DNA of 37,939 nucleotides from Hyphomicrobiaceae bacterium (GTDB taxonomy: Bacteria > Pseudomonadota > Alphaproteobacteria > Rhizobiales > JAKIUO01). The stretch is from assembly GCA_021647535.1 (NCBI GenBank), contig JAKIUO010000002.1, positions 1-37,939 on the forward strand. The letters run 5' to 3'. The position numbers and the translations under genes are program-made. Positions within the stretch are counted from its first letter, which is position 1, and each line of letters starts with the position of its first letter. Shown here in pieces: positions 1-37,939 of the stretch. The notes under the pieces were generated by a model. That model did not search any database. It was not told the origin of the DNA and saw only the letters and a list, made by a program, of their open reading frames with translations.

Positions 1-663
1 CTCAAGGTCAAGCCCAAGGATGGTATTTTATATCTGCGCTATGCCCTGTCTGGCATTGATCGCGATGTCATCGACATCACAATGGAGATCTATAGCGAGG
101 GCGATGTCGTCAATAGCAGTCATCTGTCCATGCTCATTGACCCGCGCAATCTTAAAGGCTGTACGCAAAAGAGCGCCGACCCGCTGCTCGCCATCTATAA
201 TAGTGCCAACCTCAAGGGCCTGCAATTTGAACTGGCCAGCACACAAAAAACCTATCAGGTGGGCCGCGACAAGGTGGAATTCATCATCCGGGCAAAACAA
301 CCGCTTTATTTCTATTGCCTCTCGGTCGGTGCTGACGGCACCTCACGGATGGCCTTTCCCTGGAACCGCACCCAGCTGGCAACGCCATGGACCGCTGGAA
401 AATCGCGCAGCTATCCCAATGATTTCGGCCTGACACCCTTTGTCTTGCAACAAGAAGCCCGCGAACTGTTTGGCTGTTATTCGAGCCCCTCGCGCCTGCC
501 TGTAGCATTGGAAAATCGCTGGCTGTCCGCTCATCCCTTCAATGCAGCCAAAACCGGCGGCGATGGCGTGTTGTCTTATTATCAAACCCGGCAACTACTG
601 GCCGAACTCGATAGTACACCAAATACCGGCAGCGCCTTCACATGGTTGCGCGCCAAAAAGTAG
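1..663 (+). CDS. hypothetical protein, C-terminal part (5' end outside window); DUF4384-like domain
   Basis: Frame 1 is open from nt 1 to the TAG at 661-663; the ORF track only starts at internal Met 82. The segment YQVGRDKVEFIIRAKQPLYFYCLSVGADGTSRMAFPWN resembles the DUF4384 core as I remember it. Not searched. Confidence 0.5.
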   Translation, partial: LKVKPKDGILYLRYALSGIDRDVIDITMEIYSEGDVVNSSHLSMLIDPRNLKGCTQKSADPLLAIYNSANLKGLQFELASTQKTYQVGRDKVEFIIRAKQPLYFYCLSVGADGTSRMAFPWNRTQLATPWTAGKSRSYPNDFGLTPFVLQQEARELFGCYSSPSRLPVALENRWLSAHPFNAAKTGGDGVLSYYQTRQLLAELDSTPNTGSAFTWLRAKK

Positions 664-670
664 AGCGCTG

Positions 671-902
671 CTCGCTTCGCGAATGGGTTGCCACGCTCTG
701 TCTGCTCCTTGGCCCATTCGGGGAAAGCATCCCCGAACCCCTGCTTTTTTAATTTTTCAAATAGAAAAAACGGGTGGTTTGGGTGTCCCTCCAACGGGGT
801 TCGGGGCTGGCCCCGTCGCGAAGCGAGTTGTGCGAGAATTGAATGGCCCTGGGGGTATCCCCTCAAGCGGATAATGGGCGATAGCCCATTCGCGAAGCAA
901 GT
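671..902. repeat. Family-A palindromic intergenic mosaic element, copy A1
   Basis: Shares several modules with 11361-11570: ctcgcttcgcgaa, cccattcggggaaagc..tccccgaacccc, gggtggtttggg, ctcaagcgg and gagaattgaatggccct. Internal inverted repeats are ctcgcttcgcgaatggg (671-) against ccccgtcgcgaagcgag (811-827) and cccattcgcgaagcaag (885-901). Confidence 0.8.
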
Positions 903-997
903 TTGACTTATATTCGCTCCCCCAAACACAAAAACAGCTCTGAGCTTTCCAATTGACTGTCATACCAACGAACAGGCAGATAAAGAGGATCTCGGTC

Positions 998-2062
998 ATG
1001 AAAAGTTCATTCACAGCTTCCCTGAAAACAATGGCCCTCTTGTTGTCCTCTCTGTTGATCCCCACGCAGGCTTTTGCTCATCTGCGCTGGTTCGTAGACG
1101 TCAACAGCCCCAGTGCACAAGCCTATCAACAAGCCATGAGCCGCTTTCAATTTGATCTTGTTTATCTGTTCCTGCTGGCTGGTGCCGTTGGTTTTGTCAT
1201 CAGCGCCATCACCCTTGATAATCTTGCCCGCAAAAACCAGTTGGTTGGAGCTCTGCTCAATGCGCCCATCAAGCTGCCTTTGCATTTGGAGTGGCGGCTG
1301 GTTTCTATTCTTCTTGGCCTGATGTTGTTGATGAACAGCCATCACGGTGTTTTGCTGGCCCCCAACCTGCCCACATCTGACGAATTCATGTTCAAGGCCG
1401 CGATTATCGTCCAGTTTGTTGTTGGCCTGCTGTTCATCTCTCAGCTATCCTTTGTCCTCTCGGCAATTGGCACCTTCTGCCTGGCACTGATTGCCTCCAT
1501 CATCACCCCGGCGATGATCATGATCGACTATGTTTTTGAATTTGCCGGTATCATGGTGGCCTTCTACCTGATCGGCCCCAGCATTAGCCGCATTGATCGC
1601 ATCTTGTGGCCCGCTTCCAGTCCCCGCAATGAACAAATGGCTGTGGCCGTTCTGGCTTTGTCACTTGGTTTGCAACTGGCCGAACTGGCCCTTCACAACA
1701 AGCTCTTGAACCCCGGTCTGGCCTTGATCTTTATTGACGATAACGGCTTTCTCAACTTCATGCGGATGATTGGTTTCACGTCCTTCAAAAACATCTATTT
1801 TGTCTTTGCTGGCGGGATTGCCGAATTGATACTGGGAACGCTTCTGGTCTTTGGCATCGCCACCCGCTTTGTTGCCCTTGGCATTGGCGCCATCTTCACT
1901 CTGACTTCTGCGATCTTTGGACTGCACGAACTGATCGGTCATATTCCAATCATGGCAGTCGTCCTGCTGATCGCCCTGCATGGCAAAAAGATCGGCCTGT
2001 TGTCTCTGGTGCGCTCCACTTTGAAAGAGCAGAATGCTAAAGCAGTGCCGCTGACCAACTAA
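998..2062 (+). CDS. multi-pass inner-membrane protein of unknown function
   Basis: The ORF is 953-2062. I moved the start to Met16 (ATG 998), which is preceded by AAAGAGGA. An N-terminal signal/anchor (MKSSFTASLKTMALLLSSLLIPTQAFA) is followed by about 9 hydrophobic helices. No family recognised. Confidence 0.7.
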   Translation: MKSSFTASLKTMALLLSSLLIPTQAFAHLRWFVDVNSPSAQAYQQAMSRFQFDLVYLFLLAGAVGFVISAITLDNLARKNQLVGALLNAPIKLPLHLEWRLVSILLGLMLLMNSHHGVLLAPNLPTSDEFMFKAAIIVQFVVGLLFISQLSFVLSAIGTFCLALIASIITPAMIMIDYVFEFAGIMVAFYLIGPSISRIDRILWPASSPRNEQMAVAVLALSLGLQLAELALHNKLLNPGLALIFIDDNGFLNFMRMIGFTSFKNIYFVFAGGIAELILGTLLVFGIATRFVALGIGAIFTLTSAIFGLHELIGHIPIMAVVLLIALHGKKIGLLSLVRSTLKEQNAKAVPLTN

Positions 2063-3161
2063 TCAGCTCTATAACGCATTGCGAGAAGGCTATACCAAGC
2101 GCATTTGAGGCCTGTTTTCCATCGACACCGTGGGCTGGAACCGTTGATTTGATAAGGCGCGAGGCGATCACCTTGCCTTCACCATTCATCAACTTGGCCA
2201 TGAACTCCACATGTCCCCTTGGTTGGGGCTTGCTGGTATCAATATGAAAACCTCTGATATTAACAAGCAGCTTATGGTCGCTCTCTTCTCCTTCAAGCGG
2301 TCGCAACACCGAACTCGCATAACCGGCGTTTTCATAACTCTGGATAATTTTTTCCTGAATGAGGTTAGGCAGATTGTCCGACCAGCGCGCGGTACCGATC
2401 GGCTGGCTTTGCCCGGCTTTGGGACGCATCTGGATCTTGTCCGTATTCAGTGCCAGCAAGACGGTTGGGTCATTAATCACCAGCCGCCATGTGGGTTTGC
2501 TGGCCAAGGGCTTAAAATCCGTTGGCGGCAGCAGATCATAAATAAGCCCGACCTTTTTGCCCTTGCCACCAGCCATGCGTTCCAGACCGTTCAATATGTT
2601 TTCAACACGCTGCTTGTTGCCGCCAAGCGATTTGGTAAAGGTCGATAAATTGGCGATGGTGTCTTTTAAGGGTTGGCGGTTTTCCGTCAATATATCATTG
2701 ACCTTGACGAGCACGCTGCTGATCTCGCGTCCCCAGTCATTACCAGCACGATTACTGGCGCGCAGCACAGGCAGTTCTGTTCCCTTAGACAGCAAAATTG
2801 GCGCGCCAACACTCCCCCCCTCCAGCGAAATGGCGGCAATACCAGTGAGCCCTTGATAATTAACGCCGACCATCGTGTCTGAACGCACACCAATATCCGC
2901 GTTCACACTGATCACCGCCTCAAGCCGCGCCGGGTTTTGCGGGTCCAGCGACAAGGCGCTCACTTCCCCGACACGCAGGCCGTTAAAAAACACACTGCCC
3001 CCGACCAACAACCCTGAAACGGGCCGGTTGAACTCGACCTTGTAGAGCTTCGCCCCCGAGCTGCCGACCGTGTTGTTCAGCCAATAGGTGAAGCCGAATA
3101 AAAGAGCAATGACAGCCAGCGTAAATGCCCCGATCACTTCGAAACGTGCCTTGAATTCCAT
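2037..3161 (-). CDS. MlaD/MCE-family substrate-binding protein fused to an ABC-transport auxiliary (PqiC/YmbA-like) C-terminal domain
   Basis: An N-terminal TM helix is followed by the MCE motif YKVEFNRPVSGLLVGGSVFFNGLRVGEV. The C-terminal ~170 aa resemble the ABC_trans_aux lipoprotein domain. It is the last gene of the permease-ATPase-MCE operon. Confidence 0.8.
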   Translation of the reverse strand: MEFKARFEVIGAFTLAVIALLFGFTYWLNNTVGSSGAKLYKVEFNRPVSGLLVGGSVFFNGLRVGEVSALSLDPQNPARLEAVISVNADIGVRSDTMVGVNYQGLTGIAAISLEGGSVGAPILLSKGTELPVLRASNRAGNDWGREISSVLVKVNDILTENRQPLKDTIANLSTFTKSLGGNKQRVENILNGLERMAGGKGKKVGLIYDLLPPTDFKPLASKPTWRLVINDPTVLLALNTDKIQMRPKAGQSQPIGTARWSDNLPNLIQEKIIQSYENAGYASSVLRPLEGEESDHKLLVNIRGFHIDTSKPQPRGHVEFMAKLMNGEGKVIASRLIKSTVPAHGVDGKQASNALGIAFSQCVIELISWSAALL

Positions 3162-3171
3162 AATCTTCGCC

Positions 3172-3972
3172 TTATGTTGTGCCGTTCACTAAACGCGCCG
3201 CCAGCCCACCGCTACGCTTGCCCTGAAAATAGGATTTAACCCATGGATGTGTGCTCGCCAGCATCTCGCTGATCGGGCCAGTCGTCACCACCTTGCCATC
3301 GGCCAGAACGGCGATGCGGTCAGTGATCGCATAAAGGCTTTCCAGATCATGGGTGATCATGAAAACCGATAGGCCGAGCGTTCGTTGCAAGGAGCGTATG
3401 AGCTCATCAAATTCGGCAGCTGAAATCGGGTCAAGACCAGAAGTGGGTTCATCCAGAAACAAAAATTCCGGGTCCAGCGCCAACGCCCGCGCCAGCGCCA
3501 CGCGCTTGGTCATGCCGCCCGATAATTCGGCAGGAGTCTTGTGGCGATCATCCGCCGACAAACCCACCATCTCCAGCTTGGCAATGGCCATTTCATCCAT
3601 CAGCCCAGGCGAGAGATTGAGGTTTTCGCGCATCTGAAACTGGATGTTCTGCAGAACGCTCAAGGATGAAAACAGCGCCCCCCCCTGAAACAAGATGCCT
3701 GTACGGCGCTCTAGCGCGGCCCGCCTTGTCGTGCCAAGCCCCTTGAGATCACGGCCAAAGATTTCGATCTGGCCCTGACGCTTTGGCAATAATCCAAGCA
3801 GGGTGCGCATGAGTACGGTTTTGCCCGACCCCGAGCCGCCGACAATGCCCAGAATTTCACCGCGAAAGACATCAAGCGATAGCCCATTGAGGACAAGATG
3901 CTCGCCAAAGCCGACGACAAGATCTGTTGTCCGCAATATAATCTGACCGCTTTTGTCACGTCCTTCACTCAT
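3172..3972 (-). CDS. ABC transporter ATP-binding protein, MlaF-like
   Basis: Walker A GGSGSGKT, signature LSGGMTKR and Walker B FLFLDEPTSGLD are present. I moved the start to Met19 (nt 3972), 4 nt after the upstream stop at 3977-3979. Confidence 0.9.
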   Translation of the reverse strand: MSEGRDKSGQIILRTTDLVVGFGEHLVLNGLSLDVFRGEILGIVGGSGSGKTVLMRTLLGLLPKRQGQIEIFGRDLKGLGTTRRAALERRTGILFQGGALFSSLSVLQNIQFQMRENLNLSPGLMDEMAIAKLEMVGLSADDRHKTPAELSGGMTKRVALARALALDPEFLFLDEPTSGLDPISAAEFDELIRSLQRTLGLSVFMITHDLESLYAITDRIAVLADGKVVTTGPISEMLASTHPWVKSYFQGKRSGGLAARLVNGTT

Positions 3973-3976
3973 AGGC

Positions 3977-5125
3977 TCACATCCCAATGGCTGCAAAAAA
4001 GATGGCAAACAGGCCATCAAGGACAATCACCATAAATATACTTTTGACCACGGAGCGCGTTGTGTGATGACCAAGCGAGGCCGCACTGCCCTGCACTTTC
4101 AGGCCCTCCATACAGGCAATAATGCCAATCACCGCGCCCATGAAGGGGGCCTTGATCATGCCCACCTGGAAGTGCGTGATATTGATGGCCTCCTTCAGGC
4201 GCGCCACAAATATATCCGAGCCCATGCCGCCATAGGCAAAGGCCACCAGCCCGCCGCCATAAAGCGCCGCCATGGCCCCCAGAAAGGTCAATAGAGGCAT
4301 GGCGATGATGAGCACCAACACGCGCGGCAGGATTAATATTTCGACGGGGTCAAGCCCCATGGTTTTAAGGGCGTCGATTTCTTCGCGCATTTTCATCGAG
4401 CCAAGTTCAGCCGTAAAGGCACTGCCCGAGCGCCCGGCCACCATGATCGCCACCAGCAAAACACCGAGCTCACGCAGCACCAATATGCCGACCATATCGA
4501 CAACATAGACATCAGCACCAAATTTACGAAAATGAAAAAAGCCCTGCTGGGCAATGATCGCGCCAATCAAAAAGGTGATGAGCAAAATAATAGGTACCGC
4601 CCGCAAGCCGACCCGGTCAAGCTGATGAACACTGGCGGTGAAACGAAAGCGGCGCGGCTGCACCACGGCGCGAAAAAACGCGGCGCTCAAAGTGCCCAGC
4701 ATATTATTGAAAGAGCGCACATCACTCCACACCCCATGCACGGCCCGACCGATATTGGAGATGCCCCCACGAACAGCGCGCACAAAGGAAAAGTCAGGAG
4801 CCGCAGCCTCTTGCGCCTGCAGATTGCGCCCTTGCATATCCTCAAGCAATTTAAGCCCTTGTTGAGCTTGTCCGGTCACCACAAAGGTCAATCCGCGCAG
4901 ACCAGCCTCGCGGCGCAAACGCTCGACCAGCCAGGCCCCATAAGTGTCGAACGCGCCAACCTGAGACATTTCAAGAGAGACAGAGCTGGCCGCGCTGGCC
5001 TGCTCCATCCACTCTTCAAGCCGTGCCTCAAGCTCACCGGCCCTCAAGGCCGTCCAGGAACCACCGGCAACAAGCTCAAGCCTGCCCTCCTTAAGGGTTC
5101 CGCTTAACAAGGCGTCACTGGCCAT
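3977..5125 (-). CDS. MlaE-family ABC permease with N-terminal STAS-like domain
   Basis: The C-terminal ~260 aa carry the MlaE hallmark MREEIDALKTMGLDPVE and 5-6 TM helices. The N-terminal ~110 aa are soluble and STAS/MlaB-like. Confidence 0.85.
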   Translation of the reverse strand: MASDALLSGTLKEGRLELVAGGSWTALRAGELEARLEEWMEQASAASSVSLEMSQVGAFDTYGAWLVERLRREAGLRGLTFVVTGQAQQGLKLLEDMQGRNLQAQEAAAPDFSFVRAVRGGISNIGRAVHGVWSDVRSFNNMLGTLSAAFFRAVVQPRRFRFTASVHQLDRVGLRAVPIILLITFLIGAIIAQQGFFHFRKFGADVYVVDMVGILVLRELGVLLVAIMVAGRSGSAFTAELGSMKMREEIDALKTMGLDPVEILILPRVLVLIIAMPLLTFLGAMAALYGGGLVAFAYGGMGSDIFVARLKEAINITHFQVGMIKAPFMGAVIGIIACMEGLKVQGSAASLGHHTTRSVVKSIFMVIVLDGLFAIFFAAIGM

Positions 5126-5134
5126 AAACGTTCC

Positions 5135-5647
5135 CTATCGGGCCAGCTTGATGCTGACGGTTTTCAGATTGCTACCCGTTGTTTTGATCTTAACGCTTTG
5201 CGATCTCTTGCTGTAGGATACCAGCATTGTTCCTGTGACAATACCGCTGATCGTCATTTTCAGGCTCTTGGCTGTGGCCTTGCCCTTTAACACACCCGCC
5301 GCATGAAAGGTGCGCTCTTCCCAGCTGCCCGTCAGATGGCCACCATTATAGGAGAGCTTGCCGCGCATATGAATTTTATTACTGGGACTGGAGCACAATA
5401 TGGCCAGCCGCAATTGCGGGCCACCGCCTGTATAATAGGCATTGCAACTGATCCGTTCTCTTGTGCCATCCTGCAGAGAAAACGTGCCGCTCCCTTTCCA
5501 GCTGCCAAGTAAATTTTTAAAGGGACCGGCCTTTCCGGCCTGGGCTGTTTGAAGAGGGAGGGCCATCAAGAGTGCCACGAATGCCAGACTGGATAACCAC
5601 CTGATCCCATATGTCAACTTATTAAGATTTGTTGTTGTTGTTCTCAT
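5135..5647 (-). CDS. secreted hypothetical protein (beta-rich), first gene of the Mla-like operon
   Basis: Signal peptide ...LLMALPLQTAQA|GKAG. The gene lies 9 nt upstream of the permease start. No family recognised. Confidence 0.65.
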   Translation of the reverse strand: MRTTTTNLNKLTYGIRWLSSLAFVALLMALPLQTAQAGKAGPFKNLLGSWKGSGTFSLQDGTRERISCNAYYTGGGPQLRLAILCSSPSNKIHMRGKLSYNGGHLTGSWEERTFHAAGVLKGKATAKSLKMTISGIVTGTMLVSYSKRSQSVKIKTTGSNLKTVSIKLAR

Positions 5648-5817
5648 TCAATACTCTCCCTGAAATCCACTTGCCCTGTTCCCCCCAGAACACAGCTTAA
5701 ATTTTAACATATAATTTCTTCTGATGGGCTCACAAATGATTACTGATTAAGTAAATAATTAGCGATCCCCTCAAACATATGGGTTCATCTCCGCCAACTT
5801 CCAGCCTGCTAATCATT

Positions 5818-5854
5818 ATTCCAACCGCCCTAAATATTGCCCCATTACACCGGA
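5818..5854. repeat. Family-B element, orphan degenerate left-end fragment (B4)
   Basis: attccaaccgccctaaatattgccccattacaccgga matches the left end of 28677-28713 at 33 of 37 positions. Confidence 0.7.
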
Positions 5855-5934
5855 ATGGCCTCACCTTATCTCTAAATTATTTTCTGATGTGACCAGATTA
5901 TGGTTCTGACACGAGAAAAGATTCATGATATATT

Positions 5935-6199
5935 ATACCAACCCACAAAACTATTGACCTATATCACCGCAAGGAACAGGTTTGTCAGGGAGACGCTTGT
6001 TGTGCGGTGGTACTGACCCATAAACAACGAGCTTTGAAGCTGACACGCCTGTTCCTCCGGCCCTTTGGCTGGGGCATAGTGGCCCATCTGACTGGCACAC
6101 TGTTCTTGCAAGATACCAGTATCGAGCTGCGCCCAGTGTACCAGCCATATGAGCCACTATGATCCCATGATATAGGTCAATAGTTTTGTGGGGTGGTAT
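5935..6199. mobile_element. Family-B MITE-like element, variant copy B1 (265 bp, 32-bp TIRs)
   Basis: The TIRs are ataccaacccacaaaactattgacctatatca (5935-5966) and its reverse complement (6168-6199), with 1 mismatch. The right-hand ~90 nt of the core are close to 28860-28948: ggcccatctg...gcaagataccagtatc.agctgcgc...accagccatatgagcc.ctatgatccca. Confidence 0.8.
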
Positions 6200-6220
6200 T
6201 ATGTATCCAAGGAGGAAAAC

Positions 6221-7237
6221 ATGTCTGGCAAGAAGTTAAAGAAACTCTACTGCGCTCTGGCTGAAACCTATTTGAGACACCTCGTGGTCAGTCTCTTGCT
6301 GTTGGTCCCTGGCTTATTTTATGCTTTTGTTGCGACGGCAGAAAAGGCGATTTCCAAACCTTTGGAGACGAGGAGTGTCGCCGATACCATCGTTGGGCAC
6401 CCGCTGGAAGCACCGGTCAACAGACGCCCGGTCTCTGAAAAATTCTGGTGGAGCGATGACTGGTATCTGCGTGGCAAACTCATTGTGCCGACCAATCATG
6501 AAGTGATTGAGCGCGCCACAAGCTATATCAATCCTGCTGATGGCACCGAAATTCCAGCAATCATCTATCGCCCAAAGGGCAAAGGCAAATATCCTGCTAT
6601 TCTGTTCCAGCATGGACGACGTGGGCTGGACGAGATGGTGCAACGTCTGCCCCGCAGGCTGGCGGCAAGGGGCTTTGTTGTCCTTGCTCCCAATGTCTAT
6701 GACGCCCGCTTTATCGAAAAATTCCCTATGGAGCACAAGCCCGAAACCGAAGGCGATACAGCCGCCGGGATTGAATTTTTGCTCAAGCAACCCGATATTT
6801 CGACGAGCAAAATCTGTCTCTATTCCCATACGCGTGGCGGTTATTATACATTGAAAGCGGCGGTTGATTTCAAGCATCAGCACAAGCATGTCAGCTGCTA
6901 TGCGTCCAGCTATCCCCATTGGCAAAATCCCAATGCCGTCGAGCCGGCGCAGGTTTATCGCTATGCACCAGAGGCCGACCGGCTGACCATCCCGGCAATG
7001 ATTTTTATTGGCGAATATGAACAATATCAGCGCCGCCGCTCGATTGAAACGGCAGTTAAATTCATGAAACAGGCGGGCCGTGACATCAAGCTGGTGATCT
7101 ATCCAGGGGTTGGCCGTGGCTTTGATTTTCGCCCGCCAAGCATACGTACTTTTGCCGATGATCTAGCCACCAAAGACCAGATCATCCGCCTCGACAGGTT
7201 TTTTCGCCAGCACCTGTCCCAATGGCAAAAAAAATAA
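6221..7237 (+). CDS. dienelactone-hydrolase-like alpha/beta hydrolase with N-terminal membrane anchor/signal
   Basis: I moved the start to ATG 6221, preceded by AAGGAGG at 6209-6215. The earlier part of the ORF lies inside repeat B1. The protein shows the DLH-like pattern YPAILFQHGRRGL...GFVVLAPNVY...YSHTRGG. Confidence 0.7.
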   Translation: MSGKKLKKLYCALAETYLRHLVVSLLLLVPGLFYAFVATAEKAISKPLETRSVADTIVGHPLEAPVNRRPVSEKFWWSDDWYLRGKLIVPTNHEVIERATSYINPADGTEIPAIIYRPKGKGKYPAILFQHGRRGLDEMVQRLPRRLAARGFVVLAPNVYDARFIEKFPMEHKPETEGDTAAGIEFLLKQPDISTSKICLYSHTRGGYYTLKAAVDFKHQHKHVSCYASSYPHWQNPNAVEPAQVYRYAPEADRLTIPAMIFIGEYEQYQRRRSIETAVKFMKQAGRDIKLVIYPGVGRGFDFRPPSIRTFADDLATKDQIIRLDRFFRQHLSQWQKK

Positions 7238-7253
7238 AACCGGTCCTCATACC

Positions 7254-7312
7254 ATACCAACCGCCCTTAATATTGACCCATTGCATGGGATCATATTAAG
7301 GGCGGTTGGTAT
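7254..7312. repeat. Family-B collapsed hairpin copy (B3), likely also a terminator for the hydrolase gene
   Basis: The sequence is ataccaaccgcccttaatattgacccattgcatgggatcatattaagggcggttggtat. An 18-bp perfect stem (ataccaaccgcccttaat/attaagggcggttggtat) encloses a 23-nt loop. It lies 17 nt after the stop at 7237. Confidence 0.75.
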
Positions 7313-7513
7313 AAAAACATACGCAGAAATTAGCGCATGGATTTATGGCTGCCCTAAGGACATCCGCGGGAATAAGTGAATAGATTTGAGGCCGGAGTTT
7401 TGTTTGTCAGCAAGGCGTGCAAAGGGGCGTGTAGCTGACTACATAACCCTTTGCAGAACGAAGCTGGCGGACAAAAATACAAGTCGAATCGTTCAGTTAT
7501 TTTTGCGGCTGTC

Positions 7514-8164
7514 CTAAGCATGGACTTCAACTTGCATCGTGCGAGCGGGACCAGAATTAGCTCCAGAACCATCTGTAACGACCACAGCAAAACTGGCAAA
7601 TTGCGCCTCTTTGCCATCATGAACAAAAATAACCGTCCCTTTTTCGAGCTCGCTTTGCGTAAAGCTGTGCATTGTCACTTTTGGCTTGTCAAGACAGGCC
7701 ACAAAACCGTTTTGCATGGCCGAAACGGCAAAAGTCAGATCTTTCGCGTCATCATCTGGATCAATCGCCGTGAGATCCTGCGTTGTCAGGCGAACAGCCT
7801 TACCCTTATTGACAACCAGCTTCATGTCTCCCGACACAGTAGGGGGTATATTGCGCACATCAGCAGACAGCTCGCCGCCCTCTTTCATCGTCAGCTGACC
7901 ATATAAAATAGTGCCATGAGCCGAACCGCTCGCGCCTATATCAAGCAGACCTTCAACCCTCATCTCGCCTTGCAAAAAGCCGTTTAAGATAATATTGCGC
8001 GCCCGCACATTGCCAATCACTTTGCCGCCCTCATGGATGATCAACTCTCCCACATTAACAACACCATTGATCAGCCCAAAAACCTCGACACGAGCTGCTT
8101 GTGCCGTGACTTCTCCGTCAATGACCATTTCTTTTGAAATGACCGTTTCTATATGATCTATCAT
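7514..8164 (-). CDS. bactofilin-domain protein fused to a cadherin-like (CSPG/Cadherin_3-type) C-terminal domain
   Basis: The N-terminal ~105 aa show the bactofilin beta-helix periodicity (IDGEV...VFGLINGVV...GGKVIGNVRARNIILNGFLQGEMRVEG...GTILYGQLTMKEGGELSADV). The C-terminal ~100 aa carry LTTQDLTAIDPDDDAKDLTFAV...FTQSELEKGTVIFVHDGKE...FAVVVTDG. Confidence 0.7.
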   Translation of the reverse strand: MIDHIETVISKEMVIDGEVTAQAARVEVFGLINGVVNVGELIIHEGGKVIGNVRARNIILNGFLQGEMRVEGLLDIGASGSAHGTILYGQLTMKEGGELSADVRNIPPTVSGDMKLVVNKGKAVRLTTQDLTAIDPDDDAKDLTFAVSAMQNGFVACLDKPKVTMHSFTQSELEKGTVIFVHDGKEAQFASFAVVVTDGSGANSGPARTMQVEVHA

Positions 8165-8290
8165 TGCGTATGCACCTGATTGAATGAAGGATAAAGGGTA
8201 AAGGATGAAATATTCGTCAGTCTATACTGATCATTCCACAATAGGCATACAAGGTGGCATCAATATGGGTGATTTACCCCTACATGTGCC

Positions 8291-8848
8291 CTACTTTTTG
8301 AAAAACCGGGAAAACAGTCCATCAACAGAAACAAAACCGGCCCCGCGAATAACCAGATAGACCAGCGGGAACAACCATAACAGGCGCTGATCGGCAATCA
8401 CGGCGTCCTGAAATCTGTCGAAGGGAGCCCCAAGCGTCTTTTCGTCAATATTGTGAAAATATATATCAACATACGTCATCACGGCAATGAAGCCGATCAT
8501 GCCCAAAGCCGACAGACGGGTAAACAGGCCAATGACAACCAGCACCGGCAGCACAAACTCGGCATAGGTGCCCATCGTCACAATGATCCCCCAGGGAATG
8601 AAACTTATTTTGTCCGTGTCATACCCCACACTTTTGGTCAGCGTCGGCAGGATTTGCACATAAGCTCCGGTGCCCGGTGTCAAAAAGCCGGGAAAACCAC
8701 TGCCAACCTTGGTCAGCGCCGAATTCAGGAAATAGCCCAGCAAGACGCTGGCAAAGGTCAGGCGTGCCGCCAGCCCCAAAAACCAGTCCCCTGCCACTTT
8801 TTGAATGATCGCAAACAGTCCCGCAAACAAATGATATAGAAAACTCAT
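8291..8848 (-). CDS. bufD: DoxX-family membrane protein (BufD-like)
   Basis: I moved the start to Met32 (nt 8848), preceded by GGGAG. The protein has four predicted TM helices. It sits immediately after the DUF2063 gene, as in bufferin operons. Confidence 0.75.
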   Translation of the reverse strand: MSFLYHLFAGLFAIIQKVAGDWFLGLAARLTFASVLLGYFLNSALTKVGSGFPGFLTPGTGAYVQILPTLTKSVGYDTDKISFIPWGIIVTMGTYAEFVLPVLVVIGLFTRLSALGMIGFIAVMTYVDIYFHNIDEKTLGAPFDRFQDAVIADQRLLWLFPLVYLVIRGAGFVSVDGLFSRFFKK

Positions 8849-8951
8849 AATAACTCCCGTTTTTTTAGAGTGCTTCCGGCAAAAGCCGATACCAGTTTTT
8901 CGATAAGAAGCACAACAATTCAAGAAACCCAAGTCGTTCATTCCTGCAATT

Positions 8952-9752
8952 TCATGCGGAATGAACCTGGTGTTTTTTTAGTGCAGCAACGCACCCTGAC
9001 GTAAACAGCGTCTCTAGGGCTTGCGCTGGCTCAAACTCTTTAAAAGTATGGCCCTTGTCGATACTCTTGCCAAGAGAAAGCCCGGCCTTTAAGGAATGCA
9101 GGAAAGCATGGGTCCCGCGATTAATCACACGTAGTTCGACCTCAAACAAGGGTCTCGTCAGCAAAGCGCATTGCGCCTCTTGCCCAGACGCCTCAAAATC
9201 GATAACTTTCCCGCCCTCGCCCTCGCCCTCCCCCTTTTGATGAGATGACCAGATGGAAACAACGCGATGGTCTGATTGTAGCAACTGCACGTCAGGGCAA
9301 AAGGCAAAGCACAAATTGATAAAATCCTCTTCGCCAAAGGCAGACAGGGCATCAATCGCAAGCGGTGTTTGGTCAGCGCTGTGATAGGCCGCGAGCCAGG
9401 CCCATTCCAGACGGGCCACATCAGCCAGATAGGGCAGAGATTGCGCCGGTTCAAAAGCCGCGATAAAATCACCATAGCCCGCGCCATAGTTCAGCATGAC
9501 TGGTGAAGTGGGTAGATGTTCCCCGGCAAAAACCCGCGCCATGGCCGTCGCGAATTCTTCGCCAACCAGCTGCGCCACGACGGGATAGCTATCAAGCAGC
9601 GCTTGCGTCAGGCTGACCATGACATTGTTGCGATAGACATTAAAGCGCTTGCCTGAAGGTTCACCAGCTGTCCTTGTGACAAAATCCGGCACACCTCTGG
9701 TGGGGTCGAGCAGGTTTTTGGCAAATAGCGCCTGTTGCTTATCCCAAACCAT
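8952..9752 (-). CDS. bufC: DUF2063-family RiPP-recognition partner protein (BufC/MbnC-like)
   Basis: I moved the start to Met38 (MVWDKQQALFAKNLLDP...). The N-terminus has the typical DUF2063 motifs (FNVYRNNV...L...YPVV..LVGEEFF..A). It overlaps the DUF692 gene by 14 nt. Confidence 0.8.
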   Translation of the reverse strand: MVWDKQQALFAKNLLDPTRGVPDFVTRTAGEPSGKRFNVYRNNVMVSLTQALLDSYPVVAQLVGEEFATAMARVFAGEHLPTSPVMLNYGAGYGDFIAAFEPAQSLPYLADVARLEWAWLAAYHSADQTPLAIDALSAFGEEDFINLCFAFCPDVQLLQSDHRVVSIWSSHQKGEGEGEGGKVIDFEASGQEAQCALLTRPLFEVELRVINRGTHAFLHSLKAGLSLGKSIDKGHTFKEFEPAQALETLFTSGCVAALKKHQVHSA

Positions 9753-10653
9753 GCGCTGGCGCTCCTTGCCGGGACAAAGCAGCAGGCCTATGCTGGAGGG
9801 CCTCAATATTTTTTTGCGCTTTTTGGCTTTCTGCAAACAATGTCTGCCAGCTCGGAAGATCATTATCCCATTCGATCAAGGTCGCCACAGCGCCAATTTG
9901 TGCAAGTGCCTGCTCATACAGCTCCCAGACTTTCCCGCAGACCTTGCGGTCATGGGCATCAATCAGCAAAGGCGCACCGGCATCATCCTTATCGCTCGCA
10001 TGTCCGGCCAAATGGATCTCCCCCACATGCTCATGGGGAAATTGTTCGATATATTTTTGGGGATCTTTATGGTGATTACGGCAGGACACAAAGACATTAT
10101 TGACATCCAGCAACAGACCGCAGCCTGTCTTTTGCGCGATGGTTTGCAAAAACTCGATTTCATCAATCGTGCTATCTTCAAAGGCGATATAGGTGGCCGG
10201 GTTTTCCAGCAATAAAGTGCGCCCGAGATGGTCCTGTGTCTGTTCCACATGATCGCACACGGTTTGCAATGTTTCACTGGTAAAAGGCATTGCCAGCAGG
10301 TCGTTGAAATAGCGCCCCTGATGGGTCGACCAGGCCAGATGTTCGGAAAAGCTCTGTGGCTGATAGTGATCAACAAGAATTTTCAAGCGATCCAGATGAT
10401 CTTTATCCAGCTCTCCCGCCCCGCCAATGGACAGGCCAACCCCATGGATGGACAAGGCATAATGTTCACGAATTTGCGAGAGGGTTCGGTGCGGCATTCC
10501 ACCAGCACCCATATAGTTTTCGGGGTGGATTTCAAACCAGCCAATGGCCGGGCGCTCTTCCAGAATCTCACGAATATGCACGGGTTTCAGACTGACACCG
10601 GCAGCGCGAGGTAGCCCCTTGCAAGGGTGTGCTGCATCAAATGAGTGTGGCAT
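9739..10653 (-). CDS. bufB: DUF692 multinuclear non-heme iron oxidase (MNIO; BufB/MbnB-like)
   Basis: Motifs present: GVSLKPVH...FEIHPENY, SIHGVGLSIGG, FSEHLAWS, LLLENPATYI, LLLDVNNVFV, EIHLAGH, LIDAHD and LIEWDND. I moved the start to Met21 (nt 10653), because a hairpin occupies the N-terminal extension. Confidence 0.9.
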   Translation of the reverse strand: MPHSFDAAHPCKGLPRAAGVSLKPVHIREILEERPAIGWFEIHPENYMGAGGMPHRTLSQIREHYALSIHGVGLSIGGAGELDKDHLDRLKILVDHYQPQSFSEHLAWSTHQGRYFNDLLAMPFTSETLQTVCDHVEQTQDHLGRTLLLENPATYIAFEDSTIDEIEFLQTIAQKTGCGLLLDVNNVFVSCRNHHKDPQKYIEQFPHEHVGEIHLAGHASDKDDAGAPLLIDAHDRKVCGKVWELYEQALAQIGAVATLIEWDNDLPSWQTLFAESQKAQKNIEALQHRPAALSRQGAPAHGLG

Positions 10654-10695
10654 AACCCACTTTGCCCCCTTGCCATTCCAGTCCAGATAAAGGAC

Positions 10696-10731
10696 CGGAA
10701 CAGCACACACCAAACGGTCAGCGCTGTTCCG
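10696..10731 (-). promoter_or_regulatory. stable hairpin in the bufA-bufB spacer (possible attenuator / partial terminator)
   Basis: cggaacagc (10696-10704) pairs perfectly with gctgttccg (10723-10731) across an 18-nt loop. The minus-strand 3' flank is tcctttatct. The plus-strand flank is atttttgtg. Confidence 0.45.
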
Positions 10732-10798
10732 ATTTTTGTGCGCTCACAGTTTTTGCAAGCACGATACAAGTCTTGTTTAGGCCTTATTTAGGCAAACC

Positions 10799-11098
10799 TT
10801 ATTTAGGATTGTCGCGATCAAGCGGCTTCAGGCTGCCTTTACGGCCACCCGGCAGTTCCATGCCAACGCAAGTGCCCTTGGGAACGAGTGTCCAGGCATT
10901 TCCCTGATAATCAAGCTTTGAGGTTCCGGCACAAGTGGTGCCAGCGCCTGCTGCGCAATCATTTTTGCCTGCTATTGAAACGCCATAGCATTCCACTTTT
11001 TCAGCAGCACTTACTTCAACAGAAGTCAGCGTGGTCATTGTAAAAGCTGTTGCAACGGCACCTGCGACCAGCGCGGCTGAAGCCAATTTCTTACTCAT
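10799..11098 (-). CDS. bufA: DUF2282-family secreted Cys-containing RiPP precursor (bufferin, BufA1-like)
   Basis: 99 aa with a Sec signal peptide (likely cleavage after VSA31). The core is [45 protein letters not shown], with Cys at 37, 48, 56 and 77. The RBS GGGAGA precedes the ATG. Confidence 0.9.
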
Positions 11099-11360
11099 TT
11101 GGTAGTCTCCCTGAGATATATTTCATCAATTAGGCCCGCTCAAAAACAGCTGAACCAAAAGCCCTGTCATCAGATCAAACAAGATGATCTTCGATCCCGA
11201 TAAGAAACAGGAAATGATATTTTTCATTGATTGTACAATAAAGAAACTTCACGGTTCCGTGTGGCATAGTTTTTTTTGTACAAGGCGGTTTCCCATCAGT
11301 TTACCAAGCTGAGCAGCAAACCATGACCATTCTGGGGCAACATCATCTCAGGAGAGTAAC

Positions 11361-11570
11361 ACCCCAGGGCAATTCAATTCTTGCGCAACTCGCTTCGCGA
11401 AAGGGCTATCGCCCATACCCATTCGGGGAAAGCCTTCCCCGAACCCCTTCCATTTTATTTTAAAGATCAAAAAGGGGTGGGTTTGGGAGGGCTCCTCTCA
11501 AGCGGGTGTGGGCGGCAGCCCGCTTGCGAAGCAAAGCTTTCGAGAATTAAATTGCCCTAAGTACCCCCCA
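11361..11570. repeat. Family-A palindromic intergenic mosaic element, copy A2 (about 45-bp imperfect TIRs)
   Basis: The left arm (11361-11402, accccagggcaattcaattcttgcgcaactcgcttcgcgaa) is an imperfect reverse complement of the right arm (11523-11569, cttgcgaagcaaagctttcgagaattaaattgccctaagtacccccc). The same module occurs at 815-856 in A1. Confidence 0.8.
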
Positions 11571-11613
11571 ACACAATGAATTGAAGTCGCCAAAGCCCCT
11601 AATGTTCACTTGA

Positions 11614-12366
11614 TCACGCCCGATTTCGGCGCAACCGCACATAGAGCGCACCGGCCCCGCCATGGCGGCGTGGTGCCTGCGAAAACCCCGCGACAAGCCC
11701 CAGAAGATCGGGCTCACCAAGCCACAAAGGAACGACACGGCGCAACACACCGTGTTCCGCTTCACCATAAATCAGCTCGGTCGGCGCAGCGGTGCGTCCC
11801 TTGCCGGTAATCACCAATACATGACGCAAATCCTGTTGATGGCAGCGTTGCAGGAAATTGCGCAGCGCCATATGAGCGGCCTCTTGATAGAGACCATGCA
11901 GGTCAAGCCGAGCCTCTATGGGCTGGCGACCATTATTGATCTGGCGCATCTCGCGACGGGAAAAATCAGCCGCTGCGGGCAATTCCACTTTCCCCGTTGC
12001 CGCCTGACCCGGCGCTCTCGATGCAGCACCTGCTCCCCCTTGTGGCCTGTCATTTTGAGAAAGTCCGCGCTCAAAAGCGGCACGCAGGTCTTCGAGATCC
12101 TGAGGTTGAGCCAATTGGCGCGGCACGCCCGCACCTGCAGAGCGATCACCAACCGATAATACAGGTTTTTCGTCCCGCAAAGGACCAAAATGCAAGCGAT
12201 CCTTTTCGCCCTTTAAAGGGGTCAGACTTTGCGTCACGCGCGCCCACAAGGCCGCATCATCATCGGGCAAAGGCCGTGCAAAAGGAGCCGCCGCCCCTTG
12301 ATCAGTCTGATCCGGCGAACGGGCCTTTCCGTCTTTATCTGTTTTCTTTCGCCGCCCCATACACAC
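11614..12366 (-). CDS. Smr/MutS2-type small endonuclease-domain protein
   Basis: C-terminal Smr domain: LDLHGLYQEAAHMALRNFL...VLVITGKGR...GVLRRVVPLWL. The start may be Met3 (12360). Confidence 0.85.
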   Translation of the reverse strand: MCMGRRKKTDKDGKARSPDQTDQGAAAPFARPLPDDDAALWARVTQSLTPLKGEKDRLHFGPLRDEKPVLSVGDRSAGAGVPRQLAQPQDLEDLRAAFERGLSQNDRPQGGAGAASRAPGQAATGKVELPAAADFSRREMRQINNGRQPIEARLDLHGLYQEAAHMALRNFLQRCHQQDLRHVLVITGKGRTAAPTELIYGEAEHGVLRRVVPLWLGEPDLLGLVAGFSQAPRRHGGAGALYVRLRRNRA

Positions 12367-12387
12367 AAGCTACCTTCAGTATACAAG

Positions 12388-13827
12388 CTACTTATTTCCG
12401 GTTCTAAACTGGCTGAAGGCATGGGTTGCGGGCGCGCTAAAGTCAAGGGCTTCGTCACGCTTTGGCTTTTGCGCCATCGTTTTTCCTGATGCGCTCGCCA
12501 TATTTGGCAGATGCAGGCTGACTGTGCGTGGCGCTATTTTTTTAGCAGCCAGACGCTTGTCAGTGACATGGCGACCAATGGTCAGCGGTTTGTTGCGCGG
12601 TAGCAGGACATAAAACTGTCCCTTGTGATAAGTACGCCCGGCAATATCTCCCGCTTTTTGTCCTGACCCCCAGAAGATATCACCCCGTCGCGCCCCTTTG
12701 ATAGCGGTGCCGGTATCTTGAGCAATCATCAGGCGGCGCAGATTATTGCGGCCATCCTTGCGAAAACGCGGCACCGACAAATAGATCGGCAGTCCCAGGC
12801 GATAATGACGACGATCGACCGCTAGCGAGCGCCCACCAACGAGCGCGATCCCCTGCGCCCCGATTGGCCCGCTGCCATCACTCTTATCGGACAGCTCACG
12901 GAAAAATATGAAACTCTTATTATACCACATGGCCTTGCGCCCCATTTTAGGGTTATTGCGCAGCCATCCCTTGACGCTATCCAGCGTGACCTTCCCCTTG
13001 ACCAGCTTGCCATTGCGCACCAGAATACGCCCTACAGAAGTATAGCCATAGCCATTTTTACCATCAAAACCGACCCGCATACGTGAACCATCGGGCAGTA
13101 TAATACGCCCTGAACCCTGAATATGCAGGAAGAAAACATCCACTGGATCAGCCAGCCAGAGCATTTCCAGACCGTGGCCGTCAAGCCCGCCACTTTCAAT
13201 CTGCTCACGCGTCAGATAAGGGGCCAGGCCCTTGCGGGTGCGCATAGCATAGGTCAGTTTTCGCGATAGACCCGCCCGCCGGGCGGCGCGTCTTTTTCGT
13301 TTTGAGTTAAGCACGACAAGGTCAGCAGGGCGGCGATAAAGCGGCACATTGAATTTGCTCGTCCGCACTCGCGACCCATACATTTCGGGTTCATAATAGC
13401 CCGTCAGCAGACCGCGCGACGAATGGACCTTATGCGGAACAAAATAGCTTTCAAAAAAACTCTTGGCACGTTTGCTGGAGATGTTGCGCGGCTGTTTTCT
13501 GGCCACTCGACAGGCCCGAGCCAACTGGTCACCACCAGAACTCATTTTCGTACAAGAATGGAGGAAAGTTTTGAACGCGGCGGCATGATCATCGCGTTTC
13601 CAGCCCGGCAGAGAAGAAAATCCAACCGGCTTGACCCGCAAGCCCTTGATATTGGGTTTGGCCACAGCGCTCTCCAACCAGCTCAACAGCCCAAACATAA
13701 CCACCAGCACTATGGCCAGCAACCGGGTAGCGGCACCATCACCCGAACGCAACTGTTCATTCAAGTTTGTCATTTCAGCCAATCTGCACTCCCACCCCTC
13801 GATTTGCGCTCGGCATATGGATGCCAT
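12388..13827 (-). CDS. mltA: membrane-bound lytic murein transglycosylase A
   Basis: MltA-domain motifs are present (LTGYYEPEMYGS, FFLHIQGSGRI, GYGYTSVGR), as is the 3D domain (AVDRR...IAQDTGTAIKGARRGDIFWG). An alternative start at Met19 (13773) lies just before the TM helix. Confidence 0.85.
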   Translation of the reverse strand: MASICRAQIEGWECRLAEMTNLNEQLRSGDGAATRLLAIVLVVMFGLLSWLESAVAKPNIKGLRVKPVGFSSLPGWKRDDHAAAFKTFLHSCTKMSSGGDQLARACRVARKQPRNISSKRAKSFFESYFVPHKVHSSRGLLTGYYEPEMYGSRVRTSKFNVPLYRRPADLVVLNSKRKRRAARRAGLSRKLTYAMRTRKGLAPYLTREQIESGGLDGHGLEMLWLADPVDVFFLHIQGSGRIILPDGSRMRVGFDGKNGYGYTSVGRILVRNGKLVKGKVTLDSVKGWLRNNPKMGRKAMWYNKSFIFFRELSDKSDGSGPIGAQGIALVGGRSLAVDRRHYRLGLPIYLSVPRFRKDGRNNLRRLMIAQDTGTAIKGARRGDIFWGSGQKAGDIAGRTYHKGQFYVLLPRNKPLTIGRHVTDKRLAAKKIAPRTVSLHLPNMASASGKTMAQKPKRDEALDFSAPATHAFSQFRTGNK

Positions 13828-13986
13828 TCACATGAAAATTTGCCGCAAACTCGTAGTGCGAAAAGTGCCAGACACCCTTCGCACAAGCACTATACGCGCA
13901 AAATGGGGCAATTTGCAGATCAACAGATTGTCATTTTTTGTGAAGAGCACAACAGCCCCTCCGCCAACAGAAATCTGTCTTTAAAT

Positions 13987-14742
13987 TCAGGAGGCTGATT
14001 CAGTTGCGACAAGTTGCCAGTTTGGATCTCTGGCAGTGGTATCGCGTGCAAAAGTCCAGATATCGGTGACTTCACGCACCTTTTTAGGATCACCTTCAAC
14101 AACTTCGCCATCACGCGTATGGGTCGCCGTTATCAACGAGCTGACAAATTTCACGGTGATCCTTGCCGTACGCCCGTTGCGCAATTCTGCATTGGCAATT
14201 TCAGCCTTGTCGATGCCAATAAAGCTGCTGTCGACAATGAGCTTCTTTTTCTCACGGACATCAAGCGCCCCTGTGAAGCCTTCGAAAACTTCCTTGGCGA
14301 GCAACTGCTTCAAGAGTTTGCGATTGCCCTCCGCAAAGGCCATGACAATCATTTCATAGGCGGTCTTGGCCCCATTCAAAAACTCTTCTGGCTCAAAACT
14401 CTTGTCGGCAGCCACCACATCTTGAAGTCCTTTTTCAAGAGCGCTGCCTTTTTTGGCAAATTTGCTGATTTGATCGGCCATATTCACCTTTTTCTTTACT
14501 TTTTGAGCGGGATAGGGATCAAGGCCGATCTGGCCATCACGCGTGGGAAGGGGCACAACATTATCATCGCGTCGCGCGCTCTGCTTGCTTTCCGGGTCTT
14601 TTGTTTTGCGAGGCCCGTATCCATCCATGGGGCGACCATCATCGTCATCGTCCTGTTGTCCAAGAACACCGCGAAGTTTCAGGCCGACAAGTATGGCCAC
14701 AACAAGAAATATTAGTGTGACTGGATCCATATTAGCACTCAT
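13987..14742 (-). CDS. Tim44-like domain protein
   Basis: An N-terminal TM helix and a charged linker precede a C-terminal Tim44-like domain (FLNGAKTAYEMIVMAFAEGN...WTFARD...DPNWQLV). It occupies the conserved position between mltA and fxsA/secB. Confidence 0.8.
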   Translation of the reverse strand: MSANMDPVTLIFLVVAILVGLKLRGVLGQQDDDDDGRPMDGYGPRKTKDPESKQSARRDDNVVPLPTRDGQIGLDPYPAQKVKKKVNMADQISKFAKKGSALEKGLQDVVAADKSFEPEEFLNGAKTAYEMIVMAFAEGNRKLLKQLLAKEVFEGFTGALDVREKKKLIVDSSFIGIDKAEIANAELRNGRTARITVKFVSSLITATHTRDGEVVEGDPKKVREVTDIWTFARDTTARDPNWQLVATESAS

Positions 14743-14937
14743 TAATGTCGTTTAATCCGTTAATTAAGCCACCCTGGTGCCCAAACGAGATTATACATGA
14801 ATTTCCAATAAAACAGGGTCGTCAGGACTTAGATATAAACATTGTGTCCCCTAAAGGACAAGAGCGTCACACGCATATTTGTCTCGCGTCGAAACAGGTA
14901 CTATATATTGATAACACTCAACTCAAGGGAAAGAAAC

Positions 14938-15495
14938 ATGCCTTTGCTGATTTTACTACTGTTTATCGGTTTGCCAATCGCCGAGATTGCTGTCCTGATC
15001 AAGGTCGCCGATGTGATTGAACTTGGACCAACCATAGGTCTTATTATATTGACCGCCGTCATTGGTGTCTACCTTTTGCGCCGCCAGGGGCTAAGCTCCA
15101 TGATGCGGGCACAAAACAGCCTCGAAGAGGGGCGCCTGCCAGTGGACAGTATTTCTGATGCGGTGGGGCTGCTGCTGGCTGGCGCATTTTTGCTGACGCC
15201 CGGGCTCATCACCGACAGTCTGGGCTTTGCCCTGCTGATCCCCGCTGTGCGCCATGGCATTGCCAGCCATCTGTTCAAAAAGGCGGCCAACGCGCGCAAT
15301 ATTCATGTGGATATGTTTGGCAGCAGCACACAAACAGGGCCTGAACGAAACCCGTTTGACGACTTCCCGCCGCGCCAAAACCCGCCGCGCCCTCATTCCG
15401 GGCCAGTGATTGAAGGAGAGATCATAGAGCCAAAGAGCTCTTCAAAGGCCGATGAAAAACCCAAAAACGACAAATCACCCTGGAAGCCCTCATGA
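14938..15495 (+). CDS. fxsA: FxsA-family membrane protein
   Basis: I moved the start to Met33 (ATG 14938), after AAGGGA. Motifs MPLLILLLFIGLPIAEIAVLIKV and LLTPGLITDSLGFALLIP are present. Confidence 0.85.
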   Translation: MPLLILLLFIGLPIAEIAVLIKVADVIELGPTIGLIILTAVIGVYLLRRQGLSSMMRAQNSLEEGRLPVDSISDAVGLLLAGAFLLTPGLITDSLGFALLIPAVRHGIASHLFKKAANARNIHVDMFGSSTQTGPERNPFDDFPPRQNPPRPHSGPVIEGEIIEPKSSSKADEKPKNDKSPWKPS

Positions 15496-15603
15496 GAATT
15501 TGGAGAAATCGCACATAATACCAACCCCCTTGCCAGCGATCACGCCCCATGTTAGCCAGCTTTATTCAAAAAATTTACAGGGCTTCAACAGGGGAATAGT
15601 AAA

Positions 15604-16110
15604 ATGAGCGACGATAAAGCAAAAAATGGCAATGGCAGCGCCAAGCAGGAAAAGGGAGAGGAACAAGCCCAATTCAATGTGCTGGCCCAGTTCATCAAGG
15701 ATCTGTCGTTTGAAAGCCCCAACACGCCAGAGAGCCTGCGCGGCCCCGGTGAAGATCCCAACTTGCAAGTTGATGTCACCGTTGGTGCTGACAAAGTCGA
15801 GGATGATATTTATGAGGTGGTGATCAATTTTGAAGCCGATGCCACCAACAAGGCCGGAGCCATCTACAAGATGGAAATGGTTTATGGCGGCCTGTTTCGC
15901 CTCGCCAACATGCCCGAGCATATCCGCCACCCCGTGCTGTTCGTCAATTGCCCAACACTTTTGTTTCCGTTCTTGCGGCGCATTATTGCCGACCTCACCC
16001 GTGAAGGCGGCTTCCCGCCCTTGATGCTTGACCCCATCGACTTTGCCGGCCTCTACCAGCAAAACCTCGACAAGGCCAATGCTGACAAGAAAAGCAAAGC
16101 TGACAGCTAG
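15604..16110 (+). CDS. secB: protein-export chaperone SecB
   Basis: The motifs FNVLAQFIKDLSFESPN and LFVNCPTLLFPFLRRIIADLTREGGFPPLMLDPIDF are typical of SecB. Confidence 0.9.
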   Translation: MSDDKAKNGNGSAKQEKGEEQAQFNVLAQFIKDLSFESPNTPESLRGPGEDPNLQVDVTVGADKVEDDIYEVVINFEADATNKAGAIYKMEMVYGGLFRLANMPEHIRHPVLFVNCPTLLFPFLRRIIADLTREGGFPPLMLDPIDFAGLYQQNLDKANADKKSKADS

Positions 16111-16388
16111 GCCCTGATCCTGATAAAGGAAGCCCAGTCATGCTGCAGCATATCTGTTTCGCCGATACAGGGGTTTGTCTTTATATTGGTGGCTACACGT
16201 TTTTTTTTCGGCTATTATATGCCGGAATTGCCGTCCTGGCCTTGCTGTCCTTTGTGGGTCTGTTTTCCCCCAAAAACTGTTTGCCAGCCGGGTTTTGCCG
16301 GGATCAGCCTGTTCTCCAGCCTGCAGCTGTTTGTACTGGCCCTCGCCATGCAACATTATTAGGGCCACCACATCAGGAAGAGACGCGC

Positions 16389-16586
16389 ATGATTGATCTG
16401 AACAATTTTAGTGGCTATCTGGTTGTCTACTGGATGATCCGCCTGCTCAGTTTCGCCATTGCCATCATGGCAATCTGGGGCCTTTACGACCCCCGCCGAT
16501 TTTTTGGCGAGCGCATATTTGCGGGCATTGGTCTGTTTATGTCCGCCCAGATCTACCTGTTCTCCATGATCATGGCCATCCATTAG
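16389..16586 (+). CDS. small two-TM membrane protein (65 aa), hypothetical
   Basis: Only the C-terminal 65 aa of ORF 16140-16586 look protein-like (MIDLNNFSGYLVVYWMIRLLSFAIAIMAIWGLYDPRRFF...). GGAAGAG lies upstream of ATG 16389. Confidence 0.45.
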   Translation: MIDLNNFSGYLVVYWMIRLLSFAIAIMAIWGLYDPRRFFGERIFAGIGLFMSAQIYLFSMIMAIH

Positions 16587-16695
16587 AGCAGATTGCGTTC
16601 ACTCGATCTGAGATGACAAAGCCGTTTTGCTCGGAGTTCAAGTCAAAATGGTGTAGATCAAACCCGAAACGCTTTAATGGCGATGGATGCAAAAC

Positions 16696-16732
16696 GGGCA
16701 AAGACGGCTTCTGCTATCTTTGCCCGCTTTTC
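16696..16732. terminator. bidirectional Rho-independent terminator
   Basis: gggcaaaga (16696-16704) pairs with tctttgccc (16717-16725). It is followed by gcttttcgg on the plus strand and by gttttgc on the minus strand. It lies between convergent genes. Confidence 0.75.
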
Positions 16733-16759
16733 GGTAACAGGATCATTGAGAAAAGAACA

Positions 16760-17446
16760 TTAAACCTGTTCTTCCTGTGCCGTTAAGATAGCGGCCAGAG
16801 ACTCAAAGGGAGCACTTCCCGACGGCCCCCGCATTGCCCCAGGTGGTGGCGACTGTGGTCGAGCAGATACCAGCTCTTCCAGAGTTACTTCTCCATTGCC
16901 ATCTCGATCAAGATTGGCAAAAATCTCTTGTGCGGAGCGCGGACCACCAGCCTGTCCTGCTCTTCCCGGCTTCTCTGCTGGCTGCGCCTCTGTTTCCATA
17001 AACTCTTCCATAGACAAGCCGCCACTTTGATCCTCATCGGCCGCATCAAAAAGTTCGGAAACCACTTCCTGAAGAGCCAGCAACAGCTCAAGAGTATCAG
17101 AAGAAAACTGCCCTTGAGGAGCCGGTGGTTTCCCGGCAAGAAACTCTTCTTCGTTTATCTGACCATCTTCATTTTGGTCGATACGGGCAAATATTTCCTC
17201 CGCTCGCAGAGCCATACCGGAAGGTTTTTCCGGTCCGCCCGGGCCTCCAGGCCCATGTGGTCGATCCGCATGAAGCTTTGTAAACTCTTCGAGAGACAGG
17301 CTCCCATTTTGATCTGCATCGCCAGATTTAAATTTTTCGGCAATATTTTCCTGCATTCTGGCGCGCATATTAGAGTAATCGGGCATTCCCCCCGACAATC
17401 CACCAATTGGCATCGTTTTCTTCCTTTGCATCTGATAAGGCTCCAT
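16760..17446 (-). CDS. EF-hand calcium-binding protein with four EF loops
   Basis: Four canonical 12-residue loops are present: DADQNGSLSLEE, DQNEDGQINEEE, DEDQSGGLSMEE and DRDGNGEVTLEE. They are separated by Pro/Gly-rich linkers. Confidence 0.8.
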   Translation of the reverse strand: MEPYQMQRKKTMPIGGLSGGMPDYSNMRARMQENIAEKFKSGDADQNGSLSLEEFTKLHADRPHGPGGPGGPEKPSGMALRAEEIFARIDQNEDGQINEEEFLAGKPPAPQGQFSSDTLELLLALQEVVSELFDAADEDQSGGLSMEEFMETEAQPAEKPGRAGQAGGPRSAQEIFANLDRDGNGEVTLEELVSARPQSPPPGAMRGPSGSAPFESLAAILTAQEEQV

Positions 17447-17529
17447 TCCGGTATTGAAATGAAGACAAAACGCGTAAACATTGGAAATTAACCATGCAAA
17501 ATGCGGACCATTCTTCAGCCAAAGAACAT

Positions 17530-18228
17530 TTACGAACCAGAAGACATTTTATGCCACAAGGGCGCATCGCCCAGCGTCTTGATGAAGGCTTCATGGGCCT
17601 CGCGCTCTTCATCGGTCAGCAGCGAGGGCAAAGGCGTTGCGCGCGGTTTGACACGGGCGACCTGCAAACCGCCCTCGCTTTCACTGCGCGACCCGGCCCC
17701 CAGATCAAGCCCGGCCTGATGGCCGCCAATCAGCTCCAGATAGACCTCGGCCAGCAACTCGCTATCGAGCAGCGCCCCATGTTTTTCACGCGATGAATTA
17801 TCAATATTGAAGCGGCGACAAAGGGCATCCAGATTATTGGCCGCGCCGGGATATTTCTGGCGCGCCATGGTCAGCGTATCAATCACATGGGTCCAGGCAA
17901 TGATTGGCCGCCCGGCCTTTTCCAGCTCAAAATTCAAAAAACCGATATCAAAGCTGGCATTGTGAATGATCAGCTTGGCCCCGTCGATAAACTCCAGAAA
18001 GCCATCCGCCAGATCCCCAAACAAAGGTTTGTCCGACAAAAATTCCTCTGACAAACCATGCACCTTGAATGCCGGCTCAGGCATATCGCGCTGCGGATTG
18101 ACATATTCATGATAGACTTTGCCAGTGGCAAAGCGGTTGACCATTTCCACGCAACCAATTTCAACAATGCGGTCGCCTTCTTTATGCGACAGCCCCGTAG
18201 TTTCCGTATCCAGCATGATTTCGCGCAT
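17530..18228 (-). CDS. dnaQ: DNA polymerase III epsilon subunit (3'-5' exonuclease)
   Basis: Exo motifs MLDTETTG, IIHNASFDIGFL and HGALLDSELLAEVY are present. I moved the start to Met54 (nt 18228), after AAGGAG and 10 nt downstream of the coaE stop. Confidence 0.9.
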   Translation of the reverse strand: MREIMLDTETTGLSHKEGDRIVEIGCVEMVNRFATGKVYHEYVNPQRDMPEPAFKVHGLSEEFLSDKPLFGDLADGFLEFIDGAKLIIHNASFDIGFLNFELEKAGRPIIAWTHVIDTLTMARQKYPGAANNLDALCRRFNIDNSSREKHGALLDSELLAEVYLELIGGHQAGLDLGAGSRSESEGGLQVARVKPRATPLPSLLTDEEREAHEAFIKTLGDAPLWHKMSSGS

Positions 18229-18238
18229 AAATTTCTCC

Positions 18239-18826
18239 TTAAGCCGAATTAGGTAGTTTTTCAAGAAACTGGTCGAGGGCCTGGTAAAATTCTTCCAGCG
18301 TGGTGCTATTGTCGATAATATAATCGGCTTTTTGACGTTTTTCGTCCTGATCCATCTGGCGCGCCCGCAGCATATCGAATTTTGCAACGCTCATGCGCGG
18401 ACGGGCCAGGACACGCGCCCGTTGCACCTCTGGAGAGGCCGCAATCAACAAAGCCAGATCGACCCGCTCGTGCAGGTTTTTCTCAAATAATAAGGGGATA
18501 TCCAGCAAAATGGTCCGGCTGCCCTTTGCCCGGTGATCGGCGATAAAACGGGCGCGATCCTGCTCCACCAAAGGGTGAATGATCGCCTCAAGCTTGCCAA
18601 GTTCCTGTGGAAAACTCATCAAATAGCGTGTCAGGCGTTCGCGATCAACTTCGCCCTGCTGCACCGTGCCGGGGAAGGCCTGTTCAATCAGCTGTGCCGT
18701 CGTGCCGCGATAAAGGTCATGCACCGCCCCATCAGCACTCCACACCAACAATCCCTTGTCGGCCAGATAATCGGCAGCCGTTGTTTTTCCCGTTCCAATG
18801 GAACCCGTCAGGCCAATAACCAGCAT
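18239..18826 (-). CDS. coaE: dephospho-CoA kinase
   Basis: P-loop GLTGSIGTGKTT. The length and the aroE-coaE-dnaQ gene order also fit. Confidence 0.9.
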   Translation of the reverse strand: MLVIGLTGSIGTGKTTAADYLADKGLLVWSADGAVHDLYRGTTAQLIEQAFPGTVQQGEVDRERLTRYLMSFPQELGKLEAIIHPLVEQDRARFIADHRAKGSRTILLDIPLLFEKNLHERVDLALLIAASPEVQRARVLARPRMSVAKFDMLRARQMDQDEKRQKADYIIDNSTTLEEFYQALDQFLEKLPNSA

Positions 18827-18829
18827 GGC

Positions 18830-19660
18830 TTATCCCGTTAAATCGGCGATCACCAGATCGCGTAATTCATCTGTCACTTCAGGGCGCACGCCAAACCAGT
18901 GCTCAAATCCCGGCACCGCCTGATGCAGCAACATGCCCAGACCATCCACTGTACGGCAGCCTTTTTGCCGGGCCGCTGCCAGCAGTTCTGTCTCCAGCGG
19001 CGCATAAACAATATCAGCCACAACGGCATCACGGGGCAGAGCTTCCAGCGACAGATCAAGCGATGGCGACCCCTCCATGCCAAGGCTGGTGGTGTTGACA
19101 ACAAGGCTGCATCCGACCAGCGCCCGATGACGTCCATCCCAGTCAACCACCGTAATCTTGTGGTCTTTGAAAAAACTTTGCAGCTCGCGCGCCCGCTCAA
19201 TGGTCCGATTACAAAGGCGCACTTCGCTAGCCGCCCCCGACTTTAACAAACCATAGACAATGGCTCTGGCCGCGCCGCCAGCGCCCAACACAGCGACCGT
19301 CCCGCCCTGGAGCCAGTCCGGCGCAGATTGTTGCAGATGAGCGAGAAAGCCGTATATGTCGGTATTGTCAGCGTGCAGCTTGCCGCCCTCAAGCCACAAT
19401 GTGTTGGCGGCATTGACCGCATTGGCCTCGTCATGCACCACATCAGCTTGCGCAAAAACCGTTTCCTTGTGTGGCACGGTGACATTGCAACCAACAAAGC
19501 CGTTTTGCTCAAGCTGTTTGAGGAAATCAGCCAGTTCTGCCGGGCGAACAGCTACCTTCTCATAGCGGCTTTCAATGCCATATTTTTCCAGCCAATAACC
19601 ATGGATAAGCGGCGAGCGCGAATGTTTGATGGGCCAGCCGATCACACAGGCTTTTTTCAT
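18830..19660 (-). CDS. aroE: shikimate dehydrogenase
   Basis: Motifs VIGWPIKHSRSPLIHGYW, NVTVPHKE, NTDIYGF and GAGGAARA are present. Confidence 0.9.
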   Translation of the reverse strand: MKKACVIGWPIKHSRSPLIHGYWLEKYGIESRYEKVAVRPAELADFLKQLEQNGFVGCNVTVPHKETVFAQADVVHDEANAVNAANTLWLEGGKLHADNTDIYGFLAHLQQSAPDWLQGGTVAVLGAGGAARAIVYGLLKSGAASEVRLCNRTIERARELQSFFKDHKITVVDWDGRHRALVGCSLVVNTTSLGMEGSPSLDLSLEALPRDAVVADIVYAPLETELLAAARQKGCRTVDGLGMLLHQAVPGFEHWFGVRPEVTDELRDLVIADLTG

Positions 19661-19663
19661 GAG

Positions 19664-20473
19664 CTAACCAACCGCCGCCGCATCTTCACGTTCTTCCAGA
19701 AAATCAAGCAGGCTTTCAATAAACCGGTCAGGCTGTTGCAGAGGCAGCATATGAGAGGCGTTTTCGAAGGTTTGCAATTTTGCCCCCGGTACCTGAGCGG
19801 CAATCTCTTGCGACATGACGGGCGGTGTGCCAGCATCATCTGCCCCCACCATAACCAGTGTTGGTGCCGTAATGTTTGGCAGATGGGCCGAAAGGGCTAG
19901 ATCCCGTATGGCCGCCGCCCAGCCGCAAAAACCATTGACTGACGTATTGGCAATCTGCTTCTTGATCTCCTCTATAATGCTATCGCCACTTTCCAGGAAA
20001 TCCCTGGTAAACCAACGATCTATGGTTGGGTCCACCAAGGGGGCCATGCCTTGCGCGCGCACTTGCGCAATACGCTCGTCCCAGATCGGCCCGGCTTCAG
20101 CTGGCATTTGACTGGTGGTCGAAACCAGCACGAGGCCCTCTACACGGTCAGCGGCGGCAATACCCAGATATTGCGAAACCATACCGCCCATGGAAAGCCC
20201 CACATGTGTGGCTTTCTGGATGCCCAATACATTCATCAGGCCCACCGCATCTCCGGCCAACTGTTGAAAGCTATAATCTCCGGCAGGGCCATCCGTTTTG
20301 CCATGCCCGCGCGCATCAAAACGCAGCACACGATGCATCTGCACCAGGGCCAGCGAGAGGTCATCCCACATATCGAGGGACGTCGCCAGAGAATGATGCA
20401 ACATCAGCACCGGCGCGCCCTCTTCTCCGTCAATTTCATATTCAATGGCAAGATCGCCCACTTGTATTTTCAT
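19664..20473 (-). CDS. alpha/beta hydrolase, 3-oxoadipate enol-lactonase-like
   Basis: HHSLATS...FDARGHGKT and the nucleophile elbow GLSMGG are present, with a C-terminal His (ASHM). It lies 3 nt upstream of aroE, so it is probably in the same operon. Confidence 0.8.
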   Translation of the reverse strand: MKIQVGDLAIEYEIDGEEGAPVLMLHHSLATSLDMWDDLSLALVQMHRVLRFDARGHGKTDGPAGDYSFQQLAGDAVGLMNVLGIQKATHVGLSMGGMVSQYLGIAAADRVEGLVLVSTTSQMPAEAGPIWDERIAQVRAQGMAPLVDPTIDRWFTRDFLESGDSIIEEIKKQIANTSVNGFCGWAAAIRDLALSAHLPNITAPTLVMVGADDAGTPPVMSQEIAAQVPGAKLQTFENASHMLPLQQPDRFIESLLDFLEEREDAAAVG

Positions 20474-20565
20474 GGTAGCTCCTTAGAGTGATCTTTAAAT
20501 CTGTACATACGATAATCATTAAAAGCGCCGACAACAAGCCCTGTTTCTGAATTGGAAAAACCTTC

Positions 20566-22410
20566 ATGTTCCCCGCCCTGCTCCCCGATCTTCCAATGGA
20601 CCAAATCATCCTTTTTTCGCTACTCGTGGTGGTCTTTGCGATGCTGATCTGGGGGAAGTTTCGCTATGATCTAGTGGCCTTCGGGGCGCTGGTGGTCGCG
20701 CTTATTCTTAATGTGGTGCCCCACGAAAAGGCCTTTGACGGCTTTGGTCACGAAGCAACGATCATTATCGCGCTGGTGCTGGTCATATCGCGCGGCCTGT
20801 CAAATTCGGGGGCCATCGATCTGATTGGCCGATTGGTCATCGACAAAAGCCGCTCCCTGTTCGCCCATATCGGCATCACCTCGATTGTTGCCGCCGCCCT
20901 GTCTGCGCTCATGAACAATGTCGCCGCGCTGGCCCTGTTGATGCCGGTCGATCTCAAAGCTGCCATCAAGGCCAAACGCTCTCCAGCCCTGACCTTGATG
21001 CCCTTGTCCTTTGCCACCATTCTTGGCGGCCTCGTCACCCTCATCGGTACGCCGCCCAATATCATCATTGCCAGCTTTCGCGGCACCGTCCAAAAAGACC
21101 CGACCTGCAACCCAAAACTTGGGGTTTGCGAAACGCTTGAGCCATTTGGCATGTTTGATTTCACGGCTGTCGGGGTGGTTGCCGCCATCACCGGCGTGTT
21201 CTTTATCACCACCATTGGCTGGCGGCTTATTCCCTCTTCCGCCACCGAACACGACGCCAGTGAAAAGCTCATCAGCGAAGTCAAATCCTATATTGCCGAA
21301 ATCCGGGTGCCGGTCGATAATGAAAATATCGGCAAACTGGTGCGCGAGCTCGACGCAATCGCCGAAGACAATGATATTGCCATAATCGGTCTGGTGCGCG
21401 ATGCCCGACGTCTACCAGGGCAGGCCCGACTGGCCGATATTCGGGCCAGCGATATTCTGGTGATTGAAGCCGATGCCAAGGCTATTGACAGTTTTGTCGG
21501 AGCGCTCAAGCTGGAATATGTCGGGGCTGACAAAAACCAAAAGCTGACTGCCAAAGGCCACTCTTTGATGGAGGTCGTCATCCCACAGGGAGCGGAAATC
21601 GAGGGCCGCTCTTCTTTAAACATGCGCTTATTGTCCCGTCATGATGTTCTGGTGCTGGGCGTATCCCGCCAAGGCCGACGCTTTCATGAACGCGTGCGCA
21701 GCCTGCGCATAAAAGCGGGGGATGTTTTGCTACTGCTCGGCCCCAATGAAAGCCTCAACGAGATCGCCAGCTGGATTGGCGGCCTGCCTCTGCAAGAGCG
21801 TGAATTGCAGGTCGCACAACGCCAGAAAGCCAGTCTGGCCGTTGGCCTGTTCGCCAGCGCCATTGCATTGGCCAGTTTTGGCATTTTGCATCTGCCGACC
21901 GCGCTGGCTGCTGTTTGCGTGCTGTTTGTGCTGTTTAATATTGTGCCGGTGCGTGAAATCTACACAAGCATTGAATGGCCGGTGATTGTTTTGCTGGGCT
22001 CGATGATCCCTATTGGCGCAGCGCTGGAAAGTTCTGGCGGCACCGCCTTGATTGCCAATAATATTGTCAATATGGCTGCAGGCTATGGCCCGATGATCGT
22101 CCTTACCTTGTTGATGATCGTCACCATGACCCTGTCTGATGTGCTCAATAACACCGCCACCACGGTGATCGCCGCCCCCATCGCCATCGACATCGCCACC
22201 CGTTTGCATGTGTCCCCCGACCCCTTTTTGATGGCCGTCGCCATTGCTGCTTCGTGTGCCTTCCTGACGCCCATAGGACACAAAAACAACACCCTGATCA
22301 TGGGCCCCGGTGGTTATCGCTTTGGTGATTATTGGCGCATGGGTCTGCCCTTGGAAATCATCGTCATAGCCGTCTCCATCCCAATGATCATGTGGGTCTG
22401 GCCGTTTTAG
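20566..22410 (+). CDS. SLC13/DASS-family permease with two central TrkA-C domains
   Basis: The protein has about 10 TM helices. A central soluble ~200 aa carries a duplicated TrkA-C pattern (...IAEIRVPVDNENIGKLVREL... and ...LMEVVIPQGAEIEGRS...). Confidence 0.8.
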   Translation: MFPALLPDLPMDQIILFSLLVVVFAMLIWGKFRYDLVAFGALVVALILNVVPHEKAFDGFGHEATIIIALVLVISRGLSNSGAIDLIGRLVIDKSRSLFAHIGITSIVAAALSALMNNVAALALLMPVDLKAAIKAKRSPALTLMPLSFATILGGLVTLIGTPPNIIIASFRGTVQKDPTCNPKLGVCETLEPFGMFDFTAVGVVAAITGVFFITTIGWRLIPSSATEHDASEKLISEVKSYIAEIRVPVDNENIGKLVRELDAIAEDNDIAIIGLVRDARRLPGQARLADIRASDILVIEADAKAIDSFVGALKLEYVGADKNQKLTAKGHSLMEVVIPQGAEIEGRSSLNMRLLSRHDVLVLGVSRQGRRFHERVRSLRIKAGDVLLLLGPNESLNEIASWIGGLPLQERELQVAQRQKASLAVGLFASAIALASFGILHLPTALAAVCVLFVLFNIVPVREIYTSIEWPVIVLLGSMIPIGAALESSGGTALIANNIVNMAAGYGPMIVLTLLMIVTMTLSDVLNNTATTVIAAPIAIDIATRLHVSPDPFLMAVAIAASCAFLTPIGHKNNTLIMGPGGYRFGDYWRMGLPLEIIVIAVSIPMIMWVWPF

Positions 22411-22446
22411 AGCAAGAGGCTGCACCAATCGGCAAGACCTCTTAGC

Positions 22447-24378
22447 TTAGGGTCTTTTACGCGTGCGTCTTCGTACCGGCTTTTTGCGGCCAATGGCTCT
22501 GGCACCGCGCATCAGGGCGCGGCGGCGTTTTGAGACGGGGCGTCTTGCCACGCGACGGCGGCGCGATTTGACCCTGACTTTTTTACGAACAGATCGCCTC
22601 AGGCGTTTGCGGTTTTTCAGCGCTAAAAATTTACGACAGCTTGCGCGATTATAGTTACAGCCTGCCCGGGAACCACGGGCGCGCCTTCGACTGGTACCGC
22701 GACGGCTTCTTCTGACCACCCTTCTGGCAGGCTGCCAGCCGGGAATAAAAGCTTGCAGACCATAGCAATCCTTGCCACCTGTCCCTGCTTCTTGCGCCCC
22801 GTCGCGCGCAAATACATAGCGTTTGTTGCATACACTAACTTCTGGCAATGTCCTGTTTTTTTCAAACAGATCATAACCCTCTTTCAGATTGTACCAAAAG
22901 CTCGTCCATGGGCTGTTTTCATGTCGTTCTATATTGGCTTTGGTCAGCTTGAACGGGAACACATGAATGGCAAATTTTTGCTGGCCATGATCGCGCGCCA
23001 ACTGCGCCAGCTCATGTACCTCCTTGATCACCGGATTGGTCATGGCAAAGCAGCCCGATGAGGTACAACCGCCATGCACGAGGATCAACGACCCGGTACG
23101 GCCATGCAGTTTGTCATAGGCATTGGGATAGCCAATGGAAAAGCTGCCTTTCCATTTCCACGAGCGCCGGTTGAACAGTTGATCATCAACAAGATAAAAG
23201 CCTTCCGGGCTCTGGCGATCACCCTCATAAAGCTTGGGTCCAAATGAGCCAGACCAGCGGCAGATTTTATAGGTGTGAAACAGGGCATAACGCCCGTCTT
23301 TTTCAAGCCAGACCTCTAACAAAGAGCGGTCCTTGAATATACGCATATAAACAGGCGTTCCTGCCTCAAAGCCTTTTTCCTTGAGACGCGCCGCCAACAG
23401 GGCCGAAACATCTCCAGTAACAGAACGCGATTGCCTCAATAGCTCTTTGTGCTTTTCCAGCAGCTTGATACTCGACCAACCCGCGACCTGGTCCGCACTG
23501 CATTGATAGGTTTTGTCTATTTTTAGCAGAACTTTGCCTTTCAACAAAGCCCTGTCTTTCATCAAAACGTTGCCTTTCAGCGGGATCTTGTCTGCTTCAG
23601 GAGGGAGAATTTTGCTGACATCCAACAGTACATCAGGTTTGTTTTTATCCAGAAATTCTGCTCGCGCACTGCCATAGGCAATCACTGCCCGACGAACCAG
23701 GGGAAAGCTCTTCGTCAGGTCGAGCCCGACCAGCCTGACTTTTAAGCTCTCATCTGACTGTGAAGACTGTAGCCCCCCCATGGATTGTCCCAAAGAGTAT
23801 TGATCAGGGGCAATGGTTTCAGCAAAAGCTCCTAAAGCCTCGGCCTGCCTGGCCAAGACAAAATTCTCAATCGGCTGGAGCGTTTGTAAAACAGCCTCAA
23901 ACGCGGGCTCGACCACGCGACTTTCAGCAAGCAACACCATCTCTTGATAGCTCTCAGCTTCTGGCTGCTTTTTGGAGAGCATAATCGTATTTTTTTCGAC
24001 CGATTTTGGTTTTTTAAACACGGTTTGAGCCAGAGCGACCGGGGGCTGAACCCACCATTTTCCCTGCACCACGGCCTGACGGTTATGCCTTTGCCACCAT
24101 TGCGCTAGCTCAGCCCCCTTTTCACCTCGCCCCCCTTTTTTCAAAACTTTGTTTTGATGGGCGGCGTAAGAGCTGCTAAAAGAAGGCTCAATATGAATTG
24201 ATTGGTCGTATTTTTTGCTCGAAACAAGAACCGGCTTTGCGTTATCGGCTGCAATGCGCTGTTCTTTTTCAATTGGCAAAGAAGAAATGACTGCGCCTAT
24301 TAAATAGGCTGCAAAAAGAGCGAAAAAAACCGCTCGGGCCATCATGTTTTTTAATTCTGTTTCCTGGCTCGTATCCAT
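22447..24378 (-). CDS. YkuD-type L,D-transpeptidase family protein with N-terminal anchor and 93-aa poly-basic C-terminal tail
   Basis: The catalytic motif is LILVHGGCTSSGCFAMTN. The N-terminal TM is MMARAVFFALFAAYLIGAVI. The last 93 aa contain 36 Arg and 10 Lys with no Asp or Glu. Confidence 0.8.
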   Translation of the reverse strand: MDTSQETELKNMMARAVFFALFAAYLIGAVISSLPIEKEQRIAADNAKPVLVSSKKYDQSIHIEPSFSSSYAAHQNKVLKKGGRGEKGAELAQWWQRHNRQAVVQGKWWVQPPVALAQTVFKKPKSVEKNTIMLSKKQPEAESYQEMVLLAESRVVEPAFEAVLQTLQPIENFVLARQAEALGAFAETIAPDQYSLGQSMGGLQSSQSDESLKVRLVGLDLTKSFPLVRRAVIAYGSARAEFLDKNKPDVLLDVSKILPPEADKIPLKGNVLMKDRALLKGKVLLKIDKTYQCSADQVAGWSSIKLLEKHKELLRQSRSVTGDVSALLAARLKEKGFEAGTPVYMRIFKDRSLLEVWLEKDGRYALFHTYKICRWSGSFGPKLYEGDRQSPEGFYLVDDQLFNRRSWKWKGSFSIGYPNAYDKLHGRTGSLILVHGGCTSSGCFAMTNPVIKEVHELAQLARDHGQQKFAIHVFPFKLTKANIERHENSPWTSFWYNLKEGYDLFEKNRTLPEVSVCNKRYVFARDGAQEAGTGGKDCYGLQAFIPGWQPARRVVRRSRRGTSRRRARGSRAGCNYNRASCRKFLALKNRKRLRRSVRKKVRVKSRRRRVARRPVSKRRRALMRGARAIGRKKPVRRRTRKRP

Positions 24379-24575
24379 GCTTATCCAGCACCTCTACTCT
24401 ATTACTTACTTATAGAATAATAATAAGCTGGAGGACAAAGCACAAGAAAATAAAGACTAGCCAACTTGCACAGCAAGAAATCAACCATCTGTTCTATGGC
24501 CCTTTTTAGGATTTAACACTTTATCATATATGCAAAAGGCTATTTTACCAGCACATATGCAAACCCCAAAAGAGA

Positions 24576-25085
24576 CTATTTTACGCGCACCATCAGGGTT
24601 TCACCAACCTGATCCGGCCTTTTCTTACCCGTATATTTTATGCGCCAACTGATCAGCATTTTGCCTCCCTGGCGCGTTAACTCTATATATCTTTGAGATA
24701 AAAACATGCGGAAACGGGCCTTCAATTTCCCCTTTTCTGCCAATCTGCCTAGCGAGCGCCCCCAAACACAATCGAAAGGCGAACAGGTGCTGGAAGGCCG
24801 CAAAGTATATTCGCGATAGGTCGACTTCGTTTGAATTCCAAGATCTCCGGCCCAAGGATTATTGATGGCAACAGGCTCGGAAATGACCTGCTTGCAACGG
24901 TCAGTTATGGACAGTTTTGATAAAAATGACACAGTTGGTTCGCTGGAAACCCAGGAACCGGTAAAGGGAGACAGCTCACATTTCACGCTGCGAGAGACCT
25001 GTTTGGCCGCCACCATATTATTATGGACCGGTAGCATGTAGACCAGAGCAAAAACGGACAGAAAAAATGCGGCGCGAAAGGGCAT
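24576..25085 (-). CDS. secreted hypothetical protein
   Basis: The signal peptide is MPFRAAFFLSVFALVYMLPV. The mature part contains several Cys. The RBS GGGGAGGAA lies upstream. No family recognised. Confidence 0.6.
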   Translation of the reverse strand: MPFRAAFFLSVFALVYMLPVHNNMVAAKQVSRSVKCELSPFTGSWVSSEPTVSFLSKLSITDRCKQVISEPVAINNPWAGDLGIQTKSTYREYTLRPSSTCSPFDCVWGRSLGRLAEKGKLKARFRMFLSQRYIELTRQGGKMLISWRIKYTGKKRPDQVGETLMVRVK

Positions 25086-25228
25086 GATTCAAGGGCTCCA
25101 AATAATTCCTCCCCTTGAAATATAAAAAACCGCAGGGAAAGCCCGTTAATAATATTAAAATATTGATTAATATTACGTTACCCAAAGCAATGAAAAGTTA
25201 GATACTTGTAAAGAAGAATATATCAGCC

Positions 25229-26566
25229 CTATTTATAAAGATCAGCACGACTTGGTGGCAGTTTCGTCGGTCCCTTGGGGTTTTTGCTGGCCAGTGTTTG
25301 ATAGAGCCGAGCCGAGCCCCGCAAAAAGGCCAGCGACACCCCGCCCAGATAGGCCACCCAGATACGATAGGCCTCAATACCGACAATCTCAATGGCCTTT
25401 TCTCTATTTTTGGTCAAGCGATCACACCAGAGCTGCGTGGTCAGTTGGTAATGTTCGCGCCACCCCTCCACATCCATGATCTCGAATTTGTGTTGCTCCA
25501 GCGCCTCTATGGTGTGGCCCAGGTCATCCAGCTCCCCTCCCGGAAAAATATATTTCTGCAAAGCGCGTTGTTCGGGACGGGAATTAAAGCGGCTTTTTTT
25601 CTTTTTGGCCTTGCGCGAAATAGCGTGATTGAGGAACAGCCCCTTATCCACCAGCAAGCGATTGACGGTGGAAAAATAAACATCCGTATTGGCCACGCCA
25701 ATGGCTTCGGCCATACCGATGGAGGCGATTTTATCATAGGGCCCCTCAAGCTCTGTATAATCTTTGAGCTCAATGGTCACGCGGTCCTCAAGGCCAAGCT
25801 TGTCGATCTTGGCTTTGGCATATTCATATTGCTCGGTCGACAGGGTCACGCCGTGCGCCTTGACGCCAAAATATTTGGCAGCATGACAAATCAGCCCGCC
25901 CCAGCCGCAACCAATATCCAGAAAACGCTCTCCTTTTGAAAGACGCAGCTTGCGACAGATCATTTCCAGCTTATCATACTGCGCCTTATCAAGAGAACTG
26001 TCCCAATCCGTAAAATAGGCGCAGGTATAGACCATGTGTTCGCCCAAAAAGAGCTTATAAAATTCGTTAGACAGATCATAATGAAACTCGATAAAGGCCT
26101 TGTCATCGCCTTTGGTGCGCTTGCCCGGATCACCGCTTTCATCGCCGGCAAAGCCGCGCGTCTGCCCCGGCTTCAAGGTCGGCGCGAACAAGAAGGTGCG
26201 GCCAAATTCGAAGATGTCCCGCTTGGGAATGTTTTTGAGACGTCCTCGGGTATGCTTGAAGGCCAGTCGCGCCCCCACATCCAGCAAGGTGCCGCCCTCA
26301 AAATCAATCATCCCTTTGATATAATGTCGGATAATGACATCGAGCGATGGTTTGCGCAGCAAGGAGGTGATCACACCAGGATGTTTGATAATGAGCAGTA
26401 AATCGCTCTGCACATCAAGGCCGAGCGGGATCACCGAGCCATCCCAGAGTTTTACCGACAGATCCACATTGAGCTGCTCGCCAACCTCACAAAACAGTTT
26501 TCGCGCCGCTTGCAACTGACGCTCTTCGCGCGCACTCAACTGGCCAATTTTTTTATTGTTATTCAT
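25229..26566 (-). CDS. cyclopropane-fatty-acyl-phospholipid synthase family SAM-dependent methyltransferase
   Basis: The SAM motif is FLDIGCGWGGL. The CMAS-family pattern HYDLSNEFYKLFLGEHMVYTCAYF is present. I moved the start to Met28 (26566). Confidence 0.85.
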   Translation of the reverse strand: MNNNKKIGQLSAREERQLQAARKLFCEVGEQLNVDLSVKLWDGSVIPLGLDVQSDLLLIIKHPGVITSLLRKPSLDVIIRHYIKGMIDFEGGTLLDVGARLAFKHTRGRLKNIPKRDIFEFGRTFLFAPTLKPGQTRGFAGDESGDPGKRTKGDDKAFIEFHYDLSNEFYKLFLGEHMVYTCAYFTDWDSSLDKAQYDKLEMICRKLRLSKGERFLDIGCGWGGLICHAAKYFGVKAHGVTLSTEQYEYAKAKIDKLGLEDRVTIELKDYTELEGPYDKIASIGMAEAIGVANTDVYFSTVNRLLVDKGLFLNHAISRKAKKKKSRFNSRPEQRALQKYIFPGGELDDLGHTIEALEQHKFEIMDVEGWREHYQLTTQLWCDRLTKNREKAIEIVGIEAYRIWVAYLGGVSLAFLRGSARLYQTLASKNPKGPTKLPPSRADLYK

Positions 26567-26712
26567 GTCTGTGCATCCAGGACCTGTATCGTTGAGCCGG
26601 TTATATTTTTGCGAGTAATCTATGCGCGGATCAGCCCCGCAGGTCAATGAGAGACAGGCCGTTTGCCAATCGCCTTGAACTTCATGTGGACGAATTGTCG
26701 ATATAGCGTTCC

Positions 26713-27276
26713 CTAGGGCTCCAGTTCACTGTCCCAGTAGAGATAATCAATCCAGCTTTCGTGCAGAAAGTTGGGCGGGAAAGAGCGCCCGTTGCGATGC
26801 AATTCATAGACCGTTGGGCGATAAGGGGCCTGCATGGGCAACATGCCGATATCTTTGGCGTAGCGCGCCCCTTTTTTCAGATTGCACGGCGAACAGGCCG
26901 TCACCACATTATCCCAGCGCGTCAGCCCGCCCTTGGAGCGCGGGATCAGATGGTCAAAAGTCAGATCATCGAGATCCCCACAATATTGGCAGGTAAAACG
27001 ATCCCGCAAAAATACGTTAAAGCGGGTAAAGGCTGGATAAAGCGCCGGGCGCACATAGGTTTTCAGGGCCACCACACTGGGCAGAGCGATTTCACATGTC
27101 GGGCTGTGAACTTTGCGATCATAGCGATCAACAATATTGACCCGATCCAGAAACACCGCCTTGATGGTGGCCTGCCAGTTCCACAACGACAAGGGATAGT
27201 AACTGAGGGGCCGGTAATCGGCGTTCAGCACCAGAGCAGGCCAGGTTTCCGGCGGCGTCCCTTTGGTGATCATCAT
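26713..27276 (-). CDS. HNH endonuclease
   Basis: HNH motif: CQYCGDLDDLTFDHLIPRSKGGLTRWDNVVTACSPCNLKKG. Confidence 0.85.
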   Translation of the reverse strand: MMITKGTPPETWPALVLNADYRPLSYYPLSLWNWQATIKAVFLDRVNIVDRYDRKVHSPTCEIALPSVVALKTYVRPALYPAFTRFNVFLRDRFTCQYCGDLDDLTFDHLIPRSKGGLTRWDNVVTACSPCNLKKGARYAKDIGMLPMQAPYRPTVYELHRNGRSFPPNFLHESWIDYLYWDSELEP

Positions 27277-27443
27277 TGTACATACCTCCTCGCTCCCAGC
27301 CCCTTCATGGCCAGCAATTGTCGGCAGTCTACAGGTGAAATTGTCATCTGTGAAGAGTGCAATATGGCAAGTCAGCTCCGTATACTTGCCATTACCCCCT
27401 CATTCAGGCTACTAATAAAGTATGAGAAGGCCGGGGGGCAAAT

Positions 27444-27950
27444 ATGTTATTGATTTTAGTTCGTATATTCATAGCTGAAAAGTGTTCAATTCAACAAATA
27501 CGCGCAAGCGCGCGTAACGTTATATTACTCTTTCTGCTCGGCAGTGGTTTATCCGGCTGTTCCGGGTTTTCCATGAGCTCATTGCCGTCCTTTGGCTTTG
27601 GCGGAAATGACGATTCCCAATCTCCTGATTGTAGCGAAATTGAAAAACGCATGGCCCATGCACATCAAAAATATGCCCAAGCTCTTGGGCGCGAAAAACC
27701 TACTATCTACCTGACTTTTACAGGTAATTTATCCCGCACCATGAAAAGAAACCGTTTGCGTGGCGTTCATGAATTGACCGATATATACCTCGATAATATC
27801 GTTGATCGCACCCAGCAGGCCTGCGTGTCGGGCAATCTGTCGCGCTCGACCTGCCGAGGAGCTGGCCGCCTTGGCACCGCCTACAAACCTTTGGTGCTGA
27901 CGGCACGAGAAGCATATGATAACTATTGCGGCAACCGGCAGATCCGCTAA
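27444..27950 (+). CDS. putative lipoprotein, hypothetical
   Basis: The lipobox is LLGSGLSG|C. The true start is uncertain, because the N-terminal 20 aa before the signal peptide look non-native. Confidence 0.55.
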   Translation: MLLILVRIFIAEKCSIQQIRASARNVILLFLLGSGLSGCSGFSMSSLPSFGFGGNDDSQSPDCSEIEKRMAHAHQKYAQALGREKPTIYLTFTGNLSRTMKRNRLRGVHELTDIYLDNIVDRTQQACVSGNLSRSTCRGAGRLGTAYKPLVLTAREAYDNYCGNRQIR

Positions 27951-27954
27951 GATA

Positions 27955-28647
27955 CTAAAAGCTGAAATTTTTAGCTAGAAATTCTCCGGCCAACCAGGTG
28001 GCTTCGCCATCAATACCGTGAGCCATGCCCTGCTCCACATAAGGTGTCACATTAATTTGAACACTTTCCAGCGCTGCTTTGGTGAGCCCCATGGCGGCAA
28101 AAGGCACAATATCATCCAGCGAGCCGTGCGCCAGAAAAACCGGCGGCTTGGCCGAGAGGCTGTCGAGCTGATCGACGCCCAGCAACATGCCTGAAAAACT
28201 GACGATGGAGGCAGGTGTTTTGCTGCCGCGCAGTCCCGTATGCAAGGCCATCATGGCCCCTTGCGAAAACCCGACCAGCGCCAGGTCAGATGGCTGCAAC
28301 CCGGTGCGCTGCAATTCCGCTTCAATAAACGCCTCAACGACAGGGGCCGTATCCACCGCTCCTTGCCAGCGCTCTTGCGGTGTCGATTCTACGCCCCTTT
28401 CCGTCACCTTCAACGGAAACCATTGATAGCCCATGGGCGGGTTCTGGCAAAATTGAGGCGCATTAGGCGCGACAAATTCCGCGTCTGGTAGCAATTGCTG
28501 CCATTGGCGTCCCAGCGATATGAGATCAGCACCATCGGCCCCATAGCCATGCAGGATGATCACCAGCTGGCGGGTTTTACCCGAGCGCGCAGTAAGGCGC
28601 GGGCCATCAAGACGTTGCAAATCCATTTTTTTGTTCCCCGTTTTCAT
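27955..28647 (-). CDS. phospholipase/carboxylesterase-family alpha/beta hydrolase
   Basis: Motifs LVIILHGYGADGADL, nucleophile elbow GFSQGA and HGSLDDIVP are present. An alternative start is Met8 (28626). Confidence 0.8.
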   Translation of the reverse strand: MKTGNKKMDLQRLDGPRLTARSGKTRQLVIILHGYGADGADLISLGRQWQQLLPDAEFVAPNAPQFCQNPPMGYQWFPLKVTERGVESTPQERWQGAVDTAPVVEAFIEAELQRTGLQPSDLALVGFSQGAMMALHTGLRGSKTPASIVSFSGMLLGVDQLDSLSAKPPVFLAHGSLDDIVPFAAMGLTKAALESVQINVTPYVEQGMAHGIDGEATWLAGEFLAKNFSF

Positions 28648-28676
28648 ATCAGCTTTAAGTACGCCCAGACCCTATC

Positions 28677-28980
28677 ATACCAACCGCCCTTAATATTGAC
28701 CCATTGCACCGGAGCGATTTTTCCCAGCAGGGCTGGAGCACGAGGCGACGTGGTACTGGTACCATTAGCCGAGTGATCCGGTGCTGCTGGGAAAAAGCAC
28801 CCGGCCCTTATGCGCTCAAACAGCGCCAGAGATAGCGCGGCTTTGATGGGTGGGACATAGCGGCCCATCTGGCGGGCATTTTGCGTTTGCAAGATACCAG
28901 TATCAAGCTGCGCACAATCTACCAGCCATATGAGCCGCTATGATCCCATGCAATGGGTCAATATTAAGGGCGGTTGGTAT
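28677..28980. mobile_element. Family-B MITE-like element, full-length copy B2 (304 bp, perfect 32-bp TIRs)
   Basis: ataccaaccgcccttaatattgacccattgca (28677-28708) is the exact reverse complement of 28949-28980. An internal 13-bp stem pairs tttttcccagcag (28718-28730) with ctgctgggaaaaa (28784-28796). No ORF is present. Confidence 0.85.
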
Positions 28981-29055
28981 AATACACCGTATGTGTACTA
29001 TCGCATCTGTGCTTTTTGCCTATAGGTTAATGGTACAGGTGGGAAACCAAAGCTA

Positions 29056-29451
29056 TTACACTTTGTCCGCTTTCGACAGGCCTTCAAGGATCGGGCAATC
29101 GGGGCGGTGGTCTCCATGGCAATCTTTGATCAGCTGTTGCAGGGTGCCGCGCAGACTCTCCAGATGGGTAATCTTGCGTTCGATCTCTTCCAGATGACGA
29201 GTGGCAACCTGCTTGACCTGTCTGCTGGTGCGGGTGTCATCTTCGTAGAGTGACAATAACAAACGACAATCCTCTATGGTAAAACCAAGGCTGCGGGCGC
29301 GTTGCAAAAAGCGCAGCTTGTAAACATCTTTTTGTGAATAATCGCGGTAGCCATTGTTCTGACGCAACGGTCGGACCAGGCCAATCTGTTCATAATAGCG
29401 CAGGGTTTTTACGGGCAGGCGGGTGGCCTGCCCGGCTTCTCCAATATTCAT
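29056..29451 (-). CDS. cueR: MerR-family Cu(I)-responsive transcriptional regulator
   Basis: The MerR HTH is [26 protein letters not shown]. The C-terminal metal loop CHGDHRPDC has C-x7-C spacing. Its ATG overlaps the copA stop (TAATG). Confidence 0.85.
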   Translation of the reverse strand: MNIGEAGQATRLPVKTLRYYEQIGLVRPLRQNNGYRDYSQKDVYKLRFLQRARSLGFTIEDCRLLLSLYEDDTRTSRQVKQVATRHLEEIERKITHLESLRGTLQQLIKDCHGDHRPDCPILEGLSKADKV

Positions 29452-31952
29452 TATTCTCCTCCCAGTTTAACACTCCGCAGGCGTAACGCATTGGCGATCA
29501 CCGAAACGGATGAAAAGCTCATGGCAGCGGCGGCAATGATCGGTGAGAGCAGCAGGCCAAACACCGGATAAAGCACACCGGCAGCGACGGGAACGCCAAG
29601 AGCATTGTAGATAAAGGCGAAAAACAGGTTTTGTTTGATATTGCGCATGGTGGCTTCAGAGAGTTTCCTCGCCCGCACAATGCCGCGCAAATCGCCTTTG
29701 ACCAAAGTGAAGCCAGCACTTTCCATGGCGACATCAGCCCCTGTACCCATGGCAATACCCACATCAGCCTGCGCCAGCGCCGGGGCATCATTGACACCGT
29801 CTCCGGCCATGGCGACCACGGCGCCTTCGCTTTGCAAGCGTTTGACAATCTTTGCCTTGCCATCGGGCAACACATCGGCCACCACCTCATCAATGTCGAG
29901 GTCAGCAGCCACGGCATTGGCGGTACGGATATTGTCACCGGTGACCATGATGATTTTCAGCCCCTCGGCTTTCAATTGTTGCAGCGCCTTTGGCGTCGTT
30001 GCTTTAACAGGGTCGGCTACGCTGACAATGCCCGCCAGCTCATTGTCGATGATGACAAACATGGCCGTTTGTCCCTTGCTCCGCAGATCATCTGCTTTTG
30101 CAGTCATCTCGCCTGCCTCAAGGTCGAAGGCGGCCAGCAGCTTGTCATTGCCAAGCGCTACAATCTTGCCGTCGATCCTGCCGCGTACCCCCTTGCCGGT
30201 GAGGGCTTCAAAATCATCGGTTTTGAAAAGTGAGAGATCACGCGCCTTGGCCCCTTTGACGATGGCTTCAGCCAGCGGATGTTCACTGCCGCGCTCCAAT
30301 GAGGCCACCAGTTGCAACAGCGCCTTCTCCTCGGTCTTGCCCGTAGCAAGCACCTCCATCAGACGTGGTTTGCCCTCGGTCAGCGTGCCGGTTTTATCGA
30401 CAATCAGCGTATCAATAGAGGCAAAGCGTTCCAGACTTTCAGCATTTTTGATCAGCACACCAGCCTGTGCACCGCGTCCGCTCGACACCATGATCGACAT
30501 GGGAGTGGCCAGACCCAGCGCACAGGGACAGGCGATAATCAAAACGCTGACAGCGGAAATCAAACCGTAAGCCATGGCCGGAGCTGGTCCCCAGATTGAC
30601 CAGACAATAAAGGCGATGACCGCGATCAGCAGCACGACAGGTACAAAATAACCCGCCACCATATCAGCCAGCTTCTGGATCGGTGCGCGCGAGCGTTGCG
30701 CCTCGGCCACCATATTAACGATCTGCGACAGCATGGTGTCCGAACCGACGCGCTCAGCCCGCATGAGGATCGAGCCGGTGCCGTTGAGCGTCCCGCCCGT
30801 TACATCATCGCCTGTATTTTTTTCCACCGGTACGGCCTCGCCTGTCAACATGCTTTCATCAATACTGGAGCGCCCTTCAGTTACCGTCCCATCTACCGGC
30901 ACTTTCTCGCCGGGACGCACGCGCAAAATATCGCCATGCTGCACGCTTTCAAGCGGCACTTCCTCCTGCGAACCGTCTTCACGCACAATCATTGCCGTTT
31001 TGGGAGCCAGATCAAGCAGTGCCCGGATGGCACCGCCGGTGCGCTCGCGGGCTTGCAATTCCAGCACCTGTCCAAGCAAAACCAGCACGACGATCACCGC
31101 CGCCGCTTCATAATAAACCCCGACCGATCCATCAGCGGCGCGAAACGCATCGGGGAAAATGTCGGGCATGACCGTGGCAATGACCGAATAGACAAAGGCC
31201 GTGCCCGTGCCAATGGCGATCAGTGTGAACATGTTGAGATTCATGGTCTGCAAACTTTTCCAGCCGCGCACGAAAAACGGCCAGCCAGACCACAGCACCG
31301 CAGGTGTGGCTAGGATCAGTTCGATCCAGTGAGAGGTTGATTTGCCGATCCAGCTTTCAATCGGCAACCCCACATAGCCGCCCATGGCCAACACCAGCAA
31401 GGGAACGGCAAATATGGCTCCAACGACAAAGCGCTTCTTGAAATCAACCAGCTCAGGGTTAGGGCCTTCATCTCCCGCAGGCACGCCTTTGGGCTCCAGT
31501 GCCATGCCGCATTTGGGGCACTCTCCAGGGCCTTCTTGAATAATTTCAGGATGCATGGGACAGGTGTAGAGCGTGCCCTCAGGCATGGGTTCGGCCTGGG
31601 TTTTTCCCTCCAGATAGCTTTGCGGGTCAGCGGTAAATTTGTCCTCACAGCTGCTTGAGCAGAAATAAAAGTTTTCGCCGCCCTGCTTGTGCATATGGCT
31701 GGCGCTGGCACGATCAACCTTCATGCCGCAAACGGGATCTTTGGCCTCGATATACTCATCCGGGTCAACAGCAAAGCGCGTCTCGCAGCCCATGGAACAG
31801 AAAAAATAATCATGGCCCTTGTGGTTGGTACTGTATTTCGCCTTGTCCGCATCAACAGCCATGCCACAGACCGGATCTTTCAGCTGCGCTTGCCTTTTGC
31901 CTTCATTATGACCTTCATTTCCGTGTGAATGCGAGTGCGAGTGAGCCATCAT
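29451..31952 (-). CDS. copA: copper-translocating P1B-type ATPase
   Basis: Motifs CPC ([12 protein letters not shown]), DKTGTLT, TGE and GDGVNDAP are present. The N-terminus has His-rich [14 protein letters not shown], two DPVCGM (TRASH/YHS-like) motifs and CPMH...CPKCGM. I moved the start to Met24 (31952), downstream of the predicted promoter. Confidence 0.9.
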
Positions 31953-32028
31953 CTTTGTCCCTTGTGCAACGCTGCTCCTCCCCTTCGGGCAAGCAGGAAT
32001 CAAATTTCCATAACCTTCCAATGAGTAG

Positions 32029-32060
32029 AGGGTGGGCGTTCCAGTAGATGGAAGGTCAAG
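32029..32060 (-). promoter_or_regulatory. MerR/CueR-type promoter-operator for copA-cueR
   Basis: The minus strand reads TTGACC-ttccatctactggaacgcc-CACCCT. This gives a 19-bp spacer containing the dyad CCTTCC-N7-GGAA. Confidence 0.7.
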
Positions 32061-32093
32061 AAAGAAAATAAAAAAACATTTTTTTGCCTCGCC

Positions 32094-32125
32094 CTTGACC
32101 CTCCCCTTACTGGAGGAACCATCTT
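32094..32125 (+). promoter_or_regulatory. MerR/CueR-type promoter-operator for the 117-aa membrane protein gene
   Basis: The sequence is cTTGACC-ctccccttactggaggaac-CATCTT. This gives a 19-bp spacer containing the dyad CCTCC-N7-GGAGG. It is divergent from the copA promoter. Confidence 0.6.
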
Positions 32126-32170
32126 TATAAAATCGAATAATATTTCGGCACGCAATGAAAGGACAGAAAA

Positions 32171-32524
32171 ATGACTGATGTCACAATAAACCAGGCCACA
32201 GATTCAAAAGAATGCTGTGGGGGCAAAGGGCACAAGCACAAAGAACATACGCACGTTTCAGCTCATGGCAAACAAGGCCTGACCATCTACTCCCTTGGCA
32301 TGGCGCTGGGCGTTTTTCTAGCCATCACATTTACATTATGTGTCGCCTTTGATCTGTTATTCCCGGCTTATGCCATGTATCCATTCTGGATCAAGCTGCT
32401 GCCGGGATTCAGCTGGATCAGCCCCTCAAGCTATCTGCTTGGACTAGCTGAAAGCTTTGCCTATGGCTGGTATGTTGCCTTATTATTCGTGCCGCTCTAT
32501 CGATTTTTTCAGCCTGCAAGATAA
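32171..32524 (+). CDS. small membrane protein with Cys/His/Lys-rich N-terminus (possibly DUF5676-like)
   Basis: The N-terminus is [24 protein letters not shown], followed by 2-3 TM helices. The gene lies under a CueR-type box. The family name is a tentative recollection. Confidence 0.65.
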
Positions 32525-32563
32525 GTTCACCATGGTTCTGTAAACGTTAAGGCGAAACTAAAT

Positions 32564-32600
32564 AACGGGCGGTTCAGAAATATTGAAGCCGCCCGTTACC
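32564..32600 (+). terminator. hairpin terminator candidate
   Basis: aacgggcggttc pairs with gaagccgcccgtt. The trailing T-run is poor (acctctt). Confidence 0.5.
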
Positions 32601-32713
32601 TCTTAAGGTAAAATAATTTCTTATATTTTTCTTTATTGGCTCTTCATTATACCGGATACATACTTTTTTTCTTATAAAAACGACATTTTTTTTAGTAAAA
32701 AGGGATTACTGAC

Positions 32714-33022
32714 ATGAAATTTTTTTCCGGATTAATTGCCTCACTCGTTTTGACAATCCTATTCTCATTGAACTTCTCTTCCATCAGCTATGCCGTTGAT
32801 GAACAACAAGTTGCTGTCTTGATGCCGCAAATACAGTCTCCTGTTGCTCCTCTTGTCACCAAGATTGACTATCGCATTCGCAGCGACCACCATGGAAGAG
32901 TAAAATATTGCCGCCACAGACATTGCAGTCATTGGCATAATGGACGTGATCATCACGGCAATCCGGTTCGCTCTTGTTCAAAATGGCGTTATTCAGGGTG
33001 CTATTGGGTCAATGCACATTAA
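32714..33022 (+). CDS. small secreted Cys/His-rich protein, hypothetical
   Basis: A signal peptide (MKFFSGLIASLVLTILFSLNFSSISYA) is followed by a C-terminal 50 aa with 9 His and 4 Cys (SDHHGRVKYCRHRHCSHWHNGRDHHGNPVRSCSKWRYSGCYWVNAH). The region is AT-rich, and a strong terminator follows. Confidence 0.6.
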   Translation: MKFFSGLIASLVLTILFSLNFSSISYAVDEQQVAVLMPQIQSPVAPLVTKIDYRIRSDHHGRVKYCRHRHCSHWHNGRDHHGNPVRSCSKWRYSGCYWVNAH

Positions 33023-33040
33023 AAACACCAAAGCCTAATA

Positions 33041-33078
33041 AAAACGCCTGCCAATCAATGATCGGCAGGCGTTTTTCG
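33041..33078. terminator. bidirectional Rho-independent terminator
   Basis: The sequence is aaaaacgcctgcc-aatcaatgatc-ggcaggcgtttttcgtt, a 10-bp GC-rich stem flanked by an A-run and a T-run. It lies between convergent genes. Confidence 0.85.
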
Positions 33079-33094
33079 TTCCCAACATTCTATC

Positions 33095-33241
33095 TTATTC
33101 AACAATCTTTGCCATTCCCGTATTCCGGTTAATTGAAAGCTTGGCGATCAATTCGCCTTTTGCTGTTACCAGGTCAGCGGTGGCCGCCTTCTCATCCTTT
33201 ATCTTGACATTTGATGCCTTGAGGCGAGTAAAGCCCATCAT
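33095..33241 (-). CDS. 48-aa ORF below the track cutoff; likely the displaced C-terminal part of the Met-rich protein gene, or a coupled small gene
   Basis: The product is MMGFTRLKASNVKIKDEKAATADLVTAKGELIAKLSINRNTGMAKIVE. Its ATG overlaps the upstream TGA (ATGA). It fills the otherwise empty 160 nt before the terminator. Confidence 0.5.
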   Translation of the reverse strand: MMGFTRLKASNVKIKDEKAATADLVTAKGELIAKLSINRNTGMAKIVE

Positions 33242-33537
33242 GGAAAGACGACATCAAGGACACGCTTCAATCCCTCTGTGGATAGAGCCTTGGCACGCTT
33301 GAACCCCGTATGATGCCCCATCATTTTTTTGTGCATCATCCCCATCATACCGCCTTTGCCCATCATGCCGCCCATTCCCATCTTCATACCAGGCTTGCCG
33401 CCCGGCATGGTCTTTCCAGCTGCTGCCTTGTCTGGATGATGGTTGGCCTGTTGTGCATTTGCCGGGATGAGTGTTGATGAAGTCAAAAAAGCGATAACGG
33501 CTGCTGCAACCAGAGGTTTTGTCGTGTTCATGATCAT
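33238..33537 (-). CDS. periplasmic Met/His-rich protein (putative Cu(I) binder)
   Basis: A signal peptide (...TLIPANA|QQ) precedes MPGGKPGMKMGMGGMMGKGGMMGMMHKKMMGHH. A CueR-type promoter lies about 60 nt upstream. Confidence 0.7.
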   Translation of the reverse strand: MIMNTTKPLVAAAVIAFLTSSTLIPANAQQANHHPDKAAAGKTMPGGKPGMKMGMGGMMGKGGMMGMMHKKMMGHHTGFKRAKALSTEGLKRVLDVVFP

Positions 33538-33594
33538 TCTCCAAAGGATAAAATTTCAGTTTGAGCCCCTCTTTGCTGGGGTGGCTCAACAACC

Positions 33595-33626
33595 AAGCTA
33601 GCTATTCCAGTAGATGGAAGGTCAAG
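33595..33626 (-). promoter_or_regulatory. MerR/CueR-type promoter-operator for the Met-rich protein gene
   Basis: The minus strand reads TTGACC-ttccatctactggaatagc-TAGCTT. The 22-mer at 33605-33626 is identical to 32039-32060. Confidence 0.7.
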
Positions 33627-33672
33627 GCATTGCAGACAATCAACGATCACAAAACAGTGAGCATCTATTCTA

Positions 33673-33703
33673 TTGACCTTACTGTAACTGGAACCACCAA
33701 ATA
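33673..33703 (+). promoter_or_regulatory. MerR-type promoter-operator candidate for the SHOCT-CDF genes
   Basis: The sequence is TTGACC-ttactgtaactggaaccac-CAAATA. This gives a 19-bp spacer with the half-sites CCTTAC-N7-GGAA. Confidence 0.5.
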
Positions 33704-33780
33704 TGTAACACTAGCAAAAACACCATATTATTTTGCCCGGGTTTGAAATAATCATAATAGGATTTGGAGGAGGATTGGGT

Positions 33781-33978
33781 ATGTTTTTTGGACCACTATT
33801 ATTCATCGGTTTTATTGTACTGGTTGTCTATTTACTGTCTGGAAGGTCCAATACGAAATTTGGCCTTGGAACGTTGACGCGAGAAAAAACGCCGCTGGAT
33901 ATTCTTGATGAACGCCTTGCGCGTGGAGACATTGACCGCCACGAATATGATGAAAAACGCAGCGTTCTGAAACGCTAA
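33781..33978 (+). CDS. SHOCT-domain small membrane protein
   Basis: I moved the start to ATG 33781, after GGAGGAGG. One TM helix is followed by a SHOCT-like tail, LDILDERLARGDIDRHEYDEKRSVL. Confidence 0.7.
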   Translation: MFFGPLLFIGFIVLVVYLLSGRSNTKFGLGTLTREKTPLDILDERLARGDIDRHEYDEKRSVLKR

Positions 33979-34015
33979 TGTAAATCTGCACTCAAATTAT
34001 CTTGGAGTACCAGCC

Positions 34016-34954
34016 ATGACCGATCATTCTGGACATAAGATGCCTGATTTCAAAAGCGCTTCTCCCGAAAAAGACAGAGCCTTGAAAATTTCTGGGTGGC
34101 TCACCGGAGTATATTTTCTGATCGAGTTGGGCATCGGAATTTACACCGGTTCTGTGGCGGTCATTTCTGACGCTTTTCATACCTTTTCCGCTGTTGGAGG
34201 GGTAGTGCTGGCTTACGTTGCTGCGCGCATGGCCCTTCGCCCTACCAGTACCCGTCATACTTTTGGATGGTACCGGGCGGAAATAATCGGCGCTCTGCTG
34301 AACGGTGTGTTTCTGGCCATTATGGCAGTGATCGTTCTGGTCATGGGTTATATGCGCCTGCAAAATCCTGTTGATTTGCCAACCACACCGATGCTGTTCG
34401 CCGCAGTTGGAGGCCTGATCACCGAAGTGATCTCGCTCAAGCTATTGTTTAGTGCCCAGAAGGATGATTTGAATATGCGCGGTGCTTACTGGCATATTAT
34501 CCAGACCTTTGTGGGCAGTATTTTAATTATTGTCACAGCCCTTGTGATCAAATTCACCGGTTTTCTTGCCATAGACCCGCTGCTTGGGATGGCTTTTGGT
34601 CTGGTGCTGCTCTATGCCTCCTGGGGGATCATGCGTGAAGCCCTGGAAGTCCTGATGGAAACCACTCCGGCGGATATGGATTTAAAAGCTGTGATCACGC
34701 GTCTGGAAGAACTGCCGGAAATAGCAGATGTCCACCATGTTCATGCCTGGACATTGACCTCGGACAAAACTGTGTTCTCCGCCCATATTCGCATAAACAA
34801 GAAAGGGGACAGCGAGAAAATACTGACAAAAGCTCAAAACTTGTTGCGCAACGATTACAATTTCTCCTTCGCCACTCTGCAGATCGAAACGAAAGAGATG
34901 TCAGAAGAGCATGCAACAGACCTCGACTTTTTGCATATGGAAGCGATGAAATAG
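34016..34954 (+). CDS. cation diffusion facilitator (CDF) family divalent-metal exporter, CzcD/ZitB-like
   Basis: Motifs SDAFHTFS and HTFGWYRAEI, six TM helices and a C-terminal cytoplasmic domain (VHHVHAW) are present. Confidence 0.85.
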   Translation: MTDHSGHKMPDFKSASPEKDRALKISGWLTGVYFLIELGIGIYTGSVAVISDAFHTFSAVGGVVLAYVAARMALRPTSTRHTFGWYRAEIIGALLNGVFLAIMAVIVLVMGYMRLQNPVDLPTTPMLFAAVGGLITEVISLKLLFSAQKDDLNMRGAYWHIIQTFVGSILIIVTALVIKFTGFLAIDPLLGMAFGLVLLYASWGIMREALEVLMETTPADMDLKAVITRLEELPEIADVHHVHAWTLTSDKTVFSAHIRINKKGDSEKILTKAQNLLRNDYNFSFATLQIETKEMSEEHATDLDFLHMEAMK

Positions 34955-35031
34955 CTGTAACGAGACGAAAATGGCAGAGCGCGGTAAATGGTTATCCTGC
35001 TGTGCTTTGTCTTCAAGACAGAGGAGCGGCA

Positions 35032-35553
35032 TCAATGAGCATGAGAATCCTGACTCTGGCTTTCAGCCTCCTCATGGCCTTTATCTTTTTCCCCAGACTG
35101 AGATTGAGGCAGGGACATGACGCCTAGACCGTAGCGGTAAACCACTTCCCCCCCTTTCCAGGCAGTCGTCAGCAGCATGATGGCTGCCAGAAAGATCAGG
35201 GTTGAAAAAAGCCGGTTTCCTTGCATTTCCTTGCGCAAATAAAATGACCACAGAGTCAATATTCCAAAGAAAGAAGCCGTAAAAAGCGCCCAGTTTCTAT
35301 GACCTGTCATGGCGGCATGGGACGGGCTATCATGCGCGACACTATTATAGGCCTGCCACCCGGCCAGCAAGGTGATGATTGTAATAGCAGCCCCGATCCA
35401 AAGATTCCAGCGCGCAACCACAAGCAAGTTGGATTGCCAAGGCGCATTCCCCGGGACAACAGAGAGAAAGACGAATAGCCCCGCCGACACCAGCAACAGA
35501 GCTACAGTGAAATGGACAAATATGGGATGCCAGTTCGGTATGACTTCGATCAT
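35032..35553 (-). CDS. DUF2231-family membrane protein with His-rich C-terminus
   Basis: The N-terminus WHPIFVHFTVALLL is typical of DUF2231, and there are 4 TM helices. The tail is GEKDKGHEEAESQSQDSHAH. Confidence 0.7.
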   Translation of the reverse strand: MIEVIPNWHPIFVHFTVALLLVSAGLFVFLSVVPGNAPWQSNLLVVARWNLWIGAAITIITLLAGWQAYNSVAHDSPSHAAMTGHRNWALFTASFFGILTLWSFYLRKEMQGNRLFSTLIFLAAIMLLTTAWKGGEVVYRYGLGVMSLPQSQSGEKDKGHEEAESQSQDSHAH

Positions 35554-35597
35554 TTATTGAGTCTCATCTCTTTTGTCCTGCAAGTTTCCGCATCGAA

Positions 35598-35951
35598 TTG
35601 GTTCTTTTGCCTGACGGTGTTTTCAATGTTGAAGGGGCGATCATAAAACAGGTCGATCGTGTCAAATCCGGTAGAACACCAGCAGGTGCCCCAGCAAAAG
35701 CTACTGTGCAATATGAATACGATGCATTGCTTAGCAATGACCCCATAAAAATTGATGATGCACAAACTGCCAAGAAATATCTTCATGCAATACGCATTCT
35801 CACTCCAGATGATGTTGGATTGGAACGTACCCTGTCCGTCTTGACTGACTTGCGCGCGCGGTTTGGTAATACACAAGCACTTCGAGCAGATTTTCGCTAT
35901 GTTATAGCAGCGGTGGATGTGAATTGGTTTCAACCACTTGTTACAAGCTGA
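35598..35951 (+). CDS. orphan hypothetical ORF (117 aa) in AT-rich spacer
   Basis: Its composition is more protein-like than the overlapping minus-strand ORF 35550-35996. No RBS or family was recognised. It could be a gene remnant. Confidence 0.3.
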   Translation: MVLLPDGVFNVEGAIIKQVDRVKSGRTPAGAPAKATVQYEYDALLSNDPIKIDDAQTAKKYLHAIRILTPDDVGLERTLSVLTDLRARFGNTQALRADFRYVIAAVDVNWFQPLVTS

Positions 35952-36046
35952 ATTATAAGCTGGCCTCAGTTTGTTGGATCGTCGGTTAGAGTGCATTGTA
36001 TCGGATAAATGAAAATTGCTTAATTTCCTGCTTATCTGCGGGTCTC

Positions 36047-37363
36047 TTATTTTTCAATTCTTTCAAGACTACGCAAGCGAGCGGCCAATGCTACCTGAAC
36101 AGTGTTATGAATGACCCCTGGAAAATTGGCGGGTAGGGTGGTTTCCAATTGGATCATCGTCTTTTCAGCAATCTCTGCAACATCTTCTATCACGGTACGG
36201 ACAAGCTGTTTGGGAAGACCGGCTTGCTCGGCAGTTTGGAGGAAATGGCGTCCAACAATCTGGTCGATCCGGTAATGGCGGTTTTTGCCAACTGACATGG
36301 CCAGTTTCATTTGTTTCCGTTCAATCTGGCGGGCATTGAGGCTTGGTTGCGCGGTCAATACGTCATAGAACGGGGTTAGCTGGAAGCCGCCGCCGGGGCG
36401 GAGGAATATGCTGAAATTCTTTGCGTGACCGTCGGTAGCGCCGATCAGCCAGAATAATATCTGTGCTTTTATGAACGCCTTTTGATCTTCTGCCGGTGTA
36501 TCGCTACCTTTGAGCAGGTCAAGTATTGCAACCATTCCAGGGCCGCCATCACTCTGGTACTTTGCTGTTGGAGGAACAGAGAGCGCCTGACAGAAATCTT
36601 CTTGTGGCAAGCGCAGCAACCGTCCGTTTTTTGTCCATCGTCGATCAAAGCGCTCAATAACAAGAGTTTTCGTTTCACCAAACGTCATTATTTCAGCTTT
36701 GTTGACCGGGAGGCCGAACAGCTCCATGAGCTTCAGGCAATAAAACTCATTCTCGACGCTATTTGATAGATCAATGCCGTTCGGCAATTGGCCGATCTGT
36801 GGCTTGAAAAGATGTGTCGTCGGTGTCGTACCATATGGTTTTTTCCAGCATCCGTTATGCCAGAGCAGTGCCGTTTTTTCTTGCGCACCGGCAACAGAAA
36901 TTCGAAATTCATCATCGCGGTTTAGACCGAGAGGTGCTTGGGCAAGATTGCGAAGTATCTGCTCAATGGCCTCGTCATCAACCTCTTCCCCTTCGATAGA
37001 GCCCGCCGCATCAATCGCTTCGGCATCATCGGGAATGAACTGGAGTGCGCCGACGCAATCGCGCCCGATGGCAGCCAGCAGGCTGTAGGCGTCAGTTCCG
37101 CGTGCGCCCACCTTTTCAGCGACACGACGGCGAAGAGCATCCGAATCCGGCAGTAGGTTTTCAAACACAGCCGCAACGGGTTCTCCACGATAGGCATCTT
37201 CTCGTAGCGGCAGGGATAAAGAGATCGGGAGCGCATGTTCCCAAGTAAGCCAGTTCTCATCATACTGGAAACCGATAGCGCCGCTCGGCTCTTTAATGAG
37301 ATGACCAACCAAGCGATTATTGAGGTGAACGCGCAGCGGTGTATATTGGCGATGACGGGGCAT
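36047..37363 (-). CDS. hipA: type II toxin HipA-family Ser/Thr kinase
   Basis: The HipA N-terminal pattern (LRVHLNNRLVGHL...FQYDENW...LSLSLPL) is present, with the kinase core ISVAGAQEK and DGHAKNFS. Its start overlaps the hipB stop by 1 nt. Confidence 0.9.
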   Translation of the reverse strand: MPRHRQYTPLRVHLNNRLVGHLIKEPSGAIGFQYDENWLTWEHALPISLSLPLREDAYRGEPVAAVFENLLPDSDALRRRVAEKVGARGTDAYSLLAAIGRDCVGALQFIPDDAEAIDAAGSIEGEEVDDEAIEQILRNLAQAPLGLNRDDEFRISVAGAQEKTALLWHNGCWKKPYGTTPTTHLFKPQIGQLPNGIDLSNSVENEFYCLKLMELFGLPVNKAEIMTFGETKTLVIERFDRRWTKNGRLLRLPQEDFCQALSVPPTAKYQSDGGPGMVAILDLLKGSDTPAEDQKAFIKAQILFWLIGATDGHAKNFSIFLRPGGGFQLTPFYDVLTAQPSLNARQIERKQMKLAMSVGKNRHYRIDQIVGRHFLQTAEQAGLPKQLVRTVIEDVAEIAEKTMIQLETTLPANFPGVIHNTVQVALAARLRSLERIEK

Positions 37364-37614
37364 CAGAAGATATCCTCGATATCAGAAGCCTGACCTTTCG
37401 AGCGCGGCATAATCTGAAATTCGAGATCGAGTGCACCAAGGACAGCCAGAATTGTTTCCAGCTTTGCTGCTGGATTACCGGTTTCGATGAGGGAAATGGT
37501 TTCTTGCCGTAGCCCTGATTTTTCACCGAGCTGCGTTTGGTTCCAGCCCAATTTTTTGCGGGCGCGTTGTACTATGTTTCCGATCTGCTTTGGATCGCGT
37601 GCTAAGTCTGCCAT
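37363..37614 (-). CDS. hipB: HipB-like XRE-family antitoxin
   Basis: The HTH is IVQRARKKLGWNQTQLGEKSGLRQETISLIETG. The gene lies immediately upstream of hipA. Confidence 0.85.
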   Translation of the reverse strand: MADLARDPKQIGNIVQRARKKLGWNQTQLGEKSGLRQETISLIETGNPAAKLETILAVLGALDLEFQIMPRSKGQASDIEDIF

Positions 37615-37629
37615 GGAATCATTATGATC

Positions 37630-37689
37630 TATATCCGATAAATATGCAATATCGGATATAACGCATAAGTTTACTTTATGTGTTATATC
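37630..37689. promoter_or_regulatory. two overlapping palindromes upstream of hipB (candidate HipB operators, or the IS terminal structure)
   Basis: tatatccgata (37630-37640) pairs with tatcggatata (37650-37660) as a perfect 11-bp repeat with a 9-nt spacer. gatataacgcataag (37655-37669) pairs with tttatgtgttatatc (37675-37689) at 13 of 15 positions. Confidence 0.55.
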
Positions 37690-37701
37690 ACTAGTGTCCG
37701 G

Positions 37702-37939
37702 TTAATAATTGAATAGATTCAACTGGTTATCTGAAGCGGAATTCGCGCTTTTGCACTCCGCGTTTGCAAGCAATTGATCCAATGGTGTTTTTTCTAAAAT
37801 CGTCACGCTGAGCACTTGCAGAATTGTGTAGAGCTCAGCAGGCAGATCAAGTCGCCTTTTTATGATGGCGATGAGCACATAAACCGAGATGGCGATCCAT
37901 AGCTGCGTTTTGACCGCATTTTCTGTTGTTCCGAAAAAG
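37702..37939 (-). mobile_element. IS4-family DDE transposase, C-terminal 78 codons (rest beyond window edge)
   Basis: It is not in the ORF track because there is no Met in the window. The minus-strand frame reads FFGTTENAVKTQLWIAISVYVLIAIIKRRLDLPAELYTILQVLSVTILEKTPLDQLL...NY*. That matches the conserved C-terminus of IS4-family transposases as I remember it. Confidence 0.65.

Follow-up and report, generated by a model that had tools for sequence, protein, structure and literature searches.

A low-copy MITE family of Hyphomicrobiales with IS630-type ends and a probably selected internal fold

Directly before a predicted hydrolase gene of a Hyphomicrobiaceae bacterium lies a short stretch of DNA rich in inverted repeats, a partly divergent second copy of which is found on the same contig, and the pair raises the question of whether such a repeat is simply a transposable element or whether its folding is itself under selection. 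The DNA analysed here, referred to as the window, is a contig of 37,939 nucleotides (C210) from a 2.97-Mb assembly of 302 contigs, the genome being designated G000. An earlier sequence-only reading of the window had noted that the terminal inverted repeats (TIRs) and an internal stem differ in sequence between the two copies, B1 and B2, while pairing is kept within each, and had taken this as the signature of a selected RNA or single-stranded DNA (ssDNA) fold rather than of a simple transposase-binding TIR. Our analysis favours, with a probability of about 0.72, the view that B1 is a low-copy MITE of ~265 bp that is mobilised by an IS630-type transposase and contains an internal fold maintained by selection.

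The element proper occupies positions 5936 to 6198 of the forward strand (263 bp, TACCA...TGGTA); it matches R1, a covariance model built from 22 copies, with 263.2 bits over model positions 1-265, and was aligned with 21 other copies in alignment A2. The initially proposed limits, 5935 to 6199, enclosed a real copy but were one letter too wide on either side, the outer A and T being part of a duplicated TTA found as identical triplets at 5933..5935 and 6199..6201, the left and right copies of the target-site duplication. The TIRs, both recovered by an inverted-repeat search, form the arms of a closing helix, P1, with the 5' arm at 5936..5966, whose variable block resembles an IS end on contig C207, and the 3' arm, also seen in the fold and in the covariation count, at 6168..6198. 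Enclosed by P1 are three predicted hairpins: P2 on the left (5968..6059, in RNA and ssDNA folds alike), with a conserved apex GGTAC-NN-GTACC; a short junction hairpin, GCCC-loop-GGC/T (6060..6069, from the fold and alignments A2 and A4); and P3 on the right (6070..6167, from the fold and the consensus structure), whose internal loops are conserved, as is its apex CTTGCAAGATAC..GTATCGAG.

Most of what had been read from the letters withstood this closer inspection. The ends of B1 (5935-5966 with 6168-6199) are complementary with one mismatch, as the sequence and the inverted-repeat search both show, and those of B2 (28677-28708 with 28949-28980) pair with zero mismatches over 32 nt. Alignment A1 bore out the claim that two variable blocks of the ends differ between the copies and that the blocks between them are common to both. 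The internal stem pairing 5972-5980 with 6048-6056 is present in B1, within P2, and at the homologous place B2 has a different 13-bp stem, recovered by inverted-repeat search and by folding; the right-hand part, described as conserved in primary sequence, is 84% identical between B1 and B2 over 117 nt. Equally correct was the placing of B1 against the ribosome-binding site and start of the gene at 6221: a GGAGG begins 11 nt past the end of the element and the ATG follows 22 nt beyond that end. The gene (6221..7237, forward strand) encodes an alpha/beta hydrolase of the dienelactone hydrolase family (Pfam PF01738, E 7.3e-14) with orthologues in four congeners. On the other side of B1 lies a promoter-like site, CTGACA-17-TATATT with a TG (5906..5934, forward strand; 10 of 12 matches in a consensus scan, its sole source), so placed that B1 separates it from the ribosome-binding site of the hydrolase gene.

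Three further members of the family were found in the window. B2 is a second full-length copy of 302 bp on the forward strand (28678..28979, R1 score 277.3 bits, flanks TCA/TAA) with an extra hairpin inserted in its junction loop; B2 shares with three other copies the presence of additional insertions at the junction hairpin (alignments A2 and A4). A 57-bp derivative that consists of the two ends alone and forms a hairpin lies at 7255..7311, 17 nt past the stop codon of the hydrolase gene, and was revealed by the inverted-repeat search; one contig of run X4 is without it, joining 7254 directly to 7322 with a side of 74. Sister copies of 57 bp on contigs C234 and C246 are flanked by TGA/TGA and TAA/TAA. 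Finally, a degenerate and truncated solo left end on the forward strand, comprising the TIR and the CACCGGA junction, lies at 5815..5854 and is 88% identical to the left end of B2 over 40 nt (repeat family D2).

Beyond the window, a search of G000 returned further copies, some full-length and others truncated, as well as solo ends and 57-bp hairpins made of the ends alone. Counting as a match a score of at least 185 bits over the whole model, R1 detected 26 full-length copies of 261-321 bp in six congeneric Hyphomicrobiales MAGs: six in G000, seven in G004, six in G003, four in G002, two in G001 and one in G005. The family is thus present in all five other genomes of the genus, whereas a sample of 35 genomes from the order's other families contained none of it. 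A pattern scan of contigs from one genome per species yielded 14 loci, all of them in MAGs named Hyphomicrobiales bacterium, Alphaproteobacteria bacterium or simply bacterium, and four relatives in metagenomes are GC-rich (67-69% G+C). All 22 copies examined are intergenic, and from the covariation of the stems we infer that the family is non-coding. The copies do not fall into two clonal subfamilies, an outcome that would have undermined the initial reading: end positions 6-16 occur in at least 14 versions among 22 full-length copies. The comparison with Rfam that this reading had called for gave no family matching the element, there being no match over the window at gathering thresholds, and a permissive scan of 5900-6230 (E up to 10) returned microRNA-precursor and snoRNA models only, far under their cut-offs. 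Our literature searches surfaced no description of this MITE family, and the element represents a previously undescribed family within a known class, that of structured MITEs such as bcr1.

The flanks of the copies record their mobility. Identical 3-bp flanks border 21 of 30 full-length copies (12 TTA, 4 TAA, 4 TCA and 1 TGA), a figure never reached when flank pairings were shuffled (mean 8.7, maximum 18 in 10,000 trials). This is not the classical TA target duplication; the flanks fit duplication of a 3-bp TNA, and a reading with 2-bp TA or AT flanks was ruled out by the TAA, TCA and TGA left flanks together with a joint in a contig of run X4. That contig joins 5930 to 6197, skipping 266 positions with six ambiguous letters and a shorter side of only 21 letters, and gives a weak hint of a possible allele with a single TTA and no B1. 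Two clean pairs of filled and empty sites were found in the congeners. In one, TAA repeats border a G002 copy that directly precedes the ribosome-binding site of this genome's hydrolase orthologue, and the G003 site is uninterrupted, differing from the G002 flanks by one extra T; in the other, the G005 copy stands where the G001 and G002 flanks abut. The G005 variant may have inserted at a degenerate TA within a CTAG site. By their TIRs, target duplications, filled and empty sites, small size and ends in common with an autonomous element, B1 and its relatives are a family of MITEs. In G000, two of three 57-bp end-only derivatives, which have neither P2 nor P3, are flanked by target duplications, and P2 and P3 are therefore not needed for insertion.

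The autonomous partner was recognised by its ends. Elements of 1160-1181 bp with the same tips as the MITE occur at two metagenome loci and at four loci of G001 and G003; the metagenome scan, made with the commonest end pattern, gave 27 loci, four of which run from the end into a transposase gene and not into a MITE interior. Two of them (L086 and L096) are complete elements of ~1180 bp with two overlapping ORFs and an A7 slippery run between them. The ORFs contain a DDE_3 domain (PF13358, E 5.1e-23 and 1.8e-18) and the N-terminal domains HTH_33, HTH_32, HTH_29, HTH_28 and HTH_23, all above cut-offs, and on this domain content we assign the partner to the IS630 family. An IS4/IS5-type partner, which a 3-bp TWA duplication had suggested, was rejected, since PF01609 and PF13359 matches in the genome and the genus have no TACCA ends nearby. 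In G000 itself, a search with the end motif gave only MITEs, solo ends and chance matches, and the partner is represented only by fragments at the ends of contigs C202, C207, C299 and C95. MITE and IS have in common only the terminal 24-39 nt, and no homology between the MITE interior and the IS was found beyond these ends. The transposase reading frame runs into the end that abuts it, and it is this IS end that both MITE ends resemble. Identical flanks were seen in only two of six IS copies. DDE_3 was found in three of the six genomes of the genus; G002 (98% complete), G005 (97%) and G004 (88%) gave no match despite their MITE copies, these being MAGs in which absence is not proven.

The nature of the partner changes the meaning of the compensated ends. 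P1 (helix 1) has 30 pairs, 18 of them with double changes, and is paired at 95.9% over 22 copies. IS ends vary by lineage at the same positions as the MITE copies, namely 6-16 and about 25-29: the end of the IS fragment on C202 is of the B2 type (28 of 29 nt, or 96.6%, identical to the B2 end), the end block of the fragment on C207 is close to that of B1, and the C138 subtype of the MITE agrees in end type with the IS copies of G003 and G001. If both MITE ends copy one IS end, left and right will covary without any need for base pairing, so that P1 alone is weak evidence for a fold, and the difference between the B1 and B2 TIRs appears to be mainly a switch of IS-lineage end type. Such copying does not fully explain P1, for the two ends of the IS agree with one another less than do those of the MITE (in the two pairs counted, just 19-20 of their first 24 nt agree, and divergence follows), and the G005 copy, with a homologous interior, has kept a closing stem of 31-33 bp whose sequence differs even at the tips. 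No IS with tips of the G005 type was found. The opposition of a fold to a simple transposase-binding TIR is accordingly not supported: pairing-preserving change is real and resides mainly in the internal helices, and the ends are indeed transposase ends, common to autonomous IS630 elements. For genomic scans for structured RNA this is a caution, as paired transposon ends can covary simply by both copying one IS end.

The case for a selected fold is thus made by the interior. As RNA, B1 folds with -141.1 kcal/mol against -79.4 +/- 5.1 for shuffled sequences (z -12.1; none of 200 shuffles as good) and B2 with -176.3 kcal/mol (z -12.9; no shuffle as good); for B1 the opposite RNA strand and the ssDNA give similar values (-148 kcal/mol, z -12.9, and -75 kcal/mol, z -10.9). 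In the predicted fold, P1 closes P2, the short junction hairpin and P3. Covariation was examined in A2, which holds 22 full-length copies (six from G000, two from G001, four from G002 and five each from G003 and G004), omits one duplicate locus, truncated or internally deleted copies, the G005 copy, G003:C1 and G004:C184, and includes two orthologous pairs, so that its rows are not all independent. RNAalifold predicted 87 pairs, of which 46 show one double change or more, and 95.4% of the 1910 cells are paired, compared with 81.1 +/- 0.5% when partners are shuffled (reached in 0 of 500 trials, the shuffle ignoring relatedness). This is the covariation over a larger set of copies that the sequence-only reading had proposed to seek. 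Shuffling gives 29.8 +/- 2.3 double-change pairs and a covariation score of 0.14, against 0.41 observed, in a comparison that is not phylogeny-aware; sliding the partners by 1-3 columns leaves 32-40% paired, a control against which the structure is favoured by having been derived from the same alignment.

The internal hairpins carry most of the signal. Double changes occur in 16 of the 18 pairs of the P2 stems (helices 3 and 4), in 11 of the 22 pairs of the P3 stems (helices 7 and 8), in 18 of the 20 pairs of helices 3, 4 and 8 taken together, and in no pair of the conserved apical stems. The four GC-rich metagenome relatives retain the ends, the junction motifs and the three-helix plan, with P3 and both apical stems replaced by other complementary sequences; when they were added by MAFFT, which is blind to structure, 44 of 68 pairs of the combined alignment showed double changes. 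Conservation is higher in loops and junctions than in stems; the conserved parts are the CACCG that follows the left end, CCGGCCC-loop-GGGTGGGGC, both apices and the CCCATG that precedes the right end. Several internal loops of P3 are unpaired in nearly all 22 copies. Conserved loops, together with P3 loops that are left unpaired, speak for selection on pairing and for sequence-specific recognition, and not for a mere likening of arms. The loop of the junction hairpin is mostly UUCG, with variants UCCG and GGAA, and the P2 apex is complementary down to its 2-nt centre in 20 of 22 copies. Since R1 gives ~288 bits on the forward strand but ~116 on the reverse, the interior is no plain palindrome. 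On the top strand, G-U pairs number 80 in the 22 copies against 39 A-C mismatches, whichever way the neighbouring gene runs; two conserved columns account for 27 of the 80, leaving 53 against 39.

The rate at which resident copies change could be gauged from three copies at orthologous sites in one species pair, G002 and G003, by comparison with their flanks. At the first site the element is 98.1% identical, the third codon positions of the flanking genes 80% and 76%, and the adjacent spacers 94% and 86%; at the second the element is 95.5% identical (95.1% when aligned alone) and the third codon positions 64% and 60%, the spacer being only 4 nt long and uninformative; at the third the element is 97.7% identical, the third codon positions 74% and 91%, and the adjacent spacers 82% and 94%. 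The element changes about as fast as first and second codon positions do (91-99% identical), and, set against synonymous divergence, its own is lower by 5- to 10-fold. High identity stops short of the neighbouring 100-nt windows, which makes a recent exchange of the whole region unlikely, and the orthologous pairs carry uncompensated single changes. Within the reach of three loci and one species pair, these comparisons of sequences point to purifying selection on resident copies in place.

The genomic surroundings of the copies show no preference for a kind of gene. Neighbours are unrelated housekeeping genes, among them those for an epimerase, a GNAT protein, a ROK kinase, RF-2, HflX, a sulfate permease and a histidine kinase, and copies also lie at the 3' ends of genes. 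With respect to the downstream gene 12 copies run in the same and eight in the opposite direction, and with respect to the upstream gene eight run each way, so that there is no bias. A promoter consensus scan found the region no richer than its shuffles and placed no site inside B1, and reading the alignment by eye for boxes resembling those of sigma-70 and sigma-54 gave mis-spaced matches only; taking the scan and the reading of A2 together, no promoter or terminator pattern was recognisable inside the element. Short spacers separating co-directional genes are where many of the copies are found, so that read-through would probably transcribe them, in one orientation or the other.

In the mechanism that we propose, an IS630-family (DDE_3) transposase would move the MITE in trans, as their common ends and co-occurrence suggest, recognising the ~30-bp ends, inserting at TNA and duplicating 3 bp. 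Both MITE ends would be copies of the IS end that overlaps the C-terminus of the transposase, and several IS lineages with different end blocks would coexist in the genus. The interior, which is unrelated to the IS, is predicted to fold as a single strand into two hairpins plus a short one at the junction, with the paired ends closing the whole, and selection would have kept the pairing of the internal helices while the sequences of their stems turned over. It is on the folded single strand, we infer, that this selection acts. As to what the fold does, the foremost candidate, with something less than an even chance, is a self-contained structure on which host expression depends and which read-through transcripts carry in either orientation; a trans-acting or protein-binding RNA in its own right has a clearly smaller share, an ssDNA or cruciform form with a part in mobilisation or replication one slightly smaller again, and the least probable of the four is that the fold has no selected role and reflects mutational correction of the arms.

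Three other accounts of B1 must be set against this proposal. That B1 is a cis-regulatory leader of the hydrolase gene, riboswitch-like or an attenuator, is suggested by where it lies, ending 22 nt short of the ATG with the promoter-like site on one side and the ribosome-binding site on the other, and by the independent copy of another subfamily that the G002 orthologue has directly before its ribosome-binding site; the distribution of the copies contradicts it, as the others adjoin unrelated genes, in both orientations and at gene 3' ends too, and as the hydrolase genes of G001, G003 and G005 have no such element, and we give it hardly any credence. Nor do we consider it probable that the fold is unselected, the arms of a quasi-palindrome being kept alike by template switching or repair and the ends matching through descent from one IS end. 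An element built throughout of inverted repeats, with an ssDNA fold at z -10.9, would suit such a process, as would end blocks that track IS lineages, sporadic G-U and A-C mismatches that affect about as many columns on one strand as on the other, and a P2 apex that is complementary to its 2-nt centre in 20 of 22 copies, which an RNA loop would not require. Arm correction, however, should have "corrected" the internal loops and mismatches of P3, which stay unpaired in nearly all 22 copies; neutral drift with correction should leave stems better conserved than loops and junctions, the opposite of what is seen; the orthologous pairs contain single changes that went uncompensated; and the GC-rich relatives keep the architecture with normal apical loops of 4-6 nt. 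Correction of arms would not slow substitution, yet change in the element is several-fold slower than in adjacent spacers and third codon positions.

The third account goes further than our own and regards the interior as a mobile structured non-coding RNA or protein-binding module with a host function, each resident copy being a working gene. It draws on much of the same evidence: orthologous copies that keep 95-98% identity beside third codon positions with 60-91%, loops and junctions better conserved than stems, and a junction loop that is mostly UUCG. The lack of dependence on the orientation or class of neighbouring genes is what independent genes would show, and the low copy number combined with many old lineages (26 copies in six genomes, at least 14 end types), the intact copies in the three genomes without a DDE_3 match (G002, G005 and G004), the survival of the module through a complete change of end sequence in G005, and the dispensability of P2 and P3 for insertion all point the same way. 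Against it stand the want of a recognisable promoter or terminator inside the element, the lack of an Rfam match at the gathering score (the permissive matches being only to hairpin-shaped microRNA models), the similar folding of the two strands, and evidence of conservation that comes from three loci in one species pair; as an explanation to replace ours, we judge it rather unlikely. As an extension of the MITE reading we would entertain, a little more readily and still only tentatively, the idea that the ~200-nt interior is a functional structured nucleic acid and the whole a mobile, multi-copy family of RNA genes on IS630-type ends, retained by the host. In its simplest form the interior would be a non-coding RNA or a protein-binding RNA or DNA module whose ends have been changed at least once, and, were this true, it would be under purifying selection as strong as that on protein-coding positions and not merely a selfish repeat.

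Returning to B1 as an IS630-mobilised MITE with a selected fold, structured MITEs are already known from bacteria, and the class itself is not new; the present family is an unusually well preserved representative of it. What makes this family informative is that its partner is identified, that end-only forms separate the needs of insertion from the fold, and that orthologous copies evolve several-fold more slowly than their surroundings. It thereby makes testable whether hairpin-rich repeats persist by tolerance, by helping themselves or by being put to use by the host.

Several known systems invite comparison. The partner resembles IS630 elements in its DDE_3 domain, N-terminal HTH, two ORFs with an A7 run, length of ~1.18 kb and short TIRs, and differs in that a 3-bp TNA is duplicated here, whereas the classical IS630 family duplicates TA. 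MITEs of IS630 type include RUP of Streptococcus pneumoniae and the Correia elements of Neisseria. Our literature searches met no statement that bacterial IS630 members duplicate TNA; in the wider IS630-Tc1-mariner group, TAA duplications are described for Fot elements, of the related pogo superfamily (PMC7386202). The target duplications, 30-bp TIRs and DDE partner of the present family set it apart from the REPIN/RAYT system. REPINs are short intergenic hairpin repeats, mobilised by RAYT, with stems that are complementary between variants and long-lived lineages of low to moderate copy number; to our knowledge, no target duplications accompany them, and they rely on a HUH (Y1) transposase present in single copy. 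In plants, Stowaway MITEs are moved by Tc1/mariner transposases, have only the TIRs in common with their partner and can also form stable fold-back structures; they belong with the same transposase superfamily, but are eukaryotic, duplicate TA and reach high copy numbers, and we are aware of no description of internal helices that covary, or of conservation in place, in them. The closest documented case is that of the ~155-bp MITE bcr1 in the Bacillus cereus group, where compensatory changes in base pairs preserve a cruciform-like RNA structure (PMC3184786). Like the present family, bcr1 is a small non-coding mobile repeat with direct-repeat flanks, a non-conserved genomic distribution and changes that compensate pairing (PMC3184786). 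It differs in its unrelated sequence, its host phylum, its 5-bp direct repeats and its known transcription. The present family is distinguished from it in turn by a three-helix fold, 3-bp TNA duplications, an IS630 partner and conservation at orthologous loci.

A MITE copy lies just upstream of the orthologous dienelactone-hydrolase gene in both the source genome (window 6221-7237) and the congeneric genome G002 (contig C54, locus L010). The two copies belong to different subfamilies, and since the gap between the element and the hydrolase ribosome-binding site differs (11 nt in the source genome, where the copy is the full-length family-B element B1, and 0 nt in G002), as do the upstream contexts, we conclude that the insertions are independent events. 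No MITE copy was found at this upstream site in G001, G003 or G005. Upstream of the hydrolase gene, G001, G002, G003 and G005 are syntenic (loci L052-L054), with the neighbouring gene, one with helix-hairpin-helix repeats, ending ~45 nt before the hydrolase gene; the source genome has unrelated sequence in place of this region, and both B1 and a degenerate solo end lie within it.

The insertion point of B1 coincides with the end of a promoter-like site, CTGACA-17-TATATT (window 5906-5934), and the element places 266 bp between this site and the hydrolase ribosome-binding site. The right junction of B1 (6194-6202), composed of the element tip, the duplicated TTA and a further T, resembles an extended -10 element, TG-n-TATTAT, lacking a -35 element, and the junction of B2, the other full-length copy in the window, reads TG-n-TATAAT. 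For all three sites the likeness is one of consensus resemblance only.

The sole full-length copy in G005 (contig C82; locus L006, 1376-1645) combines an interior of the usual type with a closing inverted repeat of 31-33 bp that diverges even at its tips (GGACGCC... versus TACCA...). Its insertion site, CTAG, is unoccupied in both G001 and G002; a search for an IS with ends matching this copy found none. Elsewhere in the source genome, at C2:16338-16445, one right and one left element end stand tail to tail with only TTA between them, representing either two neighbouring insertions in one triplet or an end-to-end junction. The conserved apex of the left internal hairpin P2, ..TGGTAC-NN-GTACCA.. 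(window 6010-6022; columns 73-92 of the 22-copy alignment), repeats the five letters of the element tips in a tip-to-tip arrangement, a likeness that may be due to chance in so short a word.

The source assembly contains many small repeats. A family distinct from family B occurs twice in the window (665-905 and 11362-11461), its units containing ...TTCGCGAA... and GGGCAATTCAATTCT..., and, outside the window, splits two family-B copies of this genome (C93:8100-8300 and C188:335-380). At least two further families of short non-coding elements (C265:~6800-7036, C2:16416-16680, C220, C66 and C284:21310-21456) have the outer ~14 nt of their ends (TACCAACCGCCC...) in common with family B and unrelated interiors; several MITE families are probably served by one and the same transposase group. 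Among the IS630-type elements themselves, an internally deleted copy (C202:1-509, locus L102) bears one end of the GCTCGCGAAA type and the other of the B2 type (GCCGCCCTTAA), and is either a recombinant of IS lineages or an assembly chimera formed at a repeat.

Follow-up and report, generated by a model that had tools for sequence, protein, structure and literature searches.

Organization of the locus

Four intact open reading frames in the order bufA-bufB-bufC-bufD are located on the minus strand of the window, the term used here for the whole stretch of DNA that was analysed (37,939 nucleotides). The features referred to in the text are listed below.

8291..11098, minus strand: bufABCD operon, four intact ORFs
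10799..11098, minus strand: bufA, 99-aa precursor, DUF2282
9739..10653, minus strand: bufB, MNIO/DUF692, 304 aa
8952..9752, minus strand: bufC, DUF2063 and candidate RRE-like MNIO partner, 266 aa
8291..8848, minus strand: bufD, DoxX-family membrane protein, 185 aa
9210..9233, minus strand: GEGEGEGG-coding stretch with a (GAGGGC)3 tandem repeat, inside bufC (aa 174-181)
8859..8971, minus strand: 113-nt insertion between bufC and bufD, with the direct repeat CTAAAAAAAC at its flanks
10696..10731, minus strand: strong CGGAACAGCGC...GTGTGCTGTTCCG stem-loop, inside the bufA-bufB spacer of 145 nt
11214..11283, minus strand: putative buf promoter/operator, a footprint with palindromes and a -10-like element
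7514..8164, minus strand: Bactofilin + Cadherin_3 fusion gene, 216 aa, with Pfam matches to both

The position and strand of the four genes, as given in an initial annotation of the sequence, were confirmed by an ORF check. The profile-HMM searches suggested there were carried out with the four proteins, and DUF2282, DUF692/MNIO, DUF2063 and DoxX were all matched. Curated cutoffs (Pfam, NCBIfam) were passed by all four genes, and BufB also passed an equivalog cutoff. The order bufA-B-C-D was found again in more than 50 genomes. The reading of the locus as a metallophore operon of the bufferin type is supported, since every family proposed passes the profile test. By analogy with described systems, the locus is very probably a canonical Buf1-type bufferin biosynthetic operon. 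The cassette is a known one of a large and well described family, the largest among known MNIO-RiPPs, and automatic annotation would already name these four genes. The find is real but ordinary because thousands of bacteria hold the identical cassette. It extends the family by a single intact Buf1 cluster, from an uncultured lineage of marine type, and changes nothing conceptually.

The precursor and the oxidase

BufA matched the Pfam profile DUF2282 (PF10048) above its gathering score (78.2 bits, cutoff 22.4, E = 4.5e-22). Its homologues number 7988, many of them named 'BufA1 family periplasmic bufferin-type metallophore' (NCBI, UniRef). The Cys residues described at 37, 48, 56 and 77, with the spacing C-x10-C-x7-C-x20-C, are present. 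In an alignment of 20 homologues all four are invariant, as is A31, the -1 residue of the signal peptide. The residues flanking the modifiable Cys are conserved here as well. The Sec signal peptide claimed for the precursor was upheld, a call made by eye and from conservation. It is predicted to comprise aa 1-31, with the n-region MSKK, an Ala/Val/Thr-rich h-region and cleavage between VSA and AE. The predicted core is 68 aa long, with Cys6/17/25/46 in core numbering, and has an unmodified monoisotopic mass of 6953.40 Da. The AF2 model of BufA, built from 20 sequences, is of low confidence (pLDDT 55) and only the strand positions were used from it; the strands at 34-39 and 68-73 agree with the published two-stranded sheet. 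The 22-residue tail after the last Cys had been pointed out as a local peculiarity. The tail is there, but it is conserved across the subfamily.

The start of bufB was placed at ATG 10653, and not at TTG 10713 where the mechanical ORF begins, because the BufB proteins of relatives are 298-305 aa long. BufB scored 388.1 bits against the NCBIfam equivalog MNIO_BufB (NF050167, cutoff 310) and 354 bits against Pfam MbnB_TglH_ChrH (E = 6.5e-106), and stayed under the cutoffs of the HvfB, MbnB, ApyH and ChrH models. The best species-representative match was from a Terasakiella MAG (69%), and the solved MbnB chains are distant homologues (~40 bits). All the motifs first read in this protein (EIHPENY, SEHLAW, LLENP, LLDVNN, EIHLAGH and EWD) were found. 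Alignment of the iron ligands showed all nine to be present: H70, H105, E150, D183 and N186 of BufB are equivalent to H54, H90, E133, D163 and N166 of MbnB, and H214, D232, H234 and E261 to H192, D208, H210 and E239. These nine MbnB-defined positions are invariant in 85 BufB sequences.

The partner protein and the DoxX protein

BufC matched Pfam DUF2063 (PF09836) with 72.2 bits (E = 4.3e-20), and the overlap of bufC with bufB is exactly 14 nt, as originally reported. Searches of the PDB by sequence with BufC as query, single and profile, gave no match. Its structural relationship became visible because a structure model was used. The AF2 model is confident (pLDDT 92.9), and its top Foldseek match is chain A, the partner subunit, of the TglHI holoenzyme (8HCI/8HI7; TM ~0.6, E = 1e-5), with a further match to the DUF2063 structure 3DEE (E = 4e-4). 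The C-terminal domain of BufC is a candidate RRE-like domain. The GEGEGEGG insertion, also taken for a peculiarity, is present, and falls within aa 171-192, the one segment modelled with low confidence. The loop ranges from 28 to 36 residues in length among 93 homologues, just one of which (P0287) carries even a shorter GE repeat, GEGE. The insertion is a microsatellite in a disordered, hypervariable loop and not a distinguishing trait of the locus.

The assignment of the gene after bufC to DoxX was confirmed by Pfam (PF07681, 28.9 bits, cutoff 23.6). Its start is most likely ATG 8848, not 8941, because the orthologues of relatives are 185 aa long and a GGGAG ribosome-binding site is present. 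Four hydrophobic segments were recognized by eye in BufD, and orthologues of bufD occupy the same position in most loci. In Caulobacter, BufD is dispensable for modification and for Cu protection (PMC11626156).

Promoter footprint, hairpin and insertion

The minor new details of this locus are the promoter footprint, the bufA-bufB hairpin and the 113-nt bufC-bufD insertion. In the putative promoter, the palindrome CACGGAACCGTG is located at 11261-11250, and TTGTACAA at 11238-11231 and again at 11283-11276. These are the 2 occurrences of TTGTACAA in the 38 kb. A -10-like AAAAAT/TATCAT is seen at 11224-11214. The phylogenetic footprint is kept in five lineages. The composite CACG-N4-YGTG-N12-TGTACA has a single occurrence in the window and, in every one of the related loci L081-L084, L089 and L090, a single one upstream of bufA; 0 of 85 other loci contain it. 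Neither bufA nor the bactofilin gene had an upstream call in a sigma-70 promoter scan, and an Rfam scan of the entire window gave 0 matches, so that bufA is not preceded by a riboswitch or other known RNA. Judged from its sequence, the footprint may function as the buf promoter/operator. Conserved and of a non-ECF kind, it offers a possible lead to a new regulator that governs bufferin expression.

A CueR-CopA-like pair is encoded 18 kb from buf with its own operator, the copA promoter box being CCTTCCA-N5-TGGAACG. Control of buf by CueR was considered and rejected: nothing like the copA box was seen at the buf promoter, read by eye. The lack of an adjacent ECF sigma/anti-sigma pair had been listed among the local peculiarities. 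The absence itself holds, as 0 such genes were found in the whole window and Sigma70_r2/r4 or NrsF domains were not found in any plausible gene in it. Its weight as a peculiarity does not hold, because sigma/anti-sigma genes are reported with Buf1 clusters but not among the core genes (PMC12452194).

The bufA-bufB spacer has an MFE of -54.5 kcal/mol (z = -3.8 vs dinucleotide shuffles). In L084, L089 and L090, hairpins of 15-16 bp are formed at the same place from different sequences, and that of L090 is followed by a U-run. This conservation rests on individual folds, as MAFFT/RNAalifold misaligned the five too-divergent sequences. The hairpin was not called in a terminator scan. It could be a partial terminator or an mRNA-stabilising hairpin, is structurally conserved, and may set the precursor:enzyme ratio.

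The 113-nt insertion changes the C-terminus of BufC and leaves 103 nt rather than 13 between bufC and bufD. It contains hairpins, and is missing from L081, L082 and L084. No second copy was found in the window or in the loci searched. The insertion could alter bufD expression.

Neighbourhood and loss of the cassette

A bactofilin-fusion gene 126 nt downstream on the same strand had likewise been counted as a peculiarity. Its placement is correct, but it is a positional neighbour and not a conserved partner of buf. The gene belongs to a Tim44-MltA-Smr neighbourhood, and the synteny Smr-bufABCD-bactofilin is held in L081-L084, L089 and L090. In L088, Smr is followed directly by the bactofilin gene, and exactly bufA-bufD are lost. 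The cassette is dispensable at least in this sister genome. L088 and L089 form a close pair that defines the boundaries of cassette presence and absence.

Proposed mechanism

The mechanism proposed here is based on homology to buf1ABCD of Caulobacter vibrioides. Buf1 chemistry is established (5-thiooxazoles, 1:1 Cu, a disulfide, DoxX dispensable; PMC11626156) and has been re-confirmed in PMC13097082 and in 2025-2026 preprints. Transcription probably begins ~120 nt upstream of bufA at a regulated promoter specific to the lineage, and the hairpin after bufA probably leads to more precursor mRNA than enzyme mRNA. The 99-aa precursor would be translated from bufA. In the cytoplasm, a complex of the multi-iron oxidase BufB and of BufC (DUF2063 plus a peptide-recognition domain) would use O2 to oxidise C48 and C56, and four-electron oxidation of each would yield 5-thiooxazole rings. 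The peptide would then be exported by Sec and cleaved by signal peptidase after A31, and a C37-C77 disulfide would form following export. The mature 68-residue peptide is expected at ~6943.3 Da (about -10 Da from 6953.4). It would fold round a two-stranded sheet, bind 1 Cu ion via N and S of the two thiooxazoles, and buffer excess periplasmic copper. BufD (DoxX) would act as an accessory membrane protein. The earlier statement that the Cys of bufferins are converted to 5-thiooxazoles is accurate for the two central Cys of Buf1 but not for the outer two, which are disulfide-bonded.

Comparison with known systems

The gene order and the four Pfam families are shared with Caulobacter vibrioides buf1ABCD (CCNA_03363-03366; Leprevost et al. 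2024, PMC11626156), and in both loci the MNIO and DUF2063 genes are adjacent. The spacing of Cys12/23/31/52 in the Caulobacter Buf1 core (PMC11626156) is identical to that of BufA. A Sec signal peptide and a 68-aa core are common to Buf1 and to the prediction made here, as are the strand with CysI-Tyr (CY) and the Trp 8 residues before CysIV (W-x7-C). Relative to Buf1, the core here is shorter by 6 residues ahead of CysI and longer by 6 behind CysIV, where the tail is 22 residues as against 16. Unlike in Caulobacter, SigF/NrsF genes are absent nearby, and the promoter differs from that of buf1 and is conserved within its own lineage. The host is uncultured and, from its best hits and synteny, probably alphaproteobacterial. 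Cupriavidus metallidurans and Legionella pneumophila carry orthologous DUF2282/DUF692/DUF2063/DoxX four-gene sets, the gig (gold-induced genes) operons (PMC11626156). Metal induction is documented for those operons.

The hvfABCX/oxazolin systems, with the other EGKCG 'captophorins' (fontiphorin, gonophorin, bulbicupramide), likewise comprise an MNIO, a DUF2063-RRE partner, DoxX and a precursor with a Sec signal. Here too 5-thiooxazole arises from Cys, and the products are copper-binding (PMC13097082, preprint). Their precursors carry repeated EGKCG, in contrast to the folded DUF2282 domain here, and BufB and BufC score under the Hvf cutoffs. In methanobactin MbnABC, too, there is a partner protein, all nine metal ligands of the MNIO are shared, and Cys undergoes a four-electron oxidation that gives a copper ligand. 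Its product is an oxazolone/thioamide, a secreted chalkophore for copper acquisition, whereas a bufferin is a periplasmic buffer; its precursor has a leader peptide, and that of bufferin a Sec signal.

Alternative explanations

A different MNIO-RiPP class, either the EGKCG type of oxazolin/HvfABCX or a methanobactin-like one, would account for the same four protein families, which occur in hvfABCX, and for weak NCBIfam matches to HvfB, HvfC and HvfX. Those matches were below cutoff (238.7 bits vs 360, 37.5 vs 142 and 17.6 vs 80, respectively), the MbnB score was only 59 bits, the precursor is a DUF2282 protein with four Cys, and the motifs EGKC, GKCG and KCGE are absent from every frame of the window. 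With these profile scores the reading is effectively refuted and its probability is negligible. An EF-hand protein at 16760-17446 was also considered as a Buf_EGKC/EF-hand fusion and rejected, as it has 0 Cys. Decay or silence of the cassette in this genome is very improbable. The insertion that alters the BufC C-terminus, the expanded microsatellite in bufC and the cassette loss in a sister lineage could be taken as its signs, but none of the four ORFs is broken and their ribosome-binding sites are good, all catalytic ligands and precursor Cys are conserved, the promoter footprint and hairpin are kept, and bufD is in any case dispensable in Caulobacter. The same chemistry could also serve a target other than copper, such as gold, cadmium, mercury or redox/sulfur stress, perhaps with DoxX. 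Orthologous 'gig' operons are induced by gold, cadmium and copper, or are under BvgAS control in Bordetella (PMC11626156), MerC fusions and the occurrence of doxX have been read as hints at functions involving other metals and stresses (PMC12452194), and no Cu regulator or CueR-like box was seen at the buf promoter. Caulobacter Buf1, however, picked copper out of a metal mixture, binding Cu(II) with a KD of ~6e-15 M and Cu(I) with one of ~7e-20 M (PMC11626156), and the fold and the residues near the modified Cys are conserved here. A non-copper target is judged unlikely.

The bactofilin/cadherin-like gene could instead be the fifth gene of the unit, co-transcribed with bufABCD from the conserved promoter and acting with the bufferin system. 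Co-transcription may occur even though the gene is outside the conserved cassette: both are on the same strand with a short gap, and no terminator-like site was found between bufD and the bactofilin gene, the nearest weak one being within the bufD 3' end. Six related loci with ~64-83% flank identity preserve the adjacency, and L088 retains the buf promoter directly upstream of the bactofilin gene after the deletion. Dichotomicrobium, Hyphomicrobium and another metagenome have homologues of the bactofilin gene (43-50% identity) that are not close to any buf gene, and the gene was found in 0 of 80 other buf loci. Its protein has no obvious signal peptide (by eye) whereas bufferin acts in the periplasm, and further conserved genes are very rare in surveyed buf clusters (PMC12452194). 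A functional five-gene unit is, on balance, doubtful, and the Buf1-type four-gene operon remains the preferred reading. A comparably tentative proposal is that an unlinked DNA-binding regulator other than an ECF sigma factor reads the conserved CACG-N4-YGTG and TGTACA palindromes and controls buf1 in this lineage, and that the promoter may drive the bactofilin/cadherin-like gene as well. If true, periplasmic copper buffering would be tied to a cytoskeleton-like protein, and the survival of the promoter after the bufABCD deletion in L088 would be explained. L089, with the cassette, and L088, without it, are a natural clean pair for studying how dispensable it is.

Gene content and family assignment

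The initial annotation placed four minus-strand genes at 8291-11098, and reading of the open reading frames bore this out, including an overlap of exactly 14 nt between bufB and bufC. The starts chosen for bufB and bufD match those of orthologues called in related contigs and also fit the DNA alignment of the bufC-bufD junction. Profile searches proposed at that stage were carried out with the four proteins and matched all four families (DUF2282, MNIO, DUF2063 and DoxX).

Genes of the buf operon and their profile matches
11098-10799, minus strand: bufA, precursor, 99 aa, ribosome-binding site GGGAGA; Pfam DUF2282, 78 bits
10653-9739, minus strand: bufB, MNIO, 304 aa; Pfam MbnB_TglH_ChrH, 354 bits; NCBIfam MNIO_BufB equivalog, 388 bits, above its cutoff of 310
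9752-8952, minus strand: bufC, MNIO partner, 266 aa, ribosome-binding site AAGGAG; Pfam DUF2063, 72 bits
8848-8291, minus strand: bufD, 185 aa, ribosome-binding site GGGAG; Pfam DoxX, 28.9 bits, cutoff 23.6

In these searches the HvfB, ApyH, MbnB and ChrH models each scored below their own cutoff. Most of the 80 genomes that a BufB search retrieved have the order bufA-B-C(-D), and the best species-level BufB match (69%) is to a Terasakiella metagenome-assembled genome. Best hits and synteny point to an uncultured alphaproteobacterium as the host. By every feature that can be read from sequence the locus is a member of the Buf1 family, whereas the features that define the Hvf/oxazolin and methanobactin systems are not found in it. 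Thiooxazole chemistry and a copper function would be expected by homology.

The bufferin family was described in 2024 (PMC11626156), surveyed in 2025 with thousands of members (PMC12452194) and re-classified in 2026 within the 'captophorins', for which 21,424 precursor peptides were charted; the 5-thiooxazole assignment has since been reinforced and extended to sister EGKCG peptides (PMC13097082). Pfam and NCBI now name BufA1, BufB and BufC. Novelty here is mild and confined to the non-ECF promoter footprint, a hairpin after the precursor gene, a natural deletion of the cassette in a sister genome and possible read-through into a bactofilin/cadherin-like gene.

The precursor and its tail

The Caulobacter arrangement of this type is the buf1ABCD bufferin operon, and BufA1 proteins are of 80-120 aa with a Sec signal peptide and four conserved Cys (PMC11626156). 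In the window precursor the Cys were found as annotated, at C37, C48, C56 and C77 (C-x10-C-x7-C-x20-C). Cleavage is predicted at VSA|AE after A31, a residue invariant in a 20-sequence alignment, and would leave a core of 68 residues. Caulobacter Buf1 likewise has a 68-residue core, and its Cys12, 23, 31 and 52 have the identical spacing; there, CysII and CysIII are converted to 5-thiooxazoles with a loss of 4 Da each, and a disulfide links CysI to CysIV (PMC11626156). The experimentally confirmed two-stranded sheet of Buf1 is built from a Cys-Tyr strand and a Trp eight residues before CysIV (PMC11626156). Both elements are present in the window BufA, in which counterpart strands are predicted at 34-39 and 68-73 by a structure model of low overall confidence.

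The 22-residue charged tail after the last Cys had been listed as a local peculiarity, a view that is not borne out. Among 7988 BufA homologues, the best 120 are nearly all of 96-104 aa, and R86, G88, S89, L90, L93, R95, D96 and P98 are invariant in the 20-sequence alignment, which includes named Roseibium, Stappia, Pseudovibrio, Rhodobium, Hyphomicrobium and Thalassospiraceae proteins. The tail is thus a conserved part of the subfamily, and it is the most confident region of the otherwise weak BufA model. Caulobacter Buf1 has 16 residues beyond CysIV (PMC11626156).

Iron ligands of BufB and the BufC loop

The initial annotation had staked the MNIO assignment on the presence of the iron ligands in an alignment. 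Those of MbnB are H54, H90, E133, D163, N166, H192, D208, H210 and E239 (PMC9060507). When BufB was aligned with HMMER to chains of MbnB and 3BWW, the equivalent residues were H70, H105, E150, D183, N186, H214, D232, H234 and E261; all nine are present, and they are invariant in 85 BufB sequences.

For BufC, the AlphaFold model is confident (pLDDT 92.9), and the PDB entries that match it best are TglHI, an MNIO holoenzyme, through its chain-A partner subunit, and 3DEE, a DUF2063 structure. The GEGEGEGG insertion reported in this protein is present at residues 174-181, just C-terminal of the conserved SIWSAHQ motif, but it is hardly a peculiarity: it lies in a variable loop of 28 to 36 residues across 93 homologues, the one segment in which the model has low confidence. 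The encoding stretch, 9210-9233 on the minus strand, holds a perfect (GAGGGC)3 tandem repeat. The insertion is a product of slippage at a microsatellite within a disordered loop.

The bactofilin/cadherin gene and probable loss of the cassette in a sister genome

7514-8164, minus strand: fusion gene downstream of bufD, Bactofilin + Cadherin_3, 216 aa
L088 5691-6030 versus L089 4784-4988 and 7717-7856: blastn blocks across the deletion junction

The fusion gene is present as annotated, but synteny does not favour it as a bufferin partner. Its family comprises about 80 proteins that differ little in architecture or length (about 215 aa in nearly all), with the bactofilin domain N-terminal and the Cadherin_3 domain C-terminal. 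Cadherin-like domains are usually extracellular, and no signal peptide was seen by eye in the fusion protein, which makes the architecture odd. The order Tim44-MltA-Smr-bufABCD-fusion gene is preserved in six related loci. Homologues from Dichotomicrobium, Hyphomicrobium and another metagenome (43-50% identity) have unrelated surroundings that contain no buf genes.

In L088, a sister genome with the same flanks, the fusion gene lies directly 3' of Smr. The spacer aligned to the cassette-bearing locus L089 as two collinear blocks, at 80% and 77% identity, which adjoin with 5 nt (ATTAA) in common. What L088 lacks is a 2.7-kb segment that starts just 5' of the bufA ribosome-binding site and ends at the bufD stop codon, and the buf promoter remains, directly upstream of the bactofilin/cadherin gene. 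In a tree built on 1026 aligned residues of the flanks, L088 is sister to L089 (88% identity) and nested among cassette-bearing genomes. A clean deletion of bufABCD would be the simplest history. The homologue contexts and the L088 arrangement together indicate that the fusion gene is a resident of the housekeeping region and not a bufferin partner. Its co-transcription with bufABCD is possible, since a terminator scan found no terminator-like site between it and bufD.

Promoter footprint and metal-efflux genes

The lack of an adjacent ECF sigma/anti-sigma pair, also listed as a peculiarity, was confirmed by domain searches of all plausible genes of the window, and the pair is likewise absent from the related contigs examined. 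It does not set the locus apart, because such genes occur in Buf1 clusters outside a core of only the precursor, MNIO, DUF2063 and DoxX genes (PMC12452194).

Upstream of bufA, five lineages have in common a footprint of CACG-N4-YGTG, 12 nt and TGTACA, followed by a -10-like nnnAAT that lies about 120 nt from the start codon. A search for the composite pattern gave a single match in the window (11232-11261) and a single one ahead of bufA in each related locus; the pattern was absent from the 85 other loci searched, and in L088 it is kept with one mismatch. TTGTACAA was found only twice in 38 kb, both times in the buf promoter. The footprint is a putative regulated promoter, which may be served by an unlinked factor.

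29056-32021, minus strand: MerR-type regulator and P1B ATPase with YHS and HMBD domains (CueR-CopA-like), 18 kb from the buf operon
34016-34954: CDF transporter

These genes make up a conventional metal-efflux module 18 kb from the bufferin operon. A CueR-like, operator-like sequence, CTTGACCTTCCATCTACTGGAACG, lies upstream of the MerR/P1B ATPase genes (promoter about 32030-32070); none was seen on reading the buf promoter.

Hairpin after bufA and insertion between bufC and bufD

10696-10731: 11-bp G+C-rich stem in the bufA-bufB spacer
8859-8971, minus strand: 113-nt insertion between bufC and bufD, flanked by the 10-nt direct repeat CTAAAAAAAC

The bufA-bufB spacer, 145 nt long, has an unusually stable fold (z = -3.8), centred on the G+C-rich stem. 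Three related loci (L084, L089 and L090) have stems of 15-16 bp at the same position with unrelated sequences, that of L090 being followed by a U-run. The hairpin may act as a partial terminator or stabiliser raising precursor over enzyme transcripts, a role described in other RiPP operons. It is not universal, since the spacer appears shorter than about 30 nt in many other Buf1 loci (27 spacers tested, with approximate gene starts). The bufC-bufD insertion, which contains internal hairpins, is found in the window only, being absent from the relatives compared; no second copy was found.

Other features of the window and related loci

Palindromic intergenic repeats, each roughly 200-250 nt long, lie at 11375-11580 and 660-910; their termini are GCTTCGCGAA(A/T)GGG, and their hairpins have energies of -95 to -113 kcal/mol. 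One copy, which separates the buf promoter from the Smr stop codon, is also present in L084 and absent in L081-L083. A second, REP/MITE-like family with arms ATACCAACCGCCCTTAATATTGACCCAT was found at 5814-5854, 5927-5971, 6158-6207, 7250-7314, 28673-28713 and 28939-28984; its copies bracket a dienelactone-hydrolase gene (6188-7237), and one hairpin (7254-7312) has near-perfect 28-nt arms, 89% complementary. In the variant Buf1 locus L091 (5001-9681), two genes for proteins of 231 and 299 aa, neither of which has a Pfam hit, stand between bufA and bufBCD.

A 369-aa membrane protein encoded at 953-2062 (plus strand) gave a sub-threshold DoxX match (20.9 bits, cutoff 23.6), and its gene adjoins an Mla-like ABC transport cluster (2037-5125). 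Genes for a HipA-type toxin kinase (36047-37363, minus strand) and an HNH endonuclease (26713-27276, minus strand) may point to mobile or accessory content in the window's right-hand part. A protein rich in Pro and Gly (16760-17446, minus strand), which has multiple EF-hands and lacks Cys, was ruled out as a Buf_EGKC/EF-hand fusion; it is conserved in the corresponding neighbourhood of L088 and L090.
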